From NCBI GenBank assembly GCA_048941285.1, contig JBHLNS010000010.1:20177-84176 (forward strand): a stretch of 64,000 bases of DNA, written 5' to 3'. The notes under the pieces were generated by a model. It ran no database searches, was not told the origin of the DNA, and worked only from the letters and a program-made list of their open reading frames with translations. Positions within the stretch are counted from its first letter, which is position 1. Each line of letters opens with the position of its first letter. This stretch comes from Promethearchaeota archaeon (GTDB lineage Archaea; Asgardarchaeota; Lokiarchaeia; Sigyniarchaeales; SOKP01). Made by a program: the position numbers and the translations under genes. Below, piece after piece: positions 1-64,000 of the stretch.

Positions 1-75
1 TGCTTCAACCTTACAACATTGTGAATCCATGGTCGATGGGGTACATGCACAATTTTGATTTTCTTGTCCGGACAT
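1..75 (-). CDS. partial CDS, N-terminus of an unassigned Cys-rich protein (continues past window start)
   Basis: Minus-strand ATG at 75..73, open to the window edge; reads MSGQENQNCACTPSTMDSQCCKVEA...; too short for family assignment. Confidence 0.3.
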   Translation of the reverse strand, partial: MSGQENQNCACTPSTMDSQCCKVEA

Positions 76-116
76 AATTTTTATAAGACTTTTCTTCTTT
101 ATAAACTTTTTCCCCA

Positions 117-147
117 TTTTCCTACTTTTCCTACTTTTCCCACTTTT
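117..147. repeat. short tandem repeat, 9-bp unit TTTTCC(T/C)AC x3 plus a partial copy, in a divergent intergenic region
   Basis: Read directly: ttttcctac ttttcctac ttttcccac tttt, between the minus-strand partial gene (start 75) and the plus-strand thioesterase (start 305). Confidence 0.6.
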
Positions 148-304
148 ATAATTAAAAAAATGAACTTTTCTTAAAAAAAAAACATAGTAATGAGGAAAGC
201 TTCGGAAGGCGAACTTTTTTATATCAAAAAAATCATGATCTTTGAGCTTTCTACAAATTTCACTAATTAATAAATATTATATTGAAATGTATTTTACATA
301 GATT

Positions 305-733
305 ATGTCTAAACCTAGTTCTCTTAAATCTAAAGGATTTCACCCATTTGGAGATTTAATTGGATTTGAATTCACAAATCTAAAAAAAGGATATTCACAA
401 TGTGTTTTAAAGATTAATAAAAATCATTTTAATCCACATAAAACTGTACACGGTGCTGTTATGTATTCAATGGCAGACACGGGTATGGGAGGTGCATTAT
501 ATTCATTATTAGAAAAAGATGAGTCGTGTGCAACTGTAGAAATTAAAATTACATATTTTAAACCCGTTAAAGAAGGAACACTTATCTGTGATACAAAGGT
601 AATTCATAGAGGCAAATCTTTTGGTGTCCTAGAGTCAGAGGTTATGAATGGAGAATTACTAGTTTCGAAGGCATATGGGACTTTTTCAATATTCAAAATT
701 AGAAAAAATAATAAGAAAATTAACCATGAATGA
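305..733 (+). CDS. PaaI-family (hotdog fold) acyl-CoA thioesterase
   Basis: 142 aa; HGAVMYSMADTGMGGALYS motif and size typical of PaaI/phenylacetate-degradation-type thioesterases. Confidence 0.8.
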   Translation: MSKPSSLKSKGFHPFGDLIGFEFTNLKKGYSQCVLKINKNHFNPHKTVHGAVMYSMADTGMGGALYSLLEKDESCATVEIKITYFKPVKEGTLICDTKVIHRGKSFGVLESEVMNGELLVSKAYGTFSIFKIRKNNKKINHE

Positions 734-1073
734 TAAAAAATGTAGAGTTATTAAAGATTATAATTCCCCTTATACAGATCCGTTATTCTTTAAGAAAGAT
801 GAGATAGTATCAATTGGTGAGAAAGATAGTGAATGGTCTGGATGGATTTGGTGTACTAATAAATTAGGTGAAAGCCGTTGGGTACCTGAAAATTATCTTA
901 AAATTCGGGGAGAAAAAGGCATAATAAAACGGGATTATAATGCTATAGAACTTAATGTGAAAATTGGAGAAGTATACAGTATTAAAGAAGAAGAAGCAGA
1001 ATGGTATTGGGTTATAAATAAAGAGGGTAAAAGTGGTTGGGTTCCCATTAAAAATGTTCAATTAATTGAATAA
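726..1073 (+). CDS. tandem SH3-domain protein
   Basis: Start chosen at ATG 726 (MNDKK...), which overlaps the upstream stop by 8 nt (ATGAATGA); the track ORF opens at 675 inside the thioesterase. Two SH3-like repeats: VIKDYNSPYTDPLFFKKDEIVSI..GWIWCTNKLGESRWVPENYLKI and IKRDYNAIELNVKIGEVYSI..EWYWVINKEGKSGWVPIKNVQLI. Confidence 0.65.
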   Translation: MNDKKCRVIKDYNSPYTDPLFFKKDEIVSIGEKDSEWSGWIWCTNKLGESRWVPENYLKIRGEKGIIKRDYNAIELNVKIGEVYSIKEEEAEWYWVINKEGKSGWVPIKNVQLIE

Positions 1074-1109
1074 TTATGAAATCTTAGATTTTATGAATGA
1101 AATATTAAA

Positions 1110-1931
1110 TTGATTACCCGAATCATGGTAAAACACTCCAACAGTAAAAATTGGTTTGAAATTATAAAGCAAAAAGAGTATCTTTATATAATCCGGGAGA
1201 GATTGGATGAAATTGATCCTCGGTTTTATACATTTTATATTAATTCATTCGTTATAGAGGGTTCTCATTCTGCGTTATTAATTGATACCGGCTCTGGATT
1301 ATTTCCAATTAAACCAATTATCAGTGACCTTATTTTAGATAAAAAATTGATTGTAATAAACACTCATTCTCATTTTGATCATATTGGTGGAAATCATGAG
1401 TTTAATGAGGTTCTAATTCACAAGAAAGAACGGAACGAAATTTCTAAACCGCATGACATTTCATTCTTTAAAAATTCATCTAAAGAAATGGCTAAACTTT
1501 ATGAGAAATTAAATTATACTCTTCCACCTACCAATAATATCCATTCAATAAAAGATGGCTTTACGTTAGATCTGGGTGAATTATCAGTGAAGATAATTCA
1601 TACCCCTGGACATTCAGCGGGTTCAATTTGCTTGCTAACCAGTAGAAATGAATTTTTCAGCGGAGACTCAGCTCATTATGGTACTATGTACCTCTATAAA
1701 AAGAATTTTTCAATTATGCTCTCTAACCTTTCAAAATTACTAGATTTATTTCAAGAAACTAAAATTGAAATTTACCCTTCACACGAAGAATTTGCTGTTG
1801 GTAAAGAATTATTAATTGACCTTAGTAAGGGAATAAAAAATATCGATAATATCTGGGATACAAAAGTTCGAGATGAATTTTTAGAAGCTTGGATATTAAA
1901 TGATGAAATTTTTAAATACGTAATATTCTAA
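1110..1931 (+). CDS. MBL-fold metallo-hydrolase
   Basis: HxHxDH zinc motif THSHFDHIGG and HTPGHSAGS; track ORF opens at TTG 1110, first ATG at 1125 (MVKHS...). Confidence 0.8.
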   Translation: MITRIMVKHSNSKNWFEIIKQKEYLYIIRERLDEIDPRFYTFYINSFVIEGSHSALLIDTGSGLFPIKPIISDLILDKKLIVINTHSHFDHIGGNHEFNEVLIHKKERNEISKPHDISFFKNSSKEMAKLYEKLNYTLPPTNNIHSIKDGFTLDLGELSVKIIHTPGHSAGSICLLTSRNEFFSGDSAHYGTMYLYKKNFSIMLSNLSKLLDLFQETKIEIYPSHEEFAVGKELLIDLSKGIKNIDNIWDTKVRDEFLEAWILNDEIFKYVIF

Positions 1932-2047
1932 TAATTCCTATTTCTCTCCAAAACAAAATATTTTGATTTATATAACATCAAGGAAGAAACTTTTTAAGTA
2001 TTTTCTAATAAACGAAGTTATAATATAACTGAAAAGGAGCATTTGGT

Positions 2048-2833
2048 ATGACTAAGACTCATAATGGATTAAATGAAACCTTAAAAACTATTTTTAGTTT
2101 AAGATCAACTCGAAATTATTCTGAAAAGCAGATATCCAAAGACGATTTAAATCTAATAATAAGGGCTTCAGTAAGAGCTGCTAATGCCTCAGGAAGGCAA
2201 AGTTATTCAATAATTGTTGTCGATGATAATTATCTTTTAAAAAAGTATTTCTATTCTGCTAACATAGGTTTACTGTTTTGTGTAGATTTTAATAGAATCA
2301 TTGATGCTGCTAAACATTTAAATCATACTTTTGCTTTGAATAATCTAAGATTTTTTATTACAGGATCGACTGACACTATTCTTGCTGCTCAAACAGCTGC
2401 TATTGCAGCAAAATCTCTAGCAATCGACTCATTATTTACTAATAGTGTTCATAGAGAAGAATTAAAAGTTGTTTATGAAGATTTCAAACTTCCTGATATG
2501 TTTTGCTTTCCTTTAATCGCCCTTTGCTTGGGTTATGCCTCCAAAGAACCAAAAATTTTGAAAGGGCGTTTAAATAGCTTGGGAGTTGTTCATCATAATA
2601 AATACCATCGATTATCAGAAGGGGAATTAGATAAAGTTATTCAAGAATATGATGATGAGGAAAAACATATAGCTCTTTCATGGGAAAATTGGAAAGAAAC
2701 AGGTTTTAAGCATTACCTAGATTGGTTTTATACCAAATGGTCACGAGAAATACCAAAAGAAAAATTACAGGAATTCCACTTAACATTAAAGAAAACTGGA
2801 TTTATAGATCCAAAATGGTACAATGATGTGTAG
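2048..2833 (+). CDS. nitroreductase family protein
   Basis: N-terminal LRSTRNYSEKQISKDDLNLIIRASVRAANASGRQSYSIIVVDD is the typical nitroreductase signature; GGAG upstream of the ATG. Confidence 0.75.
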   Translation: MTKTHNGLNETLKTIFSLRSTRNYSEKQISKDDLNLIIRASVRAANASGRQSYSIIVVDDNYLLKKYFYSANIGLLFCVDFNRIIDAAKHLNHTFALNNLRFFITGSTDTILAAQTAAIAAKSLAIDSLFTNSVHREELKVVYEDFKLPDMFCFPLIALCLGYASKEPKILKGRLNSLGVVHHNKYHRLSEGELDKVIQEYDDEEKHIALSWENWKETGFKHYLDWFYTKWSREIPKEKLQEFHLTLKKTGFIDPKWYNDV

Positions 2834-2856
2834 ATTTGGATAGTAAATGCATTTAA

Positions 2857-3414
2857 TTATTTTAATTTAATGTGAGTATATCCTTTTTGGTTAAGGATTT
2901 CCATTAATAAAACCCCAAATATAGTTTGTACATTTTCTCCTGTTTTTGATGAACATTCAATATAGCCATGAAGTTTATGTAATTCCATCAAATCCATTGC
3001 TTCTTCTTTATTACAGACTCTTTGTTCTTTAAGGTCGAGTTTACTACCAACCATTAAAATAGGAATATTTCTTGATATTTTTCGAACTTCTGGAAGCCAA
3101 TTAATCATATTAACGAGTGTTTCATAATTTGTAAGGTCAAATACGAAAATTCCTCCAGATGATCCTTGAGCATACGCAGGTAATAGGAATTTGAACTTAT
3201 CTTCACCACCAAAATCCCATACTTGGAGTGTTACTCTTCCATTTTCTATATCTAATAACTTAATATGGATAGCTGCTCCTAAAGTCGATTTAATATCATC
3301 AAAAAATTTATTAGTTAGATACCGACTTATGAGAGTAGTTTTCCCAACTCCACTATCCCCAAAAACACAAATTTTGTATGTAAGGTTTAATCCTTCCTCT
3401 TCATTCATGACCAT
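2857..3414 (-). CDS. Ras-superfamily small GTPase (Rab/Ras-like)
   Basis: 185 aa; G1 GDSGVGKT, switch-I Thr in KSTLGA, G3 WDFGGE (DxxG), G4 SKLD (NKxD variant), G5 CSSK (SAK-like). Confidence 0.85.
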   Translation of the reverse strand: MVMNEEEGLNLTYKICVFGDSGVGKTTLISRYLTNKFFDDIKSTLGAAIHIKLLDIENGRVTLQVWDFGGEDKFKFLLPAYAQGSSGGIFVFDLTNYETLVNMINWLPEVRKISRNIPILMVGSKLDLKEQRVCNKEEAMDLMELHKLHGYIECSSKTGENVQTIFGVLLMEILNQKGYTHIKLK

Positions 3415-3692
3415 TTCAAAATATCACTATATATATCTTCAAAGGTTGATGAGTTCTTCACATAAAATATTACTTTTTTATACCATTTTGTTTAGAACTA
3501 ATAATTTGTGGCAGAGTACTTTCTCCTTATTAAGATCTTTTTTAATAAATTTAAACATTTAGGTCTTAAATTTTATAAAAGATTTTTAGATGAACCTCAA
3601 ATAACTTTAAATAATAAATTCTCAATAAAACAATGATATCTAATAAATATATGGCTAGTGATGCGATTTTACGGTATAAAGGCTTTAAGATC

Positions 3693-4637
3693 TTAAGACT
3701 CTGCTCCTTTTTTAAATTCAAAGGAAATTATTGCCGTGTCTTTTATTCCTAATTTCGTGCTTAATTTTCTAATATAATTTATCCTCCTTTTTCTTATTAA
3801 ATCATTAAGGATTACAGATGGCACTAAAGAGATTATCAAATAAAGCGGCATTCCCAACCATAATATTAAGCTAGGAATATTAAAAATATTTCCAGGTAAT
3901 CCATAATTAGCAGTAAATCTGGTTATAAAATCATTTACTGTCAAGATGTACGTAAGAATAGCACCAATGCCTGCATAACTTCTAAGAATTGTTTGAAACC
4001 ATTCACCTATAGACTTTAGGACAATTGGTTCAGTAGAATTCTCAATTTTATCTTTGTTGGAGTATATTATTCCTGAGTCTCTCAAGAACCAAACAGAAGA
4101 GAAGAACATTGTTGCTAAACCAAAAGTTAACATTAATAATATGGTTTCCGCAAAAAATCTTGTTAGCATTGGGATTCTAGAAACATTATCAAAAATATTT
4201 GTTATATCTGCTGATAATATGAATTCAACTATATTAGGAGTAAAAAGAATAGAAGATAAATTAATTGCCATTAACACTGGAAAAAAACCTTGAGAAAACA
4301 GGAGTATTTTTTCGTTACGTTTTTCTAACTGTATTCCATAATGCATTCTTGAGCCAAAAAACTTTTTATGCAAGAATAAAATAATAGGACTTATAAGATA
4401 GCCTCCAATAAGTAGGCCTATTAAAGCAGAAAGAGGAAGTATAATAATGAATATAAATCCAAGTTCTAAAAGTACATCATCTAAAGGTATAAAACGAGAT
4501 AGATCAATTGGAATCGCTGGTCTAAAGAACATTTCTAAAATAATTATTATAATTATCCAAAAAACGAAATAAATACAATATAATATTATTAGCTTTTTAT
4601 ACTTGGAAATATTCATGAGAGTGAAAGTCTTGGACAA
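3693..4637 (-). CDS. polytopic membrane protein, function unknown
   Basis: 314 aa, multiple long hydrophobic segments; no recognisable catalytic motif. Confidence 0.55.
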   Translation of the reverse strand: MSKTFTLMNISKYKKLIILYCIYFVFWIIIIIILEMFFRPAIPIDLSRFIPLDDVLLELGFIFIIILPLSALIGLLIGGYLISPIILFLHKKFFGSRMHYGIQLEKRNEKILLFSQGFFPVLMAINLSSILFTPNIVEFILSADITNIFDNVSRIPMLTRFFAETILLMLTFGLATMFFSSVWFLRDSGIIYSNKDKIENSTEPIVLKSIGEWFQTILRSYAGIGAILTYILTVNDFITRFTANYGLPGNIFNIPSLILWLGMPLYLIISLVPSVILNDLIRKRRINYIRKLSTKLGIKDTAIISFEFKKGAES

Positions 4638-4688
4638 TTTTTAAGAGCTTCTTTGTAAATAATTAAGTTTTTGATAAATTTAATAATT

Positions 4689-5420
4689 TCACTTTGAGTT
4701 AAGCAACTTATTTTTTTTCCACCAATAAGGAATATCAAAAGGAGTTAATATTTTATCATTATAGAGTAATATTTTATCCTCTATAAAAGAAAATGCAAAA
4801 CCCCCAAGATAATTTATCCACTTTTTACTTGGAGGTATTCCAAACCAACCAAATCTCAATGCCAATAAATGTAAGTCATGGGTTACATGAATATCCAAAG
4901 TCTTTTCAGGAGCTTTTTCAACATTCTCCCACATTATATCTGCTGCTTTTTGAGAATATTCAATTAAAGGGGTCCAAAGTTTAGGGGAATAAAGACCTGC
5001 ACTCCAACGGTTGAAAATCTTAAATATATCGTATTTTTTGTTCTCTTCTAAAAAAAGTTCTAAATTAATACCTATATGATATAAAGGGAGTAAGTCTCCT
5101 TTCAAAACGACATCACCTCCAATTTCTTTAAAACCATTGAAAATGTCTTCAGCAGTATCCTTGCATCTACCAGCTTTACTGTGAAATAAGCGAATTCGTT
5201 TATCTTTTGGTAAATTTTTACCAAAAAAATTAGCTATTTTTCTTCCTTCAGGAGTTAAGCTTAAATCTGCGTCTACATCGAAAATCTCAGGTTCATTTCT
5301 TTGAGAATGTCTTAAAAGAAGAGTTATTTTTGAATCATTTGGAAATTTCTTAAGACCTTCAATTACTTGTTGTGCCTCTGATGACCACTCAGCTTCCTTC
5401 CAGATTTTATCGATATCCAT
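4689..5420 (-). CDS. histidine phosphatase family protein (phosphoglycerate-mutase-like)
   Basis: LLLRHSQR (RHG-type catalytic motif) near the N-terminus and a second His in HVTHDLHL. Confidence 0.7.
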   Translation of the reverse strand: MDIDKIWKEAEWSSEAQQVIEGLKKFPNDSKITLLLRHSQRNEPEIFDVDADLSLTPEGRKIANFFGKNLPKDKRIRLFHSKAGRCKDTAEDIFNGFKEIGGDVVLKGDLLPLYHIGINLELFLEENKKYDIFKIFNRWSAGLYSPKLWTPLIEYSQKAADIMWENVEKAPEKTLDIHVTHDLHLLALRFGWFGIPPSKKWINYLGGFAFSFIEDKILLYNDKILTPFDIPYWWKKNKLLNSK

Positions 5421-5504
5421 AGAATTTTAAATTTTGTATATCTTTAGAAAATTTTCTTTTTGTAAATTTAATATTCAATTGAAGCATGAAAAGAAATATC
5501 AAAA

Positions 5505-5840
5505 TTATTTATCGCTTAATCCAGTTAATACTTGTTCCATTTTTTTGCGATAAATATCAAAAGCCTCCCTGCCTTGTTTACTTAGTTTCAAGATAGTTTG
5601 AGGTTTTTTACCCTTAAACTTTTTCTCTACATTTACATAGCCTACTGATTCAAGCTTGTTTAAATGGGATGATAGATTTCCATCAGTTAGTCCTGTTTGG
5701 TTCCTTAAGAAGACGAAATCAGCACTCTCGACAACATATAAATATGACATAATCATCAACCTTGCTGGTTCATGAATAACTTTGTTAATATCAGTGAGAG
5801 GTTGGATAATATCATCTGACTCCGCCTTCTTCTTTGTCAT
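5505..5840 (-). CDS. winged-helix transcriptional regulator (HTH_34/ArsR-like)
   Basis: IHEPARLMIMSYLYVVESADFVFLRNQTGLTDGNLSSHLNKLESVGYVNVEKKFKGKKPQT..LSKQGREAF matches the HTH_34-type wHTH pattern; lies 10 nt downstream of the paralogue array. Confidence 0.75.
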   Translation of the reverse strand: MTKKKAESDDIIQPLTDINKVIHEPARLMIMSYLYVVESADFVFLRNQTGLTDGNLSSHLNKLESVGYVNVEKKFKGKKPQTILKLSKQGREAFDIYRKKMEQVLTGLSDK

Positions 5841-5850
5841 ATAATATCAC

Positions 5851-6486
5851 CTATTTTGGTATGGGAAATTTTTTTAAAAACCGAATAAAATTATATAAAC
5901 CGATAATAATAATTCCAGCACCAATTATACCAAACGTAAGAAGAGTATCTAAGGGAGACCCTACAAGGGGATGAATCAAATATGTTAAAAATAGTCCAAT
6001 TCCTGCAAAAAAAGCGTAATAATACAGTCTAGTGAAATCTAAAAAATAAGCAACGATACATAAAGGAAAAGTGAAAAATCCAATTCCTAATATCAGTGTT
6101 AAAAGAAGTGGTTCAAGTTGTATGTTTCTGAGTAAGCCTGTAAAAGGTAAAATGGCTAAAATTAAATTCACTATGGCGAATAAAGCTAAAAATATTTTGA
6201 GTTTTAGTTGTCTTGACTTGCGTTTTGGGCCAAATTTAACAAATCCGATACGTGGGATTGTGATGAACTTTTTACCTAAATAGAATATTAAAAATGCTAT
6301 GATATTTAACACTAAAGCAGGAATAATCATAATCCAAACTTCAGATAAATCAAAAAGTGAGCCTATTGACGTTCCAATCCCCAAACTTAAAATTATCATG
6401 CCCATAAACAAATCCCATAATCCATCATCAAACACAGACCTATAAGCTTTTTTTTCAAGTGATTTTAGATCAATTTTTTCTGCCAT
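5851..6486 (-). CDS. membrane protein, tandem paralogue 3 of 3 (unknown family)
   Basis: 211 aa; shares an N-terminal IDLKSLEKK...DGLWD motif, a central PRIGFVKFGPKRKSR loop and a C-terminal FIRFLKKFPIPK with the two upstream genes. Confidence 0.65.
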   Translation of the reverse strand: MAEKIDLKSLEKKAYRSVFDDGLWDLFMGMIILSLGIGTSIGSLFDLSEVWIMIIPALVLNIIAFLIFYLGKKFITIPRIGFVKFGPKRKSRQLKLKIFLALFAIVNLILAILPFTGLLRNIQLEPLLLTLILGIGFFTFPLCIVAYFLDFTRLYYYAFFAGIGLFLTYLIHPLVGSPLDTLLTFGIIGAGIIIIGLYNFIRFLKKFPIPK

Positions 6487-6489
6487 ATA

Positions 6490-7128
6490 CTAAGAAATCT
6501 CCTCTTTTGGTAATGGATATTTTTTAAGAAATCGAATAAAAATTACTAAGCCTATGATTAAAATTATACAGCCGATAATCCCATATGATAATAACCATCT
6601 AATTCTATAATCCATGAATGCGTGTAATAAGTCATTAATTAATACTGCTAACCATATAAGCATACCAATAAAATATAGTCGCGAAAACTTCATTAAATAA
6701 GCTATTATGGCGCAAATAGGTATGATAAATAAGCCAATAATTAATATAAAAACTATCCCTTGAACTTGTATTCCAGAACCATTTCCAACAACTAGTAAAG
6801 AAAGAAAGATTATCTGAATTACAAATTGAACCGAAATGACAACAATTAATTTTTTTCCTATTGATTTTAAAGAAGTTCCAGGTTTTGCAATTCCAGTTCG
6901 AGGCTGAATGACATATTTTATGATAAAGATAGGGACCACACATGCAATACTAACAATAATTAGTGGCCATAAAAAATAATTATAAGGTGTAGGTAAACCC
7001 TCACGAAAGATTGGCCCAAAAGACATTCCAGTAACAACAAAACCAAGTATTATATCAAAAAGACCATGTTGATGAGCCGTTTTGAGAACATTTTTCTCTA
7101 TAGTCTTTAAATCAATATTTTTATTCAT
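6490..7128 (-). CDS. membrane protein, tandem paralogue 2 of 3 (unknown family)
   Basis: 212 aa; IDLKTIEKN...HGLFD, PRTGIAKPG loop, FIRFLKKYPLPK; 3-nt gaps to both neighbours. Confidence 0.65.
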   Translation of the reverse strand: MNKNIDLKTIEKNVLKTAHQHGLFDIILGFVVTGMSFGPIFREGLPTPYNYFLWPLIIVSIACVVPIFIIKYVIQPRTGIAKPGTSLKSIGKKLIVVISVQFVIQIIFLSLLVVGNGSGIQVQGIVFILIIGLFIIPICAIIAYLMKFSRLYFIGMLIWLAVLINDLLHAFMDYRIRWLLSYGIIGCIILIIGLVIFIRFLKKYPLPKEEIS

Positions 7129-7131
7129 AAA

Positions 7132-7779
7132 TTAAGGTGTCTCCTGTTTTGATAATGGATATTTCCTGATAAATTTTACTAGAGATACAACCCCAATGAA
7201 GATAATGATACAGCTTACAATTCCGAATGCTGTCAAAGCATCGAATGGTTCTGGGATAATAAAAAAGAATAATTCTGATAGAAAGAAACTTAATCCCACC
7301 AAAATAGCTATAAAATACAATCTAGTATATTGAAGGAAATATGCTGCAAAAGATAATGGAGCTGTTATAAATAGTAATCCTATAATTAATCCCTCTATAT
7401 AACCCGGAAAAATTGATCTCAAGGCTGGATTTACTAATCGTAAAATAAAAAGAATTAAGAGAATAACCGAATTAATAGATAACACTATTATTATTTTTAA
7501 TTTCCGGGACTTTTGTCTAAATCCAAATTTTACAACTCCTAAACGGGGCTGTGTAATAAATTTTTTACCGAGTAAAAATAGAACTAACCCAATTATGATG
7601 AGAATTATTGGTAATAAGCTATCAAAAGGTTCAGGTAATAAATCCCCTAGGGTTATGCCTATACCAATACTTAGAACCAACATACCAAAGTAGATATCTA
7701 GGAGACCGTCCTCAAGGGTAGATTTCCATGTTTTCTTTTCAATTTCCTTTAAATCAATTTTATTTGTTATCTTTCTCAC
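7132..7779 (-). CDS. membrane protein, tandem paralogue 1 of 3 (unknown family)
   Basis: 215 aa; GTG start; IDLKEIEKK...DGLLD, PRLGVVKFGFRQKSRK loop, VKFIRKYPLSK. Confidence 0.6.
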   Translation of the reverse strand: MRKITNKIDLKEIEKKTWKSTLEDGLLDIYFGMLVLSIGIGITLGDLLPEPFDSLLPIILIIIGLVLFLLGKKFITQPRLGVVKFGFRQKSRKLKIIIVLSINSVILLILFILRLVNPALRSIFPGYIEGLIIGLLFITAPLSFAAYFLQYTRLYFIAILVGLSFFLSELFFFIIPEPFDALTAFGIVSCIIIFIGVVSLVKFIRKYPLSKQETP

Positions 7780-7793
7780 CTTGATGTTAAATC

Positions 7794-7889
7794 TTAAAAG
7801 ATACTATTTAAGTACATCATGAGAGCCACCACAAGTATAGAAAAAAATACAATAAATAGTATGATTCTTAAAAGTAATATCTTTTTCAT
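7794..7889 (-). CDS. 31-codon micro-ORF encoding a single-TM peptide (below the ORF-track cutoff)
   Basis: Hand translation: MKKILLLRIILFIVFFSILVVALMMYLNSIF*; GGAGGAG lies 6 nt upstream of the ATG; the stop is 14 nt upstream of the GTG of the first paralogue. Confidence 0.4.
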   Translation of the reverse strand: MKKILLLRIILFIVFFSILVVALMMYLNSIF

Positions 7890-7942
7890 TTATTTCTCCT
7901 CCTTTGATATATTTTTTTTTATTTTTCACTTGATAATTTGTT

Positions 7943-7960
7943 AAAAAAAAAAGAAAAAAA
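7943..7960 (-). terminator. oligo-T tract (T7-C-T10 on the minus strand) after the ABC permease
   Basis: The plus strand reads A10-G-A7, about 20 nt downstream of the permease stop (7982). Oligo-T is the known archaeal termination signal; the AT-rich background lowers specificity. Confidence 0.4.
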
Positions 7961-7981
7961 TGAGATTTATCAGTTATAATT

Positions 7982-9661
7982 TTATTCTAGTTTATTCAAT
8001 TTTTTCATGCCAAAATATAGTAGTGGAATGCTAACCCCCATATTGTAAAGAAATATAGGAACCTGTATTAATAATCTCATAAATTCAATACTCCCTGGTC
8101 CAATGAAGATTAATAATCCTATAGGAAGAAACATTAATGGTTGCATAAGTAACATTGAGGTCATTGCATTTCCACGCATACTTGAATCTTTTTCTCCAAA
8201 AGCGGGAGAAATGCATTGGAGCCCCATTGCTTGACACATCGATATCTGAGCAAATAATAAAAATTCGATAAAGAAAATAACTGTATTTACAATGTCTATA
8301 TTTGAGAATATTGTTAGCATTGTAGTTACAAATATTGCTAAAAATATATTGAAGATTAACATCATTAGCAAATAAGAGTATACTAATGCTTTTATTCCCC
8401 TTGGAGATCGCTTATAGACCCATATTAAATCCTTTGAATCAATAAAGGCAAGATGTCCTATGATTATGCTTCCTATCCCCCCTCCAATAGCGATTAATAG
8501 TGTAGAGACAAATACAATACCAAAGGCATCATCATCCATGCTCGACATAAACCAACTCATAAATCCTAGAAGACCTATAACATAAGCAATCCTCGCAATA
8601 TTGGCCTTTTTCCTGAAAAATCTCTTGCATTGTACAATAATTAAACCACCCCATTTACGACCAGATATTTTCCTTAGAAGCTTATAAAATGGTTTTTCAT
8701 GTTCGATAATTGTAATATTACTCCTTTCGATTCCTACTTCTAAAGTATAAAACGATTCAGCTTTTCTATATGAGAAGTAAATTGTAAGGACTGGGATCCC
8801 AACAGCTAATAGAATGCTTAACCATATATTCAGGATGAACGCACTGAGTAAAACCGGATCTATAGAGTAGAGTATGATATTTGAATACCAAAGAGAAGGA
8901 TAAAATGCTAACCAATTTTTTAATTCAGGATGTTCCAATAAGAAATTAAGGAAAAAAATAACTGCATACATTATGACAACCATTAATATTGTAAAGACCC
9001 ATATTAGGGCTTTTCCTAAATCCCTTGCTTTTTCATTTTTAGAAATTTTATGCTCAAACCAACTAGCAACAATAGACCCTATTAGATTAGCAAAATATAC
9101 ATGTCCAAAGACTGTTCCATATATTATTACATATTGAAACAAAGTTAAATTAATGATAGGATTTATCATTCCCACAATGATTGGAGCAAGTATTAAGATT
9201 GAAATTGAATAGATAGGAGATTTGCCTAAAAATTCGCCTAAGAATATATCCCTTGCTTTAATTGGGGTAGCAAGTAATGTCTCTTTAGAACCAACTTGAT
9301 CTTCTCTATATACATTGTTTAATGGATAAATTACAAGAACTAGGAATAATGTCATCATGAGAGATTCGATGACAAGGGCTACTACAGGTTTAAATACATC
9401 AGAAAATTGAGTCGCTAAAGTTGGCATAAACAAATCGAATAGATATGGAGCTATAATAATAGCCCATATACATAGAAGTGAATATACTCCAATAAAAAAT
9501 GCCCTACGATGATTTCTAACGCTACTTGTTCTTATCCTTATCTCATTCTTAGCCACTATTTTCCATAAATTTCTTTTTTGATTTAAGAACTTAATTAAAT
9601 CTCGCCTTTCAGTTTCAGCTACGGTTTTATCAATTAATTCTTCAGTCTCTAGAACCGTCAT
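7982..9661 (-). CDS. putative ABC transporter permease (large polytopic, ABC-2-like)
   Basis: Start placed at ATG 9661 (MTVLETEE...), 7 nt after the ATPase stop; the track ORF opens at 9760 inside the ATPase gene. It has many TM segments and is tightly linked to the ATPase. Confidence 0.6.
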   Translation of the reverse strand: MTVLETEELIDKTVAETERRDLIKFLNQKRNLWKIVAKNEIRIRTSSVRNHRRAFFIGVYSLLCIWAIIIAPYLFDLFMPTLATQFSDVFKPVVALVIESLMMTLFLVLVIYPLNNVYREDQVGSKETLLATPIKARDIFLGEFLGKSPIYSISILILAPIIVGMINPIINLTLFQYVIIYGTVFGHVYFANLIGSIVASWFEHKISKNEKARDLGKALIWVFTILMVVIMYAVIFFLNFLLEHPELKNWLAFYPSLWYSNIILYSIDPVLLSAFILNIWLSILLAVGIPVLTIYFSYRKAESFYTLEVGIERSNITIIEHEKPFYKLLRKISGRKWGGLIIVQCKRFFRKKANIARIAYVIGLLGFMSWFMSSMDDDAFGIVFVSTLLIAIGGGIGSIIIGHLAFIDSKDLIWVYKRSPRGIKALVYSYLLMMLIFNIFLAIFVTTMLTIFSNIDIVNTVIFFIEFLLFAQISMCQAMGLQCISPAFGEKDSSMRGNAMTSMLLMQPLMFLPIGLLIFIGPGSIEFMRLLIQVPIFLYNMGVSIPLLYFGMKKLNKLE

Positions 9662-9668
9662 TTTAAGA

Positions 9669-10502
9669 TTACCTCGATTTTTTACTTCTCCTTTTCTTTT
9701 TTTTCCTTTGGTCAATTTTCTGATTGATAGAAATATCCTCTCTCCAGCCCAGTAAATCATCTATATGAGAAGCTCCAGTAATTTTTAAATATGCTTCTTC
9801 TAAATCTTTTGCTCCGACAGACTGGATTATTTCTTTTGGAGTGCCTTCAATTTTTATCTGGCCATCAACTATGATTCCAATGATATCGCATAATTCTTCA
9901 GCTGTATCCAGAAGATGGGTGCAAATAAAAATAGTTTTATCTGCTTTCTTAGTGAGTTGAGAAATTAAATTTTTCACCATCCTAGCTGCAGCAGGATCTA
10001 GATTCGATGTAGGCTCATCTAGAAATATTATTTCAGGATCTTGAATCAATGCAGCACATAAACATACTTTTTGTTTCATCCCTCTTGAATAGCTCTCTAA
10101 AAGATCATTTTGTCGACCTTCTAAATTAAATAATTCTATAAGTTCATTAATTCTAGTGGAAATTACATCTCTTGGCAAATAGTATAACTCACCAATAAAT
10201 TCTAAAAATTCTTTTGCAGTGAGTTTAGAATATAAACCAGGAGATTCTGGCAAAAATCCACATATCATTTTGACTTTCTGACTTTCGGTAACAATATCAT
10301 ATCCTCCAACTGAAGCGTTTCCTGAAGTCTTAGATATAATGGCATTAAGAATTCTTACAGTTGTAGTTTTTCCAGCTCCATTTGGCCCTAATAGACCATA
10401 TGTTTTTCCATAAGGAATATTTAGATTTATCTTATTGACAGCAAGAATATTACCAAAGTTCTTAGTAAGATCTTGTGTTTTAATTGCCTGTGCTTTACTC
10501 AA
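9669..10502 (-). CDS. ABC transporter ATP-binding protein
   Basis: Walker A GPNGAGKTT, signature YSRGMKQKV, Walker B IIFLDEPTSNLD; TTG start with GGAGGT 7 nt upstream; unusual Lys/Arg-rich C-terminal tail (RKKKKRRSKKSR). Confidence 0.9.
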   Translation of the reverse strand: MSKAQAIKTQDLTKNFGNILAVNKINLNIPYGKTYGLLGPNGAGKTTTVRILNAIISKTSGNASVGGYDIVTESQKVKMICGFLPESPGLYSKLTAKEFLEFIGELYYLPRDVISTRINELIELFNLEGRQNDLLESYSRGMKQKVCLCAALIQDPEIIFLDEPTSNLDPAAARMVKNLISQLTKKADKTIFICTHLLDTAEELCDIIGIIVDGQIKIEGTPKEIIQSVGAKDLEEAYLKITGASHIDDLLGWREDISINQKIDQRKKKKRRSKKSR

Positions 10503-10734
10503 ATTTTTGTACCTCCATTTTTTTATTTTTATATTTATCTTGATAAGAGATAATAAATATAAGAAAAATAATGAAAAGAAAAGAATCGAGATCCATGTTA
10601 ATACTTATCCATCCTAGGTTTTCTCCTATAACTATCAAGAACTCTAACAGAGCGAAAATAATTCCAACTACGCATACACCAATTTGATTGTCATTTTCCA
10701 AGTTGCTCACCTTGCATGGTTCTGTTGTTTCCAT
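10495..10734 (-). CDS. possible small membrane protein
   Basis: 79-aa ORF with two hydrophobic segments; its 3' end overlaps the ATPase start and carries the ATPase SD; the true start is uncertain. Confidence 0.3.
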   Translation of the reverse strand: METTEPCKVSNLENDNQIGVCVVGIIFALLEFLIVIGENLGWISINMDLDSFLFIIFLIFIISYQDKYKNKKMEVQKFE

Positions 10735-10924
10735 TAGAATCTTTACTTTTTTCTAATCGATATTTAATTAAAAAACTAATATTCATAACTATAGAAATTC
10801 CAGTCAACATCCCCTTAAAAAAGCTGATAACAGATAAATCTGGTAGAAGGATACCCATTATCAGGGCGATTGTTAATGAGGTTGCACCAATTATAAACAT
10901 AGATTCTTTCTTCATATTTAACAT
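10691..10924 (-). CDS. possible small two-TM membrane protein
   Basis: 77 aa, MLNMKKESMFIIGATSLTIALIMGILLP...; first ORF of the minus-strand ABC unit; no family recognised. Confidence 0.4.
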   Translation of the reverse strand: MLNMKKESMFIIGATSLTIALIMGILLPDLSVISFFKGMLTGISIVMNISFLIKYRLEKSKDSNGNNRTMQGEQLGK

Positions 10925-11184
10925 AACCTAAATTGAACTAATTCATAAATTTTAAATTTTCTTAATTTTTTATCCTTAGAGACTTTCTGAAGCCTCAATA
11001 GATTTATATGAAATAAAATATATAAAGCTTTGTATCGCAAAGTAATGTTTACTATAAAGTGTAATTTGTAATAAAATATGCCTTCAGTCCTCTCCGATCT
11101 TAAGAAAAAAAATAGAGAAAATTATAAATAAATCTAAATTTAAAGTGTATAATATTAATAATCTACAAGTGGAAAAATGAAAAA

Positions 11185-12066
11185 ATGACAGCTATTAGAA
11201 AAGAAGGAAAAGTGAATGATGATACGACTCTCATTGACATTAATATGTTTGGAGTTCCTAAAATCACTGCTATTTATCTAATTGAGAGTGGAAAGAAATG
11301 TTTAATTGATGCAGGAACCCATACGGAAGCTCGAAAAATCCTTAGACAATTGAAAGAGTTGAATGCTTTTCCCCCAGATGTAATTGTAATAACTCATTCA
11401 CATTGGGATCATTGTCAAGCCATCCCTTTTTTAAGCCAAAGGGCAAAAAAAGAGGGAAAAGAAATTGAAATATATGCTTCAGCAGAAGCCATCCCAAACT
11501 TAAGGGACCAATCTTACAACGAAATTTTTGGAACAGGACCCTTTAATAATATTGAAGATGATATCATTTCTGTCAAAGAAGGTGATGTTGTAAATTTAGA
11601 TGGGATATCTCTAAAAATTTTTGAGACACCAGGTCATATATTTGATCATATTGCTATTTTAGATGAGAAAAACAAAAATCTCTTCATAGGGGATACGCTT
11701 GGTGATAAAGTCTCAGATATTGTATTTGTCCCTCCATTCATGCCTCCTTATTGGGATAATGAGTCATATCTTAGTACAATTAATAAAGTTAAAAAAATTG
11801 ATTATAAAACAATCAGTTTGGCACATTTTGGATATATTCAAGGAGATGAAGCCAAAACTATTTTAGATGAATCTGTTGATAATTATAGAAAATGGTGGAA
11901 TATTTTTGAAGAAAATACTGAGAAGATTGATGATATCCCATATATAATCGAAAATGTTATACCATCACTGATACCTAAATCATCAATTGATCGATTTCCT
12001 AATAGGCTTGTAGAAGCTATTAGTTTTTGGTTAAGTGAAGGTTTTAAAATCTCGAAAGGTATATGA
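11185..12066 (+). CDS. MBL-fold metallo-hydrolase
   Basis: THSHWDHCQA (HxHxDH), ETPGHIFDH, LAHFG. Confidence 0.8.
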   Translation: MTAIRKEGKVNDDTTLIDINMFGVPKITAIYLIESGKKCLIDAGTHTEARKILRQLKELNAFPPDVIVITHSHWDHCQAIPFLSQRAKKEGKEIEIYASAEAIPNLRDQSYNEIFGTGPFNNIEDDIISVKEGDVVNLDGISLKIFETPGHIFDHIAILDEKNKNLFIGDTLGDKVSDIVFVPPFMPPYWDNESYLSTINKVKKIDYKTISLAHFGYIQGDEAKTILDESVDNYRKWWNIFEENTEKIDDIPYIIENVIPSLIPKSSIDRFPNRLVEAISFWLSEGFKISKGI

Positions 12067-12075
12067 ATAAATACT

Positions 12076-12672
12076 TTAGATTTTCCTACATACTAATTCT
12101 CCTTTTTCGATGGGGACTATCAAAGCATCTACTCTCTTATCAGTTAATGCTTTATCTAACATAGGTTTTAAAGTTTCATAATGATTTATAGCATTATCAG
12201 CAACAAAAATACCACCTTTAACCATATTTGGAATCACTAGATCATAACACTCCTCATAAACCTCTTTTTCAGCATCTAAAAAGCAAAATGAGATATTCTT
12301 ATAATTAGGAATATAATATCTCGCATCGCCTTCTATTAAGTCAACTAGATCCACTACATTGGTTAATTCAAAGGTTTCTCTCGCTAACTTTGCTTTTTCT
12401 TTTAAAATTTCAAATGTAATTACTTTAGTCCCTATTAATTGGCATGCAAGAACAATCCATAAAGTAGAATATCCTGCACTAGTACCAATTTCTAAAAAAT
12501 CCCCTTTTGGGGCACAAGCAGCTAGAATTGAAATAAATTTACCTGTTTCACGGGGAATTTGGCGCAATCTTTCCATTCTAGAAGTTCCATCTGTTCTATC
12601 TTGAGCATCTAATTTCTCTAGATATTCCATTCTCTTGTTTATAGATTCAGGTATAGTATGAAACATTTTCAC
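12076..12672 (-). CDS. class I SAM-dependent O-methyltransferase (family 3, caffeoyl-CoA-OMT-like)
   Basis: [17 protein letters not shown]-binding motif, FLDAEKEVY and GGIFVADNA, typical of O-methyltransferase family 3. Confidence 0.8.
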
Positions 12673-12707
12673 TCAAATTTTGAACTTTAATTAAATTAAT
12701 TATAATT

Positions 12708-12724
12708 AAAAAAAGAAAAAAAAA
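12708..12724 (-). terminator. oligo-T tract (T9-C-T7 on the minus strand) after the SDR gene
   Basis: The plus strand reads A7-G-A9 immediately downstream (minus sense) of the SDR stop at 12741. Confidence 0.35.
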
Positions 12725-12740
12725 TTAATAAACAAATTTA

Positions 12741-13580
12741 TTACGATTTGAAGCCTGTTATTTCTTCGCAAATCTTCCATAATCGGTTAGCATATTCTTT
12801 GTTGTAAGATTCTTCTGAAGATTCTCTTGGTTCCTTATTTATAAAATACTTACCTGTTATTCCTTCTACGTCTGGAGAAGAGGCTAAATAAATTGATGTT
12901 TTAGCTCCTTCTTCTGGACTTTTGAAGAATTTTCTTGCAAACCATTGGCTAAACTTTGACTGATCTCGACCAAGATTAGTATTAACCACGCCAGGATGGA
13001 CTGCATTAACCGTTACTCCAGTTCCTTCTAATCTTCTACTTAATTCATAAGTGAATAATACAGTTCCTAACTTAGATATTCCATATACTCTAAATAAGCT
13101 ATATTTCTTGTTTTCACTCTGAAGATCATCGAAATCAATTTTAGCTTTTTTATGTGCTGCTGAGGCGACATTAATAATGCGACTTGGAGCACTTTTTTTT
13201 AGATCATCAAGTAATAAATTGGTTAATAAAAAGGGACCAATAAGATGTGTCGCAAAATTCATTTCAATTCCATCTATAGATAAAATTCGCTCTTTAAGCA
13301 TGATTCCAGCGTTATTTATTAATACGTGTAAACTCTTATATTTACTCTTAAAATCTGAAACGAACTTGCGAATTGAATCCTGAGATGATAAATCACATAA
13401 AAGTAAATCAACATTTCTGTTTCCTGTCTTCTCAATGATTTCTTTTTTTGCTTCTTCTCCACGTTCTTTACTAATACAGAGCATTACTACAGTTGCATTC
13501 ATACTTGCTAAAGCTTTTGCTGTTTCCTTTCCGATACCTGAATTAGCACCAGTTATTAAGCATACTTTTCCTTCCATCAT
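12741..13580 (-). CDS. SDR family oxidoreductase (retinol-dehydrogenase-like)
   Basis: TGANSGIGKETA cofactor motif, NNAG, catalytic YGISK (YxxxK). Confidence 0.9.
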   Translation of the reverse strand: MMEGKVCLITGANSGIGKETAKALASMNATVVMLCISKERGEEAKKEIIEKTGNRNVDLLLCDLSSQDSIRKFVSDFKSKYKSLHVLINNAGIMLKERILSIDGIEMNFATHLIGPFLLTNLLLDDLKKSAPSRIINVASAAHKKAKIDFDDLQSENKKYSLFRVYGISKLGTVLFTYELSRRLEGTGVTVNAVHPGVVNTNLGRDQSKFSQWFARKFFKSPEEGAKTSIYLASSPDVEGITGKYFINKEPRESSEESYNKEYANRLWKICEEITGFKS

Positions 13581-13635
13581 AAGTCTAAACTCTTCTTTAT
13601 AGATTACATTGCTAGTAATATTTTGAATGATAAAA

Positions 13636-15321
13636 TTATAATAAATATGTTGTCAATATACCATAAGTCGAAATTACTGAAATTAGAATTATCAAAATGA
13701 TTACAGTTATCCTAAAAATAAAGGTTTTTTTTAATTTTTTTGAAAGAACTTCTTTTGGAAAATTCATAAAATTATAAATATATTTATTAAAAATACTCTT
13801 TCCTTCACGTTTACGAGTAATTTCAATTCTATAGACAGCGTGGAGTGTTATTATTTCAATTTGATCAATTGGGAAGCAAACATAAAGAAATATAAAGGCA
13901 AATTCAATAATTAAGAAAATAGTGCTAATTATGTTACTTAATAGAAATACATGGGCATCAAGTACAATCCATTCTTCAATCTGATATGCGATGGTTAAAA
14001 TTAAAATCCATCCTATCAGAGAGATATCTAATAGTTCTAATTTACGAAACTGTTTTTTAACTGAAACGGATCCCACCTTATTATGTGTTATATATTGGAA
14101 TTTAAATTTAAATTTTCTTTGAAATCTAAAAATCTTGCTATTATCATCGTAATGGAAAGTATCGCCTCCTCGATTACTAAAATTATAATTTAATGCTTTA
14201 GCTAATAATATGATCCCATAGAGAAGGGTTATCCAAAATAGTAATGGCCCCAGTAAGAATAATTCAGTATTTATAAAAGTTGTTCTTATTATTAGAAACA
14301 ATCCAAAGATTAAAGCAAACATTTGAAAATGTCGATTACTTACCTTTGAAAATAGAGTATCGTCTTTTTCATATTTCTTTAATTCACAACCTAAAAATTC
14401 ACTAAAATTTTTGGTAAATTGGAATCGTTTTTTGCCTTGTATTGGAGAAAACCACATATAGTACAACAAATCTGCTGTGATAATTTCATAAAAGTCTTGA
14501 GTAAAAAATATAAGTAAAATTAAACCAAAAATTTCTAAAATTGAACATATGATGAGAAACCACGAAATGTAAAGTTCGGAAACATTAATTGGATCAATAA
14601 ATATTGAAATTGCAGTTATTAGTTGAAATCCAATTAGAGGTACTAAAAGCAGGATCCAAGATAATTTACGTCCGAGATAATTATTTTGATATTTTATAGT
14701 ATCAATCTGATTTTTAGGAATTTCATGGATCCAAGGAAATAGAGGGCGATATTCTAAAAAAAAGTAGGAATTTTGAGATTGAGTGAATATTCCTCTGAAA
14801 GGACTCAATATTAAATAAATAAAAAGACTAATTCCAATACCGAATGCTGGGAGTCCAATAGCATAGAAAAAAGTATTTTCTCCGAGAATAAAGAACCCTG
14901 CATAATTAATTTGATTTATAGTATTTTGAGTAGAAATTATAATAGAAATTATACCAACTGATATAAATGTTAGAGCTGCGATCAATCGGCTTATTGAGAA
15001 TGAGTTGAATTTAATAGAATTTTCCAATGATTCTCTAAAATTACTCGAATCTATGCGAATCGATGATTCTCTACGTAAATAATAGGGTGGAAAAATAAAT
15101 TTCCAAGTAATTACCATACCAATTACTATAATCAATATGTAAATCATAAGCGAGAGATTAATACCGTTTATTCGTATTCCAAAATCGATTTGAGATGTTG
15201 TAAATAAAATCCCTAATAAAATTAAAGATGAACCAAAAATCAAATAGATTAAGCGAAATAACCATCTTTTTAGAGATGAAATTTTTAACTTCTCGAGTTC
15301 ATCCTCGCTTAAAACACTCAT
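13636..15321 (-). CDS. large polytopic membrane protein, function unknown
   Basis: 561 aa, more than 10 hydrophobic segments, no recognisable motif; divergent from the PL11-like gene. Confidence 0.55.
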   Translation of the reverse strand: MSVLSEDELEKLKISSLKRWLFRLIYLIFGSSLILLGILFTTSQIDFGIRINGINLSLMIYILIIVIGMVITWKFIFPPYYLRRESSIRIDSSNFRESLENSIKFNSFSISRLIAALTFISVGIISIIISTQNTINQINYAGFFILGENTFFYAIGLPAFGIGISLFIYLILSPFRGIFTQSQNSYFFLEYRPLFPWIHEIPKNQIDTIKYQNNYLGRKLSWILLLVPLIGFQLITAISIFIDPINVSELYISWFLIICSILEIFGLILLIFFTQDFYEIITADLLYYMWFSPIQGKKRFQFTKNFSEFLGCELKKYEKDDTLFSKVSNRHFQMFALIFGLFLIIRTTFINTELFLLGPLLFWITLLYGIILLAKALNYNFSNRGGDTFHYDDNSKIFRFQRKFKFKFQYITHNKVGSVSVKKQFRKLELLDISLIGWILILTIAYQIEEWIVLDAHVFLLSNIISTIFLIIEFAFIFLYVCFPIDQIEIITLHAVYRIEITRKREGKSIFNKYIYNFMNFPKEVLSKKLKKTFIFRITVIILIILISVISTYGILTTYLL

Positions 15322-15431
15322 AATAATATAAAATCTTTAATCAAATCAATTTATATTTCTTTGATCATTAAATCTTATAAATTTTTTAATTCATTAGGTT
15401 TAACTCTTTACAATTTATTATTGGATTTTTA

Positions 15432-17432
15432 ATGAAAATTAAAAAAAACACAACTGTTCGAAGACGTAAAATCCCACGTTTAAGTCTTATAAGTTCTGTC
15501 ATATTTTTTTACATAATCTTTTTTAATCTGTGTTTTAATCCTTTTCCTTTATATAAGAAGGATATTGATAATCTTGTTGATGGACGTCTCTCGGAAAACT
15601 TGGATCGAGGTATTATTGCGATCTACATCAATAGTAGCCATGTATATGTAGGTTGGAGATTACTTGAAGATGATCCTATCAATATTTCATTCAATCTTTA
15701 CAGAGATAGCTTAGAAAGTTTGCCTATCAAATTAAATAAAGAATTAATCAGTCAAACTACCAATTTCATCGATCAACCTCCTAGTAATGAGACTAATTTT
15801 CGTTATTGGGTAAGACCAGTAGTCAATAGCTCTGAGCTAAGCCCTTCTAGAGGAACTTCAATATTAAATAATTTGGGAGAAGATTATATATCAATTGGTC
15901 TTAATGGAAATTATACATTTCAGAAAATAGGAATTGCAGATCTCAACGGTGATGGAAGCTATGATTATATCATAAAACAACCAAATTATAATATTGACCC
16001 TTTAGAACCGTATTTGGATGGGAATTGGGAGCCAAGCCAGGATACATATAAAATAGAGGCTTATTTATCTAATGGAACCTTTCTATGGAGTAAAGATTTA
16101 GGATGGGATATAGAACAAGGAATTTGGTATTCTCCCTATGTTGTTTATGATTTCGATGGAGATGGAAGAGCGGAAATTGCTTTAAAAACAGGTATTGGAG
16201 ATCATCGGGACTTGCTTGGTCGAGTTCAGACAGGTCCTGAATATCTTTCAATCTGGGATGGTATGACTGGCACCGAAATAACACGTTATCCATGGCCTCG
16301 ACGAATACCTCAGTTTTATAGCTGGAACTCTCGTAATCAGCTTGGTATTGCTTTTTTGGATGGCTATAATCCAAGTATTATTATAGCTCGAGGAACCTAT
16401 GGAATTATGAGACTTGAAGCAGTTCAATTTACTAATAATACTATTAAAAATTTATGGAAATGGGATACTAGTCAAGAATATTTTTTTAAATACTTTGGGC
16501 AAGGGGCTCATTTCATGCATTGTGCTGATGTAGATTCAGATGGGTTCGATGAAGTTTTGCTAGGATCATGTGTTATAGATCAAAATGGTAAGGGTCTCTG
16601 GTCTACTGGATTACAACATCCAGATCATTTTTATATTGGTGATATCGACCCGGGTCATCCCGGACTAGAAATATATTATGGTTTAGAAGGAATTCTTGCA
16701 GGAGTTGTAAGACACGAAAATGATATTTGCCTTGTTGATGCTGCAACAGGTAAGATTTTATGGGGAATAAAAGAGAAGACTTATCATGTTCATAGTCGAG
16801 GTTTAGTCTCTGATATTGACCCAGCTTATCCCGGAATGGAATGTTATAGTGGAGAATCTGATCTTCCTAAAAGATGGTTACATTCTGCTAATGGAACTTT
16901 CATAGCAAATGAAATTACATTTGATATTGGTTTAAACCCTGCAGCTGTATATTGGGATGCAGATCTTCAACGTGAATTATTATATAGTGGAAGAATCGAA
17001 GATTATAGTTCCAGTGAAATTCATTTATCGGGTATTAGTGGATATCAAGTGGCTTGGACAGATATATTGGGTGATTGGAGAGAGGAAGTCATAGTTTCAG
17101 TCGAAGGTGAAATAAGAATTTATACAACAACAATCCCAGCTGAAGATAGAAGGGTTTGCTTAATGCAAGATCCAATATATAGGCTTGATGTAGCACACAA
17201 TTCTATGGGATACTCTCAAGTACCTATGACCTCATATTGTCTTGATACCACTGGAGTAGTACCCTCAAGATATTCTGAACCAGAAGATAATTTTTATAAC
17301 TTTATGTTATTAATTATTATTTTGATTATTATTGCTATAGCTATCACTACAGTTATTGTTATAGCATTTTGGTTGTCAAAAAGAGACCAATTAGTCATTA
17401 TATTATCTCATTTATATAAAAAGGATAAGTAA
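15432..17432 (+). CDS. rhamnogalacturonan lyase family 11 (PL11, YesW/YesX-like) beta-propeller protein, membrane-anchored
   Basis: Collinear with PL11 landmarks: LDRGIIAI..VYVGWRLL, IADLNGDGSYDYIIK, YDFDGDGRAEIALKT, GPEYLSIWDG, ADVDSDGFDEVLLGS, GDIDPGHPGLEIY, VDAATGKILWG, DILGDWREEVIV..IRIYTTTIP, LMQDPIYR; N-terminal hydrophobic signal/anchor and C-terminal TM. Confidence 0.85.
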   Translation: MKIKKNTTVRRRKIPRLSLISSVIFFYIIFFNLCFNPFPLYKKDIDNLVDGRLSENLDRGIIAIYINSSHVYVGWRLLEDDPINISFNLYRDSLESLPIKLNKELISQTTNFIDQPPSNETNFRYWVRPVVNSSELSPSRGTSILNNLGEDYISIGLNGNYTFQKIGIADLNGDGSYDYIIKQPNYNIDPLEPYLDGNWEPSQDTYKIEAYLSNGTFLWSKDLGWDIEQGIWYSPYVVYDFDGDGRAEIALKTGIGDHRDLLGRVQTGPEYLSIWDGMTGTEITRYPWPRRIPQFYSWNSRNQLGIAFLDGYNPSIIIARGTYGIMRLEAVQFTNNTIKNLWKWDTSQEYFFKYFGQGAHFMHCADVDSDGFDEVLLGSCVIDQNGKGLWSTGLQHPDHFYIGDIDPGHPGLEIYYGLEGILAGVVRHENDICLVDAATGKILWGIKEKTYHVHSRGLVSDIDPAYPGMECYSGESDLPKRWLHSANGTFIANEITFDIGLNPAAVYWDADLQRELLYSGRIEDYSSSEIHLSGISGYQVAWTDILGDWREEVIVSVEGEIRIYTTTIPAEDRRVCLMQDPIYRLDVAHNSMGYSQVPMTSYCLDTTGVVPSRYSEPEDNFYNFMLLIIILIIIAIAITTVIVIAFWLSKRDQLVIILSHLYKKDK

Positions 17433-17443
17433 ATAATTAAGTC

Positions 17444-19474
17444 TTAATTAAAATTTTCTCTTTTCATAAATGAGGTCCATACATTTTCAAACCAACCGAA
17501 ATTACTTGGAATCTCTCTTATATCCTCCCAATCAATAATAATTTCTCCATTTTTCCATTGAAGGGTTTGGATTTTTTTTGATAAATCTAAATTATTATGA
17601 ATAAATTTATGCTCTTTAAGATAACCAGGAGGTACTATATACATTTCTGATAATGCGGATTTTAGATTTTCTCGTAAAATTAAGTAGGACCCTCTACTTC
17701 TTCCATATGTGATATGATAATTCAAAATAGCTTTTAAAAAGAATAAATGTGTAAGGAGAGCATTTTTAACATGGAAGTAATCGATTATTTCTGTGTTATT
17801 ATTTAATTTTATCAATTTAAGTATGTCTTTCAACTGATTCTCAACCTTTTTTACTTCAGGCTCAAGACCTTTTAAAGGGCGAGTAATGGTTGCGTATTTA
17901 GCCATTCTTTTTTGAATTTGGCCCAAAAGCTCGTTTGGAAATAGAAATTTCTCCTTGGAATTTTTAAAAATGGAAGAGATTTCTTTCTTAATATCAATAA
18001 TATCACTTCTTGCAATATTCTTAAATTGTTCATCATTTTTCAAAAGAATTCTATATTTAGAATGAGCTATTCTTTGGGCAACTCTTAAGCCCCCTACTTG
18101 CCCTGCATTTAATGCTGCCCCTCCAGGTCTATGAATGCCATGGTTTCCATTGATTTCACCTATGGCAAAGAGATTATTAACAGTACTTGACTCCCACCAA
18201 TTATCACATGATAATCCACCGTTGAGATGTTGATTGCATAAAGCTATTTCTAATGGTTCTGATGCAATATCAATTCCTTGATTGATATATACTTTTACTG
18301 CCTCTTTATTCAATTTATCTAGTCTCTCAATCGGAGATTCTCCTAGCGCATTAGATTTGATTAGGTAATCTTTTGCTATTGTGTGTAAATCCTCAAAATT
18401 AAAATTGTCTGGGTTTTTTGTATAATCTAAAAATACTCGTCTATTTAAGATTGTAGATTCGTGAAAAACTGCAAGATCAATTAAAGAAGAGCCAAAACCC
18501 TCTATTAAAGTCGAATTGAAAGGCCATTGATATCCTTTCAAAAAAATAGCTTTTGAAAGATCTGCAAAAGATGGAAAAACTTCGTTAAGAAATTCATTTT
18601 CATTACCATTATCCTCAATAGAAAAATATCTAGGAATTACTTGTTGATAGGACCCAGATAGATTCCATCGATATTTAGTGGATGCTAACCCGAATTGAGA
18701 TTCAGTTAAATTCTGTAATTTACACCCCGCTTGAATAGCTAAACTCATTGTACCTCTTTGAGATTTAGGGTAAACAGAATGTTTATATAAAATTGCTGGA
18801 CCCCCAGTTGCAAGGATGATGTTTCTCGCTTTAAAAATACTTAAAGAACCAAGAAAACCATCAATATTCTTTTCTTTAAATAATTTTTCAATATTAACAC
18901 AAATTAAACCAACAGCTTCAGGTTTTTCACTGTTGTCATTTATAACTGCTTTCAGAGCATAATGATTGTTATAAATCCTTATGTTTTTCTCTTGGACAGC
19001 TTTTAATAAACATTGTCCCATTTTTTGGGAAGTAAAAGGTCCTATTGAAGTAGCCCTTTGTCTTGGGTCGTTGTCTGTTTTGTATCCAACAAAACCTCCA
19101 AATTCATCGTAAGGAAAAGGAACACCAAGTTGGACTAAATGAAAAAATTCTCTTATAGAATTGGTTGCTTCAATTAAGGCAATATCTCCGTGCATAGCAC
19201 CTCCTGCACAGAGATCCTTTGCTAATTCGTAAGGGGAATCAGCTTGATCTCCATAAATAGACATTTTATAATAAGTTTGCTTATCAGATCCTGCATTAAA
19301 AGAAGTTCCTCCACCTAAATTCTCGGTTACAATAGCGATTTCATTTGAAGAAATACCTTCCAATACTAAATGAAGAGCACAATTTAATCCTGCAACTCCA
19401 GAGCCAACGATTATTGAATTATATTGTTTTATTTCAAATCGATCTATATCAAATTCTTCCATGATTATCCTCAT
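17444..19474 (-). CDS. FAD-dependent oxidoreductase (fumarate reductase/succinate dehydrogenase flavoprotein-like)
   Basis: N-terminal dinucleotide fold IVGSGVAGLNCALHL, and C-terminal FAIGEINGNHGIHRPGGAALNAGQVGG typical of the FAD_binding_2 family. Confidence 0.7.
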   Translation of the reverse strand: MRIIMEEFDIDRFEIKQYNSIIVGSGVAGLNCALHLVLEGISSNEIAIVTENLGGGTSFNAGSDKQTYYKMSIYGDQADSPYELAKDLCAGGAMHGDIALIEATNSIREFFHLVQLGVPFPYDEFGGFVGYKTDNDPRQRATSIGPFTSQKMGQCLLKAVQEKNIRIYNNHYALKAVINDNSEKPEAVGLICVNIEKLFKEKNIDGFLGSLSIFKARNIILATGGPAILYKHSVYPKSQRGTMSLAIQAGCKLQNLTESQFGLASTKYRWNLSGSYQQVIPRYFSIEDNGNENEFLNEVFPSFADLSKAIFLKGYQWPFNSTLIEGFGSSLIDLAVFHESTILNRRVFLDYTKNPDNFNFEDLHTIAKDYLIKSNALGESPIERLDKLNKEAVKVYINQGIDIASEPLEIALCNQHLNGGLSCDNWWESSTVNNLFAIGEINGNHGIHRPGGAALNAGQVGGLRVAQRIAHSKYRILLKNDEQFKNIARSDIIDIKKEISSIFKNSKEKFLFPNELLGQIQKRMAKYATITRPLKGLEPEVKKVENQLKDILKLIKLNNNTEIIDYFHVKNALLTHLFFLKAILNYHITYGRSRGSYLILRENLKSALSEMYIVPPGYLKEHKFIHNNLDLSKKIQTLQWKNGEIIIDWEDIREIPSNFGWFENVWTSFMKRENFN

Positions 19475-19478
19475 CTAA

Positions 19479-20279
19479 TTATAGGCGATGTATGTGAAAT
19501 CCGCCATCAATATCTAAAATTGTTCCCGTAGAAAAGGGAATTAAACCGCTTACAATTGCGATTATAGGTTTAGCAATATCAATGGGTTTACCCCATCTTT
19601 TAATTGGGGTAACGCCCTCGTTGATTAGTTTATTATAACTTTCAAATCTCGGTTTTGTTAAAGGGGTATCTATTATTCCTGGTGATATCTCAAATACGGG
19701 AATTTCATGTTCAGCTAATCTTACGGCAAAAAGTTTAGTCATCATGCTCATCCCTGCTTTTGAAATACAGTACTCCCCTCTGTTAAGTGAAGCTGTATAT
19801 CTATTTATAGAAGAAATATTAATGATATATGGTTGATAATCGTCTTTTATGGTTTGCTTTAGCTCAATCATCCATTTAGCAATAGCTTGAGTTAAGAAGA
19901 AGGGACCTTTAAGATTGATTCCCATTACTCTATCATAGGATTCTTCTGTCATTTCTAACATTTCTCCTCGTTTAATAGGACCAACGCCTGCGTTGTTCAC
20001 TAGGACATCTATTCGATTGAATTTCTTCTTAATTTCTTCTATTATTTTTTGTCGATCTTCTCTTTTTCCCACATTTGCTTGAATGTAAACATATTTATCT
20101 TTTAAATCCTCATTATAGATTTCTCTTAATCTTTTTGTATAGTCAGCCGAAAGCACCTTAGTTAAAGCACCATTAATAGCAACTGAAAAGCCAATTTTGG
20201 CTAGTTCCAAGATAATTTGTTCACCTATACCATGACTACTTCCAGTCACTAATGCTACTTTTTTATTTTCACGGCTCAT
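19479..20279 (-). CDS. SDR family oxidoreductase (3-oxoacyl-ACP-reductase-like)
   Basis: TGSSHGIGEQI, NNAG, YCISK; 4-nt gap to the downstream FAD gene. Confidence 0.85.
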   Translation of the reverse strand: MSRENKKVALVTGSSHGIGEQIILELAKIGFSVAINGALTKVLSADYTKRLREIYNEDLKDKYVYIQANVGKREDRQKIIEEIKKKFNRIDVLVNNAGVGPIKRGEMLEMTEESYDRVMGINLKGPFFLTQAIAKWMIELKQTIKDDYQPYIINISSINRYTASLNRGEYCISKAGMSMMTKLFAVRLAEHEIPVFEISPGIIDTPLTKPRFESYNKLINEGVTPIKRWGKPIDIAKPIIAIVSGLIPFSTGTILDIDGGFHIHRL

Positions 20280-20420
20280 AAAATACTATTTATTTGATTT
20301 TATTAAAAATATTATCAAATAGATCTCGTAAATCTAAATTTAAAAGAATAAATATAACATCATCTCTATCTAACAATAACACTTTAATTGAATAAAATAA
20401 AAATTATAAAATGATTCAGA

Positions 20421-22127
20421 ATGAGAAGATTTGCTAGTATTGATTTCTTGCGTGGTATCGCTATTGTATTGATGATATTTTTGCATGTCATTACACATGT
20501 TTTAGATGTTTCTGGAATGCTCGCTCAAATAAATAATATTCCTATGGTAAATATTGTAGCATTTGTTATGTTACCCTTCTTGGGAGGTTTGGCAGGCTTT
20601 TTCCTAATGGTATCAGCGATAGGTAATATGATTAGCATGTACAGACACCTGCAAGCAGGGAGAAGTGTGAAGGATTTAATCATTCGGCAAATTATGGGAG
20701 GTGTTCTATTACTGATTTTTGCTTGGATTTCGGAGAGCATACTTGGAATTCACGGTGTAATCCCAAATCTAATGAGATCTTTAGATGATTTATCCACATG
20801 GAATTGGCAGGTTATTCTTTACCGTGGTTATCATTTTGAAACTATCCATACAATTGCGTGGTGTATTATCCTTAACGGAATAGTCCAAGGCATTCTTTCT
20901 AGAAAAAATGGATGGAAAAATCCTAAAAAGCTTGTTAAAATATATTTAATATTAATTGTAGCAATTGTAGCCATAACTCCTCTCATGTGGTGGTTGGTGG
21001 ATTTGGCGATCCCCGGATATCCATGGGCTAATGATCCAGCTACAGGAGTGGATGTTCAATATCCTTATCTAGGGATTTCAGAATGGTGGAAATTTATAAC
21101 TCATTTCTTTTTTACTGCTATAGCAGGGAAAGAGGAACCATTATTTCCTTATCTCGCAGTATCCTTTATGGGAAGTATCATTGGTGTTATTTTAGCTCAA
21201 CCTAGAGAAGAAGTTCGAGAAAAATGGTTAAGTTTTCCAAAGAGAACAATGAAGATTGGTTTTATTATGTTTGTTATAGGCTCTATTGGTCTTGCTATAA
21301 ATCTAGTTCTTTTAATGATAGAAGTGAATATAGATGCTGCGTTGAATCTTTATATTGGACTTCCATTCCATCGAAACTGGGTTCCCGAAAATCCAGATAT
21401 CCCTAGTTCGGTATTACCCGTTTTAGGGTGGTTATTCCAATTTTTAAGTCTAAATGGAGCTGCTATTTGTCTCATAATGGTAGTAGTTCGTGTAGTCGAA
21501 TTTCGAGGACGTGGTAAAAAATTTGCTGATAAAACTCGTTTTTTCCGCCGATTTGGATTTGTTGCTTTCACTATGTATAATATTCAGTGGCTATATTTGT
21601 TCATCTGGTTTTTAGTTTCAGCATTAATATATAATCAACCATACTTACCACTTGATTGGGTTGGTACATTTCTAGTAATGGCTATAACATTTTTAATCTT
21701 TCAGGGTATATTGCTACTTTGGGAGAAAGCGAAGTATACTGGAAGCTTAGAATGGACAATGGGCACTATTGCGGCTCAGATCATTCCAACGAGGAAAGTA
21801 GAAGGTAAATGGTGGAGATCTGGACAATTAAATGTTGAAGATGCTTTTTATAATGCTGAATGGTTAAATATCATAGAGGAAAATGAGATAGCGCATGATT
21901 TGCAAAGAGATTCAAAATTTGCTTATAAAATGTCATTTTTTGGATTTCTTTTCTTCCCAATATCATTTATTACATTTATAATCGCACGAGGATCTGTACG
22001 TACTGAACAAAAAAATAAATATAATAAGTGGGGAAAAATTGTTTCATTAATAGGCATTATCTTTTTCTTAACATGGCTAGTTATTTCAATAATTTTCAGT
22101 TTATCGGATCTTGGAATATCTCTCTAG
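20421..22127 (+). CDS. HGSNAT/DUF1624-like transmembrane acyltransferase
   Basis: N-terminal RFASIDFLRGIAIVLMIFLH (R..S[IL]D..RG......H signature) followed by many TM helices. Confidence 0.6.
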   Translation: MRRFASIDFLRGIAIVLMIFLHVITHVLDVSGMLAQINNIPMVNIVAFVMLPFLGGLAGFFLMVSAIGNMISMYRHLQAGRSVKDLIIRQIMGGVLLLIFAWISESILGIHGVIPNLMRSLDDLSTWNWQVILYRGYHFETIHTIAWCIILNGIVQGILSRKNGWKNPKKLVKIYLILIVAIVAITPLMWWLVDLAIPGYPWANDPATGVDVQYPYLGISEWWKFITHFFFTAIAGKEEPLFPYLAVSFMGSIIGVILAQPREEVREKWLSFPKRTMKIGFIMFVIGSIGLAINLVLLMIEVNIDAALNLYIGLPFHRNWVPENPDIPSSVLPVLGWLFQFLSLNGAAICLIMVVVRVVEFRGRGKKFADKTRFFRRFGFVAFTMYNIQWLYLFIWFLVSALIYNQPYLPLDWVGTFLVMAITFLIFQGILLLWEKAKYTGSLEWTMGTIAAQIIPTRKVEGKWWRSGQLNVEDAFYNAEWLNIIEENEIAHDLQRDSKFAYKMSFFGFLFFPISFITFIIARGSVRTEQKNKYNKWGKIVSLIGIIFFLTWLVISIIFSLSDLGISL

Positions 22128-22161
22128 ATACCTAAAAGAGTAAAATTTACTTTAAATCCAA

Positions 22162-22171
22162 TTTTTTTTTT
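22162..22171 (+). terminator. oligo-T tract (T10) after the acyltransferase gene
   Basis: T10 lies 35 nt after the stop at 22127. Confidence 0.35.
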
Positions 22172-22211
22172 ATTAAATTTAAAATTACCATTTTAATTAG
22201 GGGTTTTTTGA

Positions 22212-24248
22212 ATGAATCATATTAAGAAAAATATGAGTGAAACAGAGATTGAAGTTTATGTAAGAAGTGTTCTTAATAGAATGACTTTAGAACAAAAAGT
22301 TCAACAAATGACTGGGAATGGATTATATCTTAAGGTGTTAAAAGATGGAGGATTTGGTAAGCGGGTATATGATGCAGCTGGTTCAGATGAATTTAATATT
22401 CCTCCCTTTAAATTTACTGATGGTCCTCGCGGAGTAATAATACCAGATTCTACATGTTTTCCCGTTTCAATGGCTCGTGGAGCATCCTGGGATATAGAAT
22501 TAGAACAACGAATTGGTGATGTGATCGGAAAAGAAGTTCGTGCACATGGAGGTAATCTTTTTGGAGGTGTTTGCATTAATAATTTACGACACCCCTCTTG
22601 GGGCAGAGCTCAAGAAACTTATGGTGAAGATTCTTATCTAATAGGAGAATTTGGTGCTGCATTAACTCGTGGGGTACAAAAACACAATGTCATGGCAACT
22701 GCAAAACATTTTGCAGCAAACAGTATTGAAAATGCACGTTTTAAGGTCAATGTGAAAATGGACGAACGAACACTACGTGAGGTATATTTACCACATTTTA
22801 AAAGATGTGTAGAGGAGGGATGTGCAACAATAATGAGTGCTTATAACAAAGTTCGAGGAAAATATTGTGGTCATAACAATTATCTGTTACGTGAAATTTT
22901 AAAAAAAGAATGGAATTTTGATGGATTTGTACATTCTGATTGGATTTACGGTTTAAAAAATACTGTAGGCGGAATTACAGGTGGTTTAGATGTTGAAATG
23001 CCTCGAAAAAAATACTATAGACTTCGGAGAATACAAAATTTTCTCCAAAAAGGCAAAATATCAGAAGATATGATTGATGAAGCTGCTCGAAGAGTCATGA
23101 AAACAATCCTTCGTTATACTACCAAAGAAGATCCCCAAATATATGAACAAGATTTAATCGGATGTGAAGAGCATCTTAATGTAGCATTAGAAGCTGCAGA
23201 AAAGAGTATGGTACTCTTAAAAAATGAAAATAATATTCTACCCTTGAAAAAAGCTAAATTAAACAAATTAGGAATCTTTGGAAGATTAGCCAGATTAAGA
23301 AATACAGGTGACCATGGCAGTAGTAATGTAAATAACAAAAAAATTATTACTCCTTTAAAAGGTATAAAAAATTATTTGGGAGATTCCATTGAACTGCTTT
23401 ACAATGATGGACAAGATGAAGATAGTGTGAGAAAAATGGCTAAGGAGGTGGATATTGCTATTATAGTTGTTGGATTAACCTATAAGGATGAGGGAGAATA
23501 TATTCGTGAATTCAGAACTGGCGGAGATCGAGAGAATTTATCATTAAATGATAAGCATATCAAATTGATAGAGAATGTTGCATCTCAAAATGCAAAATCT
23601 ATTGTTATTTTAGTTGGAGGGAGTGCTATTACTATGGAAGAATGGAAAAATAAAGTTCCAGCAATACTAATGGCATGGTATTCAGGCATGGAGGGAGGGA
23701 AAGCTTTAGCAAGAATTATTTTTGGTGAGGTTAACCCAGGTGGAAAACTTCCCTTTACTATTCCTAAAGATCCAAACGATTTACCATTTTTTGATAAGAA
23801 CGCTGATGAAATTGAATATGGGTATTATCATGGATATACTCTTTTTGACAAAACAGGATTGGAACCAGCATTTCCTTTTGGTTTTGGATTAAGCTATACC
23901 GCTTTTGAATATAGTAATTTAAACGTTGATGTTAAAAATGATTCTATTCTTGCTTCTGTAGAAGTTAAAAATACCGGAAAGATAACTGGAGATGAGGTAG
24001 TTCAATTATACATAGGATTTGAAAATTCTAACATTGATCGTCCAGTAAAATTATTAAAAGGCTTTTCGCGAGTTCACATAAAACCAAATGAAGTTAAAGA
24101 TGTAAATATTGAAGTTCACATAAAGAATCTTGCATGGTATAATCCAACTTCTAAAACTTGGGAGATTGAAAAAATACAATATACACTTTATGTAGGTCCA
24201 TCATCTAAAGAAGATGAACTGTTATCTGTTCAATTTAAATTGAACTAA
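22212..24248 (+). CDS. glycoside hydrolase family 3 (beta-glucosidase / beta-hexosaminidase-type)
   Basis: KHFAANSIE, nucleophile motif GFVHSDW, and a C-terminal Fn3-like region (GKITGDEVVQLYI); no signal peptide, so probably cytoplasmic. Confidence 0.9.
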   Translation: MNHIKKNMSETEIEVYVRSVLNRMTLEQKVQQMTGNGLYLKVLKDGGFGKRVYDAAGSDEFNIPPFKFTDGPRGVIIPDSTCFPVSMARGASWDIELEQRIGDVIGKEVRAHGGNLFGGVCINNLRHPSWGRAQETYGEDSYLIGEFGAALTRGVQKHNVMATAKHFAANSIENARFKVNVKMDERTLREVYLPHFKRCVEEGCATIMSAYNKVRGKYCGHNNYLLREILKKEWNFDGFVHSDWIYGLKNTVGGITGGLDVEMPRKKYYRLRRIQNFLQKGKISEDMIDEAARRVMKTILRYTTKEDPQIYEQDLIGCEEHLNVALEAAEKSMVLLKNENNILPLKKAKLNKLGIFGRLARLRNTGDHGSSNVNNKKIITPLKGIKNYLGDSIELLYNDGQDEDSVRKMAKEVDIAIIVVGLTYKDEGEYIREFRTGGDRENLSLNDKHIKLIENVASQNAKSIVILVGGSAITMEEWKNKVPAILMAWYSGMEGGKALARIIFGEVNPGGKLPFTIPKDPNDLPFFDKNADEIEYGYYHGYTLFDKTGLEPAFPFGFGLSYTAFEYSNLNVDVKNDSILASVEVKNTGKITGDEVVQLYIGFENSNIDRPVKLLKGFSRVHIKPNEVKDVNIEVHIKNLAWYNPTSKTWEIEKIQYTLYVGPSSKEDELLSVQFKLN

Positions 24249-24264
24249 ATATGAAAAATTTTAA

Positions 24265-25284
24265 TCAAAATTTTTCAATATTTTCTTTTTTCCCAGTTTC
24301 AGAAGATTTATATAAAGCAGATATTAAACTTAGAACTTTAGAGCTTTCTTCTATTGTATTGAAATAAGGTTTATCGTGAAGTACCCATTCCCCAAATGCT
24401 TTTACTGATCGCCCAAAATGAGAAAACCCTTTTATTTCTTTTTTGGTTTTGAATTTTTTGACCCCTTTCCAAGTTAAAGATGATTTTGGCCAAGGACCTT
24501 TATAGAAACATCTTCCTTTTTTACCAAAAACTTCCAATTCAACCTTTTCTTTAAATATTCCGTAAGGGGGGTTAATAAATGTTGAATCATTAATTTGGGC
24601 ATAGATTCCGTTTTCAAATTCAATAATTCCTAAACCAAAATCTTCTACTTCGATATTCTTGAATCTGAGATTATCAGTCTTTCCCATTATTGTTTTTGGT
24701 GCGCCAAAAGCCCATATCATAATATCAAGTATATGTGAACCATGAATTAAAAGAGTTCCCCCTCCTGCAGTCTCTTTTTTAGTCCGCCAGGGACCTTTTT
24801 CAAAATATGTTTCATTTCTACTGAAGTATACATTACAATTAGCGTAATATACTTCACCTAAATGATTATTCTGTAAAGCATTAACCAAACGATAGCAATT
24901 ATGGTCATATCGATAATTATAATTAAAACCTAACTTCAAATCTTGGTATTGATTATCTAAATTCTGTATCTCCCGAGCGTCGCCTAATGATATAGAAACA
25001 GGTTTTTCACAGAGAACATGCTTTCCATTTTCAAAAGCTTGTTTTATCATTGGTTTATGAAGGTGATGAGGTGTGGCAATATATACAGCATCAAAATCCT
25101 CATTCTCATACATCTCCTCAGGATCTGTACAAGCATATCCTCCAATTTTAATAGCTTTATTTATATCTAAATCAACGGCTGCAACAATTTTTGTATTTTT
25201 TATTATTTTTGTTACAAGTTTATACATCTTAGTTATCCCACCACAGCCGATAACCCCAACTTGCAATAGATTTTTATTAGTCAT
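24265..25284 (-). CDS. Gfo/Idh/MocA family oxidoreductase
   Basis: N-terminal Rossmann VGVIGCGGI and the conserved EKP motif (HVLCEKPVS). Confidence 0.85.
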   Translation of the reverse strand: MTNKNLLQVGVIGCGGITKMYKLVTKIIKNTKIVAAVDLDINKAIKIGGYACTDPEEMYENEDFDAVYIATPHHLHKPMIKQAFENGKHVLCEKPVSISLGDAREIQNLDNQYQDLKLGFNYNYRYDHNCYRLVNALQNNHLGEVYYANCNVYFSRNETYFEKGPWRTKKETAGGGTLLIHGSHILDIMIWAFGAPKTIMGKTDNLRFKNIEVEDFGLGIIEFENGIYAQINDSTFINPPYGIFKEKVELEVFGKKGRCFYKGPWPKSSLTWKGVKKFKTKKEIKGFSHFGRSVKAFGEWVLHDKPYFNTIEESSKVLSLISALYKSSETGKKENIEKF

Positions 25285-25302
25285 TGTGCTCCACCATTAT
25301 TG

Positions 25303-25935
25303 CTATTCTTTTAGAACCCATCTAACCATATCTCTTATAAGTGTACGATAGATCTTATTCTTTAAAGATTTTGCTTGATGTCCTAATGCACAAAAAGCAA
25401 CTCTTCCCTCTCCATACGTCTTAACCCAGATTATAGGTTCAGGATTAGGATCTTTCTCATCATGATAATATCCTTCTGCTAATACTTTCATATCACCTTT
25501 CATAGAGAAATCGTGTCTATATGGTTCATCAAAGAAAGTAAAGTCTTCTAGATTAGCAATTATTGGATGAGATTTATCAAGTATTTTGATATCTATGTTG
25601 GTTTTCTTTTTATGCTTTAAAAATCTCCCTCCAATCATTTCATAATATTTAGGATGCTTCTTAAAAGAAGCTGAGGCTCCATGTAATCCAACAAATCCTT
25701 TTCCACCAGCAATAAAATCCAGTAAATTTTTTTCTTGCTTTTCAGTAAATTCACCAAATTGAGTAAAAAAGACAGTTGTGTCATAATCAAAGAAGTCTCT
25801 ATTATTGAAGATTTCTACATCTTCGTAAATATCAACAATATAATCATTTAAAACTTCCTTAAAATAAGAGGAGGTTTTTTTCTTCTTAAAATGCCTACCC
25901 CTTTGACATATCAAAATTTTCTTTTTCACAGCCAT
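25303..25935 (-). CDS. ThuA-domain protein (trehalose-utilisation-like)
   Basis: GGKGFVGLHGASASF, IGGRFLKH, GRVAFCALGH; 18 nt upstream of the Gfo/Idh/MocA gene. Confidence 0.75.
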   Translation of the reverse strand: MAVKKKILICQRGRHFKKKKTSSYFKEVLNDYIVDIYEDVEIFNNRDFFDYDTTVFFTQFGEFTEKQEKNLLDFIAGGKGFVGLHGASASFKKHPKYYEMIGGRFLKHKKKTNIDIKILDKSHPIIANLEDFTFFDEPYRHDFSMKGDMKVLAEGYYHDEKDPNPEPIIWVKTYGEGRVAFCALGHQAKSLKNKIYRTLIRDMVRWVLKE

Positions 25936-25994
25936 AAACCATCATAAAAAAAAAATGAAAAGTTCTTTATTAAGGGATCTCTAGTTATAATGTA

Positions 25995-27368
25995 ATGAGT
26001 CTAAATCCTTCCCTCTCCCAATTTGAAACATTTGCTTATAAAACGTTAAATGAATTAGAAATAAATATTAAAAAATTGGGATTGGATATTCCAATATATC
26101 CAAGAGTAGAAATTCTACAACAAAGAGTACATGTTCATAATTTATTTTTACCTAACAGATTAGCAATTCAACCAATGGAAGGATTCGATGCTAATTCTGA
26201 TGGATCTCCTGGAAAATTAACTTATAGACGATATGAAAGATATGCAAAGGGTGGGGCTGGTTTAATTTGGTTCGAGGCTACAGCAATTAACTATGATTGT
26301 CGATCAAATCCTCATCAATTAGTCTTATCAGAAGAAAATTGTGAAAAGTTTGAAAAATTTGTTTCATTTACAAGAGAGGTTTCTAATAAAGCTCTTAAAG
26401 AGTTAGGTTTTGTGAATAAAAGTATATTAATTCTCCAATTAAACCATTCTGGAAGATATTGTGTAAGGGATGGTAGGAATTATCCTTTAAGAGGTTATCA
26501 TAATCCTGATTTAGATAAAGCTAAAAAACTCTCAAAATTGGAAGGTACTATTTTATCGGATAAGGAATTAAAAGAATTAGAGGATGTTTGGGTTCAGAAA
26601 GCGATTTTGGCAAAAAAGGTCGGTTTTGATGGGGTAGACATTAAATCTTGTCATGGTTATTTAATTCATGAATTACTTAGTTCAAGACTTCGAGAAGACT
26701 CTAAATATGGTGGGAAATCTCTAGAAGGTAGGTCAAAATTTCTTCTAAATATCATAAAAAAATTAAATAATAAACTCAAAAATGAGAGAAATTTTATAAT
26801 TACAACTCGAATGAGCGTTTACGATGGAATTCCTTTCCCTAATGGTTTTGGAGTTAAAATGGATGAAACTGAGAGTTTTCCCGCTTCAATAGACCTTTCT
26901 GAGCCTTTAGAGGTTATTAATAAGCTCTATAAACAAGGTTTAAGGTTAATAAATATATCAGCGGGAAATCCTCATTATAAACCTCAAATCACTCGCCCGT
27001 TTGATAAACCAATAAAAGGAGGGCTTTTACCGAATGAACATCCTTTATATGGTGTAAATAGGCTTTTAAACTTGGCAACCTTAATTAAAAATCATCTACC
27101 AGATGACATGATAGTTGTGGGATCTGGTTATTCCTATTTACGCCAATTTGCAGGATACGTTGCAGCGGGTATGGCACATGAAAAGCGAGTAGATATTTGC
27201 GCATTTGGAAGGATGGCATTAGCAAATCCTAATTTTCCAAAACAAATTTTTCAAGAGGGAAAAATGGATAAAAAACAGGTATGTATCACCTGTTCAAAAT
27301 GTTCTGAATTGATGAAACTAGGCCAAAATGTAGGATGTGCTACTAGAGATCCTGAATATCAGAAGTAA
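25995..27368 (+). CDS. Old Yellow Enzyme-type NADH:flavin oxidoreductase with a C-terminal Fe-S motif
   Basis: LPNRLAIQPMEG, CHGYLIHELLSSRLR; the C-terminus reads CITCSKCSELMKLGQNVGC (CxxCxxCx11C). Confidence 0.8.
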   Translation: MSLNPSLSQFETFAYKTLNELEINIKKLGLDIPIYPRVEILQQRVHVHNLFLPNRLAIQPMEGFDANSDGSPGKLTYRRYERYAKGGAGLIWFEATAINYDCRSNPHQLVLSEENCEKFEKFVSFTREVSNKALKELGFVNKSILILQLNHSGRYCVRDGRNYPLRGYHNPDLDKAKKLSKLEGTILSDKELKELEDVWVQKAILAKKVGFDGVDIKSCHGYLIHELLSSRLREDSKYGGKSLEGRSKFLLNIIKKLNNKLKNERNFIITTRMSVYDGIPFPNGFGVKMDETESFPASIDLSEPLEVINKLYKQGLRLINISAGNPHYKPQITRPFDKPIKGGLLPNEHPLYGVNRLLNLATLIKNHLPDDMIVVGSGYSYLRQFAGYVAAGMAHEKRVDICAFGRMALANPNFPKQIFQEGKMDKKQVCITCSKCSELMKLGQNVGCATRDPEYQK

Positions 27369-27447
27369 AAATTAATAGAGAAACTTATTTTAATCATTAG
27401 ATTGAATTTATAATATTAGAAAATTAAAAATCTCTGTTCTTGATATA

Positions 27448-29787
27448 ATGGAAAAATTTCGAAATCAGAAGAAATACATTAGATATATTCTTTTTTTAGG
27501 ATTGTTTCTCATTATGTCTATTCCTCTTTGGAAAATTATAATTTCAATTAATATTGGTGGACCATTGATATTTCTAGCATTTGTACTGTATTATGTGAGC
27601 TCTAATACAATTTTTAATAATATTATTATAATTTTTTTTCTAATTTATTTAACTTTTATAATCTATCGGATAAAAGCAGCAAATAGAAGCAAAACCAAGA
27701 AATCTCCAAAATTAATTTTATTATTTGTAATTTTAGTTTTACCACAATTTTTCATTTTTGAGCAAGATTATCCCAAACCTAAAATAAGCCAAGAACAATG
27801 GGAGTTCTCAATGAGAACTAGTTTCAACCGTAATTTTGATTTATTTGATACATTTAACGCAACTGAGGGTTATAGAGAACGTCAGAGTGTATATTTGAAT
27901 GATAGTAAAAACAGTAACCATGTATACGCTCAAGTATCTCGAATTTATTTAGGTTTGAATGTGAGTGAAGCCAGTATTGAAGCCTCACTTTATAAAATTT
28001 ACAACCTGAAAGATACTTTGGATTTTACTTTGAATAATCTTATACGTTTGATATACATCGACATAAATAGAAGTATTTTGAGTCCAACAATACGGAAAAA
28101 AGTTATTGATGCTTTTGGTAAAACAAAGTATTGGTACACGGAACCTGTTAGAGATAATATGATATATTATACAGAGAATCATCAAATTCTTTTTCATACC
28201 GCAGAATTACTCATAGGGCAACTTTTTCCTAATGATACGTTCGTTATCTCAAATATGACTGGGCTTGAACATGTAAATCATGCTCTTCCTCTAGTAAAAA
28301 GATGGCTTGATTGGAGAGCTCAATTTGGTTTTGCGGAATGGCACTCAAATACATACTATACTGAAGATATAGCGGCTCTTGTTAACCTTGTTGATTTTTC
28401 AGAAGATCCTGAAGTTGTTTATAAAGCAGCGATGGTTTTAGATATAATAGCTTTTGATTTTGCTAATAATTATTATAAGGGTAGATATGCCACCACGCAT
28501 GGTCGTTGCTATGATAGAACTAAATTAGGCCCTAGTATAATATCTCCCGCATCTCGAGACAGTACCTCTGAATCTGCTTGGATAATGCTAGGTCTTGGAT
28601 ATCATAATCCTTCAGATAATAGTAATCTTGCTGCAGTCGCTTTAGCTACCAGTGATTATTATGCCCCCCCTCCTATTTTGGAGGATATCGCCAATAACGC
28701 AACCTTATATAACGAACATAAGGAAAGAAACAGTATTGACATGAATGACGGCGAAATGTACAATATAAATTATAACGAAGATGATCTAATGTTTTGGTTA
28801 GGTATGTCTGCGGTTCTACCACCTCAAACAATAAAAGGGGTCTTTGAATTAGTAGAAAAATATAATATAGATTCAAATAATATGTATGGTCCAACATTAA
28901 TCTCTGACTTTTTTCGAATATCAGCATTTCTGCATGGAATTTCACTTAGTCAATATTCTGAGAAAATGAAGCTCATAACCCAGGGGATATGCTTAGAAAC
29001 TTCAAATACTTATACATATAGAACACCCTACTATCAGCTTTCCGGTTCTCAAGATCATCAGAAAGGAATGAATAGTTATCAAGAACACATTTGGCAAGCT
29101 AGTTTAGACGATGATGCTTTTATTTATACAAATTCACCCGGAGGGTTAACTAAAGATTTTGAACAAGAATATGTTGGTGGTTGGAATCCAAGAGCTACGT
29201 TATATAAAAATGTAGGGGTAATCCAATATGACCGTGAAACTTTACCATTAGAAGGAGAATTACTATTATATTTCCTCAATCTTTTTACAGGTAATAAATT
29301 CTATCAACATGCTTATTTTCCCCAATGGGCTTTTGATGAGATAGAAGAGCGAGGAAAATGGATATTTGGTGCTAGAGGAGGAGGATATATTGCACTTTAT
29401 TCTTTCTATAACACTAGATGGGCTTCTGATTATGAATTAAGGGTTGATGGGTTCAAAAATTTATGGATCGTTGAATTGGGAAGTGTTGATGAATATGGTT
29501 CATTTAATCAATTTATTTCTGATATCCAACAATCTCAAATACAAGTTGTACCACAAGCATTAGGTTTTAATGTCCAGTATTCATCTCCTTCTCAAGGACT
29601 AGTAAGGGTTTCATGGAATGGGCCAATGATTGTAGATGGAAGTGAGGTCGACTTAGGTCCTTATGCTCGTTTTGATAATGATTATTGTTATCAAAATTTT
29701 GATACAAAATCGACTTTAATTCAATTTGGGAATCAGAGTTTAGAGTTGGATTTTATTAATGCTTCAAGAATTTATCAAATTAATTAA
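27448..29787 (+). CDS. membrane-anchored large extracytoplasmic protein, possibly alpha/alpha-toroid (heparinase II/III-like) glycan-active enzyme
   Basis: 779 aa; about 100 aa of N-terminal TM segments. YYTENHQILFHTAELLIGQLF and FGFAEWHSNTYYTED resemble the NH...W / E-x-S-x-x-YH elements of heparinase II/III-type lyases, but the functional call is weak. Confidence 0.4.
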   Translation: MEKFRNQKKYIRYILFLGLFLIMSIPLWKIIISINIGGPLIFLAFVLYYVSSNTIFNNIIIIFFLIYLTFIIYRIKAANRSKTKKSPKLILLFVILVLPQFFIFEQDYPKPKISQEQWEFSMRTSFNRNFDLFDTFNATEGYRERQSVYLNDSKNSNHVYAQVSRIYLGLNVSEASIEASLYKIYNLKDTLDFTLNNLIRLIYIDINRSILSPTIRKKVIDAFGKTKYWYTEPVRDNMIYYTENHQILFHTAELLIGQLFPNDTFVISNMTGLEHVNHALPLVKRWLDWRAQFGFAEWHSNTYYTEDIAALVNLVDFSEDPEVVYKAAMVLDIIAFDFANNYYKGRYATTHGRCYDRTKLGPSIISPASRDSTSESAWIMLGLGYHNPSDNSNLAAVALATSDYYAPPPILEDIANNATLYNEHKERNSIDMNDGEMYNINYNEDDLMFWLGMSAVLPPQTIKGVFELVEKYNIDSNNMYGPTLISDFFRISAFLHGISLSQYSEKMKLITQGICLETSNTYTYRTPYYQLSGSQDHQKGMNSYQEHIWQASLDDDAFIYTNSPGGLTKDFEQEYVGGWNPRATLYKNVGVIQYDRETLPLEGELLLYFLNLFTGNKFYQHAYFPQWAFDEIEERGKWIFGARGGGYIALYSFYNTRWASDYELRVDGFKNLWIVELGSVDEYGSFNQFISDIQQSQIQVVPQALGFNVQYSSPSQGLVRVSWNGPMIVDGSEVDLGPYARFDNDYCYQNFDTKSTLIQFGNQSLELDFINASRIYQIN

Positions 29788-29807
29788 TCAACCATAATAA
29801 AGAAAAA

Positions 29808-30671
29808 GTGATAGTAAAAAAATTATTAAGAATTGGGAAACCTGCCGTAAAGGGTAGTATTTTAGTCATTTTTGGAATTTTAAATTCTCGTATTGGTATT
29901 GGAGTAGAGATTTTTACAAACAATCTTATTTATGGCCCTCTTGCATATCTTTTCCTCGCTCTTTCAGGAATAATCATTATCAAACTCCTTCATATACTAA
30001 ATAATCCCTATGATAGAGGTAAATTAAATAAAAATAGAGTTTTACTTGTTTTGGGAATTTTAAGTATTATTAGTTTAATTTTAATTATCTGTAATATATT
30101 TGAGAATTTAACAATTTATTATCTTAATATTCCTATTATTCTTTTTACAGCATTTATTATCGCCTTTTGGATTGCTTTAGGCTATTTTGGTGCTAAGAAT
30201 ATAATAGAAAAGATATCTGTAAAGATACTTGTTTTTACGTTCTCCTTCTCTCTTGGATTATTCTACGGTGTTTTCTTAAATACTTATATAATTCCTACTC
30301 AAATCTATTTTTTTTTTTTGTCATTGTCATTTTTACAATTGTCTAGAGAATTCTCAAAGAGATTAAATGAAAAAGAAAAAATTAAGGAGTATTTGCGATT
30401 TCCTTATAAAATTGATGAGAGAAACCTACTTAAGTTTTCATTGTTCTTTCAATTTGCTGCGATAATTTTCCTTATTATTCCAGTATTCCTTGAAATATAT
30501 AATAATTTCATACTTCTTTTTTTTATGGTTTTTAATTTAATAGCTATAGGTATTGCTTCTATTCTGACTTTAGCAAGCTTAATAGAAAAAGAGATTTACA
30601 ACAGTATAAGTTTGATATTAAAAATTGGAATATTATTGGAATTAATTATGTTTTTAGTTTTAGGAATATAG
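29808..30671 (+). CDS. polytopic membrane protein, function unknown
   Basis: 287 aa, GTG start, about 8 hydrophobic segments. Confidence 0.5.
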   Translation: MIVKKLLRIGKPAVKGSILVIFGILNSRIGIGVEIFTNNLIYGPLAYLFLALSGIIIIKLLHILNNPYDRGKLNKNRVLLVLGILSIISLILIICNIFENLTIYYLNIPIILFTAFIIAFWIALGYFGAKNIIEKISVKILVFTFSFSLGLFYGVFLNTYIIPTQIYFFFLSLSFLQLSREFSKRLNEKEKIKEYLRFPYKIDERNLLKFSLFFQFAAIIFLIIPVFLEIYNNFILLFFMVFNLIAIGIASILTLASLIEKEIYNSISLILKIGILLELIMFLVLGI

Positions 30672-30699
30672 TTTTTTCTTAATAAGAGTTGAAATTTAT

Positions 30700-31596
30700 A
30701 TGAAATTATTACGAACTCCTGATGAATTGTTTGAAAACCTCCCGGATTATCCATTCAAGCCTAATTATTTAAATGTTGAAGGAATAAGAATTCACTATAT
30801 AGATGAGGGACTTAAAGATGCTGAGGCTATACTTCTTATGCATGGAGAACCATCATGGTCCTACTTATATAGACATATGATTCCAATTTTATTAGAAGCA
30901 GGATTTAGAACTATAGCACCAGATTTAGTTGGGTTTGGAAGATCTGATAAACCAACTGAAAAAAGTGACCATACATTCCGTAAACATGTAGAATGGATAT
31001 CTAGTTTTGTTAATATGCTCGATCTCAAAAATATTACCTTATTTTGCCAAGATTGGGGCTCATTAATAGGTTTAAGAGTTGCTATTGAAAATCAAGAACG
31101 TTTTAGCAGGATTGTACTATCGAATGGAGGATTACCTACGGGAGTAAGAAAACCAACTGAGGCATTTTTAGAATGGCAACATTTTTCGAGAACTGCTACT
31201 AAATTTAATGTTGGAAGGATTATCCAGGGAGCTACAATTACTAAATTGCCAAGAAATGTGATAAAAGCGTACGATGCCCCGTTTCCGGATGATACTTTTA
31301 AGGCGGGACCTAAAATTATGCCTTCATTAGTTCCAACTTCAATAGAAGATCCAGAGCATGAGGCAAATAAAGAAGCGTGGGAGCAGTTTTCACAATGGAA
31401 AAAACCCTTTTTAACAGCTTTCTCTGATAAAGACCCCATTACAAGAGGGGGTTACAGAAAATGGCAAGAAAAAGTTCCAGGTGCTCAAGGACAAAAACAT
31501 GTTACAATAAAAGATGGCGGACATTTTGTCCAAGAAGATAAAGGTCCTGAGTTAGCGAACCTCATAATAGAATTTATTAAAAGCAATCCTTTATAA
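30700..31596 (+). CDS. haloalkane dehalogenase (alpha/beta hydrolase)
   Basis: N-terminus LRTPDELFENLPDYPFKPNYLNV..IHYIDEG, oxyanion HGEPSWSYLYR, nucleophile elbow CQDWGS. Confidence 0.85.
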   Translation: MKLLRTPDELFENLPDYPFKPNYLNVEGIRIHYIDEGLKDAEAILLMHGEPSWSYLYRHMIPILLEAGFRTIAPDLVGFGRSDKPTEKSDHTFRKHVEWISSFVNMLDLKNITLFCQDWGSLIGLRVAIENQERFSRIVLSNGGLPTGVRKPTEAFLEWQHFSRTATKFNVGRIIQGATITKLPRNVIKAYDAPFPDDTFKAGPKIMPSLVPTSIEDPEHEANKEAWEQFSQWKKPFLTAFSDKDPITRGGYRKWQEKVPGAQGQKHVTIKDGGHFVQEDKGPELANLIIEFIKSNPL

Positions 31597-31706
31597 TTAT
31601 TTGAGTATGATTTAATTCTAAATAAGTATGAAAATTGGACTATACAAGAATTATATAATATGGTTTGAATCTAAAATATAATAATTAACTTAATTGTTAT
31701 TATCCT

Positions 31707-32216
31707 ATGAATATAAAAAGACATGAAGGTCATGAAAGGGAAGCTCCAAATTCCCATATATATCAAAGTGTATTACCTATAGTATTTATACTAATTTGGT
31801 TTTTGGATTCACAAATCTTTAGATTTTCTACTTTCTTGAATATTTTTATTCCTTTTCTGATTAGACTAATCTTATTTATTATCGTATTCGCAATATCTAT
31901 TGCTTTCATAATGCTTTCACATCGTACTCTCTTTAAATCTCATCAGCCACCTAATAAATTAATTACTGTTGGAATTCTTCGGTATATGAGGAATCCTATG
32001 TACTTCGGAATTTTACTGATATATGTCGCATTTTTGTTTTTATCCATTTCATTAATAGGAATTGGAATGTTTATCATCGTGTTCTTGGTATATAATTGGA
32101 TGGTTAACTATGAAGAGAGGATTCTTGAAGATTTATTTGGTGAAGATTACAAGGAATATAAAAGAAATGTGTCAAAATGGATTCCAAATCCATTTAAAAG
32201 AAAATTAAAGTTTTAA
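31707..32216 (+). CDS. ICMT/PEMT-family membrane methyltransferase
   Basis: RYMRNPMYFGILLIY and C-terminal YEERILEDLFGEDYKEYKRNVSKWIP. Confidence 0.75.
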   Translation: MNIKRHEGHEREAPNSHIYQSVLPIVFILIWFLDSQIFRFSTFLNIFIPFLIRLILFIIVFAISIAFIMLSHRTLFKSHQPPNKLITVGILRYMRNPMYFGILLIYVAFLFLSISLIGIGMFIIVFLVYNWMVNYEERILEDLFGEDYKEYKRNVSKWIPNPFKRKLKF

Positions 32217-32220
32217 CTAA

Positions 32221-32230
32221 TTTTTTTTTT
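32221..32230 (+). terminator. oligo-T tract (T10) after the ICMT-like gene
   Basis: T10 begins 5 nt after the stop at 32216. Confidence 0.4.
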
Positions 32231-32481
32231 CTATTAATTTAAGTCTAAAAGGGAAAAAAAAAGTAGTCCCTAAGAAGGATTTTGGGGAAGAGGAATTCGA
32301 ATCTCACGTATTTAGAAAACTTACCAAGAAAAACGCTATTTGGGATGGTTCTGAAACTTAAAACACTTGAAAAATATAGAAAAATTACAGGGAAACTTTG
32401 GCTATATAAAAAGGAGTTAGCTTAAAATTTTGAAAAGTACCTTAAAAACCTTAGAAAGGGCAAATAAAAATTACAAATAAA

Positions 32482-33117
32482 TTATAATTGATTTAACGCT
32501 TTTATCAAAAGTTTTTTATTAGAATCTGGATAATACTCAGAGTAATCAAGTATCCTTTCTTTAGAAATACCATCCAATAATTTAGAGATATCAATAACAA
32601 TACGATTTTCATTTATATGATTATATTCCCATAAATAAATCAAATCTAAAATCGTTTTCTCATGATCTGAATATCTGACTTTATTTTCTACAATTCCAAA
32701 ACCAAATAAGGCATTCTTGAATCTTAAAAATCTAAAATTCTTTCCAAAAATGTTTATGGGTTCATTTTTTATCAGTTGATCATTAATTACATAAAAAAAT
32801 TCATCTTGATGATCATGTTCCACTTGAATTAGATTTAATGCAGTATAAAGCCCATAATACCAATTATTAACTCTCTTAACCGTTAAACCCTTCGCAACAA
32901 GCTCTAAAAGGGAATGCTTAATCTTTTTTCTTCTCAATTCCTCAACTGACTTCAAATAATAAATATCTTCAAAAATATTTACTAAATAACCCCGAGATAT
33001 TAAATAATCACTACTAGTTTTGTAATTAAGGTATAATTTATCACAATACTCTTTTATTTCCTCAGAAGTTATAAATTTTATATCATCTTTCCTGATTTCT
33101 TTTAGGACACGATTCAT
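32482..33117 (-). CDS. AbiEi-like (COG5340-type) putative antitoxin/transcriptional regulator
   Basis: N-terminal wHTH-like FITSEEIKEY...YLISRGYLVNIFEDIYYL and C-terminal YSDHEKTILDLIY resemble AbiEi family proteins; the assignment is by eye only. Confidence 0.45.
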   Translation of the reverse strand: MNRVLKEIRKDDIKFITSEEIKEYCDKLYLNYKTSSDYLISRGYLVNIFEDIYYLKSVEELRRKKIKHSLLELVAKGLTVKRVNNWYYGLYTALNLIQVEHDHQDEFFYVINDQLIKNEPINIFGKNFRFLRFKNALFGFGIVENKVRYSDHEKTILDLIYLWEYNHINENRIVIDISKLLDGISKERILDYSEYYPDSNKKLLIKALNQL

Positions 33118-33301
33118 AAATCAAATTTCGAAATATAATTAAATTTTATAAAAAAGGAATAAAATTTCATCTATTGTTATATATAAGATAGCTAAATTTT
33201 TATGTCTTTTAGATTTAGAATATAAAAATTTTAAAAAAAAGAAAAAATTATCATCAATTTTGTTATTTATTACATAAATATCGAATTATCTGGTTTTAGG
33301 T

Positions 33302-33565
33302 ATGAATGAGAAAAATATTATAAGATTTAACACAGCAGAAAAAGTAATTTTTTTTACAGGAATACTGTTGATTGTATTATCAATTATTAGTGAATTAAAT
33401 TTCCATTACATTCAAGGTTTCAAACCTGAATTAATGGCCCCTAACATTTTTTGGAAAGCAGAAGCAGCAGAAGTTTTTAATTCTATGAGTTTTCTTATCT
33501 TAGGTATTTTATTAATATTTATTGCTTTTAGAATTTCAAAGAGAAGAATATCTATGGAAAATTAG
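33302..33565 (+). CDS. small two-TM membrane protein
   Basis: 87 aa with two hydrophobic helices. Confidence 0.4.
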   Translation: MNEKNIIRFNTAEKVIFFTGILLIVLSIISELNFHYIQGFKPELMAPNIFWKAEAAEVFNSMSFLILGILLIFIAFRISKRRISMEN

Positions 33566-33623
33566 ATAATTCTGTTCTCTATTTACCTTAGAATGCTTTA
33601 TTAAATAAAATTAAAAGAATAAA

Positions 33624-34679
33624 TTAAAGAGGCCACATATTGATTCCAACCATTATTACAATTAATGAACAAACTAAAGTTAAACAAATTATTATTTGGA
33701 TTGCTCTTCTATATTTAAGTGCACTTGATCCTTTGAAAAGTACATAAAAAAGCGGGATTAGCATCCATGAAGTAAAACCTAAGAATAACCCTATAACAGG
33801 GATCAATACTAAAAAGGGATACATAAATATCAACATTCCTATTATGATAAAAATCCATGGAAATGTAAGTGGACCTAGGTTTAGATCTTTTATTTTAGAT
33901 ATTTTCCTGAGTAATTTTTTCTTACTATCCCAATTCGAAGATCTACCTTTTAATCTACGAATTGTAAAGAACGCTGCGATAGAAAATGATATAATGATAA
34001 GTATTATTCCAATAATTAATATAATATTATCAGTAATTCCGATCATGGCACATATACTTGCATTCGGGTATCCTGTATATAACCAAATCGTAGGAGGTAG
34101 AAGTTCTTTATAACTTTTGGGAATAGTAAATGTGTAAAATGCCATTATTCCTCCCAAGATTGCCCATAATAAGAACATCCACATCGGAGGGTGAGGTATA
34201 ACTATTGGAGATCCAAATCCACTTGTCCAAAAACTATCTAAATTAACTGTACCCATCCCAATTCTAAGAGCCCACCACGACCAATCATAAATTAACCAAT
34301 GGGCACACCAAAAACCAGAGATTAATGCAATTGTTTGATATCCATTGATTTTATTGGATTGGACAACTAATACTATGACTATAACATAGAGAGTAAGAAT
34401 ACTAAAATACGCAATGTCGGTATGAAAAAAGAATGAAGGTATACCTGTCTCTTCCGAAATACCTATTTTTGCTATTCCTAAAAGATATACTATACTTGAT
34501 ATAAAAGCAAAACCAAGAGTCATAAAAATTGTCCATCTCCAATTGAAATCTCCTAGATTTCTTGCAGGTAATTGTCCTGTTTTTTTCATATATTCTTTTC
34601 TCAATTCTAGTAAATTTCTTTCAAGAATTTTAATTTGTTTTTCTAATTCATCTTTTGAAAATTCTTTTGTTTTAGACAA
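33624..34679 (-). CDS. polytopic membrane protein with an N-terminal coiled-coil segment
   Basis: 351 aa; KDELEKQIKILERNLLELRKEYMKK followed by about 9 hydrophobic segments. Confidence 0.55.
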   Translation of the reverse strand: MSKTKEFSKDELEKQIKILERNLLELRKEYMKKTGQLPARNLGDFNWRWTIFMTLGFAFISSIVYLLGIAKIGISEETGIPSFFFHTDIAYFSILTLYVIVIVLVVQSNKINGYQTIALISGFWCAHWLIYDWSWWALRIGMGTVNLDSFWTSGFGSPIVIPHPPMWMFLLWAILGGIMAFYTFTIPKSYKELLPPTIWLYTGYPNASICAMIGITDNIILIIGIILIIISFSIAAFFTIRRLKGRSSNWDSKKKLLRKISKIKDLNLGPLTFPWIFIIIGMLIFMYPFLVLIPVIGLFLGFTSWMLIPLFYVLFKGSSALKYRRAIQIIICLTLVCSLIVIMVGINMWPL

Positions 34680-34894
34680 GAAAAATCACTTAACTTTTGA
34701 ATTTATATATTGTAAATTCTACAATTCTCTTTTTAAATATTATTAATCTGGAGTAAATAGTTAGCTCTAAACACATAAAATTCATCTTATCTTGTATTTT
34801 TAGAAAATTTCTCTCCAACAACATTTATATACTAAACCAAACTAATTTCTATAGAAAGAAGCGACATAAATGTTAAGAAGGAGGAACAGGATTA

Positions 34895-35374
34895 ATGATA
34901 TATAACAACCCAGATGAATCTATCTCAGAATATGAAGAAACGATTAACAAATTAACGACCCAAATTACAGATTTATTTTCCAAAATTCATTTTTACCAAG
35001 CTCTTATTGCTGAAAAGGATCTTAAGATAACCCAATTAATTAATGAGAATAATACTCTAAAAATGCAGATTCGAAAATTATCAAATGAATTAAAAACACC
35101 TCCTCCACCTAGTCAAAAATCATATACACCTCCTCAACAACCTTTACCAACACTTCCACCAGAAACGCCCTCTAAAACAACTTCAGTTGAAAAAACAACT
35201 CCCAGTTTCACAACTGGCACAGATTCTAGAATTAATAAACGACAATGTCCAAATTGTGGTGCAATGGGTTTTGCTATACGAGAAATCGACGACAAATCAA
35301 ATATAATAAGTTATGTTCCAAGACGTATCTATGCAAAAAAGAAATCTTGCACTAAATGCAGGTATGAATGGTAA
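34895..35374 (+). CDS. coiled-coil / Pro-Thr-rich linker / C-terminal zinc-ribbon protein
   Basis: GGAGG lies 10 nt upstream of the ATG; N-terminal heptad-like region, then TPPPPSQKSYTPPQQPLPTLPPETP, then CPNCG...CTKC. Confidence 0.6.
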   Translation: MIYNNPDESISEYEETINKLTTQITDLFSKIHFYQALIAEKDLKITQLINENNTLKMQIRKLSNELKTPPPPSQKSYTPPQQPLPTLPPETPSKTTSVEKTTPSFTTGTDSRINKRQCPNCGAMGFAIREIDDKSNIISYVPRRIYAKKKSCTKCRYEW

Positions 35375-35379
35375 TTAAC

Positions 35380-36321
35380 TTAAATTTTAAAAAATGGGGT
35401 TAAATTACGCGGTAAAACATCGAAATAATTAACGAGATCATACCTTTCTATTTTTTCTTTGGTTTCCTTATCAAGATCATTAAAACTTATCCTGTCAAAT
35501 ATTTGTTTAGTTTCTTCTTCACTAAACTCAGGCCCTCTTTCAATCCAATTCTTGACCTTCTTATTTGCAGGACATACTTTTTGGCAATGAAGACATCCCA
35601 CTAAACAATTATGCCAAGATGAATCTATCCAATCTGGAAAAGGAACTTCTGGGGGTTGTTCGTTATGATATGTTAAACAACGCTCAACTCTCAATAGAAT
35701 TCTATCTGTTGGAATGGCTCCTGTTGGACATTTAAGTGTACATGCAGAACATTCCTTACACATATCCATAAGTTTCAAATCATGCCAATTATCCTCATCA
35801 GTGGGATAATCTGAATACAGGGTTGTTAAACGGTGAAAACTCCCCATTTCAGGCACATAAGTAATATTGTTTCTGCCATATTCAGCCAGTCCACAACGAA
35901 CTGCAAGTGTTTTTTGAGGAAGACGAGCATATGCTACTTTATATCCACTTGGTTCTAAAAGCTCACTTACAAATTCTATCAGATCGTTAATAATTTTGAG
36001 ACCATACAAATAAGTGGGAGGTATAAGTAATGAGATTTCTTTATTATTCCATTGAAAAACTGCTTCAAATTGGGGTACAGGAACTGAAATTATAAAAAGA
36101 GATCTGATTTGAGGCAGATCAACCTCTTGTTCAATTTCAAAATAAGACTTATATTCTTCATAGAACTTAGGATCTAAGAGATTTTGTTCACGAAATTTTT
36201 GAACGTCTCTAAACAACTCAGGAATGTGTTTTGCCGATATTATTTTTCCTCTATATCCTTTCAATTCTAAACTTTTATAAAAATTCTGATTAACTTTATT
36301 TTCGCTTTTCATAAATATCAC
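35380..36321 (-). CDS. QueG-like (epoxyqueuosine-reductase fold) 4Fe-4S double-cluster protein
   Basis: LPQKTLAVRCGLAEYGRNNI, CKECSACTLKCPTGAI, ERCLTYHNE, CLVGCLHCQKVCPANK. Confidence 0.65.
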   Translation of the reverse strand: MIFMKSENKVNQNFYKSLELKGYRGKIISAKHIPELFRDVQKFREQNLLDPKFYEEYKSYFEIEQEVDLPQIRSLFIISVPVPQFEAVFQWNNKEISLLIPPTYLYGLKIINDLIEFVSELLEPSGYKVAYARLPQKTLAVRCGLAEYGRNNITYVPEMGSFHRLTTLYSDYPTDEDNWHDLKLMDMCKECSACTLKCPTGAIPTDRILLRVERCLTYHNEQPPEVPFPDWIDSSWHNCLVGCLHCQKVCPANKKVKNWIERGPEFSEEETKQIFDRISFNDLDKETKEKIERYDLVNYFDVLPRNLTPFFKI

Positions 36322-36398
36322 TCTGTTAAATTAGTTTAAAATTTCTTTTTAATTTAAATAATACTTAATTGGTGAAACTAAATATCTTGAATCATAGA

Positions 36399-36845
36399 TT
36401 ATAAACTAATCCTGGGGTCCTCTTTTATCGTCTTAAAGGCAATGAGAGATTGCATATCTTTAATACCAGGTAACTTACTGATTTCTTTGGTTAGATCATG
36501 TAAAGATAGGTTATCTTTTACTTTTACTTTTAATAATATATCCCAATCACCAGTTATTTCATGAACCTCCATAACATTGTTATTCTTCGCTATTTCCTCT
36601 GCAAAATCACAACAATCCGTTTTAATATCAAGATTTATTTTAATCCAAGCTGTTGTAGGTTTACCTACCGCCATAGGAGATACTAAGGGAACTATTCCTG
36701 TTATAACTCCAGAATCTTTCATCTGCTTAATTCTTGAGAAGACTGTTGAAGCGGGTTCTCCAATTTTTTTTGCTAATGTTCTATAGGCTATACTAGCATC
36801 TTTTTGATACTCTTCTAAGATAACTTTATTAAGTGGATCTATCAT
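36399..36845 (-). CDS. Lrp/AsnC family transcriptional regulator
   Basis: 148 aa; an N-terminal HTH (DASIAYRTLAKKIGEPASTVFSRIKQMKDSGVI) plus a C-terminal RAM/AsnC_trans_reg region. Confidence 0.85.
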   Translation of the reverse strand: MIDPLNKVILEEYQKDASIAYRTLAKKIGEPASTVFSRIKQMKDSGVITGIVPLVSPMAVGKPTTAWIKINLDIKTDCCDFAEEIAKNNNVMEVHEITGDWDILLKVKVKDNLSLHDLTKEISKLPGIKDMQSLIAFKTIKEDPRISL

Positions 36846-37038
36846 TTTTTTTGATTATTTTTTTTATTAATTACTAGATATCGTACAGTGTATTTAAATT
36901 TTTCTAGGCAACATGCAAAAGATTTAAATGTTTATGAACAATATATAAAATTATTCCAAAAAAAATCAAAAAATTTCTCTCAAATTAAAATAAATGTTAG
37001 AAAATTATTTTACATCAACATATAAGAGTATTTTTAAA

Positions 37039-37506
37039 ATGAGTGATGTTAAAAAAGAACTTTTGGCGCCTTGTGGTTTATATTGTGGAGTATGTAGAAT
37101 TTATAAAGCATATAAAAATAATGATTTAGACTTCAAAAAAAATATCTTACCAACACTTAATGAATATGGTGCAAAAACTATAGACGATGTTGCTTGTACA
37201 GGGTGTTTATCCGATGGGATTGTATTTCATTTCTGTAAAAACTGTCCTATTAAAGAGTGCATAAAGAATAAAAAAATAGAAGGATGTCATCTATGTGATG
37301 ATTTTCCGTGTACAATTGTAACAGATTGGCCGGATTCTTTAGATAAGAAAATTATGCTTCGTTCTATTCCTGTTCGGCGTGAAATTGGAAGTGAAAAATG
37401 GGTTGAAGAAGAAGAAAAAAGATATAAATGTCCCAAATGCGGAAACTCATTGTTTTATGGGGCAAAAAAGTGTTACAGATGTAATATTAAGGTAGATTTA
37501 GATTGA
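37039..37506 (+). CDS. DUF3795-type Cys-rich protein
   Basis: APCGLYCGVCRIYKAY, CTGC, FCKNCPIKEC, CHLCDDFPC, C-terminal CPKCG..CYRC; start placed at ATG 37039 (track ORF opens at 36994). Confidence 0.6.
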   Translation: MSDVKKELLAPCGLYCGVCRIYKAYKNNDLDFKKNILPTLNEYGAKTIDDVACTGCLSDGIVFHFCKNCPIKECIKNKKIEGCHLCDDFPCTIVTDWPDSLDKKIMLRSIPVRREIGSEKWVEEEEKRYKCPKCGNSLFYGAKKCYRCNIKVDLD

Positions 37507-37518
37507 AAATACGTGATT

Positions 37519-38043
37519 CTATTCCCTACTTAAATCATATGTGGATTTTATCTTGTATCCATCAGGTATCCTATCTTCCTTATATGGAATTTCTTGTAAT
37601 TCAAACCTAAAACCTACAATATCTTCACCTTCTAACATATAAACAGGGGGAATATTTGGGCGTAAATCTTCGGGATCTAAAAATTGAGTCCTATCCACTC
37701 GTAATTTAAATAAGGTTTTGAGTCCTTCTTGCTTAAAGGTCTTTGCTGCTTCTTTTACATTTTTAACATGAAAATTAAGATTGTGAACTCCTGGACCTTT
37801 CTTTTTCAAATGATCTGCCCATAGATTTCCTTCGGTTAAAGGTTCAACAAATTGTAGAATAACATTTCCAAGTTGTACATGCACAATCTTCACTGCAGGG
37901 CTACGAGATAGATAATTTGCTAAATCTTCTTCAACTTTTTTTGCTCCAAATACTCTATGTAAAAATTTATAAGCTTTTTCAGCATCTGAAACTACAATTT
38001 CTATATGTACCAATGGTGAAATTTCTATAACCATACTCGTCAC
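37519..38043 (-). CDS. VOC (glyoxalase/bleomycin-resistance/epimerase) family protein
   Basis: VHIEIVVSDAEKAYKFLHRVFG and GPGVHNLNFHVKNVKEAAKTF, paired beta-alpha-beta-beta-beta modules. Confidence 0.7.
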   Translation of the reverse strand: MTSMVIEISPLVHIEIVVSDAEKAYKFLHRVFGAKKVEEDLANYLSRSPAVKIVHVQLGNVILQFVEPLTEGNLWADHLKKKGPGVHNLNFHVKNVKEAAKTFKQEGLKTLFKLRVDRTQFLDPEDLRPNIPPVYMLEGEDIVGFRFELQEIPYKEDRIPDGYKIKSTYDLSRE

Positions 38044-38436
38044 TTAAATTATTTCTTTTATTATAATCGTTTCTAAGCATCCATTTTTATAAGAATCTTT
38101 TTCAATTTTATTCTATAAAATATTACCTAAAATTAAAATTTATGGAGCAAAGGCTATATATGAGTTTGTTTGTATACGATATTTATCAGACGGCGTTTAA
38201 ATTTACTTCTTTCGAATATATCAAATAAAAACTTGTATAAATATTAAATAAGCTTTAGAATATTATCACGTTGATGATTTTCATTGTCTTTTCATAAACA
38301 TATTTAATTAACAAGCATAATATTTGATTCTAGGTTATAATTGTAGATGGACAATATTGCTAACTTTAAATATTAGAGAATTTTATACTACTATACTACT
38401 AATCCCAAAAAAAATAAATAAGGAGTATGTTATAAA

Positions 38437-38763
38437 ATGGTTTTACTTGTAGCGACAGTTATGTTTCCGCATGCCAAATCAAGCAAAGTAGCAAAAAAAA
38501 ATATTGAAATGCTTAAAAAGTACCCTGCTGATCCTTCTATTGGAGAAGGAATCGCACTAGGCGTCAAATCAACAACAGAAGGAATGCAAGTACTGTTCGT
38601 AGCAGATGTTAAAAAAGGGAAAGTTGAGGAGTACATGTCAAGAATGGCAAAGCAATATCAAGAATATGCCTTGGAGATAGATGGTTTTAAATATCAAATA
38701 GAAACTTATTTTGATGTTGCAGAAGCTTATAAAATTTTAGGTATGGAACCTCCTCCAGATTAA
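38437..38763 (+). CDS. hypothetical small soluble protein
   Basis: 108 aa; AAGGAG upstream of the ATG; preferred over the antisense 68-aa ORF. Confidence 0.5.
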   Translation: MVLLVATVMFPHAKSSKVAKKNIEMLKKYPADPSIGEGIALGVKSTTEGMQVLFVADVKKGKVEEYMSRMAKQYQEYALEIDGFKYQIETYFDVAEAYKILGMEPPPD

Positions 38764-38778
38764 AAAAAGAAACCTAAA

Positions 38779-38790
38779 TTTTTTTTTTTT
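38779..38790 (+). terminator. oligo-T tract (T12) between convergent genes
   Basis: T12 lies 16 nt after the stop at 38763. Confidence 0.4.
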
Positions 38791-38802
38791 AGTTTTTAAA
38801 AG

Positions 38803-39186
38803 TTATACCGTAGAGAAATTGTAGATTTTCTTAATTTTTTGGCATAATTTTTTAATATTAGTAGATTTTTGATAAAAATCGATGATTCCATTTGATAATG
38901 CCTCTTCTCGTATGGAAGGATCACCACTTACCATCAAAATTTTAAAAGATTTATCTATGTTTAAAAGTTGTTTTGAAGCCTCAATGCCATTAATATAGGG
39001 TAAATGATAATCCATAAGTATTACATCAGGTTTAGGAATAGAATTTGACAATTTTTCGACAGCCTCTATCCCATTATTCGCTTTCCCTACTACTTTTAGT
39101 CCATTTAATTTAAAGATTAATGAATATAATCGTGATATACTCTTATCATCATCTACTATAAAAATCTTAATCTGTTGCCTTTCCAT
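38803..39186 (-). CDS. stand-alone response-regulator receiver (CheY-like) protein
   Basis: IFIVDDD, phospho-acceptor context VILMDYHLP, LMVSGDP, no output domain. Confidence 0.85.
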   Translation of the reverse strand: MERQQIKIFIVDDDKSISRLYSLIFKLNGLKVVGKANNGIEAVEKLSNSIPKPDVILMDYHLPYINGIEASKQLLNIDKSFKILMVSGDPSIREEALSNGIIDFYQKSTNIKKLCQKIKKIYNFSTV

Positions 39187-39310
39187 AGTTAATTAATTAC
39201 ACTTTTTCTTGGTTAAATACTCAAAATATAACTCTGGCATTGTAAGTGCTCCGAATCTCACAATATTTTGAGAATAATTGTAATTTTTAATTACATTTTG
39301 TGTATTGTTT

Positions 39311-39325
39311 TTAGACATAGTGTCT
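39311..39325. promoter_or_regulatory. perfect 6-3-6 palindrome TAGACAtagTGTCTA, candidate TetR operator
   Basis: Read directly in the divergent intergenic region; a further TAGACAC half-site lies at 39380..39386, about 36 nt upstream of the TetR start. Confidence 0.3.
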
Positions 39326-39421
39326 ATTTTTATTAAAATAAATAAAAATATTTAAATTTTTGGACGCGATATATAATAATTAGACACATCGTATAATGAT
39401 TTTTAAAAATTTAAAAATACC

Positions 39422-40156
39422 ATGAATGACCAAAAAACCACAAATTCTGAGGATTTAACTAGAAAAGAGCGTAAAGTATTAAGAACTAAAACTATCATTT
39501 TGGAGGCGGCAAGAGAATTATTTTCTGAAAAAGGTTTTGATTTCATTACAATGGAAGAAATCGCCGATTTAGCTGCTTTAAGTAGGGCAACTTTATATAA
39601 TTATTTTAATACAAAAGAAGAGATTTACTTTAACATTGGTTTGTCAAAGATAGAAGATTGGATTGAACAATATAATGCATTAAACTCTACTAATTATTCA
39701 GGTAAAAAACTAGTGATATTCTTGGCTGAAAATTTAGTAAAAGATATTTTAGAATTCCCTTTTTATTCTAAATTGTTAAGGAGATTTTTTTATAGAAGCA
39801 TAGAATTGAATCTTCCTATTCAAGATATATTTTATAGTAGCATGATTGAAAAAAAAGAAATTCAGGAGAATTCAAAATTTGATGCTCAAAATAAAATATT
39901 TCTTGATTTATTGGATGCTTATATTAATTATAGACAGTTGTGGAAAAATTCTATTGAAATTGGAGTAAAGGACGGATCTATTTTATCAACTTCAAATCTC
40001 ATACACCTTAATTTCTTTTTAATTATGAGTATTTTTGGCCTTTTGGATCAAATAGATTTCAGGCGCTCTTTAATGAAAATGGTTAATTTATCTAATAAAG
40101 AAATAACTAATTTCATTCTACGTCTAACTTCAAAATTTCTTGAAGGCGAAATTTAA
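39422..40156 (+). CDS. TetR/AcrR family transcriptional regulator
   Basis: ILEAARELFSEKGFDFITMEEIADLAALSRATLYNYFNTKEEIYF. Confidence 0.85.
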   Translation: MNDQKTTNSEDLTRKERKVLRTKTIILEAARELFSEKGFDFITMEEIADLAALSRATLYNYFNTKEEIYFNIGLSKIEDWIEQYNALNSTNYSGKKLVIFLAENLVKDILEFPFYSKLLRRFFYRSIELNLPIQDIFYSSMIEKKEIQENSKFDAQNKIFLDLLDAYINYRQLWKNSIEIGVKDGSILSTSNLIHLNFFLIMSIFGLLDQIDFRRSLMKMVNLSNKEITNFILRLTSKFLEGEI

Positions 40157-40193
40157 TTGCCAAATTATTATAAAATTAATAATAATTATATTT

Positions 40194-41354
40194 CTACTTC
40201 TTCATTTTTGGAGCAATGACTGAATCAGATTTGACTACTTTCTGAAGCATTTTGAAAGCCTTTTTAGATGTTGAAAACGTTCTAGCATTGTACTTCTTTA
40301 TTATATCCCTGAGTTCCTCATCAAAAATTCTTACAAACACTTCAATATGAGGATATCGCAAATTTAACTTAGAAGTAAGATAAATTGATTCGTCAAATTC
40401 AGATTCTCGCTTCCAACATATAAAAACTTGAGTAACTTCCTCTAACTTCACATGAGCTCTTAAATCACTTAAAAAACAAGCGAATTCATGGCATATATGT
40501 AACTGATTATTCACGACAAATTCAATACCATCATGAACATCATCAAAAAGATAAACTTCCCTGCTTGGTTGTTGAGAAATATGATATGCAATGCGATGGG
40601 TCAAACTGTCTCGACCAATAACAATTGCCCCACCGGTCTTGTCTTTAGTCCATTGAATGATATTATCCATAGCCCATTTAGATGTTGAGAAAGAAAATGC
40701 GTTCAATGGAGGGTTTTTAAGATATTCTTGTACATGATCTTCAAAAGCTCGAACATAGATATGACAATCTGGATTCATCTTACGGATTTTTTCAGTACAA
40801 ATTATTGCAATTCTTACATCATTGATATTAATAAAAACCTCCTTTGCACGTTTTACATTTGCTAATTCAAGATTGGTTGTCTCAGTGGCGTCACCAATTA
40901 CGACTGGCTGTCCTGCATTAATTAAATCTTCTACAGCTTCTTCGCTATCTTCAATAAGAGAAAAGGGTTTTTTGTTTTCAACACAATATTCTATTATTCT
41001 CTCAGAAAGATGGTGATATCCGATAATTACCGCATGATTTCGTTTATGAGAAGCGAGAATTCTACTTGTAATAACAGGATTATATTTTTCAAATAATTCT
41101 CCCATAATAAAACCAAAAAAAATTACTTCTAGTAAAATTGGCCATACTATGGCATAAAATTGACCAAAATCTCCAGCATCAGATGGAATGTTTACAATTA
41201 TTGAAAATAAAAATATCTGAGCTAAACTATATTCAGGTTCAGTGATAAGAAAGAAGAGAAAACCAGCAAACCAAAAAAGAAAGAAAAATATAAACTGCAA
41301 TTTATATTGTTTAAGCTTAAGATGGATTATAATGAATGAATTAAGGATGTTCAT
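40194..41354 (-). CDS. 2-TM channel-like protein with cytoplasmic RCK/TrkA-N domains
   Basis: Two N-terminal TM helices flank a pore-loop-like segment, followed by AVIIGYHHLSERIIEYCVENKKPFSLIED..VVIGDATE (TrkA-N) and a second GAIVIGRDSLTHRIAYHI module. Confidence 0.6.
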   Translation of the reverse strand: MNILNSFIIIHLKLKQYKLQFIFFFLFWFAGFLFFLITEPEYSLAQIFLFSIIVNIPSDAGDFGQFYAIVWPILLEVIFFGFIMGELFEKYNPVITSRILASHKRNHAVIIGYHHLSERIIEYCVENKKPFSLIEDSEEAVEDLINAGQPVVIGDATETTNLELANVKRAKEVFININDVRIAIICTEKIRKMNPDCHIYVRAFEDHVQEYLKNPPLNAFSFSTSKWAMDNIIQWTKDKTGGAIVIGRDSLTHRIAYHISQQPSREVYLFDDVHDGIEFVVNNQLHICHEFACFLSDLRAHVKLEEVTQVFICWKRESEFDESIYLTSKLNLRYPHIEVFVRIFDEELRDIIKKYNARTFSTSKKAFKMLQKVVKSDSVIAPKMKK

Positions 41355-41507
41355 AACTTAAGATAAAACACCAGAATATAAAAAAAATATGATCTAATTG
41401 AATATCATTTCGTTTAATTTTTTGTCAGTTTTGGCAATTGGGAATAATTATACCTTATTTCTTTTTATGTCAATCGCATTTTGTTTAAACACAAACTTTT
41501 ATGAGGT

Positions 41508-43841
41508 TTGAAATTAATGAGAAAAAAACAAATTATAGGATTATTACTAATCCTGAGTATCGTAAATATTGCTGGCTTCTCAATGGCTATATTTACGATT
41601 AATAAAACTGTAAGTGATATTAATAATGATTTATTAAATTCACTTAAAATCAAGGATTACAAACCATTCGATGCTACTGCTCGTTTTGAAGATAAGACTA
41701 TTGATGATTCACAAAGTCTTAAATTTATCGCTTTAAAAGGCGAAATTCTTGATATCGAAAACACTTGGACAGTGCCGCTCATAGATGATTATACAGGAGA
41801 GGTATATGACCAGGATTTTGAATGTGTATTAGAAGGAGTACATTGCAATATTTGGATTGGATTAAGCCCTGATATTTGGGAGGGTGGATTCCAAGATGAA
41901 TACGATGCTCAAGGCGAAGGCTTTGAAGATGATATCTGGTATTTTGCATACCCTTGGAGTTCTATAGGTATTGACGCGATAGAAGCTGAAGCTCCTGATC
42001 CTGATAATGATGGCTATTATTTACCACCTGAATATCGGGATTGGGTAACTGGAGCGAATCTATTAGACATAAGAGATGAATTCGATGATAATATCCATGA
42101 TAGTGTTATTGACCATTTTGGTCAATATGCTGCCCGACCAGGCCCCTTAGAAGACTATAAAATTCAAGTATTGATATTCAATATCCGAGATGGACTATTC
42201 TATGATCCAATAAATGCACCATGGTTTACAATAGGTTATTTCTGGTCATATGCAAGTGAACTTAATGATGCAAATATATTTCACATGGATACATATCAAT
42301 GGTGGAGACGACAAGGTGAACCAACTAACATTTATTATGGTCTTGGACCGCTTCCACTTCAATATGAAGGTACTTTCGCTCATGAATTTCAACACTTGGT
42401 ACATCACGATGTTGATGGGGATGAATTATCTTGGGTTAATGAAGGATGTTCGGTATTAGCAGAGTGGATTTGTGGATATGGATTCCCAGCAGGACATATT
42501 TCTGAGTATTTGCTCTATTGGTGGGATGTTTCTTTAGTAATCTGGCAAGGTACACTGGCAGATTATGGTGTATGTTTTCTGTGGACTTTCTATATGTGGG
42601 AACACTATGGTGGAGATCCATTAATATGGGATATTGTTCATGAACAAACCAATGGAATAGAAGGTTGGAATAATGTTCTTACGGCTCATGGTGTAGAGAA
42701 ATCATTTGATGAGATTTTCCAAGATTGGGCTATAGCAAACTATCTTGATGGTGAAGGAATCTATGGTTATGAAGCTTTAGATATCCCTTCAGCAGATACT
42801 GAAGGGTGGGATATAGCTCAAACTTTATACTTATGGGAACATAATAATCCAACTCTATTTGATACAGAAGTTCAAACTTATCCTAATTATGGATACAATT
42901 ATCCATATGGATCTTCATTGCCTTATGTTGTCAATTACGTTAATTTCTATAAAGTGGGAGCCCCACATATACTCACGGTGAATTTTGATGGTGATGATTT
43001 ATGTGGTATCCCCTCCCATGAAGGAGATTATAAGTGGCATTCAGGTGGAGATGCTTGGGCTTGGTTTAGATTAGAACAAACATTTTCCATACCAGAAGGC
43101 GGAGCAACGTTAAACTTTTGGAACAATTTTGAAATTGAAGAAGAATGGGACTTTGGCTATGTAGAAGTTCATGATCTTACTACTGATGAGTGGTACACAT
43201 TACCAGGAATAATGACTGTTGATGATTGTGGTTTCAATTACCAAACAGACAACGAAAATTGCCCTGATGGTTTTGAACCAACTGATTATTATGATGCAGG
43301 GCGATGGCATGCATTCACAGGCTCTAGTGGTGGTTGGTATCAGGAAGAGATGGACCTCTCATTGTTTGCTGGGCATGAAATAGAATTGTATTTTACTTAT
43401 TGGACGGATCCATATACTCTTGAGGCGGGTTGGTATATTGATGAAATAGAGATCCCCGAAATTGGGTTCAGTGATACTGTTGAAAATGAAGAACATGGTT
43501 GGACAGTATATGATGGATGGTATCGAAGCAATATACTTTACGACAATAGTTTTACAGTAAGTTTCATCGATTTTGTCAACATCTACTCTAATAGTGGAAA
43601 CTTATTAGCGTCTTCATATGAGTTAGAATTTATGAATCTTGATCCAGAAACTGAAACTGGTCAAAAGATTTCTGCTTTAATAGATAATGGTGGACTTCAA
43701 ACATACACAATAATGGTAGCTGCTAACCAACCAGGCTTTGAACATACTTTTGGAACAGCCTATTCCTTTACCGCTGAAGCTGATAAAGTAGAAGATTATA
43801 ACTGGCTTTGGCGTTGGTTGTTTGGCCCTGTGGTTGAGTAA
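41508..43841 (+). CDS. secreted/anchored gluzincin-type zinc metallopeptidase (HEFQH...NEG)
   Basis: HEFQH at 42381..42395 with a downstream WVNEG Glu; N-terminal hydrophobic anchor; very acidic and Trp/Tyr-rich; track start TTG 41508, first ATG 41517. Confidence 0.65.
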   Translation: MKLMRKKQIIGLLLILSIVNIAGFSMAIFTINKTVSDINNDLLNSLKIKDYKPFDATARFEDKTIDDSQSLKFIALKGEILDIENTWTVPLIDDYTGEVYDQDFECVLEGVHCNIWIGLSPDIWEGGFQDEYDAQGEGFEDDIWYFAYPWSSIGIDAIEAEAPDPDNDGYYLPPEYRDWVTGANLLDIRDEFDDNIHDSVIDHFGQYAARPGPLEDYKIQVLIFNIRDGLFYDPINAPWFTIGYFWSYASELNDANIFHMDTYQWWRRQGEPTNIYYGLGPLPLQYEGTFAHEFQHLVHHDVDGDELSWVNEGCSVLAEWICGYGFPAGHISEYLLYWWDVSLVIWQGTLADYGVCFLWTFYMWEHYGGDPLIWDIVHEQTNGIEGWNNVLTAHGVEKSFDEIFQDWAIANYLDGEGIYGYEALDIPSADTEGWDIAQTLYLWEHNNPTLFDTEVQTYPNYGYNYPYGSSLPYVVNYVNFYKVGAPHILTVNFDGDDLCGIPSHEGDYKWHSGGDAWAWFRLEQTFSIPEGGATLNFWNNFEIEEEWDFGYVEVHDLTTDEWYTLPGIMTVDDCGFNYQTDNENCPDGFEPTDYYDAGRWHAFTGSSGGWYQEEMDLSLFAGHEIELYFTYWTDPYTLEAGWYIDEIEIPEIGFSDTVENEEHGWTVYDGWYRSNILYDNSFTVSFIDFVNIYSNSGNLLASSYELEFMNLDPETETGQKISALIDNGGLQTYTIMVAANQPGFEHTFGTAYSFTAEADKVEDYNWLWRWLFGPVVE

Positions 43842-43864
43842 TCTTTATTTTTAAAAATTAAATC

Positions 43865-43884
43865 TTTTTTTTTTATTTTTTTTT
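43865..43884 (+). terminator. oligo-T tract (T10-A-T9) after the metallopeptidase gene
   Basis: It starts 24 nt after the stop at 43841. Confidence 0.45.
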
Positions 43885-44104
43885 CTCAGCTTTAAACCCA
43901 TGTATCTTAATTTAGACAAAAAATTAACTAATTTATATCAATAGGGAAAGATTATACCATAGTTCTTTTTATAGTAATTGTATTTTTTTAATTACTTATT
44001 AAAATCATCTCATTTTTTTTATCTTGGGTAGTCAAAACCCAAGAATAAAAATTCCTTCAATTTTTTAATTTATAATGGAGTAGCTATAGATTTCAAGTTT
44101 GTAC

Positions 44105-44548
44105 TCAAGGTTTTTCTAACCAATTAGGAACGCTATAATCCTCAACTGTAATACATTTCCCGTGCTCCCAATCAGGAAAAGGTTTAATATCTAAAACCGG
44201 AGTCTTATCATAAGCATCAAGGCCTTTTACGCATAGAACATTATCATCACGATTTATTAGTTCTACTAGTGTCAACCCAATAGGATTTGGATGAATTGGA
44301 GCTCTTGTCGCAAATATTCCTAATGGTGCAGATTTTTGATTCTTACTTGGATGGTGTAAGTAAGTAGTATTTTTTACTCTATCCATCCAAAAGATTACAT
44401 AGATATGAGAAAAATCTGTAATACCATCCAAAGCTTTGGTGAGGTTCTTATTAATTATAATCTTTGAAATAAGACTTCTATCTTTATCATCTTCATTGAT
44501 CGATTTCCTTTCTATAAAACCTATGGACTTAATTTGGATTTTCTTCAT
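44105..44548 (-). CDS. tsaA: TsaA/TrmO-family SAM-dependent tRNA methyltransferase
   Basis: GIFATRAPIHPNPIGLTLVELI and GLDAYDKTPVLDIKPF are the family signatures. Confidence 0.8.
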   Translation of the reverse strand: MKKIQIKSIGFIERKSINEDDKDRSLISKIIINKNLTKALDGITDFSHIYVIFWMDRVKNTTYLHHPSKNQKSAPLGIFATRAPIHPNPIGLTLVELINRDDNVLCVKGLDAYDKTPVLDIKPFPDWEHGKCITVEDYSVPNWLEKP

Positions 44549-44660
44549 AAACTAAGATATGTTCCTCCAATATTTAAAAGATATGATCTGATTCTTTAAA
44601 TTATGCCTTCTAAATATAAATAATAAACATTTGAATAAAACAAAAATATAAATTTAATTA

Positions 44661-45605
44661 ATGATGTTTTTTGAAGAAAAAAGAGCTGCTGATATTTCAA
44701 AAGCCGAAGTAGTTGAATCTTTATATGGTTTTTTCCCTGATATAAGAGAAAGTGATATTAGATTTTTTTATCATGGAACTTATAATGTTTATGAGGTGAA
44801 GCATCATTATATCTTTCGTATTCCTGATAAAACTTTCAGAAACATTAAAGGGATTAGACTTATTCAAAATGAGCTTAAAATGTTATACCATATCCAAAAA
44901 TATGTATCTGTACCCATCCCCGAACCAATATATATCTCCCTAGACTCAGATTGCCCACTTATGGGATATGAGAAAATTGAAGGAATTCCTTTGTCAAGAT
45001 GTTTTTGTAAAGCATCTCAAAATGAAAAATTAAGAACAGCAAGAGAAATAGGTGAATTCCTCTCTGATCTCCACTCAGATGATCTATATCAATCAGCTTT
45101 AAGAAATCAAATAGTTGATGATATTTTTTCATGTGAGAAATATAAGGCTGAATGGGAAAACTATTTCGAGAGAGCTAAAAACAAGATTTTTCGATTGTTA
45201 AATCCAAACCAAAAAAATTGGATAAAAAATCTTTTTAATACTTTTTTAAATAAGGAAGCCAATTTTGATTTCAGATATTCAATAATTCATGGTGATTTTG
45301 ATATAACAAATATTCTTGTTGATCCTCATACTTTTAAAATTACTGGAATAGTTGACTTTGAAGAATCACGAATTTATGATCCTGCTTATGATTTTCTATT
45401 TTATGATGAAGGAGATAACTTTCTAAAAGAGATCTTTTTATCTTATAGGAGAAAAATTGATTCTGAATTCCAAGAACGTATGAGATTCTTATATGGATGG
45501 TCTTGCTTAGCTTACCTTGAATTTGGTATTGATAATGCCCTCCCTGATCTGATAGAAGCAGGATTTCAATTACTCAAACATAAAATGAATAGATTTCCTT
45601 TTTAG
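44661..45605 (+). CDS. aminoglycoside/choline-kinase-type phosphotransferase (APH family)
   Basis: Brenner motif IIHGDFDITNILVD and GIVDFEESRIYDPAYDF. Confidence 0.75.
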   Translation: MMFFEEKRAADISKAEVVESLYGFFPDIRESDIRFFYHGTYNVYEVKHHYIFRIPDKTFRNIKGIRLIQNELKMLYHIQKYVSVPIPEPIYISLDSDCPLMGYEKIEGIPLSRCFCKASQNEKLRTAREIGEFLSDLHSDDLYQSALRNQIVDDIFSCEKYKAEWENYFERAKNKIFRLLNPNQKNWIKNLFNTFLNKEANFDFRYSIIHGDFDITNILVDPHTFKITGIVDFEESRIYDPAYDFLFYDEGDNFLKEIFLSYRRKIDSEFQERMRFLYGWSCLAYLEFGIDNALPDLIEAGFQLLKHKMNRFPF

Positions 45606-45625
45606 AATTTAAAGAGAGTATGATA

Positions 45626-46252
45626 TCATTTCTTTTGGACGATATAATCAAAATATGCATCTTTCATGATGCGATCTTCAAGCTTTTTATGTAATATTCT
45701 CTTTTCTTTAAATAAAATTTCAATCTCTAGGTTGTTAAAAAATCCATCAGATTCTTCATCTGTAAAAAAAGTATGCAAAATTTTTTCCTCACGTTCAATT
45801 TGGATGAATTCACCAACATTTTGTTTTTCACCTTGGCTATAAAATTCTGAATCAACTGAGAGGAAATTAACAAAACAGAGACCTCGTGGTTTTAAAATTC
45901 GAATCATTTCACCTATAGCTTTTTTAATATCTATTTTATTCATATGAAATATCGTATTCCATGAATAAACATATCCAAAATGATTAGATTCAAACTCAAT
46001 TGAACGCATATCACCCAATTGCATCGGTAATTTTAAATTATGCTGTTTTGCATACTCCTGTGCCATTTCCAGTCTTTTTTCAGAAAATTCAATTCCAATT
46101 GTATCAAACCCTAGTTTTACAAAAAGCTCTTGTTTGGGAAAAGGTCCACCCGAGCCACAATCGAGAATTGGCCCACTAACATCAGATTTAGCTATATATG
46201 AAAGAAAATTATAAAAGGGAGCAGGATATAAGATATCTTTTGTTATATTCAT
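45626..46252 (-). CDS. class I SAM-dependent methyltransferase
   Basis: ILDCGSGGP motif I, and a GLCFVNF post-motif region. Confidence 0.75.
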   Translation of the reverse strand: MNITKDILYPAPFYNFLSYIAKSDVSGPILDCGSGGPFPKQELFVKLGFDTIGIEFSEKRLEMAQEYAKQHNLKLPMQLGDMRSIEFESNHFGYVYSWNTIFHMNKIDIKKAIGEMIRILKPRGLCFVNFLSVDSEFYSQGEKQNVGEFIQIEREEKILHTFFTDEESDGFFNNLEIEILFKEKRILHKKLEDRIMKDAYFDYIVQKK

Positions 46253-46367
46253 ATATTTATTAAAAACTTATTATTAAAAAACGAATCTAATTTTGCTTTT
46301 TTATTTAAAATACTGTATGTTAAATAAAGGGTAATTTTAAATACAAATAAGTAGTTAATTAATGTGA

Positions 46368-47222
46368 ATGAAAGGAATAGAAAAATTTAGGGAGAAGTTA
46401 CCAGATTATCAAGGAAAAAGAATAATTAAATTTTTAGTTGTTGTTCCAATTGTTTTTCTAATCTCCATAGTCTTTCAGTTAGTAATAGATTCACTACCAC
46501 GTATCCTCAGAGAATCCCCTATTTTGCAAATTCTGGAACCATTGACTCCCATTTTTGGTTCATTGATAATCCTAGTCATTGGCTTCTCATTGGTCTATTC
46601 ATTCTGGCATATGAGAGATAAATATTTGAAGATTAATCACAAATTAGCCTATCAAAAAGCCTTTAAATTTGTTGTGACTGGTATCCCACTAGTAATTTCA
46701 ATTGTAATCCATAGCTATTTCCCTACTGATTTAATTATGCCATACCAAGATAATAAATCTATTAGTTGGTATTTAGCGTTACCTATTTCTAATATTTTCT
46801 TCAATTATTCAATTATTTTGTTTTTTATTAGAATAACCTTATGTATTGTATTTTTTGGATTAGCATTAAGCGTAATTAGAAAGACTTTTGAAGTATTTGG
46901 CATTGATTATATGGGTTTAATCTATATCTATTACCCAGAAGATTCTAAAATTCAAAACCACGAAATTTATTCTGTATTACGTCATCCAACTTATCATTGC
47001 CTTTTACTATTTAATTTTGCGAGTTTTTTTTTAAGATTCTCTGTTTATTCTATTATCTATTTTGTAATATTTTTGATAGGGATAAATATTCATATTAGAT
47101 TGGTAGAAGAGAAAGAATTAATTCGGAGATTCGGAGAAGATTACATTAAGTATAGAAAAAGTGTACCCGCACTCTTTGTAAGAATGAAAGATTTAAAAAA
47201 GTATTTCGCTCTCATATTTTAA
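46368..47222 (+). CDS. ICMT/PEMT-family membrane methyltransferase (N-terminally extended)
   Basis: YSVLRHPTYHCLLLF and VEEKELIRRFGEDYIKYRKSVP. Confidence 0.7.
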   Translation: MKGIEKFREKLPDYQGKRIIKFLVVVPIVFLISIVFQLVIDSLPRILRESPILQILEPLTPIFGSLIILVIGFSLVYSFWHMRDKYLKINHKLAYQKAFKFVVTGIPLVISIVIHSYFPTDLIMPYQDNKSISWYLALPISNIFFNYSIILFFIRITLCIVFFGLALSVIRKTFEVFGIDYMGLIYIYYPEDSKIQNHEIYSVLRHPTYHCLLLFNFASFFLRFSVYSIIYFVIFLIGINIHIRLVEEKELIRRFGEDYIKYRKSVPALFVRMKDLKKYFALIF

Positions 47223-47234
47223 AACGTTGTTTTA

Positions 47235-47828
47235 CTATTTTTTCTTAAATCGGGGAAAGATAGCACCAGTTTTTTTTTGATATTCCCTATATTTTTCACC
47301 AAAACGTTTTATAAGGTCTTGCTCCTCATAGTAAATCATAATTGGAACATATAATATTATATAAATACTCATTAGGACAATAAGAAACCATGAATTCACC
47401 ATAAAAGCTATTGCAATAAATAATGGGAATTCTCCAAGCGATTGAGGATGCCTTATATAATTATATATCCCCCCATACATCTGTGTATCTTGAGATGGTT
47501 GGATAGTTTCTTGACCTGCATCTCTTACTCCTTTTATAAGTATAATTAAACAGGGAATGGTAATTAATACCCCAATTACAATACCAATTATATAATTTGT
47601 GTGTACTTGCCAACTAACTAAAGAAATCGGAAACATGCTCCATAGTGTCAAATTTATCACAATTATAAACTCAAAAAAACTCGCAAAAATTCGTAATTTC
47701 ATACATTCTCTCCAAGCACGATCGCCCTTTGTTTGTTCTCTCTTTATTGGTTGAATACTTAAAATATAAAGGAAACTAAAAAGAAAGAGGCTTAATAATA
47801 ATGATCCAAAATTTATCCAATCAAACAT
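47235..47828 (-). CDS. ICMT/PEMT-family membrane methyltransferase
   Basis: GIYNYIRHPQSLGEFPLF and YEEQDLIKRFGEKYREYQKKTGAIFP; convergent with the previous paralogue, 12-nt gap. Confidence 0.7.
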   Translation of the reverse strand: MFDWINFGSLLLSLFLFSFLYILSIQPIKREQTKGDRAWRECMKLRIFASFFEFIIVINLTLWSMFPISLVSWQVHTNYIIGIVIGVLITIPCLIILIKGVRDAGQETIQPSQDTQMYGGIYNYIRHPQSLGEFPLFIAIAFMVNSWFLIVLMSIYIILYVPIMIYYEEQDLIKRFGEKYREYQKKTGAIFPRFKKK

Positions 47829-48102
47829 AATTTATTTTTTGAATTAATATATATCCATTATGCCATGTAATATCTTCAGGAAAATCAAAAATATTTTTTA
47901 TTCTCCATTCCATAAGGAATCCTTAGAAAATTATTTTTAATATATTCTTTTCAATTAATCAAGAAATTTAAATAAATTCAAAACACTTCCATCAAGATTT
48001 AGCATCTTCTAAATAATAAATAAGTGTAAAATTTTAATTCTCATAGAACTTAAATAAAATTTGGAATTAAGTATTTTAAATGTTATCTAAAAGAGGTTAG
48101 TT

Positions 48103-49281
48103 ATGCTTTTAAATGATTTATCGAATATAATAGGAGAAACGGCAGAAGATTGCATAATTTATAAGAAGTTGTGTAAAGAAGTTGAATATGATTTTGATAA
48201 TACTTTAAAAGAATCAACTTTAGGAGAAATTCCATTTGTTCCATGGAGTTTTTTTAAACTTTCGAATAATAGATTTAAAGATTTATTGCGAGGTAATACT
48301 TTTGAAAATCTAAAATATTGGATGGAATCTTCTTCAACTTGTGGAGACCCTAGTATCGTGGGAAGATTGGATAATGACATTGAAGTCTTAAAAGCTAATT
48401 ATAATGAGGTTTTTAATTCATTTTCCCAAAAAGATAAAGTGAATAATTTAATCTTATTTGCACCAGGAATGAGAATCATTAATAAAATACGACACAATTT
48501 TTACGGTATAAATGCTTTTCTTCTTTATAAAAGCATTGTAGACATATGGGAAGGAAAAAATATTAATTATTTACTACAATTCTTTTTGGGTAAAACTATA
48601 GGAAAAATGTTAACCACATTTAAAGCTCGAGCAGTAATTGGGATTAATGGAAAATTACTCAAATATGAACTTGATCGAGTTGAACAAAAAAAAATTCCTA
48701 CCATAATGGCTAATTCTCCACTATGGATGCATAAAGTGTTAAATGATTATTATCTTAAGGAGAAAAAAACTTTTGATCTAGGTGATCATTTTTATATTAT
48801 TACGGGGGGTGGGGGATGGGACGGAACAAAAGGGCGTGTTAAATTAGGATATAGTGTAAAAAAACCTGAATTTGTTGAACAAATGTGTAATATGTTCAAC
48901 ATTACCCCCGATAATTTTTGTGATAATTTTGCAGCTACTGAAAGTCCAATGGCATGTGGTGGTCATTGGTCAAACCACTATAACGATTTTATACTCCACG
49001 TTAATAATGCCCAGGGTCGAATAGTAATTCGTGATATTCAAACTTCAGAACCTATAAGAAAAACAGGAGAGCCTGGTCTTTTGGAATTAATAACTCCATA
49101 TGGAGTGGAGGGCTATGCAGGATTAGCTGTTTTACTAGATGATATTGTTCAAGTAGAAAATTGGGAAAGATGCCCAGAATGTAATCGAGAAGGCCCAATT
49201 TTTCGAGTATTGGGACGATTAACACCTTCTATCGGAAAAGGATGCAGTTCATTATTTACTCTAGATGCATATAATTTGTAA
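48103..49281 (+). CDS. LuxE-family acyl-protein synthetase / adenylate-forming enzyme
   Basis: Collinear with LuxE landmarks: IPFVPWSFFK, SSSTCGDPS (SSGT-like), YIITGGGGW, EPGLLELITP, KGCSSLFT. Confidence 0.6.
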   Translation: MLLNDLSNIIGETAEDCIIYKKLCKEVEYDFDNTLKESTLGEIPFVPWSFFKLSNNRFKDLLRGNTFENLKYWMESSSTCGDPSIVGRLDNDIEVLKANYNEVFNSFSQKDKVNNLILFAPGMRIINKIRHNFYGINAFLLYKSIVDIWEGKNINYLLQFFLGKTIGKMLTTFKARAVIGINGKLLKYELDRVEQKKIPTIMANSPLWMHKVLNDYYLKEKKTFDLGDHFYIITGGGGWDGTKGRVKLGYSVKKPEFVEQMCNMFNITPDNFCDNFAATESPMACGGHWSNHYNDFILHVNNAQGRIVIRDIQTSEPIRKTGEPGLLELITPYGVEGYAGLAVLLDDIVQVENWERCPECNREGPIFRVLGRLTPSIGKGCSSLFTLDAYNL

Positions 49282-49607
49282 AATTAATTATAAAATTCAT
49301 ATGTGATAATTAAACTTCTTATAAACTTTGGTTTTAAATCTATTAAATTATAACATCCACTGTTTAATACAATCGATATATTAAACTATTTGAATATTAT
49401 CTATTTTTTGCCAATCTTATTAAACTTAATTTAAATTTTGATATATTTAGTTTTGAAATCAGGTGTTCAGTTAAAATTGAAGAAGATTATATTATTTGAA
49501 GAAAAATGTAACTCACTCTTATACCATCTACATATTAATAACCAGTCAATACTCCGATTATATGGGAATATTATTTTATATATCAAAAAAACAATAGAGT
49601 TGATTTT

Positions 49608-50636
49608 ATGAGAAGTAATAATTTAAAAATATTAGCTTTGGTTTTCTTAGGATTTATGTTTTTAAGTGTTAGTCTAGGAACTGTTGTAGCTACTACTGAT
49701 GACGATTCAGATGGAGTAGAAGATCAATTCGAAGAAGAACATGAGAGGACCATAAATACAGAAATAGAAGATAACATTATTAGTATAGAGTCGGTGTTGC
49801 GTACTGAAACAGGAAAAAACAAAATAGAATTTGAGATTAGCAATGAATCGGAAGGTTTAAGTTTTAAAGTTGAATTTACACCAAATTACAACCCTGCTTC
49901 AAATAATTCGCAAATTCAGTTAGAATTTGAAGTTACCTTTAAACAAATTGTTGAATATGTAGATGTTGATGCAGATGGTATATTTACTGAATCAGTTGAT
50001 GAAGAGATTAGCGTTACCAGTTTGGATGACTTTAAAGCACCCATTTATACTATAAGTGATATTTCTTTAGACACTAAAATGCATTACATTGTTTTAACGA
50101 CTACAGATGATGTATTTACAGCTCATGTCTATTTTGTAGAAGAATTTGAAATTATCAATGAAACTTTGATCACACCAACTGAAACGAAAATCGATATTGA
50201 AATCAATAATTACAATTACGTTAATGATTCATCTCAATTAGCCTTATACACAAAGTTGGAATCTGAAGTAAATTACAAGATGGATGATAAAACTGAAGAT
50301 GAAACTTCAGGGTATGCAGAGGATGAGAGTAGCGCCTTTACTATGCAAAACTCTTTTATTGGATTTTTTAGCTGGAAAGAAAATGCTACAATTGATGGTG
50401 TTTCTAAGAATGTGTTAGTTAGTCAAATCGAAGATGATGATTTTGAGCCCAATGAACAAAAGATTTATCTCAATTATCCCAGAGGGACTTTAATTTATCA
50501 TGACCCGAAAATCGGTATTGGTCTACCATTAGCATCTCAGATGATTCCTGGCTATACAATTTTAATCATAGCGTTAGTAAGTGTCCTTGGAATTACCGGA
50601 ATTATTTATGCCATTAAGAAGAAGCAAAGAATGTAA
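49608..50636 (+). CDS. acidic secreted surface protein, paralogue A (unknown family), C-terminal TM anchor
   Basis: Signal-like N-terminus; DDDSDGVEDQFE and VDVDADG motifs; shared blocks SKIDIEINNYNY, SSQLALYTKLESE, NYPRGTLIYHDPKIG; C-terminal PGY-TM-KKKQRM. Confidence 0.6.
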   Translation: MRSNNLKILALVFLGFMFLSVSLGTVVATTDDDSDGVEDQFEEEHERTINTEIEDNIISIESVLRTETGKNKIEFEISNESEGLSFKVEFTPNYNPASNNSQIQLEFEVTFKQIVEYVDVDADGIFTESVDEEISVTSLDDFKAPIYTISDISLDTKMHYIVLTTTDDVFTAHVYFVEEFEIINETLITPTETKIDIEINNYNYVNDSSQLALYTKLESEVNYKMDDKTEDETSGYAEDESSAFTMQNSFIGFFSWKENATIDGVSKNVLVSQIEDDDFEPNEQKIYLNYPRGTLIYHDPKIGIGLPLASQMIPGYTILIIALVSVLGITGIIYAIKKKQRM

Positions 50637-50648
50637 ATTTAAAAATAA

Positions 50649-50658
50649 TTTTTTTTTT
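50649..50658 (+). terminator. oligo-T tract (T10) after paralogue A
   Basis: T10 lies 13 nt after the stop at 50636. Confidence 0.4.
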
Positions 50659-50783
50659 ATTTTATAAGTATTATGTTTAATTTTTTAACCGACATTAGCA
50701 AAAAACCATAAAAATTTATTGGCAAATAAAATATAAAAACAATTTTTAAAAAAAAACAAAAATGCTATTATGTGAGTTCTGTT

Positions 50784-52073
50784 ATGAAAAAAAGAAGCCT
50801 TTTCTTTAGCATCCTAATTATAGGAACTATCTTATTCAATTTAAGTATCGCAACTGTAATAGCTTCAGATGATGATTTTGATGGAATTGATGATGAATTT
50901 GAAACTGTGAATAATAGAAACATAGCAATTAGTTTTTCAAGCGATGAGTTTGAAGTAAATTCAATTTTAAGAACTGGAATACATAGAGATATTATAAAAT
51001 TTGACATAAGGTATAATAGCGACGGAATCGAAATAAATCTCCGATATAATTCTGAATTTGAAGGCGAAAATCAAAGTAATTTCAAACTAGAATTCTCAGT
51101 TTCTTTTCGTAGATTAATAGAATTTGTTGATATGGATAGTAATGGAATTTATGATGATTCAATCGATCAAACAATTCAAGAAGTAGAAATAAAAGATTTT
51201 AACCCGATTAATTATTCTCAAATTGAGTTATCATCAAATACTACTTTGCATTATATCAAACTAAGTACTGAAGATGGAATTTTCACAACCCACTTTTACT
51301 TTTCTGAAGAATTCACAAGCATAAATAACAGTTTAATCTCACCATCCGAATCAAAAATAGATATTGAGATTAATAATTTCAATTATACCCATGGATCGTC
51401 CCAACTTGCTCTCTATGTTAAATTGGAATCTGAATCTGATTATGAAGAGAATGAGGAAACGGAAGATGAAGATTTAGGTTTTGCTCATAATGAAACTTCA
51501 GTTATTACAGCAAATCAGAGTCGAATTGGGTTTTTGTCGTGGAAAAAATCTGCCATTATTGATGGCAGCGAGCACCAAATTAAAATTTCTCCCATTGAAG
51601 TTGATGACGACGACGCAATGGAGCAAAAAGTCTATATCAATTATCCAAGGGGCCAAAAAATCTATCACGACCCAAAATTAGGAGTTGAAGGTATATTAAG
51701 ATCGATTCTTCAACCGCCTTTTCCATTTGGCTTAACAACAATAATAATTATTGTATTTGTATTTAGCATTAGCATTGCTTACGCTGCATATCACTATAGA
51801 GAGAATTTACTTCCTAGTATTTTCCTAGCAAATGGGAAAAAAAAAGAAACTGAACAAATACCTAAAAAGAAATTTTTAACTACTAGCCATAAGATTGAGG
51901 AAATCCTATCTAATACTAAATTAACAGCCATTTCACCAGACTTTTTTAAACTTGTGGAGCAATTCGAATTTGATGGTGATGAGAAAGATGAATTTATTAA
52001 AGAAATGTTAGCTTTGAATCCATTTGAAAGGAACTTGATAATTAAGGAAATGATTAAAAAGCATAAATTGTAA
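50784..52073 (+). CDS. acidic secreted surface protein, paralogue B, with TM and about 90-aa cytoplasmic tail
   Basis: Start placed at ATG 50784 (track opens at GTG 50772); DDDFDGIDDEFE and VDMDSNG motifs; SKIDIEINNFNY, SSQLALYVKLESE, NYPRGQKIYHDPKLG. Confidence 0.6.
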   Translation: MKKRSLFFSILIIGTILFNLSIATVIASDDDFDGIDDEFETVNNRNIAISFSSDEFEVNSILRTGIHRDIIKFDIRYNSDGIEINLRYNSEFEGENQSNFKLEFSVSFRRLIEFVDMDSNGIYDDSIDQTIQEVEIKDFNPINYSQIELSSNTTLHYIKLSTEDGIFTTHFYFSEEFTSINNSLISPSESKIDIEINNFNYTHGSSQLALYVKLESESDYEENEETEDEDLGFAHNETSVITANQSRIGFLSWKKSAIIDGSEHQIKISPIEVDDDDAMEQKVYINYPRGQKIYHDPKLGVEGILRSILQPPFPFGLTTIIIIVFVFSISIAYAAYHYRENLLPSIFLANGKKKETEQIPKKKFLTTSHKIEEILSNTKLTAISPDFFKLVEQFEFDGDEKDEFIKEMLALNPFERNLIIKEMIKKHKL

Positions 52074-52106
52074 GTAAATTGTTGATATAACTCCTGGTCT
52101 ATTAAA

Positions 52107-52775
52107 ATGTCGGTTGAGCTAGTTGCACAAGAAAGAGTAGTATTTGATATTGTACAAGATTATTTAAGTAAAAACCGGCAATTTAATATTGATGATATTA
52201 TTCCATATATTAGTTTCCATCTTAGACGATCTTCAAATAATCTTAATTATGAAGGAATAAAATCGGTTTTAAAATCTTTGGTTAAGAAAAAATTCCTAAT
52301 TGAAGGCTCTAAATTGACACATGCTGATATTTTAAAAAACCATAAACGTAAAAAGATATATAATCATATTATAAAAAACCCTGGAATTTATTTTACTAAG
52401 ATTATTAGTGATTTAGGCTTTAGCAATCATGTAGCAGTATGGCATCTGAATATATTAATTAAATTTAATTATATAAAAAAAAGAATTTACAATAAGCATG
52501 AAGTCTTTTTTGATTCAAAGGTTGACCCAAATGAGGCTAAATTTGAATTTTATATTTCCCTTGATAAATCTAAAACTATAATTCAGTATCTTGAAAAAAA
52601 CAATATAGGCATCACAAAAACTGGCCTTTCAAAAGCTCTTAATATGCATGTAAACACTCTCTCAAAATATCTTGATATCCTGGAAAAATTAAAAGTAATT
52701 TTAAAAGAAAAAATAGATAATACAAAATTGATTTTTATAAATGAAGATCTCTTAGCACAGATTAATTATTTTTAA
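52107..52775 (+). CDS. multi-winged-helix DNA-binding protein (ArsR-like)
   Basis: Central RKKIYNHIIKNPGIYFTKIISDLGFSNHVAVWHLNILIKFNYIKK is a classical archaeal wHTH; flanking segments (..GIKSVLKSLVKKKFLIEG.. and ..ITKTGLSKALNMHVNTLSKYLDILEKL..) look like further wHTH units. Confidence 0.55.
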   Translation: MSVELVAQERVVFDIVQDYLSKNRQFNIDDIIPYISFHLRRSSNNLNYEGIKSVLKSLVKKKFLIEGSKLTHADILKNHKRKKIYNHIIKNPGIYFTKIISDLGFSNHVAVWHLNILIKFNYIKKRIYNKHEVFFDSKVDPNEAKFEFYISLDKSKTIIQYLEKNNIGITKTGLSKALNMHVNTLSKYLDILEKLKVILKEKIDNTKLIFINEDLLAQINYF

Positions 52776-52903
52776 CATTTAAAGTATTGATGGGAAGTAG
52801 AAAAGCTTTGAAACACTTTTCAATAATTTTACGTTATTAAATGATTTTATAAGTATGCCATAATTCAATATTATGAATTTAATCACACATGAAACTGATT
52901 TAA

Positions 52904-53554
52904 ATGATTATAAATAGAATTAAGAAATTGATCGCTGTTTTATTTTTAATCCTATTTATTAATATAGGTTTTATCTTATCTGCTATTGAAGTATATTTTA
53001 ATTTGGGTACTTTAATCATAATAATCAGTTTTACATTGATATTAAGCCTTGATATTAGTATTAGGCCAATAACTCAGAAAAGAGATCAGTTTAAATATGC
53101 CACGCTTTCAGTATTGTTATTTTTACTACTTCCATTGTTATCTATTATTCCGTATTTAGAATTCTACTTTCTAACACAGCGATATTTCATAATATGGAAT
53201 AATTTTTTATTATATTTTGTTGGAATGGTTTTATTATTACTTGGTGGGATAATTTTGATTTATAGCAGACTTATCCTAGGAAAGCTTGCATCTAGTAAAA
53301 TTGTTATTGAACAAAATCATATTTTAATAAACAAAGGAATTTATAAATATATTAGACATCCGATATATTTAGGGATGCTTCTTATTTTTTTTGGTTATGC
53401 GTTATCTTTCAAATCTGTTTTTAGTCCTTTTTCTTTTCTAATTTTATTCTTCCTTATTTTTAATAATCGCATGAATTTGGAGAGGAATATGAATCTTATA
53501 TTAATAAAACTAAGAGACTTATTCCTTATATATATTGAAATTTTAAATGAGTAA
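52904..53554 (+). pseudogene. ICMT/PEMT-family methyltransferase with a frame-disrupted C-terminus
   Basis: KGIYKYIRHPIYLGMLLIFFGYAL is intact. The canonical C-terminal block EFGEEYESYINKTKRLIPYIY* is encoded in a different frame (53473..53538), and the EE..L element expected before it is missing. Confidence 0.55.
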
Positions 53555-53725
53555 ATAATTTTGGATAAAAGAGGGAATAAAATTATTTATCTAAGTCGAT
53601 GTTTAATCTTTAAAAATTTAAGATTCATAATTTTTTCCCTTCAAATTTTTTTACTTAATCAATAAAGGTTATAGAGAATAGTTAATAATTAAATATTATT
53701 TTCTAAACACTATTTTATAAGTTAT

Positions 53726-54706
53726 TTGATGAAGAGTTATCATTTATTTTTAAAAATCTTATTATTAACTAGCTTAGTTGTCCTATGCACCTTCATACTA
53801 TATAATTTTTTTTATATCAACCAAAAATATTCTTCAGATTCGATAGAAGTTTCGATTAATTGGATGTCTACAATTAGTTTTTTTATCTTGGTTTTCTATA
53901 TCGCTTTTTTCCTTGTTAATATAAAGTTATACCTTATTATTTTTATCTTTATTTCCATATTTGGAGGCTTAACTTGGATAATAATCTATATTCTAGAGAC
54001 TTTTTTTGGGGGATGGTGGTTTCCTATTTTAACAATATTGAGACATCTTTCTGCTATTTTATGTTTTTCTGTATTATCACCAGGTTTAATATTAAGTTTA
54101 ATGCATTATATCAAAAATAATTCGAATAAGAAAGAATCAAGAAAGATCTTTCATAATTATCGGATTCATGAGGGATTTGTCGGGATTATCTTTATAATAA
54201 TAGCTTTTGTTCTTCTGATCTTACGATATAATCTTGTTAAATATGAGATTTTTCGAACAAGTTTAAGAATATATTTAGCAATCGATATGATTCTTCTTTA
54301 TCTATTTTTATTTTTTGGAAGCTTTTTAGTTTTAAGAGATAGGAGAGATATTATCACGCTTAAACTTATCGAGAAACGTGAAATTCCAAGCAATAATTAT
54401 AATTCTGGGATATTCAATCCAGTTACCTCTGATTCTCTCAAATTCTTCAAATCTCCTAAAGTTCTATTATATCCCATGGGAATTCTACTCAATAGTATTG
54501 CTGCAAATCTTTTTATACATGGAACTGATTTCTTACCAGAAGAAATATTCTCTCTAAATCATGAAACGCTCGTTATGATTGGTATTATTCTAAATTTTAT
54601 AGCAGGAGGAATGCTTGGCTTAGACTGGTACAGATTGTTTGGCAGAATATATCCTGAGCTATATCAGGAATTTGAGCACATTTTAGATAATTTAAGAAAA
54701 AATTAG
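53726..54706 (+). CDS. polytopic membrane protein, function unknown
   Basis: 326 aa; track start TTG 53726, adjacent ATG 53729; multiple hydrophobic segments. Confidence 0.5.
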   Translation: MMKSYHLFLKILLLTSLVVLCTFILYNFFYINQKYSSDSIEVSINWMSTISFFILVFYIAFFLVNIKLYLIIFIFISIFGGLTWIIIYILETFFGGWWFPILTILRHLSAILCFSVLSPGLILSLMHYIKNNSNKKESRKIFHNYRIHEGFVGIIFIIIAFVLLILRYNLVKYEIFRTSLRIYLAIDMILLYLFLFFGSFLVLRDRRDIITLKLIEKREIPSNNYNSGIFNPVTSDSLKFFKSPKVLLYPMGILLNSIAANLFIHGTDFLPEEIFSLNHETLVMIGIILNFIAGGMLGLDWYRLFGRIYPELYQEFEHILDNLRKN

Positions 54707-54849
54707 TATTAATTTTATAATTCTGGATATTTAAAATTTTAATTCTATACTTGTTAATTATAAAAAAAGTCCTTCATTTTATTATTTAATAGTACAATTC
54801 CTGTGTTATTACCTATAAAAAAATTATTTACTTTTAATCATAGTGCGAA

Positions 54850-55938
54850 ATGTCCAGGTTAGGTAAAATAACGATTAAAAAAATAGCAGTTCCCCTTTTA
54901 ATTTTTACTCTTGGAACTGCGGGGATCCTCCCTGGAGCACTTCTTATATTTAGATTATATTCAAATGAGTATTGGACTAACATATATCCAGAACTTGTAC
55001 GTATGGACTCAAATGTTCTGGATCAGATGATATATGAGGTTGAACATGAATATTATGGAGTTTATAGTATAATAATAATACGAAATGGCTTTATTGTAAA
55101 AGAATGGTATGACTCATTTGCTAATAAAGATTTTCTCTTTCGGTTATACTCAGTTTCCAAGAGTGTTACTTCCGCTTTAATTGGAATCGCAATCGACAAA
55201 GGTTATATCTCTAGTTTAGATGAATTAGTTTTAGATTACTTTCCCGATAGAGATATAGCTAATCTTGACCCTCAAAAGGAATCTATGACCATTGAACATT
55301 TGTTAACAATGACAACAGGCTTACATTGGCCTGAGTATTATCCTTATGATGATCCGAGAAATCCTTATAATGATTGGAAAGCAAGTGAGGATCATGTGGA
55401 ATTCGTTCTTAATAGAACAATGGTTTCACCTCCCGGTCAAACCTTTAACTATAATACAGGAGCAACTCACTTGCTGACAGCAATATTGCAAAGAGCAACA
55501 AGTATGTCAACTATAGATTTTGCAAATAAATATTTATTTAGACCATTAAAAATTCAACATATTAATTGGCTTTTAGATCCTCAGGGTGTAGCATGTGGTG
55601 GGGATGGTTTATATTTAAGAACTCGAGATATGGCTAAGATCGGTTATCTTTTCCTTAAAGGTGGCAAATGGGATGGAAAGCAGATTATTTCTGAAACTTG
55701 GGTTAGAACCTCGACTAGTCAATTAATTTCTCTTGGATTAAATATTGGATATGGATATCAATGGTGGGTTTACCCTCTAGATAGATGTTTTCGAGCATTA
55801 GGTTACGGTGGGCAGCAGATTAATGTCTTTTATCAAAATAATTTATTAGTAATTTTCACAGGTATGAATTTATCCTATGATTTTGCTTCATTTCTTATTA
55901 ATAATTATATATTACCATCAATAATAGGAAGTACTTAA
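54850..55938 (+). CDS. beta-lactamase-family serine hydrolase, N-terminally anchored
   Basis: SxxK motif in LYSVSKSVTSALIG, FNYNTGATHLL (YxN-like), N-terminal TM. Confidence 0.8.
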   Translation: MSRLGKITIKKIAVPLLIFTLGTAGILPGALLIFRLYSNEYWTNIYPELVRMDSNVLDQMIYEVEHEYYGVYSIIIIRNGFIVKEWYDSFANKDFLFRLYSVSKSVTSALIGIAIDKGYISSLDELVLDYFPDRDIANLDPQKESMTIEHLLTMTTGLHWPEYYPYDDPRNPYNDWKASEDHVEFVLNRTMVSPPGQTFNYNTGATHLLTAILQRATSMSTIDFANKYLFRPLKIQHINWLLDPQGVACGGDGLYLRTRDMAKIGYLFLKGGKWDGKQIISETWVRTSTSQLISLGLNIGYGYQWWVYPLDRCFRALGYGGQQINVFYQNNLLVIFTGMNLSYDFASFLINNYILPSIIGST

Positions 55939-55964
55939 AAATTGATACTACAAGATGATATAAA

Positions 55965-56357
55965 ATGGAAAATTTAACTAAAAACTTAAAAATCTTATTA
56001 ATTATTAATGCCATTATTGGTCTGGGTTTTGCTGTGCTCTACTTAGCAGTTTCACATTTATATTTATCTCTAATTCACTGGCCATTTTATGACCCATATT
56101 ATTCTTGGGCATTTGGTGGAATTTTTTTAATTCTTTCAATATTCATACTTATAACGCTAAAAAAGAACCAATGGGGAAAATGTAAAACCGTTTTTGAAAT
56201 TAATATAGCTTGGCAGATAATGTTTTTAATTCTAAATATTACATCTTTAATTTTCATCCAAGCACCGATAAATTCTATAATAACTACGTGGATCTATAAT
56301 ATTATATTTATCATACTGATTGTCATCAATATTAAATTTTATAATAAATATCGATAA
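55965..56357 (+). CDS. small four-TM membrane protein
   Basis: 130 aa, hydrophobic throughout. Confidence 0.45.
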   Translation: MENLTKNLKILLIINAIIGLGFAVLYLAVSHLYLSLIHWPFYDPYYSWAFGGIFLILSIFILITLKKNQWGKCKTVFEINIAWQIMFLILNITSLIFIQAPINSIITTWIYNIIFIILIVINIKFYNKYR

Positions 56358-56656
56358 AATAAATTAGAACTAGTTTATTAACAAGATTAAAATAAAATAT
56401 TTTTAAAAAAAACAATGTTAATGAGATATATAATCCAAGCCCCTCAAGGTGATGAGAATTTCACTTTTTTGAGCTTCTAAATTTTCTATTCTCTTTTTAA
56501 AAATATCAAATTTTGTTATTTCATATAATTCCTTGGTAGAAGCAATTTGTTTATTAATTTCGTGAATAAAAGTTTGTATCATAATAGAATTTTTGATATA
56601 ATAAATTTAAAGGAAAAGGTACAATCTTACCCAATAGACATTTAAGGTAATTTTTT

Positions 56657-57478
56657 CTAAAGAAAAAAATCTTGATAAAGTTCAGCCTTGAGATCAACTG
56701 AAAATTTTTGTAAATCAGTTATACCATGTTCGATAAGAATTTCTTCATCAATAAAGAAATTTCCCGTGTAATGTTCACTTGGTTTTGTAAAAATAATATA
56801 AGCTGCATCAGCTACGATTTCTGGAGTCCTTGAATGCTTAATTGTGGATTCCCCACCTAACAAATTTTTCACAGCTGCAGTTGCTATAGGAGTGCGAGGC
56901 CATAAAGCATTAACAGCAATCCTATCTTTCTTAAATTCTTCAGCCATTCCTAAAACACACATACTCATTCCATATTTAGAAATTGTATATGCTACGTTAT
57001 TTTTAAACCATTTTGAGTCTAAATTTAAAGGAGGTGATAAATTTAATATATGAGGGTTTTCTGCTTTTTGCAAGTAAGGGATACATAACTTTGAGCATAA
57101 AAAAGTTCCTCTAACATTAACTGAAAACATTAGATCAAATCGTTTCATCTCAAGCTCTAAGGTGGGTGATAGATTTATGGCACTTGCGTTATTTACAAGA
57201 ATATCAATACCCCCAAATTCTTTTACGGTAGCTTCAATGGCAATTTGAACCTGATCTTCATATCTGATATCTGTTATACAAGGGAGAGCATTACCTCCCG
57301 CTGAGATTATATCTTCAACGGCGCTATATACTGTTCCTGGCAATTTTGGATGAGGATCTTTCGTTTTCGCAACTACTGCTATATTTGCTCCATCACGAGC
57401 TGCTCTTAAGGCAATAGCTTTGCCAATTCCCCTACTGGCACCAGTAATGAAGAGAGTTTTCCCTTTTAAAGATTTCAT
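56657..57478 (-). CDS. SDR family oxidoreductase (HSDL2-like)
   Basis: TGASRGIGKAIA, NNAS, YTISK, PHPKLPGTVYS loop. Confidence 0.85.
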   Translation of the reverse strand: MKSLKGKTLFITGASRGIGKAIALRAARDGANIAVVAKTKDPHPKLPGTVYSAVEDIISAGGNALPCITDIRYEDQVQIAIEATVKEFGGIDILVNNASAINLSPTLELEMKRFDLMFSVNVRGTFLCSKLCIPYLQKAENPHILNLSPPLNLDSKWFKNNVAYTISKYGMSMCVLGMAEEFKKDRIAVNALWPRTPIATAAVKNLLGGESTIKHSRTPEIVADAAYIIFTKPSEHYTGNFFIDEEILIEHGITDLQKFSVDLKAELYQDFFL

Positions 57479-57615
57479 TTAAATCAAGCAAATTTTCTTA
57501 TAATTAATTTTAGTTAACTTTGTTATTTTCTATTTTAACTAATCTTTTATATTTTATAGTAATAATTCATAAGAAAAAGGTTTAAACACATTTTTAACAT
57601 ATTTTACTCATAATA

Positions 57616-58104
57616 ATGGCAGATTTGAATCCCGAAAAATTGCATGTTGTTTATAAAGATTCGGTTGATGCTGATAGATTAGTTTTGCCTCGTAAATATA
57701 CATTAACACATTCTGATTCAACTGGAGAGCTTTTCCTTACAATAGGAATTGAATATGATTATGAACAAATTTCAAGTTTTTATACTCGATTTATGAGAGA
57801 CGAGGTATTAGCTGAATGGCAAAAGAAGGAAAAAGATTTTGAACTCCATTTCTACTTACATGTGAGTGGTGGTTTTTGCTTCGGATGGCCAAGATTACGA
57901 GATAGAATCTTTCGATATCACCTACCCCTTGTTTTTGAAGCAGTTAGATATGGAGATAAGAAATTATTTGAAGAAATGCCAGAAATCAAGGATTCACAAA
58001 TTATTGTACATTTTCAATCGAATAGAAAGAAATATAATCTTATTGAAAATTTCGGACAATTTTGCGAGATCCCCGTTAAGAATTATAGAATATTCACTCA
58101 ATAG
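57616..58104 (+). CDS. Staygreen (SGR) family protein, Mg-dechelatase homologue
   Basis: Collinear with plant SGR landmarks: LPRKYTLTHSDSTGELFLTIG, RDEVLAEW, LHFYLHVSGG, RDRIFRYHLPLVFEAVRYGDKKLFEEMPEI, IIVHFQSN..YNLIENFG. Confidence 0.8.
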   Translation: MADLNPEKLHVVYKDSVDADRLVLPRKYTLTHSDSTGELFLTIGIEYDYEQISSFYTRFMRDEVLAEWQKKEKDFELHFYLHVSGGFCFGWPRLRDRIFRYHLPLVFEAVRYGDKKLFEEMPEIKDSQIIVHFQSNRKKYNLIENFGQFCEIPVKNYRIFTQ

Positions 58105-58190
58105 GTTTAAGATTTATAATTGTTTAACCTAACCTGATTAATAAATTATTAACATTGCCTACTTAAGATTCAATTTTCATATCTAGTAAT

Positions 58191-58796
58191 ATGAATGAAA
58201 TAAGTAAATTAGTTGAACAAGGATATAATAAAATTGCTGATGAATATTATACTTATAGAGATATTAACAAATTTGATAACGAGCTAAGAAAATTTGCGTC
58301 TCTCCTTCCACATAATGCTCATATATTAGATGTAGGATGTGGAGCCGGTATTCCTACTGCCAAATTCTTAGTAGAAAAAGGGATTCAAGTTACAGGAATT
58401 GATCTATCTCAAACAATGTTGAACCTAGCTCGAGAGAATGTACCTAATGCTCAATTTATTAAAATGGATATGAATGAACTTGAATTTAAAGAAAATACGT
58501 TTAATGGAATTATAAGTGTATATACTTTATTCCATGTTCCTAAGAAGAATCATTTCGAAATATTCAAAAGATTTCATAAAATATTGAAGCCTGGCGGTAT
58601 TTTGTTAATGAACACCGGTATCTTAGAATCAGAAGGAACCAGCATTTTTTTCGGTGTTCCAATGTTTTGGAGTAATCTCAATCCAAAAACAACTCTCGAT
58701 CTCGTAAAAAGTGCAGGATTCTCTATAATTTCTGAAGCGATTTTAGAAAGAGGTGGAGAATATCAATATTGGATTTTTGGAAAAAAAATTAAATGA
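58191..58796 (+). CDS. class I SAM-dependent methyltransferase
   Basis: ILDVGCGAGIPTAKF motif I, and LKPGGILLMN. Confidence 0.8.
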   Translation: MNEISKLVEQGYNKIADEYYTYRDINKFDNELRKFASLLPHNAHILDVGCGAGIPTAKFLVEKGIQVTGIDLSQTMLNLARENVPNAQFIKMDMNELEFKENTFNGIISVYTLFHVPKKNHFEIFKRFHKILKPGGILLMNTGILESEGTSIFFGVPMFWSNLNPKTTLDLVKSAGFSIISEAILERGGEYQYWIFGKKIK

Positions 58797-58894
58797 TAAT
58801 TTTTCTTTTACGATTTTTATCTTTTTAGATATTTATTCTATAAATTAAAGAAAGAATTTTTTTTAATAACTATAACTTCTATTTATCCAGAATT

Positions 58895-60130
58895 ATGATA
58901 TTATTTAGTATTAGAAATGCATTTAGGAAAAAATTAATCGCGATACTTGCTGCTATTGGTGTCGGATTTGGATTAATGTTAGTTTTTGTGATTGGTGCAT
59001 TCACAGCAGGCGTTACTGCTCAGTTTCAAGATAGTCTTACAAGAACTTTGGGTATTGTAAGTGTTACTGAGAAATTTCAACAAGGAGCAGAGAGTCATCT
59101 TCCATTAAGCCTTCCTCAAGAGATTCAAGATACTCCAAATGTTGGGGAATATATATTAAGCTATAATGTTGAAACTCAAACTCCAGATTATTTTACTTCA
59201 GAATATTGGGGTAATTTAAGTACTTTTGGAGATAGACTCATTTTAAAAGGACTTAATTCTACAATAGATAGTAATTGGGAAGGTGTTACAACAAAAATTA
59301 TCGAAGGAAGAACTTTTGATCCTAAGAAAAATGAAACTATAATAGATTCCCGATTATTAGATATTGCAGATTTTCCAGTATCAATAGGCAGTAATATTAC
59401 ACTCAGTTTGGATTTAAGTGGAAATAAAACTTCAATTCTAACAATAGTAGGGATATATGAACAGGAAGACACAGGAGCTCCCTCATTTGTTCCCAGAGAT
59501 TATTATATTTATACAGATATGCAGACTACGTGGAATTTTCTCAATATAGCAGGTGAAACAAGTAATAAATACACTTTGATATATCTTAGATTTAATGTTA
59601 AAGGGCATAAAGATACAGATGAGTTGGTAAAAAGGATTAATGATTATTCAGAAGATGATGGATATGCGCCGTTATATGTGACAGCATTTTCACTTGCTAC
59701 TTTTCTTCAGGAAATAGAGGATACATTTAGGATCTTTGACTCATTCACAGCAGTTTTAGGCTTTATTGTTGTTCTTTCAGGAGGAATGGCAATAATTGTA
59801 ACTCAATTGATGTCGGTTTCATCTCGTATGAAAGAATTTGCTATTCTTAAAGCAACAGGATGGAAAAATCGTCACATTTTCAAGGATGTAATTTATGAAT
59901 CTCTAACACTAGGCATCTTGGGAGCCGTTATTGGATTATCGATCGGTATTTTGCTTATTTTCCTCTTAGGTGGAGGTTTATTGCCATTTGGAGGTGTTTC
60001 AGCTATGGTTACATGGAGAGGTGTTATAGAAATAATTGTCTATGCTCTCGGCTTAGGTATTGTTGGAGGATTATATCCAGGCATAAAAGCATCCAGAGTA
60101 AGACCCGTAGTGGTCTTAAAAGGAGAATAG
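58895..60130 (+). CDS. ABC transporter permease, FtsX/MacB type
   Basis: N-terminal TM, a large periplasmic-type domain, and a C-terminal FtsX-like 3-TM bundle ending GLYPGIKASRVRPVVVLK. Confidence 0.8.
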   Translation: MILFSIRNAFRKKLIAILAAIGVGFGLMLVFVIGAFTAGVTAQFQDSLTRTLGIVSVTEKFQQGAESHLPLSLPQEIQDTPNVGEYILSYNVETQTPDYFTSEYWGNLSTFGDRLILKGLNSTIDSNWEGVTTKIIEGRTFDPKKNETIIDSRLLDIADFPVSIGSNITLSLDLSGNKTSILTIVGIYEQEDTGAPSFVPRDYYIYTDMQTTWNFLNIAGETSNKYTLIYLRFNVKGHKDTDELVKRINDYSEDDGYAPLYVTAFSLATFLQEIEDTFRIFDSFTAVLGFIVVLSGGMAIIVTQLMSVSSRMKEFAILKATGWKNRHIFKDVIYESLTLGILGAVIGLSIGILLIFLLGGGLLPFGGVSAMVTWRGVIEIIVYALGLGIVGGLYPGIKASRVRPVVVLKGE

Positions 60131-60134
60131 TGAG

Positions 60135-60851
60135 GTGTTAATGATTGAACTTATAAAGTTAAAAGATGTTAGTAAAATTTATGGTGAAGAAAGAACTACA
60201 ATTAAAGCATTGGATCGTATTAACCTAGAAATTGAAGAGGGAAATATTATTACGGTAATGGGACCTTCGGGAAGCGGGAAAAGTACTTTATTAAATATAC
60301 TTGGAGCTATGGATAAACCCACATCTGGAGAAGTTTTGGTTAATAACATTGAGATAGGAGGATTGCCTGAAAGAAAATTGTCCAATTATCGCAAATCCCA
60401 AGTAGGGTTTATTTTTCAGAATTTTTATTTATTGCCAAATCTGAATGTCATAGAAAACGTTCTTGTCCCTATAGTCCCCTTTGGGATTAAAGAAAAAGAC
60501 CGTAAAAAAGCGCAAGAATTATTAGAAATCGTTGGATTAGGTGAAAGAGCGAATAGTAAAGTAAGTAAGCTCTCGGGCGGGGAATCTCAAAGAGTTGCTG
60601 TTGCTCGTGCATTAATTAATAATCCCAAGGTAATATTAGCTGACGAACCAACGGGAAATTTAGATACTGAAACCGGAAAATCAATAGTAGAGCTCTTAAT
60701 AAAATTAGCTGAAAGTGGAAAAACTTTGATTATTGTTACGCATGATCCCAGAGTTGTATCATTAGTTGCTAACCATCCACTCGGTAAAAACATTTGGATA
60801 AAGGATGGGCAATTAAGCGATCAACCTACCTACGATCTAAATTGCTGGTAA
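60135..60851 (+). CDS. ABC transporter ATP-binding protein (MacB/LolD-like)
   Basis: GPSGSGKST, LSGGESQRVAVARAL, ILADEPTGNLD; 4-nt gap after the permease. Confidence 0.9.
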   Translation: MLMIELIKLKDVSKIYGEERTTIKALDRINLEIEEGNIITVMGPSGSGKSTLLNILGAMDKPTSGEVLVNNIEIGGLPERKLSNYRKSQVGFIFQNFYLLPNLNVIENVLVPIVPFGIKEKDRKKAQELLEIVGLGERANSKVSKLSGGESQRVAVARALINNPKVILADEPTGNLDTETGKSIVELLIKLAESGKTLIIVTHDPRVVSLVANHPLGKNIWIKDGQLSDQPTYDLNCW

Positions 60852-61041
60852 GATATCAATAGTTTTGAAAAACTCATTTTTTTGATGAATTTTAAATTTT
60901 CCTTATTTATTTTAATATTTTACATTTTCACATAAGGTAAATTTTCATTTAAAAACCTTGAATTAATAAATTATGTTGAAAATAATTTTATGATAAAATG
61001 TCTGAATAAAAAATAAATAAAATTAAAAAAATGTGATATAA

Positions 61042-61839
61042 ATGGAAGGAAGACTAGATTCTGACATAACATTTCCTTATTTGCGAAAATTTAATTTAAT
61101 AATGGGTTTTTTACACCTTATCCAAGCTAGTTTAATGTTAACCTTAGCCCTGGTTGTTCCTCAAATAAGGGATTTTGAGCTCCCAATTACCACTGCATTT
61201 TTAGAATACGATCCTATGTTAGAGATATTGATCCCAAATTATACTCAGTTGACTACAATACCAATAGGACCTATTGTATCCTCATTTCTTTTCATATCGT
61301 CAATAGCTCATTTTTTAATCGTATTACCACGAGTTAATGATTTCTATAATGAAAAATTGAAACTAGGAATCAATTATTTTCGATGGTTTGAATATGCTTT
61401 AAGTTCATCCGTAATGATTGTCCTTATTTCGATGTTTTTTGGAGTTTATGACTTAGGAAGCTTAATTGTTATTTTCTCAATTAATGCTACGATGAATTTA
61501 TTGGGATTGATGATGGAATTGCATAATCAAACAACCGAGAAAACTAGATGGACAGCTTTCTACATCGGGGTTTTTGCAGGAATTATCCCATGGGTCATAA
61601 TTTTAATCTATTTGTTTGGAAATGGTAATATTGGTGAAATTCCGTGGTTTGTCTGGGCTATTTTTGGTTCGTATTTCTTTTTCTTTAATACCTTTCCAAT
61701 CAATATGATTTTACAGTATAAGAAAACCGGTAAATGGAGAGATTATTTGTATGGGGAAAGAGGATATATACTTCTGAGCTTAATTTCTAAAAGTTTGTTA
61801 GCATGGCTAGTGTTTGCAGGTGTCTTACAACCAGCATAA
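61042..61839 (+). CDS. heliorhodopsin
   Basis: 265 aa, 7 TM. It carries FLHLIQ (His25), IAHFLIV (His90), FRWFEYALSSSVMIVLI (Glu117), IIPWVIILIY, LQYKKTGKWRDYLYGERGYILLSLISKSLLAW (Lys250), and ends ...GVLQPA. It is collinear with HeR-48C12 as I recall it. Confidence 0.85.
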   Translation: MEGRLDSDITFPYLRKFNLIMGFLHLIQASLMLTLALVVPQIRDFELPITTAFLEYDPMLEILIPNYTQLTTIPIGPIVSSFLFISSIAHFLIVLPRVNDFYNEKLKLGINYFRWFEYALSSSVMIVLISMFFGVYDLGSLIVIFSINATMNLLGLMMELHNQTTEKTRWTAFYIGVFAGIIPWVIILIYLFGNGNIGEIPWFVWAIFGSYFFFFNTFPINMILQYKKTGKWRDYLYGERGYILLSLISKSLLAWLVFAGVLQPA

Positions 61840-61963
61840 TTCAAATTAACTAAACGAATTTTTTTCTAATTTATTTTCTATAATAATAAGTTTTTTCATG
61901 TCTTAAAAATAATAATCATTAATTACAAAGTATTCAGATTCAATAGATTTCAGATTTTCTAAA

Positions 61964-62815
61964 ATGGAAAAAGAAGAACTATTACATTGTTTAAATTGTG
62001 GCAGAAAATTAAGTGCTGAGAATAAAGTTAGCAATAATTTTTGCGCTGAATGCGTTCTAGGTTTAGATTTTCGAATAACTGATTTAAATCATAAAGAAAT
62101 TGATATTTATCTTCAGAAGATATTAGATTTTTTCATTTCAGATGTAAATGTCGCTTTTAACAAAGATCCTGCAGCAAAGTCTCTTATCGAGGTATTAACA
62201 AGTTATCCAGGAATTAAAGCTGTTCTATTATACCGTATAGCACACTTTTTTTGGAAAATGGGAATGCCCTTTATTCCAAGGTATATATCTGAGATCGCAA
62301 GAGAGTTAACAGGCATAGAAATTCATCCAGGTGCAGAAATAGGAAAAGATTTCTTTATAGATCATGGAACTGGTTGTGTTATTGGTGAAACTACTGTTAT
62401 AGGAAATAATGTTACAATATTTTCAGGTGTAGTTTTAGGAGGCACAAATATTGATCCTGTAAAAAGGCATCCTACTTTAGGTAATAATGTAGTTGTAGGG
62501 ACTGGAGCTAAAATTCTTGGACCTGTTAATGTTGGAGATAATGTAAAAATTGGTGCAAATTCTGTTGTAGTAACTGATGTACCACCAAATTCAGTAGTAG
62601 TGGGTGTACCCGGGAAAATTATTTCGAGAGAAGGTGAAAAAATAGAAAAAATAGATTTACGGCACGGTGATTTACCTGATCCCCTAACACTCACAATAAA
62701 AACTTTGGATAAAAGAATAAAAGAATTGGAGAACAGAGTTCTTGATCAAACGGAAAAGGAAAAGAAGAAAGATGATATTGAAATTTACTATGGAGAATAT
62801 GGTCATGGAATTTAG
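61964..62815 (+). CDS. cysE: serine O-acetyltransferase with an N-terminal zinc ribbon
   Basis: DPAAKSLIEVLTSYPGIKAVLLYRIAH, TGIEIHPGAEIG..FFIDHGTGCVIGET, and the hexapeptide-repeat region KRHPTLGNNVVVGTGAKILG; N-terminal CLNCG..CAEC; C-terminal ...YGHGI. Confidence 0.85.
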   Translation: MEKEELLHCLNCGRKLSAENKVSNNFCAECVLGLDFRITDLNHKEIDIYLQKILDFFISDVNVAFNKDPAAKSLIEVLTSYPGIKAVLLYRIAHFFWKMGMPFIPRYISEIARELTGIEIHPGAEIGKDFFIDHGTGCVIGETTVIGNNVTIFSGVVLGGTNIDPVKRHPTLGNNVVVGTGAKILGPVNVGDNVKIGANSVVVTDVPPNSVVVGVPGKIISREGEKIEKIDLRHGDLPDPLTLTIKTLDKRIKELENRVLDQTEKEKKKDDIEIYYGEYGHGI

Positions 62816-62855
62816 AAACTATTAATAAAATTATAAAAAAAAAAGTGTTAGATAT

Positions 62856-63782
62856 ATGGGAATATATAATAATATAATTGAGACCATTGGCAAAACTCCG
62901 CTAGTGAAATTGAATAAAATTGCTGAGAATATTAAACCTTCAATATATGCAAAATTAGAATATTTCAATCCAGGAGGCAGTGTGAAGGATAGAATAGCAA
63001 TGTCAATGATTGAAAGAGCGGAGGAAGAAGGATTGATATCTCAAGATACTGTTATAGTAGAACCCACTTCAGGTAATACAGGAATTGGATTAGCCCTTGT
63101 TTGTGCAGCTAAGGGATATAGATTAATCCTTACAATGCCAGATAGCATGTCTATAGAAAGACGGCAGATTTTAAAAGCATTTGGGGCAGAATTAGAATTA
63201 ACTCCTGCTTCGGGAGGCATGAAAGGTGCTATCGAAAAAGCAGAAGAGCTGTCAAAAGAAAGAGGGAAAGTTTTTATTCCACAACAATTTAAAAATTTGG
63301 CTAACCCTGAAATTCATAGAAGAACTACTGCTAAAGAGATATTTAATGATTTAGCGGGACAAATTGATGGGTTTGTAGCGGGTGTAGGAACAGGTGGAAC
63401 AATTACTGGAGTTGGCGAGATTCTAAAGGATAGAGTAGGAGCAAGATTAAAAGTATATGCCGTAGAACCCAAAGATTCGCCTGTATTGTCTGGAGGTAGT
63501 CCTGGCCCCCATAAAATTCAAGGAATTGGAGCGGGATTTATTCCAGAAGTGTTAAACACAATGATATACGATAAAGTAATAACAGTAGATTATGAAGATG
63601 CTTTAGCTACAGCTAGAAAACTTGCACGCTTGGAAGGGATTTTTGTTGGAATATCCTCTGGAGCGAATGCGTGGGCTACTTTATATGAAGTTTCAAAGGA
63701 TTTCGGAAAAGGAGAAAATATAGTAGTAATTTTACCTGATACAGGAGAAAGATATCTTACGACTGATGTATTTAAATTCTAA
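62856..63782 (+). CDS. cysK: cysteine synthase A (O-acetylserine sulfhydrylase)
   Basis: GGSVKDR PLP-lysine motif, [22 protein letters not shown]. Confidence 0.9.
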
Positions 63783-63851
63783 TAAAGCAAAAATTAAATT
63801 ACAAGCTTTAACATTACTTCTTATAAATATTTGATTTTTACTTAAATAATT

Positions 63852-64000
63852 ATGCCAGAACTACCAGAAGTAGAAACATTCAAGCATTATTTTGATGAGA
63901 CTTCTTTAAACCAAACAATTAGTTCATTGAAAATAATAGATAATAGAATTTTGAATGCTAACGAGTCAGAACTGAGAAAGTTAGTAATAAATAATAAATT
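63852..64000 (+). CDS. Fpg/Nei-family DNA glycosylase, N-terminal fragment (runs off the window end)
   Basis: Begins MPELPEVETFKHYF..., the invariant PELPEVE catalytic N-terminus of the Fpg/Nei family. Confidence 0.75.
   Translation, partial: MPELPEVETFKHYFDETSLNQTISSLKIIDNRILNANESELRKLVINNK

Follow-up and report, generated by a model that had tools for sequence, protein, structure and literature searches.

A Staygreen-family gene near a heliorhodopsin gene in a Promethearchaeota archaeon, with neighbours that hint at a photoprotective role

Results

Genes around SGR

In the window, the whole 64-kb stretch of DNA that was analysed, a gene of the Staygreen or Mg-dechelatase family (SGR) is followed on the same strand by genes for a methyltransferase, a MacB/ABC exporter and a heliorhodopsin (HeR), with a gene for a short-chain dehydrogenase/reductase (SDR) diverging from it (Table 1). 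Three genes separate SGR from HeR, with a 190-bp gap among the spacings.

Table 1. Positions in the window of SGR and the features around it
Feature	Position	Strand	Remarks
HSDL2-type SDR	56657..57478	-	Divergent from SGR, 137-bp gap
Conserved upstream element ATAnTTTAnAnTAATAnTTnATAA	57549-57572	+	Followed by TATA-like GTTTAAAC at 57580-57587
SGR (Staygreen / Mg-dechelatase family)	57616..58104	+	ATG-to-stop ORF, 162 aa
Class-I SAM-dependent methyltransferase	58191..58796	+	86 bp downstream of SGR; PF13649/PF08241, E ~1e-22
MacB/FtsX-type ABC exporter permease	58895..60130	+	PF12704 MacB_PCD and PF02687 FtsX
ABC transporter ATPase (LolD/MacB type)	60135..60851	+	4 bp past the permease gene; PF00005, E = 1e-34
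HeR	61042..61839	+	265 aa; 2.9 kb downstream of SGR, same strand

The SDR matches PF00106 (E = 6e-35), human HSDL2 (PDB 3KVO, E = 1.3e-101) and NCBIfam NF006133 (441 bits; cut-off 250), and most Asgard clade-A loci have an orthologue (78-88% identity) some 135 bp upstream of SGR. Orthologues of the methyltransferase (70-82% identity) follow SGR at about 110-125 bp in 34 loci; no NCBIfam model reached its cut-off with the window protein, and its identification as the Mg-protoporphyrin methyltransferase BchM/ChlM was rejected (47 bits; cut-off 159). The SDR-SGR-methyltransferase core is conserved and, in one genome, is duplicated as a unit (L024 and L043 of CP070831.1). In 11 loci a permease gene of the MacB/FtsX type follows SGR or the methyltransferase gene, and the window ATPase has its top NCBIfam similarity to LolD/MacB/FtsE, under the cut-offs. 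The HeR protein covers the full PF18761 profile (E = 1.1e-97), scores 319 bits with the NCBIfam equivalog NF038020 ('heliorhodopsin HeR'; cut-off 100) and carries E117 and K250, which are invariant among the aligned HeRs and which we take to be the counter-ion and the retinal-binding lysine, respectively.

Elsewhere in the window there are genes for enzymes that degrade plant or algal polysaccharides, namely RGL11 (a pectin/rhamnogalacturonan lyase) and GH3; tRNA and Rfam scans of the window gave no matches. An earlier note on this DNA had stated that chlorophyll and bacteriochlorophyll biosynthesis genes are absent from the window, and among the 51 ORFs covered by the Pfam scan this is so (two of 11 further small ORFs matched only a local SDR model): no family for Mg-chelatase, BchM/ChlM, POR/BchLNB or chlorophyll synthase is found in the scanned ORFs of the 64 kb. 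The same 51 ORFs include no pheophytinase/chlorophyllase, no pheophorbide a oxygenase (Rieske plus PaO) and no RCCR, and across 81 loci nothing resembling pheophytinase, PAO or RCCR is a conserved neighbour of SGR. Two candidate chlorophyll-catabolic partners, Rieske/VanA_C (L001 alone) and an alpha/beta hydrolase (confined to L003/L004), were set aside because they are not conserved.

The element upstream of SGR was defined from 26 Asgard clade-A SDR/SGR intergenic regions, by the columns in which identity is at least 80%; together with the TATA-like box (57549..57587) it sits 29-67 bp 5' of the SGR start codon, and it is a putative promoter or operator. A search of the window returned a single match, the site itself, where chance would give 1.3. 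Most matches at other loci (with three or fewer mismatches) fit chance, and a regulon linked by the element was not retained. The exceptions are L008 and L033, where the same element (0-1 mismatch) stands upstream of HeR followed by SGR, an arrangement that implies co-transcription of HeR and SGR in these loci.

Identity and predicted activity of SGR

The window gene is a bona fide member of the SGR family as judged by its family match, its fold and the experimentally defined catalytic and structural residues. The 162-aa homologue reported in the earlier note corresponds exactly to an ORF and contains every sequence block that the note had quoted, and the Pfam search that it had suggested gives PF12638 (Staygreen) with 164.6 bits (curated cut-off 27; E = 1.8e-48), residues 4-150 being aligned to positions 2-145 of the 147 in the profile. 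PDB 7Y5Y chain A ('Staygreen domain-containing protein') matches residues 3-155 ungapped at E = 2.7e-50, and these two E-values place membership of the family far past chance. An AlphaFold2 model (pLDDT 76.5, pTM 0.76) has 7Y5Y_A as its sole significant Foldseek match in the PDB (E = 1.4e-20, TM 0.85/0.91, rmsd 2.4 A), so that the predicted fold is that of SGR and not a different one.

Conserved positions in the window protein include R26, Y28, T29, H32, D34, R61, D62, E63, R95 and D114. The T-H-S-D-S-T motif is intact (T31, H32, S33, D34, S35, T36), as is D62, and H32, D34 and D62 are invariant across all 81 SGR loci. The structure-maintaining residues R26, Y28, T29 and D114, with the R26-D114 salt bridge, are all kept; among the aligned loci, 76 sequences have D and 6 have E at position 114. 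The roles given here to D34, D62, H32 and the structural residues are those reported in PMC8531759. On this basis the window SGR is probably active as a Mg-dechelatase in a chlorophyll-less Asgard archaeon and, by analogy with a 53-56% identical Anaerolineae enzyme, would remove Mg2+ from chlorophyll-type Mg-tetrapyrroles by way of Asp34, Asp62 and His32.

The archaeal host presumed in the earlier note is borne out by an identical NCBI protein (P0001), which came up in the homology search, after an exact-sequence look-up had returned no record, and bears the title 'MAG: staygreen family protein [Promethearchaeota archaeon]', and by neighbouring genes that are 74-92% identical to genes of MAGs of Promethearchaeota, the Asgard phylum. 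What the note had said of plant SGR function and of active homologues in non-photosynthetic bacteria agrees with the literature (PMC8531759; PMC11006732). The novelty that it implied is lower, as archaeal SGRs have been published and NCBI already gives this protein its family name.

Light-related genes near SGR

Of 81 non-redundant SGR loci, 30 have a HeR or photolyase gene no more than 8 kb from SGR (20/57 Asgard, 10/24 others), as do 14 of the 45 loci that have at least 5 kb on both sides and 9 of 21 SGR clusters at 70% identity. The 1.03 Mb around SGR hold 32 HeR/photolyase genes at a median distance of 0.9 kb, 19 of them within 1 kb. Their local density is roughly 30-fold, set against an estimated rather than measured chance level of much less than one such gene per 100 kb.

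The linkage spans three deep SGR clades and two domains (Asgard archaea and Chloroflexota), with varied orientations and partners. There are at least five arrangements: HeR may be directly upstream, divergent, downstream, or downstream past methyltransferase/exporter genes, and photolyase may be upstream. In five loci (L006, L008, L031, L033 and L084) HeR is the immediate neighbour of SGR on the same strand, at a spacing of 49-171 bp, and some of the linked loci are overlapping or closely spaced co-directional arrays. The order is MarR, ABC, ABC, HeR, SGR in L084 and HeR, DegV, TM protein, SGR in L071, while L081 and L068 begin with a MerR plus B12-binding regulator and have photolyase just upstream of SGR. 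The array in L067 is co-directional and runs photolyase, SDR, NmrA/DUF2867, DUF1475, DegV, TspO/MBR-like, DUF4345, DUF3159, SGR. Archaeal SGR loci have just these neighbour families in common with bacterial ones: HeR, photolyase, TspO-like, MFS, generic SDR and ABC, and Fpg. The TspO/MBR-like label of the membrane protein family concerned (c18) is weak: three bacterial members pass the cut-off of 24 bits narrowly, with 27, the Asgard members have no direct match, and a PDB profile search of the family returned no TSPO.

It could be argued that SGR, HeR and photolyase are accessory genes that sit in the same variable regions or were transferred together horizontally, with no coupling of function. 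SGR neighbourhoods are indeed variable, and SGR identity among Asgard lineages is high (63-81%), which makes lateral spread possible. Furthermore, four Firmicutes-type SGR loci have no light-related neighbour, and the association is one-sided: 80 metagenome loci anchored on HeR, 31 of which extend 3 kb or more to each side, yielded no SGR, those of the closest HeRs at 65-78% identity included, in a search whose positive control returned 81/81. For this reason we dropped the idea that HeR is a dedicated partner of SGR. A coincidental neighbourhood would nevertheless have to produce the same linkage in two domains and three deep clades, each time with other partners or orientations and with 19 of 32 genes within 1 kb, and would have to accommodate the overlapping or close co-directional arrays and the upstream element common to L008 and L033. 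We regard it as quite improbable.

The linkage of SGR to light-related genes appears to be new. We did not find the pattern in the literature searched; neither the 2021 analysis of the bacterial homologue (PMC8531759) nor a 2026 preprint mentions neighbourhoods, rhodopsin or photolyase, and Staygreen is not among the ten frequent neighbour groups in a published survey of 448 HeR loci. No SGR was found on viral contigs.

Discussion

The recurrence of a light sensor and of light-damage repair beside SGR hints at a photoprotective role, and from these neighbourhoods we infer that the physiological function of SGR is tied to light exposure. Our working model, to which we would give a probability of roughly 45%, is that SGR is a Mg-dechelatase in a light-stress response directed against exogenous chlorophyll-type photosensitisers. 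In this scenario, chlorophyll(ide)s from phototroph debris would partition into a cell that has no outer membrane and act there as photosensitisers; SGR would turn them into free-base pheo-pigments, which the HSDL2-type SDR and the class-I methyltransferase might then modify, or which the adjacent MacB-type ABC or MFS exporters might expel. The module would be expressed or activated together with the light sensor HeR and, in other lineages, would operate with photolyase and a B12-dependent MerR light regulator. RGL11 and GH3 in the window are consistent with feeding on phototroph debris. Removal of Mg does not in itself abolish photosensitisation, as pheophorbides are phototoxic, and the model therefore needs a follow-up step, for which the modification or export proposed above is a guess. 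HeR is known to bind and up-regulate the products of neighbouring genes, including photolyase and a multidrug ABC exporter (PMC9769723; PMC11109279), and it is accordingly possible, by analogy, that HeR exerts direct light control over SGR or over the exporter.

The earlier note had suggested that the substrate could be chlorophyll scavenged from sinking phototroph biomass. We have kept this as a rival, in which SGR opens the chlorophyll of buried or sinking phototrophs for its Mg, phytol or macrocycle, light is irrelevant and the presence of HeR is incidental. Such nutritional scavenging would fit the family identity of SGR and the broad substrate range of its close homologue AbSGR-h, the sediment origin of many related MAGs (according to contig titles), a diet of plant or algal debris as suggested by the pectin/rhamnogalacturonan lyase and GH3, and the fact that about 60% of Asgard/Chloroflexota-type SGR loci have no light gene within reach. 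However, further catabolic genes (pheophytinase-, PAO- or RCCR-like) are not conserved beside SGR across the 81 loci and were not found among the scanned window ORFs, and the roughly 30-fold local density of HeR/photolyase genes and its recurrence across domains would be left unexplained. The suggestion also overlooked the HeR gene some 2.9 kb from SGR and the recurring HeR/photolyase linkage in relatives, which together argue for a role during light exposure rather than for scavenging in the dark. We consider scavenging unlikely.

A second alternative is that dechelation of chlorophyll is promiscuous and that the real substrate is another metallated tetrapyrrole, or an unrelated compound that is light-generated or light-relevant, handled together with the SDR and the methyltransferase. 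There is precedent for this in the literature, which describes the activity and specificity of prokaryotic SGR homologues as highly variable and calls their dechelatase activity promiscuous (PMC8531759; 2026 preprint); Obata 2019 reportedly took it to be a promiscuous side activity. The conserved, and even duplicated, SDR-SGR-methyltransferase core likewise suggests a small pathway that has no counterpart in plant chlorophyll breakdown. Against this, the clade of the window SGR is the nearest to the plant enzymes, its characterised member is highly active on many chlorophyll species and the catalytic residues are all invariant; in addition, a neighbour resembling the tetrapyrrole-binding TspO/MBR family recurs, although that assignment is weak. 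A different native substrate is, in our judgement, also unlikely.

The light-stress model can be extended to propose that Asgard/Chloroflexota-type SGRs in general are light-stress effectors, under the control of HeR or B12-MerR, in chlorophyll-less microbes without an outer membrane, where they demetallate ingested or adsorbed chlorophyll-type photosensitisers for modification and export, and that this photoprotective role, rather than promiscuity, was the ancestral state later recruited for the committed step of chlorophyll breakdown in plants. We offer this extension as a speculation that is rather unlikely.

The literature treats the dechelatase activity of prokaryotic SGR homologues as promiscuous and assigns it no physiological role. 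The neighbourhood pattern leads to a concrete hypothesis, namely light-linked detoxification of exogenous chlorophyll pigments, and makes SGR a candidate class of partner to add to the short list of HeR-associated enzymes. It is also relevant to the origin, in plants, of the committed step of chlorophyll degradation and to the question of whether rhodopsin-bearing Asgard archaea inhabit sunlit niches rich in phototrophs. If the link is not functional, what is left is a family member that had been annotated before, from a lineage known to carry SGR.

Comparison with known systems

The nearest parallel from the HeR side is provided by the 'helper' operons (HeR-photolyase, HeR-glutamine synthetase and the HeR-OmrDE ABC exporter), in which a soluble enzyme or an ABC exporter is encoded beside HeR or in one operon with it, and is bound and up-regulated by HeR in light (PMC9769723; PMC11109279). 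Photolyase, MerR, ABC transporters and SDRs, all published as frequent HeR neighbours, are present in SGR loci. Unlike the helper-operon partners, Staygreen is outside the published neighbour groups and is rare when viewed from HeR (0/80).

Plant and green-algal STAY-GREEN proteins (SGR1/NYE1, SGR2 and SGRL), the Mg-dechelatases of the PAO/phyllobilin pathway, share the Pfam domain of the window SGR, and across it an Asparagus SGR is about 43% identical. Plant SGRs are about 250-290 aa long with a transit peptide and a C-terminal extension, whereas the window protein has 162 aa and neither of these; they have PPH, PAO and RCCR as partners, none of which was found in the scanned window ORFs. 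Since the host makes no chlorophyll, the substrate of the window SGR would be exogenous or different, unlike that of the plant enzymes. In a neighbour-joining tree (midpoint-rooted, no support values) the eukaryotic clade, with members of 205-524 aa, is separate from the clade of the window protein and sister to the whole Asgard/Chloroflexota/TACK group. As the eukaryotic clade in this topology is not nested inside Asgard, vertical inheritance of SGR from Asgard archaea to eukaryotes is not supported.

SGR is already on record in Asgard and TACK archaea. Archaeal homologues were published in Obata 2019, as cited in PMC8531759, whose supplement includes Thorarchaeota SMTZ-45 KXH70069.1 and MCG/Bathyarchaeota KON32503.1 and KON32872.1, and the 2026 preprint records SGR in Sigynarchaeales. 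Like the window SGR, these are single-domain archaeal proteins from sediment lineages; in those papers they figure in alignments or presence/absence tables only.

The closest characterised relative is AbSGR-h from Anaerolineae bacterium SM23_63 (PDB 7Y5Y; Obata 2019; Dey 2021/2022), a single-domain protein of about 155 aa from a host that is likewise non-phototrophic. AbSGR-h accepts Chl a, Chlide a, Pchlide a and Chl b/c as substrates for dechelation, with D34 and D62 essential (PMC8531759; PMC11006732). Its identity to the window SGR extends over the whole length without gaps, the predicted fold is the same, and the 12 conserved positions at which it was mutagenised, among them the essential D34 and D62 and the ligand-contacting H32, are all identical in the window protein. 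The latter differs in its archaeal host and in a C-terminal extension of about 8 residues. The partners differ as well, being the HSDL2-type SDR, class-I methyltransferase, MacB/ABC exporter and heliorhodopsin at the window SGR, and photolyase, DegV and a TspO-like protein at AbSGR-h. Nevertheless, the locus of a protein 100% identical to AbSGR-h (L067, described above) is, with its photolyase and TspO-like genes, also a light-gene neighbourhood.

SGR is an intact staygreen protein

The earlier note had recognised SGR, the Staygreen gene, from short sequence blocks, all of which are present, and had proposed a search with the Staygreen Pfam family; its assignment is borne out. Against PF12638, whose curated cut-off is 27 bits, SGR scored 164.6 bits (E=1.8e-48), covering profile positions 2-145 of 147; no NCBIfam model matched it. 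The single PDB entry matching by sequence was 7Y5Y chain A (E=2.7e-50, residues 3-155, gapless), the structure of AbSGR-h, the characterised Mg-dechelatase homologue of Anaerolineae bacterium SM23_63. An AlphaFold2 model of SGR, made with 30 homologues as input (pLDDT 76.5, pTM 0.76), had 7Y5Y_A as its sole significant Foldseek match (E=1.4e-20, TM 0.85/0.91, rmsd 2.4 A, 53% identity), so that the predicted fold is that of AbSGR-h and not a different one. Because the alignment is gapless, residue numbering is common to SGR and 7Y5Y. Mutagenesis of AbSGR-h found D34 and D62 to be essential and R26, Y28, T29 and D114 to maintain structure, and H32 touches the docked ligand (PMC8531759). All of these are present in SGR, together with T31, T36, R61, E63 and R95; H32, D34 and D62 are invariant in 81/81 related loci. 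The substrates from which AbSGR-h removes Mg are Chl a, chlorophyllide a, protochlorophyllide a and Chl b/c (PMC11006732, citing Obata 2019). Given the conserved residues and the activity of AbSGR-h, Mg-dechelatase activity of SGR is plausible.

A 90%-clustered database held 1,333 relatives; the best 120 of these are 63-81% identical to SGR, with Promethearchaeota, Lokiarchaeia, Odin-, Hermod- and Hodarchaeota as their named sources. Among 1.84 billion representatives there were 644 SGR clusters at 50% identity (E<=1e-3). A neighbour-joining tree, midpoint-rooted and without support values, gave three groups: (i) an outer group of 150-aa proteins, including a Tepidibacter (Clostridia) sequence; (ii) a group of Asgard, Chloroflexota, Bathyarchaeia and a few others, with AbSGR-h inside; and (iii) a group of long proteins, including Asparagus STAY-GREEN, that is sister to the second. 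The comparison with bacterial and plant SGRs that had been called for thus sets the Asgard/AbSGR-h group beside that of Asparagus, and the literature likewise places AbSGR-h-like proteins closest to those of plants. Descent of eukaryotic SGRs from within Asgard archaea found no support in this midpoint-rooted tree, which carries no support values. By itself the gene is ordinary, being already annotated correctly (an identical protein, P0001, encoded on an 85.5-kb contig, is in NCBI under the name 'MAG: staygreen family protein [Promethearchaeota archaeon]'). Nor is its occurrence in Asgard archaea new: the supplement of PMC8531759 lists archaeal SGRs from Thorarchaeota SMTZ-45 and two MCG/Bathyarchaeota, and a preprint of 2026, devoted to chlorophyll degradation in prokaryotes, notes SGR in Sigynarchaeales.

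The host is archaeal, as had been presumed: P0001 is labelled Promethearchaeota, the Asgard phylum, and the genes neighbouring SGR have counterparts with 74-92% identity on Promethearchaeota/Promethearchaeia MAG contigs. Window G+C is even (0.23-0.36, mostly ~0.30). Ras-family small GTPases are typical of Asgard genomes; the window has one (Table), and in one related locus (L001) SGR has a comparable Arf/Ras-like gene 6 kb away. The claim that the window lacks chlorophyll and bacteriochlorophyll biosynthesis genes also stands, since neither these families nor those of the PAO pathway occurred among the 51 window ORFs covered by the Pfam scan; of the 11 small ORFs outside it, two matched only a local SDR (short-chain dehydrogenase/reductase) model.

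Table. Features of the window and their coordinates
Feature	Position	Strand	Evidence
Ras-family small GTPase	2857-3414	-	PF00071 E=8e-39, also Roc/Arf
Plant/algal polysaccharide-related gene cluster	15432-27368
Rhamnogalacturonan lyase family 11 (RGL11)	within 15432-27368		PF21348 E=6e-92
Alpha/beta hydrolase	30700-31596	+	NCBIfam haloalkane dehalogenase subfamily NF002043, 447 bits vs cut-off 265
PEMT/ICMT-like membrane methyltransferase	46368-47222
PEMT/ICMT-like membrane methyltransferase	47235-47828	-
LuxE-like acyl-protein synthetase	48103-49281
PEMT/ICMT-like membrane methyltransferase	52904-53554
HSDL2-type SDR	56657..57478	-	PDB 3KVO E=1e-101; NF006133 441 bits
AT-rich element with GTTTAAAC	57549-57587
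SGR	57616..58104	+	ATG-to-stop ORF, 162 aa
Class-I SAM methyltransferase	58191..58796	+
MacB/FtsX permease	58895..60130	+
ABC ATPase	60135..60851	+
Heliorhodopsin, complete gene	61042..61839	+	PF18761 E=1e-97; NCBIfam HeR equivalog NF038020 319 bits
CysE and CysK	61964..63782	+

Light-related genes near SGR

From the SDR to CysK the gaps between genes are, in order, 137, 86, 98, 4, 190, 124 and 40 bp, and heliorhodopsin (HeR) is 2.9 kb downstream of SGR. The complete HeR gene implies that the archaeon senses light. A BchM/ChlM identity of the class-I methyltransferase was ruled out. Further upstream, the LuxE-like gene is flanked by the three PEMT/ICMT-like genes (46368-53554); PEMT-like genes (cluster c14) recur near SGR in other loci.

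The SDR<-SGR->methyltransferase core was found at the four homologue loci examined first, in one of which HeR is directly upstream of SGR. Eighty loci were fetched from species-representative genomes, duplicates were removed, and the ORFs of 81 loci were clustered without use of annotation. The commonest neighbours of SGR were an SDR (36/81), a methyltransferase (34), HeR (21), an MFS transporter (20), an ABC ATPase (16), MacB (11), a DNA photolyase (11; PF00875 and PF03441, E=3e-94), the 260-aa membrane protein c18 (7), an aldo-keto reductase (7) and an Fpg/Nei glycosylase (6). In 30/81 loci (20/57 Asgard, 10/24 others) SGR has HeR or photolyase no more than 8 kb away; where both flanks reach 5 kb or more, this is so in 14 of 45. 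The median separation from SGR is 0.9 kb, and 19/32 such genes come within 1 kb; their local density is 31 genes/Mb, to be set against a chance level taken from general knowledge of gene copy numbers. By SGR cluster, linkage holds for 9/21 at 70% identity and 19/50 at 80%, and it occurs in three places of the tree, namely two Asgard groups (clades A and B) and a Chloroflexota clade.

In clade A, HeR is found upstream of SGR (directly, beyond the SDR or 2-4 kb away) or downstream (directly, past the methyltransferase or past exporter genes), and photolyase is upstream in three loci. The HeR genes of clade B lie 0.2-1.6 kb upstream in divergent orientation. Clade B (L045-L061) has a separate conserved neighbourhood: upstream are an ARPP-1-domain protein and a small HTH protein, SGR is adjoined by an ATP10-like protein of 164 aa, and an N6/N4 DNA methylase follows downstream. 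In one locus labelled Nanopelagicaceae (L048, DATKTW010000016.1), SGR, HeR, ATP10-like protein and aldo-keto reductase cluster with clade B; this contig is probably mis-binned. The SDR<-SGR->methyltransferase module occurs twice, at ~0.6 Mb and 3.18 Mb, on the 3.34-Mb Promethearchaeota chromosome CP070831.1 (L024, L043), which suggests that the three genes were duplicated and inherited as a unit.

Bacterial loci show comparable arrays. In Anaerolineae bacterium W379 (L067; DUEZ01000085.1, 36-7954), the SGR shares 100% identity with AbSGR-h, the protein that was crystallised and assayed. It is the last of nine genes that share a strand and either overlap or are separated by small gaps: photolyase, SDR, NmrA/DUF2867, DUF1475, DegV, TspO/MBR-like membrane protein (PF03073 E=3.4e-6, 27.3 bits vs cut-off 24), DUF4345, DUF3159 and SGR. 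L081 and L068 start with a MerR plus B12-binding regulator (PF13411, PF02607, PF02310), the architecture of the CarH/LitR light-responsive repressors, followed by an amine-oxidase/CrtD-like flavoprotein and photolyase, then SGR, an NAD-binding/DUF2867 protein and an MFS transporter. L084 carries MarR, two ABC half-transporters, HeR and SGR, with HeR and SGR called by Pfam and the others by eye; L071 carries HeR, a DegV-like protein (by eye), a membrane protein and SGR. The only neighbour families common to archaeal and bacterial loci are HeR, photolyase, c18, MFS, generic SDR/ABC and one Fpg.

The reverse test was negative: when metagenome loci were collected around heliorhodopsins sharing 50-78% identity with that of the window, SGR occurred in 0/80 (31/80 have 3 kb or more on each side; positive control 81/81), and photolyase adjoined HeR in 9/80. 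A survey of 448 HeR loci counts photolyase, MerR, ABC transporter, SDR and alpha/beta hydrolase among ten frequent neighbour groups, with Staygreen absent (PMC11109279). Four Firmicutes-type SGR loci (Tepidibacter, Cytobacillus, Clostridium, Gracilibacillus) had no light-related neighbours. Taking together the forward linkage, the reverse test and the Firmicutes loci, which cover genomes irrespective of whether they carry both genes, we conclude that Asgard/Chloroflexota-type SGRs are often drawn into light-response neighbourhoods, and we reject HeR as a general SGR partner, against which both the 0/80 result and the published neighbour groups speak. Coincidental co-location of SGR and light genes, as accessory genes, would sit easily with that reverse result and less so with a linkage found in three places of the tree; we think it quite improbable.

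The open-access papers searched included none combining heliorhodopsin and dechelatase, no heliorhodopsin paper concerning Staygreen by title or abstract, and nothing on Staygreen together with Asgard. The main HeR genomic-context paper mentions neither staygreen nor tetrapyrroles, and the 2026 preprint does not mention neighbourhood, operon, photolyase or rhodopsin. The association of SGR with heliorhodopsin/photolyase neighbourhoods is partial and apparently unreported.

A conserved element upstream of SGR

The SDR-SGR intergenic regions of 26 clade-A loci have in common a ATAnTTTAnAnTAATAnTTnATAA block, at least 80% conserved, followed by a TATA-like GTTTAAAC ~30 bp ahead of the SGR start codon; there is no second copy elsewhere in the window. 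In L008 (6887-6910) and L033 (1702-1725), where HeR lies between SDR and SGR, the element is upstream of HeR with 0-1 mismatch, implying that HeR and SGR would there share a promoter. The element may be a promoter or operator common to SGR and HeR.

A possible role under light

SGR is intact, has all catalytic residues and is recurrently linked to light-sensor, light-repair and exporter genes. We favor the possibility, at a probability of roughly 0.45, that the SGR of this chlorophyll-less archaeon acts on exogenous chlorophyll-type pigments under light, within a protective module. A native substrate of another kind is unlikely in our estimation; close SGR homologues strip Mg from many chlorophyll species (PMC11006732).

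The window also holds a gene cluster related to plant/algal polysaccharides, in which RGL11 is accompanied by a GH3 beta-glycosidase, a GFO/IDH/MocA oxidoreductase, ThuA and an Old-Yellow-Enzyme-type flavoprotein. For an Asgard archaeon, pectin-type degradation is unusual. The RGL11 and GH3 genes fit a diet of phototroph debris. Nutritional scavenging by SGR could draw on such a diet, and SGR's recurrent neighbours are those of light sensing, repair and export; we consider this reading doubtful.

Removal of Mg alone leaves phototoxicity, and protection by SGR would therefore require a step after dechelation. The SDR and methyltransferase may modify the dechelation products, and the MacB-type ABC system may export them, besides or instead of modification. 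This downstream step is only guessed and is the weak point of the protective model.

Because SGR is partially associated with heliorhodopsin and photolyase, the long-open question of prokaryotic SGR function becomes directly testable. In systems already studied, heliorhodopsins in light bind and up-regulate the products of adjacent genes, namely photolyase and a multidrug ABC exporter (PMC9769723, PMC11109279).

What the first reader, a model, noticed from the sequence alone, without database searches (positions are those of the whole stretch)
57616..63782. Co-directional SGR - methyltransferase - MacB-type ABC - heliorhodopsin - CysE/CysK block: candidate light/pigment-linked module
Eight consecutive plus-strand genes place a chlorophyll-dechelatase homologue 3 kb upstream of a photoreceptor-like heliorhodopsin. 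A SAM methyltransferase and a MacB/FtsX-type ABC pair lie between them, and cysteine biosynthesis follows directly, then an Fpg/Nei repair glycosylase. Two pigment- or light-related proteins so close together in a sediment-type archaeon is unexpected. It suggests a functional link, for example light-gated export or handling of photosensitising tetrapyrrole breakdown products and oxidative-damage control. The intergenic gaps are 86-190 nt, so this is not a single tight operon and the link is hypothetical.
Basis: inference. Interest (0 to 1): 0.6.

Follow-up and report, generated by a model that had tools for sequence, protein, structure and literature searches.

The report
Heliorhodopsin-linked Stay-Green light-stress gene neighbourhood
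In this Asgard archaeon, a homologue of the plant chlorophyll Mg-dechelatase (Stay-Green, SGR) lies near a heliorhodopsin light sensor; the same pairing recurs in several archaeal and bacterial lineages, often with DNA photolyase, which points to a light-stress role for prokaryotic SGR.

Summary
The eight plus-strand genes are real and correctly named: SGR, a class I methyltransferase (MT), a MacB/FtsX permease plus ABC ATPase, heliorhodopsin (HeR), CysE, CysK, and an Fpg N-terminus. They are not one operon.

Comparative genomics splits the block into three layers.

1. **Conserved core.**
   - HeR lies within 10 kb of SGR in 18 of 80 species-level SGR loci, against fewer than 1 expected by chance.
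   - These represent at least 5 lineages, including Dehalococcoidia and Anaerolineae.
   - HeR is the third most frequent SGR neighbour.
   - Photolyase (8 loci), Fpg and MsrA/B also recur beside SGR.
2. **ABC cassette.** The MacB-type pair follows SGR(-MT) in 8 Asgard loci, all without HeR.
3. **CysE-CysK.** These accompany HeR only in the two closest relatives, so this is probably plain synteny.

The SGR keeps every residue shown to be essential in the characterised bacterial dechelatase. The HeR keeps its retinal lysine and counterion.

My best reading is a light or photo-oxidative-stress neighbourhood, with HeR as sensor and SGR acting on Mg-tetrapyrrole photosensitisers. The mechanism is inferred, not shown. 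I found no paper linking HeR and SGR.

The parts
52904..53554 (+). PEMT/ICMT-type membrane methyltransferase, a peripheral and recurrent SGR-neighbourhood gene
   Evidence: Pfam PEMT E 1.4e-9 and ICMT E 6.6e-9. The same ORF cluster lies near SGR in 11 other Asgard loci and beside SGR in L174/L175.
56657..57478 (-). HSDL2-type short-chain dehydrogenase (SDR), transcribed divergently from SGR.
   Evidence: Pfam adh_short E 6e-35. NCBIfam PRK08278 subfamily, 441 bits against a cut-off of 250. Best solved structure is human HSDL2, 3kvo, E 1e-101. The SDR(-)/SGR(+) pair at 78-88% identity occurs in about 27 Asgard loci.
57554..57587 (+). Conserved SGR promoter element TTATAGTAATAATTCATAAGAAAAAGGTTTAAAC (upstream box, purine-rich stretch, TATA-like TTTAAA)
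   Evidence: It is present in 32 Asgard SGR loci whatever the upstream gene, and ends 27-28 nt before the ATG wherever the same start codon was called (25 of 32 loci). It occurs only once in the 64-kb window. Reading it as an own, near-leaderless archaeal promoter is inference.
57616..58104 (+). Stay-Green (SGR) Mg-dechelatase homologue
   Evidence: PF12638 E 1.8e-48. In 16 Asgard sequences R26, Y28, T29, T31, H32, D34, D62, E63 and R95 are invariant, and T36, R61 and D114 nearly so. These are the positions mutated in AbSGR-h, where D34 and D62 are essential for catalysis (PMC8531759).
58191..58796 (+). Class I SAM-dependent methyltransferase (MT), substrate unknown
   Evidence: Methyltransf_25 E 3e-23, Methyltransf_11 E 5e-22, CMAS E 7e-13. 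No NCBIfam equivalog reaches its cut-off. It is adjacent to SGR in about 25-29 loci, as SGR>MT> and also as MT>SGR> in L045 and L054. The SGR-MT spacer is conserved in 21 loci.
58895..60130 (+). MacB/FtsX-type (type VII) ABC permease with an extracytoplasmic MacB_PCD domain
   Evidence: FtsX E 6e-16 and MacB_PCD E 4e-13. It lies 4 nt from the ATPase gene. It follows SGR(-MT) in L006, L008, L019, L021, L024, L026 and L027, and lies upstream in L034.
60135..60851 (+). ABC ATPase partner of the permease
   Evidence: ABC_tran E 1e-34. LolD-like, 223 bits, below the equivalog cut-off. A T7 tract lies 26 nt after the stop codon.
60963..60992 (+). Conserved HeR upstream element (TTAATAAATTAT ... TTTTAT), the probable HeR promoter
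   Evidence: It is conserved upstream of Loki-type HeR genes in at least 15 loci. The 12-mer TTAATAAATTAT occurs only twice in the window, here and 42 nt upstream of the MT start at 58138-58149; 4 of 100 shuffles give 2 or more matches.
61042..61839 (+). Heliorhodopsin (HeR)
   Evidence: PF18761 E 1e-97. NCBIfam HeR equivalog, 319 bits against 100. Best solved structure is TaHeR, 6is6, E 2e-68. The alignment keeps RWFEY (counterion Glu; the E-to-D variant is 7clj), SLISK (Schiff-base Lys) and both His positions. A T7 tract follows the stop codon.
61964..62815 (+). Serine O-acetyltransferase CysE. It is syntenic and probably not functionally part of the module.
   Evidence: TIGR01172, 225 bits against 210.65. 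It follows HeR only in L007 and L010. It lies 5-8 kb from SGR in the HeR-less loci L030 and L034.
62856..63782 (+). Cysteine synthase CysK, a tight pair with CysE
   Evidence: TIGR01139, 448.6 bits against 350.95. The gap to CysE is 40 nt with no T-tract.
63852..64000 (+). N-terminus of an Fpg/Nei DNA glycosylase, truncated by the end of the window
   Evidence: PF01149 E 1.5e-7 on 49 residues. Full-length orthologues carry Fapy_DNA_glyco + H2TH + zf-FPG. The same family is directly adjacent to SGR in L037, near it in L039, and downstream of CysK in L007, L010 and L030.

Best explanation
The eight-gene run is a mosaic, not a single operon.

**Conserved unit.** The functional core is a light or photo-oxidative-stress gene neighbourhood built around the SGR homologue: SDR<>SGR-MT, with heliorhodopsin held close by.

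**Proposed mechanism.**
- Shown: SGR keeps the full catalytic and structural residue set of the characterised bacterial Mg-dechelatase AbSGR-h.
- Inferred: it is therefore an active dechelatase. In a non-phototroph that feeds on detritus it would act on chlorophyll-type Mg-tetrapyrroles, which are photosensitisers.
- Shown: HeR is a bona fide retinal protein.
- Inferred: HeR is the light sensor of the neighbourhood. By analogy with the demonstrated HeR-glutamine synthetase, HeR-photolyase and HeR-ABC transporter pairs, it may act by direct contact with neighbour-encoded proteins (SGR, SDR, MT or the ABC pair). Alternatively it may simply be co-selected in a light-response island.
- Inferred: MT and SDR modify the pigment or membrane lipid.
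- Inferred: the MacB-type ABC pair here, or the MFS transporter that takes this position in other lineages, removes the product.
- Inferred: Fpg here, and photolyase or MsrA/B elsewhere, repair collateral damage.

**Other points.**
- CysE-CysK are most likely passengers.
- Probable transcription units are [SDR], [SGR(-MT)], [FtsX-ABC], [HeR], [CysE-CysK] and [Fpg].
For: **Linkage statistics**
- HeR is within 10 kb of SGR in 18 of 80 species-representative SGR loci.
- 1.13 Mb was scanned. Even if every genome carried one HeR, the expected count is 0.4-0.75, giving a Poisson p below 1e-18. For 5 or more independent lineages, p is about 5e-5 to 1e-3.
- In an unbiased clustering of all ORFs in these loci, HeR is the third most frequent SGR neighbour, after SDR and MT.

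**Independent lineages and rearrangements**
- Loki-type group A shows the orders HeR>SGR>, SGR>HeR>, SGR>MT>HeR>, HeR>SDR<SGR>, SGR<MFS<HeR>, HeR separated from SGR by 4-8 kb, and the window's own order.
- Group B has a divergent HeR<SGR> arrangement with a different HeR type (about 50% identity). L051 is a further lineage.
- Dehalococcoidia (L071, HeR>SGR> with an 87-nt gap; L078) and Anaerolineae (L074) are bacterial, with GC of 47-59%.

**Other light- and oxidation-repair genes beside SGR**
- Photolyase in 8 loci, usually SGR>PHR> and immediately adjacent. HeR, photolyase and SGR occur together in L017, L043, L091 and L166.
- A YbgA-like DUF1722 protein, MsrB and MsrA (Dehalococcoidia), and Fpg.

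**Sequence features**
- SGR catalytic residues are conserved.
- HeR retinal-binding residues are conserved.

**Literature**
- HeR is known to bind and regulate neighbour-encoded proteins. SDR, ABC transporter and photolyase are already among its ten frequent neighbour classes (PMC11109279).
Against: - There is no operon. The HeR and SGR promoter elements differ, T-tract terminators follow MT, ABC and HeR, and the SGR promoter motif occurs nowhere else in the window.
- About 70% of SGR loci have neither HeR nor photolyase within the DNA fetched. Many of those contigs are short, but the figure stands.
- From the HeR side, SGR appears only next to Loki-type HeRs. About 70 other HeR loci have none.
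- From general knowledge, Mg removal alone does not abolish photosensitisation, because pheophytin and pheophorbide are still phototoxic. No consistent downstream catabolic genes (PPH- or PAO-type) sit in the neighbourhood.
- No fusion protein joins SGR to HeR, photolyase or MT.
- All functional steps are inferred from gene context and homology. The native substrate of prokaryotic SGR homologues is unknown.
- The 80 SGR loci are the ones most similar to the query, so the sample is weighted towards Asgard archaea.
Confidence: 0.5

Rival explanations
1. Neutral synteny. SGR, HeR, the ABC pair and CysE-CysK sit together only because related Asgard genomes inherited the arrangement, with no functional coupling.
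For: - CysE-CysK and Fpg follow HeR only in the nearest relatives (L007, L010), and the ABC cassette occurs only in Loki and Hermod loci.
- Each gene appears to have its own promoter.
- HeR and SGR pairwise identities correlate strongly (r = 0.88), as expected from shared descent.
Against: - The gene order around SGR and HeR is reshuffled in at least seven ways while proximity is kept.
- Linkage reappears with a different HeR type (about 50% identity) in the opposite orientation, and in Dehalococcoidia and Anaerolineae.
- Photolyase, MsrA/B and Fpg independently recur beside SGR.
- The chance expectation is below 1 locus.
Confidence: 0.12
2. Chromophore supply. SDR, SGR and MT serve the rhodopsin by making, recycling or trimming its chromophore or an accessory pigment, for example an SDR working as a retinol/retinal dehydrogenase. 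They would not be detoxifying tetrapyrroles.
For: - SDR is a documented frequent HeR neighbour (PMC11109279).
- Some rhodopsin-bearing prokaryotes lack a known retinal synthase (PMC12817590).
- No blh- or CCD-type gene was seen in the loci examined.
- Two amine-oxidase (CrtI-like) genes lie near HeR in L173.
Against: - SGR-SDR-MT occurs in many genomes with no HeR nearby, and sometimes with photolyase only.
- SGR keeps the exact dechelatase residues.
- The SDR is the HSDL2 type, with no known retinoid role.
- Most HeR clades have no SGR.
Confidence: 0.1
3. All eight genes form one light-gated module in which HeR controls the MacB-type exporter to expel tetrapyrrole catabolites, and CysE/CysK/Fpg provide thiol and DNA protection.
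For: - HeR-mediated light modulation of an ABC exporter has been shown experimentally for OcHeR-OmrDE (PMC11109279).
- The ABC pair lies between SGR-MT and HeR in the window.
- Glutaredoxin and thiol-redox genes are known HeR neighbours (PMC8612252).
Against: - The window is the only locus found where this ABC pair and HeR are adjacent. The 8 other SGR-ABC loci lack HeR, and none of the 80 HeR-centred loci has this ABC family.
- OmrDE is a heterodimeric type I exporter, a different ABC class from MacB/FtsX.
- CysE-CysK linkage is confined to the closest relatives.
- T-tract terminators and separate promoters divide the block.
Confidence: 0.08
4. SGR does belong to a photo-oxidative stress response, but its native substrate is not a chlorophyll-type pigment. 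It could be another metallo-tetrapyrrole or an unrelated Mg-bound metabolite, with chlorophyll dechelation being only a promiscuous side activity.
For: - The literature describes the bacterial activity as promiscuous and highly variable between homologues.
- Asgard archaea and Dehalococcoidia make no chlorophyll.
- The context of MT (CMAS-like), SDR, PEMT/ICMT and DUF1295-type genes resembles the lipid-modifying members of bacterial blue-light and singlet-oxygen regulons, such as the CFA synthase in PMC5241685.
Against: - AbSGR-h, from the same kind of non-phototrophic Chloroflexota, is highly active on chlorophyll a.
- The catalytic residues are invariant.
- No alternative substrate is suggested by any data here.
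Confidence: 0.15

Closest known systems
Heliorhodopsin with neighbour-encoded partner proteins: HeR-glutamine synthetase, HeR-photolyase, HeR-OmrDE ABC exporter (Cho et al. 2024, PMC11109279)
   Same: A bona fide HeR sits beside soluble enzymes and transporters. SDR, ABC transporter and photolyase, three of the ten published frequent neighbour classes, occur in this neighbourhood or in its relatives.
   Different: - SGR is not among the published neighbour classes. No paper in the library mentions HeR together with Stay-Green or dechelatase.
- HeR here is not in an operon with its neighbours.
- The ABC pair is MacB/FtsX type, not a heterodimeric type I exporter.
- No interaction has been tested.
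AbSGR-h, the Mg-dechelatase homologue of a non-photosynthetic Anaerolineae bacterium (Obata 2019; Dey 2021, PMC8531759)
   Same: The proteins have the same family (PF12638), about the same length, and the same numbering. All residues found essential or structural in AbSGR-h are conserved. Some Anaerolineae and Dehalococcoidia homologues also sit next to HeR or photolyase.
   Different: The window protein is archaeal and about 50-55% identical to Chloroflexota homologues. Its activity is untested. The published work gives no physiological role and no gene context.
Plant chlorophyll catabolic enzyme set: SGR with the SDR-type chlorophyll b reductase NYC1/NOL, the alpha/beta-hydrolase PPH, and the Rieske oxygenase PAO
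   Same: SGR is paired with an SDR. Alpha/beta-hydrolase genes (11 loci) and a Rieske/VanA_C oxygenase (L001) occur in some neighbourhoods.
   Different: - The SDR is the HSDL2 type, not shown to be related to NYC1/NOL.
- Hydrolase and Rieske genes are not consistently present.
- The organisms are non-phototrophs.
- A recent survey found a full complement of plant-like catabolic enzymes in only one archaeal order.
Bacterial blue-light and singlet-oxygen stress regulons (sigmaE-ChrR or MerR type), which induce photolyases and a CFA-synthase-type SAM methyltransferase (PMC5241685)
   Same: A recurrent set of photolyase, class I (CMAS-like) methyltransferase, SDR, and membrane methyltransferase or DUF1295-type genes, plus oxidative-repair enzymes.
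   Different: No sigmaE/ChrR or MerR regulator was seen. The regulation here would be archaeal. SGR and HeR are not members of those regulons. The resemblance rests on gene content only, and partly on my recollection of the Rhodobacter regulon.
MacB/LolCDE type VII ABC transporters
   Same: An FtsX four-helix permease with a MacB periplasmic-core domain, plus a LolD/MacB-like ATPase encoded 4 nt downstream.
   Different: All NCBIfam scores are far below the equivalog cut-offs. The host is an archaeon without an outer membrane. No adaptor or TolC-like partner is present. The substrate is unknown.

Membership tests
Heliorhodopsin (HeR) | Sequence match to the curated family models above threshold | tested here: met
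   PF18761, 326.6 bits against 26.7. NCBIfam NF038020 equivalog, 319 bits against 100.
Heliorhodopsin (HeR) | Retinal Schiff-base lysine in TM7 (SxxxK) and a single glutamate counterion in TM3 | tested here: met
   The alignment to TaHeR (6is6) places SLISK opposite SLVAK and RWFEY opposite RWFEY. The PDB E-to-D variant 7clj marks the counterion position.
Heliorhodopsin (HeR) | Inverted membrane topology (N-terminus inside), retinal binding and a slow photocycle | not testable with these tools
   This needs expression and spectroscopy.
Stay-Green / Mg-dechelatase (SGR) | Match to PF12638 across the full domain | tested here: met
   164.6 bits against 27, covering profile positions 2-145 of 147.
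Stay-Green / Mg-dechelatase (SGR) | Catalytic D34 and D62, plus structural R26, Y28, T29 and D114, as defined by mutagenesis of AbSGR-h | tested here: met
   R26, Y28, T29, H32, D34 and D62 are invariant and D114 is at least 90% conserved in 16 Asgard sequences, with the same numbering (against PMC8531759).
Stay-Green / Mg-dechelatase (SGR) | Removal of Mg2+ from chlorophyll a or chlorophyllide | not testable with these tools
   This needs an enzyme assay.
HeR-partner regulatory pair (as in HeR-GS, HeR-photolyase, HeR-OmrDE) | Recurrent genomic adjacency of HeR and the partner gene across taxa | tested here: met
   18 of 80 SGR loci, at least 5 lineages, with adjacent genes in L001, L007, L029, L041, L044-L051, L071, L074 and L090.
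HeR-partner regulatory pair (as in HeR-GS, HeR-photolyase, HeR-OmrDE) | Co-transcription of HeR and partner from one promoter | tested here: inconclusive
   In the window, HeR has its own conserved upstream element, and T7 tracts lie before and after it. In relatives the HeR-SGR gaps are 80-220 nt. There are no transcript data.
HeR-partner regulatory pair (as in HeR-GS, HeR-photolyase, HeR-OmrDE) | Physical binding and light-dependent modulation of partner activity | not testable with these tools
   This needs ITC or pull-down and activity assays.
MacB-type (type VII) ABC transporter | FtsX permease domain, a large extracytoplasmic MacB_PCD domain, and a cognate ATPase | tested here: met
   FtsX, 59 bits against 25.5. 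MacB_PCD, 50.4 bits against 27. ABC_tran, 120 bits. The two genes are 4 nt apart.
MacB-type (type VII) ABC transporter | Membership of a named equivalog (LolCDE, MacB, FtsEX) | tested here: not met
   LolCE, 51 bits against 362. MacB, 35.7 bits against 966. LolD, 223 bits against 307.75. FtsE, 203 bits against 264.85.
CysE / CysK cysteine biosynthesis pair | Scores above the NCBIfam equivalog cut-offs | tested here: met
   cysE, 225 bits against 210.65. cysK, 448.6 bits against 350.95.
HSDL2-type SDR (PRK08278) | Score above the subfamily cut-off and a full-length match | tested here: met
   441.4 bits against 250, residues 2-273. 3kvo, E 1.3e-101.
Single operon / one transcription unit for the eight genes | Short gaps without internal promoters or terminators | tested here: not met
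   The gaps are 86, 98, 4, 190, 124, 40 and 69 nt. Oligo-T tracts follow MT, ABC and HeR. Conserved promoter-like elements lie upstream of SGR, MT and HeR. Reading these as archaeal terminators and promoters is inference.

The most novel reading that the evidence does not exclude
Prokaryotic Stay-Green homologues are ancestrally light-stress enzymes, and in Asgard archaea and Chloroflexota they are direct clients of heliorhodopsin. In this reading, illuminated HeR binds the SGR oligomer, or its SDR and MT partners, and switches on Mg-dechelation of exogenous chlorophyll-type photosensitisers. This would give both a physiological role for HeR in these lineages and the original function from which plant chlorophyll breakdown was later recruited.
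Probability: 0.2. Interest if true: 0.8.

Novelty: new variant of a known kind. Interest (0 to 1): 0.62.

Why it matters
Two open questions meet at this locus.
- What heliorhodopsins do has been debated since 2018. Only a few partner proteins have been shown so far.
- What the Stay-Green dechelatase homologues do in organisms without chlorophyll is unknown. The literature calls their activity 'promiscuous' and gives no physiological role.

A conserved linkage of SGR with HeR, photolyase and oxidative-repair genes across lineages gives both questions a concrete hypothesis that can be tested at the bench. The tests are light-dependent regulation of SGR, and binding between SGR and HeR.

The linkage also implies that these supposedly sediment-dwelling Asgard archaea experience light and pigment-mediated photodamage. 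If it holds, it would suggest that plant chlorophyll breakdown began as a microbial photoprotection function.

Tried and rejected
- **Exact-sequence look-ups.** The window HeR and the 100%-identical SGR P0121 returned no contig, so the DNA beyond the window end could not be read.
- **Promoter and terminator scan.** The sigma-70 scan gave the same counts as shuffled sequence and is irrelevant for an archaeon.
- **Shared regulatory motif.** A position-weight matrix of the conserved SGR promoter matched only its own site in the 64-kb window. The 12-mer shared by the MT and HeR upstream regions looks like a TATA-box variant and is weak evidence.
- **TM261 as a TspO-like tetrapyrrole binder.** This is a Trp-rich membrane protein next to SGR or HeR in 7 loci. 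It has no Pfam or PDB sequence hit, even with a profile at E up to 10. It could not be folded because it is not encoded in the window.
- **Rosetta-stone fusions.** Among the 150 best representatives of 644 SGR relatives, the long proteins carry DUF3888, FG-GAP, collagen or Aida_C2 domains. None carries HeR, photolyase, MT or SDR.
- **Non-coding RNAs.** Rfam and tRNA scans of 50-64 kb found nothing.
- **Literature.** No paper contains heliorhodopsin together with staygreen, stay-green or dechelatase. None of the 20 listed results of the Asgard/Stay-Green search contains the word 'Asgard'.
- **L043 as bacterial evidence.** It is labelled Nanopelagicaceae, but its GC is 31.8% and all its genes are Asgard-like, so I treat it as a probably misbinned Asgard contig.
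- **MT as BchM/ChlM or CFA synthase.** The scores are far below the cut-offs and reflect only generic class I similarity.

Full report
**1. What is in the window**

- SGR, 57616-58104: PF12638, E 1.8e-48.
- Class I SAM methyltransferase, 58191-58796.
- FtsX + MacB_PCD permease, 58895-60130.
- Its ABC ATPase, 60135-60851.
- Heliorhodopsin, 61042-61839: PF18761, E 1e-97; NCBIfam equivalog 319 bits against 100.
- CysE, 61964-62815.
- CysK, 62856-63782.
- The first 49 codons of an Fpg/Nei glycosylase, from 63852.

The gaps are 86, 98, 4, 190, 124, 40 and 69 nt.

It is transcribed divergently from SGR across a 137-nt spacer.

The organism is an Asgard archaeon. The closest HeRs (82-92% identity) and a 100%-identical SGR are annotated 'Promethearchaeota archaeon'. 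GC is about 30%.

**2. Are the two pigment proteins functional-looking?**

In 16 Asgard SGR sequences, R26, Y28, T29, T31, H32, D34, D62, E63 and R95 are invariant, and T36, R61 and D114 are nearly so.
- These are, with identical numbering, the residues mutated in the Anaerolineae homologue AbSGR-h.
- There, D34 and D62 are essential for catalysis, and R26, Y28, T29 and D114 are needed for structure (PMC8531759).

The HeR aligns end to end with the solved Thermoplasmatales HeR (6is6, E 2e-68). It keeps the counterion Glu (RWFEY), the Schiff-base Lys (SLISK) and both histidines.

**3. SGR-centred comparative genomics**

Sampling:
The 80 closest were fetched with up to 10 kb on each side.
- About 55 are Asgard. 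The rest are Chloroflexota, Bathyarchaeia and single others.

HeR linkage:
- tblastn with the window proteins shows HeR within the fetched DNA in 18 of 80 loci.
- The DNA scanned totals 1.13 Mb. Even if every genome carried one HeR, only 0.4-0.75 chance co-locations are expected. Poisson p is below 1e-18, and for 5 or more independent events it is about 5e-5 to 1e-3.

Unbiased clustering:
- All 1,257 ORFs of these loci were clustered.
- The most frequent SGR neighbours are SDR (32 loci including the window), the MT (30), HeR (20 including the window and one HeR-only locus) and an MFS transporter (17).
- Less frequent are ABC ATPases (16), with the FtsX permease in 9; a PEMT/ICMT-type membrane methyltransferase (12); and a DNA photolyase (8; PF00875, E 2.5e-32).

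**4. Independence of the HeR-SGR links**

Pairwise identities separate several groups.
- **Group A (Loki type, includes the window).** HeR identity is 74-97% and SGR identity 66-98%.
- **Group B (L041, L044, L046, L048).** The HeR is only about 50% identical to group A, and the genes are adjacent but divergent (HeR<SGR>).
- **L051.** A further lineage.
- **Dehalococcoidia.** L071 has HeR>SGR> with an 87-nt gap. L078 has HeR>DegV>x>SGR>.
- **Anaerolineae.** L074 has SGR>HeR>.

The bacterial contigs have 47-59% GC. L043, labelled Nanopelagicaceae, has 31.8% GC and Asgard-type genes, so I treat it as misbinned.

Within group A the order is repeatedly reshuffled:

| Arrangement | Loci |
|---|---|
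| SDR<HeR>SGR>MT> | L001, L029 |
| HeR>SDR<SGR>MT> | L004 |
| SGR>HeR>CysE>CysK> | L007 |
| SDR<SGR>MT>HeR>CysE>CysK> | L010 |
| HeR>AspRac>(ATP10-like, AKR, PHR, MFS)...SGR>MT> | L013-L017, L091, L166 |
| SGR<MFS<HeR> | L174 |
| SDR<SGR>MT>FtsX>ABC>HeR> | the window |

Proximity that survives this much rearrangement argues for selection rather than frozen synteny.

**5. HeR-centred view**

- Eighty metagenomic HeR loci were fetched.
- SGR appears only next to Loki-type HeRs (L090, L091). Several other Loki-type contigs are too short to tell.
- Adding targeted look-ups, 14 Loki-type HeR loci have SGR within 10 kb. Two reasonably long contigs do not (L002, L173).
- HeRs at 67% identity or less (Thor, Heimdall, bacteria) instead show the known divergent photolyase<HeR> pair. 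They also carry a Rieske, DUF1295, FAD-oxidoreductase and SCP2 set, but no SGR.
- So HeR has many partners, as the literature says. SGR is a partner in particular clades.

**6. The company SGR keeps**

- Photolyase lies directly downstream of SGR in Asgard loci (L040, L053) and in Dehalococcoidia (L077). It is near SGR in L013, L017, L080 and L083.
- HeR, photolyase and SGR occur together in L017, L043, L091 and L166.
- A YbgA-like DUF1722 protein follows photolyase.
- In Dehalococcoidia, SGR is followed by MsrB and MsrA (L080, L082).
- Fpg/Nei is directly adjacent to SGR in L037, near it in L039, and downstream of CysK in L007, L010, L030 and the window.

Taken together, this is the signature of a light or photo-oxidative damage response. 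It matches the published proposal that HeRs act as light switches for oxidative-stress mitigation (PMC8612252). It also matches the finding that HeR binds and regulates neighbour-encoded enzymes and an ABC exporter (PMC11109279).

That paper lists ten frequent HeR neighbour classes, including SDR, ABC transporter, photolyase and alpha/beta hydrolase. SGR is not among them. No paper in the searchable library mentions HeR together with Stay-Green or dechelatase. A 2026 preprint on prokaryotic chlorophyll degradation notes archaeal SGR homologues but says nothing about rhodopsins or gene context.

**7. The other genes of the block**

- **ABC pair.** It follows SGR(-MT) in seven Asgard loci and lies upstream in an eighth, always without HeR. 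It is absent from all HeR-centred loci. It therefore goes with SGR-MT rather than HeR, and within one clade, so shared ancestry is a live explanation.
- **CysE-CysK.** They follow HeR only in the two nearest relatives, and lie 5-8 kb from SGR in two HeR-less genomes. This is best read as inherited synteny.
- **MT.** It is tied to SGR in both orders, SGR>MT> and MT>SGR> with a 30-nt gap in L045. This supports a real SGR-MT partnership. Its substrate cannot be assigned, because every named NCBIfam model is far below its cut-off.
- **SDR.** An SDR of some kind recurs next to SGR even where it is a different subfamily (L013, L014, L166, L048, L068).

**8. Transcription units (inference)**

- A 34-nt element ends 27-28 nt before the SGR start codon wherever the same start was called (25 of 32 Asgard loci that carry it), whatever gene lies upstream. 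It occurs only once in the window. This fits an SGR-specific, near-leaderless archaeal promoter with an upstream operator-like box.
- HeR and MT have their own conserved upstream elements.
- Oligo-T tracts, the usual archaeal termination signal, follow MT, ABC and HeR. They do not follow SGR, FtsX or CysE.
- The likely units are [SDR], [SGR(-MT)], [FtsX-ABC], [HeR], [CysE-CysK] and [Fpg].
- I found no motif shared by the SGR and HeR promoters. Co-regulation is therefore not demonstrated.

**9. Interpretation**

What is shown:
- The gene identities.
- The conserved catalytic and chromophore residues.
- A statistically and phylogenetically robust SGR-HeR linkage.
- Recurrent SGR-photolyase, SGR-Msr and SGR-Fpg linkage.

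What is inferred:
- SGR removes Mg from chlorophyll-type photosensitisers taken up from detritus.
- HeR senses light and acts on the neighbourhood's proteins.
- MT and SDR modify the product or membrane lipids.
- ABC or MFS transporters export it.

Weak points:
- Pheophytin and pheophorbide remain phototoxic.
- Downstream catabolic genes are not consistently present.
- Most SGR loci lack HeR.
- The promoters are separate.
- No fusions exist.

**10. Verdict**

- The eight-gene 'module' is over-extended, and the export mechanism is untested.
- All families are known. What appears undescribed is the conserved association SGR-SDR-MT with HeR and photolyase, which gives a testable handle on two open functional questions.

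Noticed in passing
window 57554-57587: A 34-nt promoter-like element upstream of SGR is conserved almost base for base in 32 Asgard genomes, although the proteins are only 66-78% identical. Its spacing is fixed, ending 28 nt before the ATG. The upstream box TTAATAATTCATAAG looks like a binding site for an unknown regulator.
   Followed up: partly
window 58138-58149 and 60963-60974: The 12-mer TTAATAAATTAT occurs only twice in the 64-kb window, upstream of MT and upstream of HeR (4 of 100 shuffles give 2 or more matches). It may be only a TATA-box variant, or it may be a shared control element.
   Followed up: partly
window 33302-33556 (+): This is a homologue (70% identity) of 'sm85', an 85-aa two-helix membrane protein. 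In 13 other Asgard loci sm85 sits immediately after SGR-MT or next to HeR. Here it lies 24 kb away.
   Followed up: no
L001 7317-8102, L002 11295-12080, L023, L029, L066, L082, L083 (also L102, L107): This is a Trp-rich multi-pass membrane protein of about 260 aa ('TM261') with no Pfam or PDB sequence match. It recurs directly beside SGR or HeR in Asgard archaea and Dehalococcoidia. Its motifs reminded me of TspO-type tetrapyrrole-binding proteins, but I could not show this.
   Followed up: partly
L013, L014, L016, L043, L044, L046, L048, L051, L089, L091, L092, L166, L173: A small ATP10-like protein (PF05176, weak match, about 155 aa) occurs only in loci that carry HeR, usually between HeR and SGR. 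Its function is unknown.
   Followed up: no
L043 (DATKTW010000016.1, labelled Nanopelagicaceae): The contig has 31.8% GC, and its HeR, SGR, photolyase, PNPOx and ATP10-like genes all group with Asgard versions. It is probably an Asgard contig misbinned into an actinobacterial MAG.
   Followed up: partly
L041 (Odinarchaeota), L044/L046 (Promethearchaeia/ota), L048 (Hodarchaeota): These four MAGs carry different phylum-level names, yet their HeRs are 94-99% identical, their SGRs 87-92% identical, and the gene order is the same. Either the taxonomic labels are inconsistent or the block was transferred recently.
   Followed up: no
L022 and L038 (both on CP070831.1); L069 1889-2194 and 9102-9551: Some Asgard genomes carry two SGR paralogues. 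CP070831.1 has two full SDR<SGR>MT> sets 2.6 Mb apart, and L069 has two copies 7 kb apart.
   Followed up: no
P0251, P0273, P0316, P0356 (representative library): In other organisms SGR is fused to a C-terminal DUF3888 domain, once with collagen repeats in between. Other long forms carry FG-GAP or Aida_C2 domains. None of these architectures is discussed in the SGR papers I read.
   Followed up: partly
L168, L170, L172, L176 (Thor, Heimdall and other Asgard HeR loci): A different conserved HeR neighbourhood occurs here, without SGR. It has a photolyase divergent from HeR, then SCP2, a small ferredoxin, an FAD oxidoreductase, a Rieske/VanA_C oxygenase and a DUF1295/steroid-reductase-like membrane protein. 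This set looks lipid- or sterol-modifying and may be the functional counterpart of SDR-SGR-MT.
   Followed up: no
L173 1499-8137: Next to a Loki-type HeR that lacks SGR lie two amine-oxidase (CrtI-like) genes, a PlsY-like acyltransferase and a glycosyltransferase. This could be a carotenoid-type pathway. A PlsY + GT2 pair also follows SGR in Chloroflexota loci L056 and L064.
   Followed up: no
window 56418-56582 (-): A 54-codon ORF lies in the 299-nt spacer between the convergent TM130 and SDR genes. I did not check whether it is conserved.
   Followed up: no

Follow-up and report, generated by a model that had tools for sequence, protein, structure and literature searches.

What a heliorhodopsin (HeR) does for its host, and with which proteins it works, is the question raised by a 64,000-nucleotide stretch of DNA from a Promethearchaeota archaeon (referred to as the window). 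To our knowledge, HeRs have been assigned a function through no more than a handful of partner proteins. What Stay-Green homologs natively do in prokaryotes that lack photosynthesis matters for the evolution of chlorophyll degradation. In the window, a HeR gene lies beside a conserved Stay-Green cluster; this is the new element here, and the HeR-Stay-Green pairing, which recurs in distant bacteria, suggests a possible role for both proteins. The recurrent pairing in two domains of life merges the question of HeR function and that of the Stay-Green role into a single testable one.

The window encodes a canonical heliorhodopsin

The TaHeR-like HeR gene (61042..61839, + strand) comprises 265 codons plus the stop codon and coincides exactly with the open reading frame of the original prediction. 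Its assignment to the heliorhodopsins was borne out by profile searches, which gave strong full-length matches. The Pfam profile PF18761 (Heliorhodopsin) scored 326.6 bits (E = 1.1e-97, cut-off 26.7 bits) with residues 14-262 aligned to the entire profile (positions 1-242 of 242), and the NCBIfam HeR equivalog NF038020 scored 319 bits (cut-off 100). No significant family besides HeR was found in the Pfam/NCBIfam search of the protein, and there was no match to Bac_rhodopsin. The solved structures with highest similarities were those of TaHeR (6is6, E = 2.4e-68, 49% identity over the full length) and HeR-48C12 (6su3, E = 4.6e-51, 41% identity). These matches identify the gene product as a genuine, canonical heliorhodopsin of an Asgard archaeon. 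An identical protein is deposited in GenBank as 'heliorhodopsin HeR [Promethearchaeota archaeon]' (MFX1378645.1), and the HeR itself therefore adds little new. Its novelty had been overrated in the original prediction: Asgard heliorhodopsins have been on record since 2018 (bioRxiv 10.1101/385732), and the present sequence already carries the HeR annotation in GenBank.

Alignment with HeR-48C12 and TaHeR placed Lys250 (codon 61789..61791, + strand, the coordinates given previously; helix G, motif LISKSLLAW) at the position of the retinal Schiff-base lysine (K241 in 48C12, K238 in TaHeR) and Glu117 (codon 61390..61392, + strand; helix C, motif FRWFEYALSSS) at that of the Schiff-base counterion (E107 and E108, respectively), in agreement with the original prediction. 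The two histidines that had been pointed out originally, His25 (codon 61114..61116, + strand) and His90 (codon 61309-61311, + strand), aligned with the paired histidines of the Schiff-base cavity (H23 and H80 in 48C12, H23 and H82 in TaHeR). All four residues were invariant in 32 homologs (alignment A2). Glu117 is the single Glu counterion, with S246 (S237 in 48C12) as the Ser replacing a second carboxylate, and the further pocket residues S86, S121, N111, Y118, and R114 are present. Altogether, 33 of the 36 structurally important residues of 48C12 (residue list from PMC7049168) are identical in the window HeR. As judged from these alignments, the retinal pocket is complete (K250, E117, H25/H90, S246, S86, S121, and N111), and the protein is very probably a functional retinal-binding HeR.

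Fold and membrane topology

The AF2 model of the window HeR (pLDDT 82.6, pTM 0.78) predicts a seven-helix HeR fold with a long beta-hairpin in the AB loop (strands at 46-57 and 62-74). Superposition of the model with TaHeR (6is6) gave TM scores of 0.86/0.91, and the top ten Foldseek hits were HeR structures throughout (TM 0.79-0.91); type-1-like rhodopsins reached TM scores of 0.45-0.62 only (E > 0.04). Charges were counted according to the positive-inside rule with manually assigned loops, which yielded 13 Lys and Arg residues on the N-terminus and the BC, DE, and FG loops versus one on the AB, CD, and EF loops and the C-terminus, the latter side carrying seven Asp and Glu residues. K227, K231, and R240 correspond to the conserved cytoplasmic residues K218, K222, and R231 of 48C12. 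From this charge distribution we infer an inverted topology with the N-terminus inside. An identity as schizorhodopsin or type-1 rhodopsin was rejected on the basis of the missing Bac_rhodopsin match, the E values of the type-1 hits, and the charges indicating the N-in topology.

A viral HeR is reported to transport protons (PMC9448325), and Loki- and Thorarchaeia often carry schizorhodopsins. For the window HeR, light-gated proton transport of the kind known from the viral V2HeR3, or a function as an inward pump of the schizorhodopsin type, is nevertheless extremely unlikely, as its sequence and model match the non-transporting TaHeR/48C12 group. In addition, HeR is the only significant Pfam/NCBIfam family, the type-1-like structures fit the model poorly, and both the hydrophobic extracellular half and the pocket residues of 48C12 are conserved.

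Host and source of retinal

The HeR homologs closest to the window protein (76-92% identity) all originate from Promethearchaeota-type metagenome-assembled genomes (MAGs), and the window also contains a gene for a Ras-family small GTPase (2857-3414). The Asgard-like genome context proposed originally is confirmed by these homologs and by the identical GenBank protein from a Promethearchaeota archaeon, and assignment of the host to a Promethearchaeota (Asgard) archaeon MAG is supported by sequence similarity. Scans of the window for tRNAs and Rfam families were empty. Genes for pectin and glycan degradation are also present in the window, as would fit an organism feeding on plant or algal detritus.

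Among the window ORFs of at least 100 aa, Pfam searches revealed no carotenoid- or retinal-synthesis domains, with some 15 ORFs of the window lacking any Pfam match. At this level, the previous statement that the 64 kb are free of retinal-synthesis genes holds. Such an absence is the rule among HeR-only genomes, of which only one in 381 contained the full retinal pathway (bioRxiv 10.1101/2021.02.01.429150).

A Stay-Green gene cluster upstream of the heliorhodopsin gene

Immediately upstream of HeR, the window contains genes for a short-chain dehydrogenase/reductase (SDR, - strand), a Stay-Green protein (SGR), a methyltransferase (MT), and a MacB-type ABC exporter, in this order. The original prediction had rightly considered a new genomic context informative but had missed this cluster.

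The SGR gene (57616..58104, + strand) encodes a 162-aa homolog of chlorophyll Mg-dechelatases that matched PF12638 over its full length (E = 1.8e-48, 164.6 bits, cut-off 27). The product retains the T-H-S-D-S-T and R-D-E motifs, which hold D34 and D62 of the characterized bacterial homolog AbSGR-h. In the latter, D34 and D62 are essential for catalysis, and R26, Y28, and T29 have structural roles (PMC8531759). R26, Y28, T29, T31, H32, S33, D34, T36, and the R-D-E motif were invariant in our SGR alignment (A1). The window SGR is a putative Mg-dechelatase homolog with intact catalytic residues. Prokaryotic SGR homologs vary widely in activity (PMC8531759, bioRxiv 10.64898/2026.03.19.712979), and both sources cite Obata et al. 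for describing Mg-dechelation by these proteins as promiscuous.

The SDR gene (56657..57478, - strand) and SGR are divergently transcribed, and its product was assigned to the PRK08278/HSDL2-like subfamily (NCBIfam NF006133, 441 bits; E = 1e-101 to HSDL2, PDB 3kvo). An SDR ortholog (>500 bits) adjoins SGR in most Asgard loci. The SDR, perhaps together with SGR and MT, might supply the chromophore by acting as a retinol dehydrogenase that makes retinal from scavenged retinol, as adh_short genes near HeRs have been proposed to encode retinol dehydrogenases (bioRxiv 10.1101/2021.02.01.429150) and SDRs are a recognized class of HeR neighbors (PMC11109279). The distance of 40-190 bp between SDR and HeR in four loci (L001, L004, L005, L015) and the absence of de novo retinal genes from the window would be in line with such a function. 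We consider it quite unlikely, because the PRK08278/HSDL2-like subfamily is without known retinoid activity, the SDR remains paired with SGR where HeR is absent, and nothing ties SGR or MT to retinoid chemistry. A role of the SDR as retinol dehydrogenase or chlorophyll b reductase was likewise unsupported by its close relatives, which are HSDL2-like/PRK08278 proteins.

The MT gene (58191..58796, + strand), located after SGR, encodes a class I SAM-dependent methyltransferase (Pfam Methyltransf_25/11). Searches for a specific function gave only generic class I matches, all below the NCBIfam equivalog cut-offs. MT orthologs (~350 bits) follow SGR in L001, L004, L006, L009, L014, L017, L054, L166, and L168. 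The exporter is encoded by a gene for a MacB/FtsX-type ABC transporter permease (58895..60130, + strand; Pfam FtsX plus MacB_PCD) and one for a MacB/LolD/FtsE-type ATPase (60135..60851, + strand; Pfam ABC_tran, E = 1e-34; NCBIfam LolD/MacB-like).

A conserved element upstream of the heliorhodopsin gene

The ABC ATPase gene and HeR are adjacent on the same strand, separated by an AT-rich gap of 190 bp. This gap holds a conserved 37-nt element (60948..60984, + strand), located 58-94 nt before the HeR ATG. It begins with the TATA-like TTTAAAAA and contains the imperfect direct repeat TTGAAnnAATAAnTTATG twice. In 1.8 Mb of scanned DNA, the element (≤5 mismatches) was found only upstream of HeR, in eight Asgard loci, and it accompanies HeR regardless of which gene precedes. 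In the window it is unique (chance expectation 0), and no cis-element common to the HeR upstream region and either the SDR/SGR intergenic region or elsewhere in the window was found. Scans for sigma-70 promoters and intrinsic terminators gave counts equal to those of shuffled controls, these bacterial models being inapplicable to archaea. The HeR-specific element and the distance of 190 bp argue against co-transcription of HeR with the ABC genes.

By analogy with OcHeR and its exporter OmrDE, the window HeR might modulate the upstream MacB-type transporter, with Stay-Green being irrelevant. ABC transporters are among the ten recurrent classes of HeR neighbors, and one such pair was validated in vitro and in vivo (PMC11109279); in the window the ATPase gene directly precedes HeR on the same strand, and the ABC-HeR order is also found in L011. 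However, this arrangement is confined to the window and one close relative, and the transporter is of the MacB/FtsX type, unlike the heterodimeric OmrDE. In L166/L167 the order SGR, MT, an 81-aa product, MacB, and ABC recurs without HeR, which makes the ABC pair a part of the SGR cluster and not a companion of HeR. Considering also the separate upstream element of HeR, modulation of this transporter as the primary function is unlikely.

Downstream of HeR and on the same strand, the window encodes a serine acetyltransferase (CysE, 61964-62815, + strand) and a cysteine synthase (CysK, 62856-63782, + strand). The same CysE-CysK arrangement is present in L011, L012, and L014, and glutamine synthetase provides an example of a biosynthetic enzyme bound by a HeR (cited in PMC11109279). 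On this analogy HeR could regulate cysteine synthesis. Yet CysE-CysK hold the same place beside the SDR-SGR region in the HeR-less loci L170/L171 and are 4 kb away from HeR in L009, which points to ancestral synteny. CysE and CysK as HeR clients are thus very unlikely and were rejected in favor of an ancestral gene order into which HeR was inserted.

Linkage of heliorhodopsin and Stay-Green genes across genomes

Of 21 Asgard HeR loci, 13 have an SGR gene no more than 10 kb away, and these represent at least five gene orders. In bacteria, same-strand pairs with HeR directly preceding SGR occur in Clostridium frigoris (L056) and Clostridium sp. (L072), as well as in high-GC loci assigned to a Chloroflexota-like lineage (L152, L154, L165, L174-176; gaps of 17 to ~170 bp). 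The HeR-linked SGRs occupy three deep clades of the SGR tree, and the HeRs of SGR-linked loci are each nearest to HeRs of their own phylum. In both domains, SGR repeatedly has a transporter and an NAD(P) oxidoreductase as neighbors; the exporter is of the MFS type in the clusters of relatives and MacB-ABC in the window. Long SGR ORFs in the Firmicutes-like contigs L106 and L116 carry a C-terminal extension of ~250 aa for which no Pfam match was found.

The same neighbor pipeline recovered the already validated link between HeR and photolyase in 11 of 63 non-Asgard loci. Photolyase genes are also present within the Asgard islands L019, L047, and L054, the latter with the order HeR-photolyase-SGR-MT, and in Clostridium L072 one HeR paralog is paired with photolyase and the other with SGR. 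No photolyase was found in the window. HeR neighborhoods are highly diverse (PMC11109279, bioRxiv 10.1101/2021.02.01.429150). SGR was not found on the published HeR neighbor lists, and a literature search, which extended to the supplements of PMC11109279, revealed nothing linking the two families.

The strongest contender to a functional link, to which we assign somewhat less than even odds, is that the window HeR is an ordinary functional photosensor with partners encoded elsewhere, its position beside Stay-Green being functionally meaningless: synteny inherited in a rearrangement-prone Promethearchaeota region, plus a few chance adjacencies in bacteria. HeR moves as a unit with its own 5' element into several contexts, and its neighbors are diverse across taxa. 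In L007, L008, and L016 it occurs without SGR within 10 kb; on chromosome CP070831 (HeR, L016; SGR, P0191) and in assembly GCA_048938005 (L007 and L168) both genes are present but unlinked. The SGR cluster, in turn, is found without HeR in L166/167 and L170/171. The pairing was observed in only three of 80 bacterial SGR loci and two of 63 non-Asgard HeR loci. Moreover, with identities of 76-92% among Asgard HeRs, the Asgard loci are not independent samples; they derive from related MAGs, and part of the linkage signal is thus inherited synteny. Against a meaningless position, a HeR that often relocates should shed a chance linkage, yet its distance to SGR is 0-4 kb across five different gene orders. 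In addition, the same-strand HeR→SGR adjacency recurs in Clostridium and in the Chloroflexota-like lineage. Our own estimate for chance adjacency of two rare genes, placed randomly in a genome of ~3,000 genes, is about 7e-4.

Proposed function

Taking these observations together, our overall reading, to which we assign a probability of roughly 55%, is that the window encodes a functional TaHeR-type HeR of Promethearchaeota for which the products of the adjacent Stay-Green cluster are the client candidates. By analogy with characterized HeRs, the protein probably serves as a sensor that acts through partner proteins. Experiments support partners of this kind for HeRs, namely glutamine synthetase, a photolyase, and an ABC exporter. 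As in characterized family members, the window HeR would bind all-trans retinal, scavenged from outside, and would undergo a slow photocycle without ion pumping; its positively charged cytoplasmic loops would contact the partner proteins directly. In this lineage the likeliest partners would be the products of the adjacent cluster, although the specific assignment of the Stay-Green cluster as HeR client, which derives from gene neighborhood, is tentative and less likely than not.

The cluster would strip Mg from chlorophyll-type pigments acquired from phototroph detritus, and the demetallated pigments would then be modified and expelled. Such pigments would be toxic only in the light, and HeR would provide the light signal. 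The components of the module would be the Stay-Green Mg-dechelatase, the NAD(P) oxidoreductase, the methyltransferase, and an exporter of the MFS or MacB type, in some cases along with a photolyase; its users would be non-phototrophic prokaryotes that feed on the detritus of phototrophs, namely Asgard archaea, Clostridia, and Chloroflexota-like bacteria. Pheophytin, the product of Mg-dechelatase, remains a photosensitizer, which counts against the proposal. A precedent for control of export is the HeR that boosts an ABC exporter in the light (PMC11109279). It is conceivable, if doubtful, that HeR and the prokaryotic Stay-Green homologs form a previously unrecognized functional pair in which HeR senses light for a photoprotection module. 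If true, this would provide a physiological role for an Asgard HeR and for the Stay-Green homologs of non-photosynthetic prokaryotes, and it would bear on Asgard ecology, implying life in lit, phototroph-rich sediments or mats.

Comparison with known systems

Among characterized HeRs, TaHeR from the Thermoplasmatales archaeon SG8-52-1 (6is6, 7clj, 7u55) is the one most similar to the window HeR. Its residues H23, H82, E108, S234, and K238 are conserved, both proteins are archaeal, and both have Met in place of Q213 of 48C12. The window HeR, which is known from its sequence, differs by an AB loop that is six residues longer, a three-residue insertion in the EF loop, and a host from another archaeal phylum. 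With the founding actinobacterial HeR-48C12 (6su3, 6uh3) it shares K241, E107, H23, H80, S237, N101, E149, and W246 (48C12 numbering), whereas R91, I142, and Q213 are replaced by F101, N152, and M222, respectively; 48C12 also has a bacterial host and another gene neighborhood.

In the OcHeR-OmrDE system (PMC11109279), as in the window, HeR and an ABC exporter are encoded side by side on one strand. The cytoplasmic loops are positively charged in both, in the window HeR through K227, K228, K231, R233, and R240 of the FG loop. OmrDE, however, is a heterodimeric exporter with fused transmembrane and ATPase domains, whereas the window encodes an FtsX plus MacB_PCD permease and a separate LolD/MacB-like ATPase. 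In systems of the OcHeR-OmrDE type, helR and the transporter genes are expected in a single operon. The window HeR is preceded by a conserved element of its own, and the window-type ABC pair occurs without HeR in relatives. The HeR-photolyase pairs ('photolyase' group in PMC11109279) resemble the window in that a HeR is encoded beside a light-related soluble enzyme. For the window SGR, the known counterpart is AbSGR-h (KPK94580) from the Anaerolineae bacterium SM23_63, which is active as an Mg-dechelatase (PMC8531759, PMC11006732). The window SGR belongs to the same length class and contains an identical T-H-S-D-S-T motif as well as the R-D-E motif; its host, by contrast, is an archaeon.

Identity, fold, and topology of the heliorhodopsin

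The 265-aa protein was recovered, as originally quoted, from the plus-strand ORF at 61042–61839. It matched the heliorhodopsin (HeR) profile PF18761 over residues 14–262 and all 242 profile positions (E = 1.1e-97), and no further family was matched in the Pfam scan of the protein; the match to the NCBIfam HeR equivalog NF038020 reached 319 bits (cut-off 100). All six PDB matches at E ≤ 1 were solved heliorhodopsins, with TaHeR from a Thermoplasmatales archaeon at the top (6is6, E = 2.4e-68) and actinobacterial 48C12 at E = 4.6e-51; the residue mapping from these alignments gave identities of 49% and 41%, respectively. H25, H90, E117, and K250 align with H23, H80, E107, and K241 of 48C12 and with H23, H82, E108, and K238 of TaHeR; the K250 codon (61789–61791) and the 48C12 counterparts of E117 and K250 agree with the original prediction. 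All four residues are invariant across 32 aligned homologs, down to 58% identity. Among the 36 structurally important 48C12 residues named by Kovalev et al. (PMC7049168), 33 are identical in the window protein, including S246 (S237 in 48C12), S86, S121, N111, R114, W115, Y118, E159, Q225, Y235, E239, and W255. The three differences from 48C12 are R91→F101, I142→N152, and Q213→M222, and TaHeR likewise has Met at the last position. With N111 (N101 in 48C12) and the rest of the retinal pocket intact, these comparisons show a complete heliorhodopsin.

An AlphaFold2 model built on the 32-homolog alignment (mean pLDDT 82.6, pTM 0.78) contained seven long helices and an AB-loop beta-hairpin at residues 46–74. 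The best ten Foldseek matches in the PDB were all heliorhodopsin structures (TM 0.79–0.91), and type-1 rhodopsins reached TM values of only 0.45–0.62 at E > 0.04. For a count of loop charges, the hydropathy profile and the model were used to place the loops. Lys and Arg added up to 13 on the N-terminus and the BC, DE, and FG loops, with K227, K228, K231, R233, and R240 in the FG loop; the AB, CD, and EF loops and the C-terminus bore a single Lys or Arg and seven Asp or Glu. This distribution is the "positive-inside, negative-outside" one reported for 48C12 and indicates an inverted topology with the N-terminus inside. All features that could be examined place the protein in the heliorhodopsin family, TaHeR being the nearest reference. 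A schizorhodopsin or type-1 rhodopsin identity was rejected, as it is contradicted by sequence, fold, and topology, which also make an ion-transporting function highly improbable.

Host genome and source of the chromophore

The closest homologs (76–92% identity) all came from Promethearchaeota-type Asgard MAGs, the submitter labels of which vary (Promethearchaeota, Lokiarchaeia, Hermodarchaeota, and Thorarchaeota). An 85,551-bp contig in GenBank encodes an identical protein, MFX1378645.1 ("MAG: heliorhodopsin HeR [Promethearchaeota archaeon]"), together with the window's Stay-Green protein (MFX1378641.1) and ABC permease (MFX1378643.1); the gene is therefore already correctly annotated in a public database. 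The window has a G+C content of ~30% and encodes a Ras-family small GTPase at 2857–3414 (minus strand), a eukaryotic-signature protein typical of Asgard archaea. Because of these homologs, the GenBank record, and the GTPase, the assignment to an Asgard-like context was right. Asgard heliorhodopsins have been reported since 2018, in Heimdallarchaeia (bioRxiv 10.1101/385732).

When all window ORFs of at least 100 aa were compared with Pfam, no phytoene synthase or desaturase, lycopene cyclase, Blh/BCD, or RPE65-type oxygenase domain was found, as predicted; this absence holds for the window only, in which ~15 ORFs had no Pfam match. A full de novo retinal pathway occurs in 1 of 381 HeR-only genomes, and heliorhodopsins are thought to take up external retinal (bioRxiv 10.1101/2021.02.01.429150). 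The lack of retinal genes near the HeR gene is as expected for HeR-only genomes.

Gene neighborhood of the window heliorhodopsin

Upstream of the HeR gene lie a short-chain dehydrogenase (SDR, 56657–57478, minus strand) and, all on the plus strand, a Stay-Green family protein (SGR, 57616–58104, PF12638, E = 1.8e-48), a class I methyltransferase (58191–58796), and the permease (58895–60130) and ATPase (60135–60851) of a MacB/FtsX-type ABC transporter. SGR retains the T-H-S-D-S-T and R-D-E motifs, which contain D34 and D62, the aspartate pair on which the Mg-dechelatase activity of the Anaerolineae homolog AbSGR-h depends (PMC8531759). The stretch 56657–60851 represents a conserved Asgard cluster, in which a divergently transcribed SDR is followed by SGR and methyltransferase, and to which an 81-aa ORF and either an MFS transporter or a MacB-type ABC pair may be added (loci L001, L004–L006, L009, L012, L014, L015, L017, L019, L054, and L166–L171). 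More than 120 clusters at ≥63% identity make the Stay-Green family a very frequent one in Asgard archaea.

The SDR matched the PRK08278/HSDL2-like subfamily (441 bits; PDB 3kvo, E = 1e-101), a match that is not specific as to substrate. Bulzu et al. proposed a retinol dehydrogenase role for adh_short neighbors of heliorhodopsins (bioRxiv 10.1101/2021.02.01.429150), and the window SDR might likewise feed HeR with retinal; as SDRs of this type remain with SGR where HeR is absent, we consider this improbable.

Downstream of HeR follow a serine acetyltransferase (61964–62815, cysE equivalog over residues 59–218) and a cysteine synthase. The former has an N-terminal extension of ~55 aa with a CxxC…CxxC zinc-ribbon-like motif (CLNCGRKLSAENKVSNNFCAEC) and a charged C-terminal tail.

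Several further genes were observed. The small conserved ORF (~81–88 aa), for which Pfam gave no match, immediately precedes HeR in L004 (186–452) and L005 and directly follows the methyltransferase in L166 (8216–8461) and L168 (7891–8139); its window homolog (33278–33562) is 28 kb away. The window encodes four paralogous PEMT/ICMT-family membrane methyltransferases (31707–32216, 46368–47222, 47235–47828, and 52904–53554), from a family also represented near the SDR/SGR cluster in relatives (L001 8292–8936 and L166 2220–2717), a stand-alone response-regulator receiver domain (38803–39186, minus strand), and a LuxE-type acyl-protein synthetase (48103–49281, plus strand). The ORFs at 15432–17432, 22212–24248, and 24265–25935 form a set for the utilization of pectin and of plant or algal glycans. 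They encode a rhamnogalacturonan lyase of family 11, a GH3 glycosidase that carries an Fn3-like domain, a ThuA-like protein, and a GFO/IDH/MocA oxidoreductase, and would fit an organism growing on detritus from plants or algae.

Association of heliorhodopsin and Stay-Green genes across genomes

The ORFs of 80 HeR loci (one genome per species) and of the contigs of three close homologs were searched with the window's proteins. Of 21 distinct Asgard loci, 13 had SGR ≤10 kb from HeR, and the gene order took at least five forms: a divergent SDR followed by HeR-SGR-methyltransferase (L001, L015), HeR-SDR divergent from SGR-methyltransferase (L004, L005), a divergent SDR followed by SGR-methyltransferase-HeR (L006, L009, L014), SGR-HeR (L012), the window order with the ABC pair between methyltransferase and HeR, and looser arrangements with an intervening MFS transporter or photolyase (L017, L019, L047, L054). 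Outside Asgard archaea the pairing was found in 2 of 63 loci, from Clostridium frigoris DSM 14204 (L056 9136–10510) and a Clostridium MAG (L072), in both of which SGR begins ~50 bp past the HeR stop codon. The MAG encodes two HeR paralogs (94% identical; L072 1174–3595 and 5315–6668): a photolyase gene comes after one of them and SGR after the other. As a control, the experimentally supported HeR-photolyase pairing was recovered by the same pipeline in 11 of the 63 loci. C. frigoris, a cultured species with HeR followed by SGR, could serve as test organism.

From the opposite side, 80 SGR loci were obtained by a metagenome scan with an SGR alignment; HeR was directly upstream on the same strand in three (L152, L154, and L165; 56–64% G+C), and protein P0262 (listed in 79 contig-collection blocks) led to a fourth organism with HeR preceding SGR by a 17-bp gap. 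In high-GC bacteria an MFS transporter usually precedes SGR (13 loci), and in one high-GC lineage the two genes are nearly always neighbors (L165 3509–7803, L154 324–3172, L172 3505–5465, L173 1746–4106, L128, L132–L134, L139, L145, L147, L153, L157, and L161). HeR is inserted between the two in L154 and L165; an NmrA/epimerase-DUF2867 oxidoreductase also lies upstream of SGR in L165, L172, and L173, overlapping it by 4 bp in L172. Asgard SGR genes are flanked by SDR, methyltransferase, and MFS or MacB-ABC transporters; cluster composition thus recurs across lineages. In two low-GC, Firmicutes-like loci (L106 8001–9200 and L116 1438–2679), SGR is fused to a ~250-aa C-terminal region that lacks Pfam matches and has an FG-GAP-like GDVxGDGxPD motif.

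In a neighbor-joining tree of 100 SGRs, the HeR-linked genes fell into three deep clades (Clostridium, Asgard, and high-GC bacterial), and each group's HeR was most similar to those of its own phylum, the L154 and L165 proteins being nearest (~60%) to Chloroflexota HeRs. This argues against a single circulated HeR-SGR cassette. A photolyase (PF00875) inside three Asgard islands suggests a light-response gene island; photolyase genes in or beside such islands were seen in L054 (9974–14184, order HeR-photolyase-SGR-methyltransferase), L019 (1–10723), L047 (2–4886), and L032.

The pairing is not universal. HeR (L016) and SGR (P0191) are >10 kb apart on the closed chromosome CP070831 and on separate contigs (L007 and L168) in assembly GCA_048938005, and the nearest relatives of the Clostridium SGR (L086–L091) have no HeR nearby. 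L166/167 show the window's exact order of SDR, SGR, methyltransferase, 81-aa ORF, and MacB ABC without HeR. Since the loci come from related MAGs, part of the Asgard signal is inherited synteny, and an arrangement without any functional link between HeR and SGR is a serious contender, at somewhat below even odds. L170/171 combine SDR and SGR with CysE and CysK, again without HeR; with ancestral synteny accounting for this neighborhood, control of CysE/CysK by HeR is very unlikely.

A conserved element upstream of the heliorhodopsin gene

A 37-nt element (TTTAAAAAyCTTGAATTAATAAATTATGTTGAAAATA) is located at 60948–60984 (plus strand), 58–94 nt before the HeR start codon. A TATA-like TTTAAAAA forms its start, and an imperfect direct repeat lies within it. 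At ≤5 mismatches it occurred in 1.8 Mb solely upstream of HeR, at eight loci and irrespective of the upstream gene; the further copies are in L006 (9906–9942), L007, L008, and L016 (each 9904–9940), L011 (2735–2771), L012 (1339–1375), and L014 (2948–2984). Its sequence probably represents a promoter with a regulator site or a 5' leader. As HeR has this element whatever gene precedes it, it is probably transcribed alone and moves as a promoter-plus-gene unit. No motif shared by the HeR upstream region and the SDR-SGR intergenic region was found. That HeR, a gene relocating so readily, recurs at a distance of only a few kb from SGR would fit either selection for proximity or a region prone to recombination.

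Proposed function and comparison with known systems

We put the probability of a functional, retinal-binding heliorhodopsin at roughly 0.9. By analogy with studied members, it would take scavenged all-trans retinal as chromophore, bound at K250 and with E117 as the counterion, would form a long-lived photointermediate rather than pump, and may contact partner proteins through its Lys/Arg-rich cytoplasmic loops. That it is a sensor acting through partners is somewhat favored. The products of the SGR cluster as its clients in this lineage are a tentative proposal, rated below the absence of any link: SGR would strip Mg from chlorophyll-type pigments, SDR and methyltransferase would modify these, and the MacB-ABC or MFS transporter would carry them across the membrane. 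A light sensor would fit such a cluster because chlorophyll-type pigments are harmful only in light. Against this chemistry, the product pheophytin remains a photosensitizer, and the Mg-dechelatase activity of prokaryotic SGR homologs has been described as promiscuous (PMC8531759).

Documented HeR partners are glutamine synthetase, photolyase, and the OmrDE ABC exporter (PMC11109279). To the published neighbors of HeR genes, Bulzu et al. added histidine kinases, adh_short, and others (bioRxiv 10.1101/2021.02.01.429150). SGR is absent from the published neighbor classes compared, and a search of one literature collection, which is not proof of novelty, gave no relevant joint mention of heliorhodopsin and Stay-Green; the association, for which there is moderate support, seems not to have been reported before. 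As in OcHeR-OmrDE, an ABC exporter gene adjoins the window HeR, here on the same strand across a 190-bp AT-rich gap that includes the conserved upstream element; unlike OmrDE, it is of the MacB/FtsX type, a different class. This difference, the putative promoter region of HeR itself, and the same ABC order without HeR in L166/167 make specific control of the upstream transporter unlikely, if slightly less so than a retinol dehydrogenase role of the SDR. In family matches, key residues, Asgard host, and lack of retinal genes in the window, the original prediction and its interpretation were correct. The window HeR belongs to a known family, is ordinary among its members, and had been annotated before; what is added here is its neighborhood association with Stay-Green, which would matter if confirmed.
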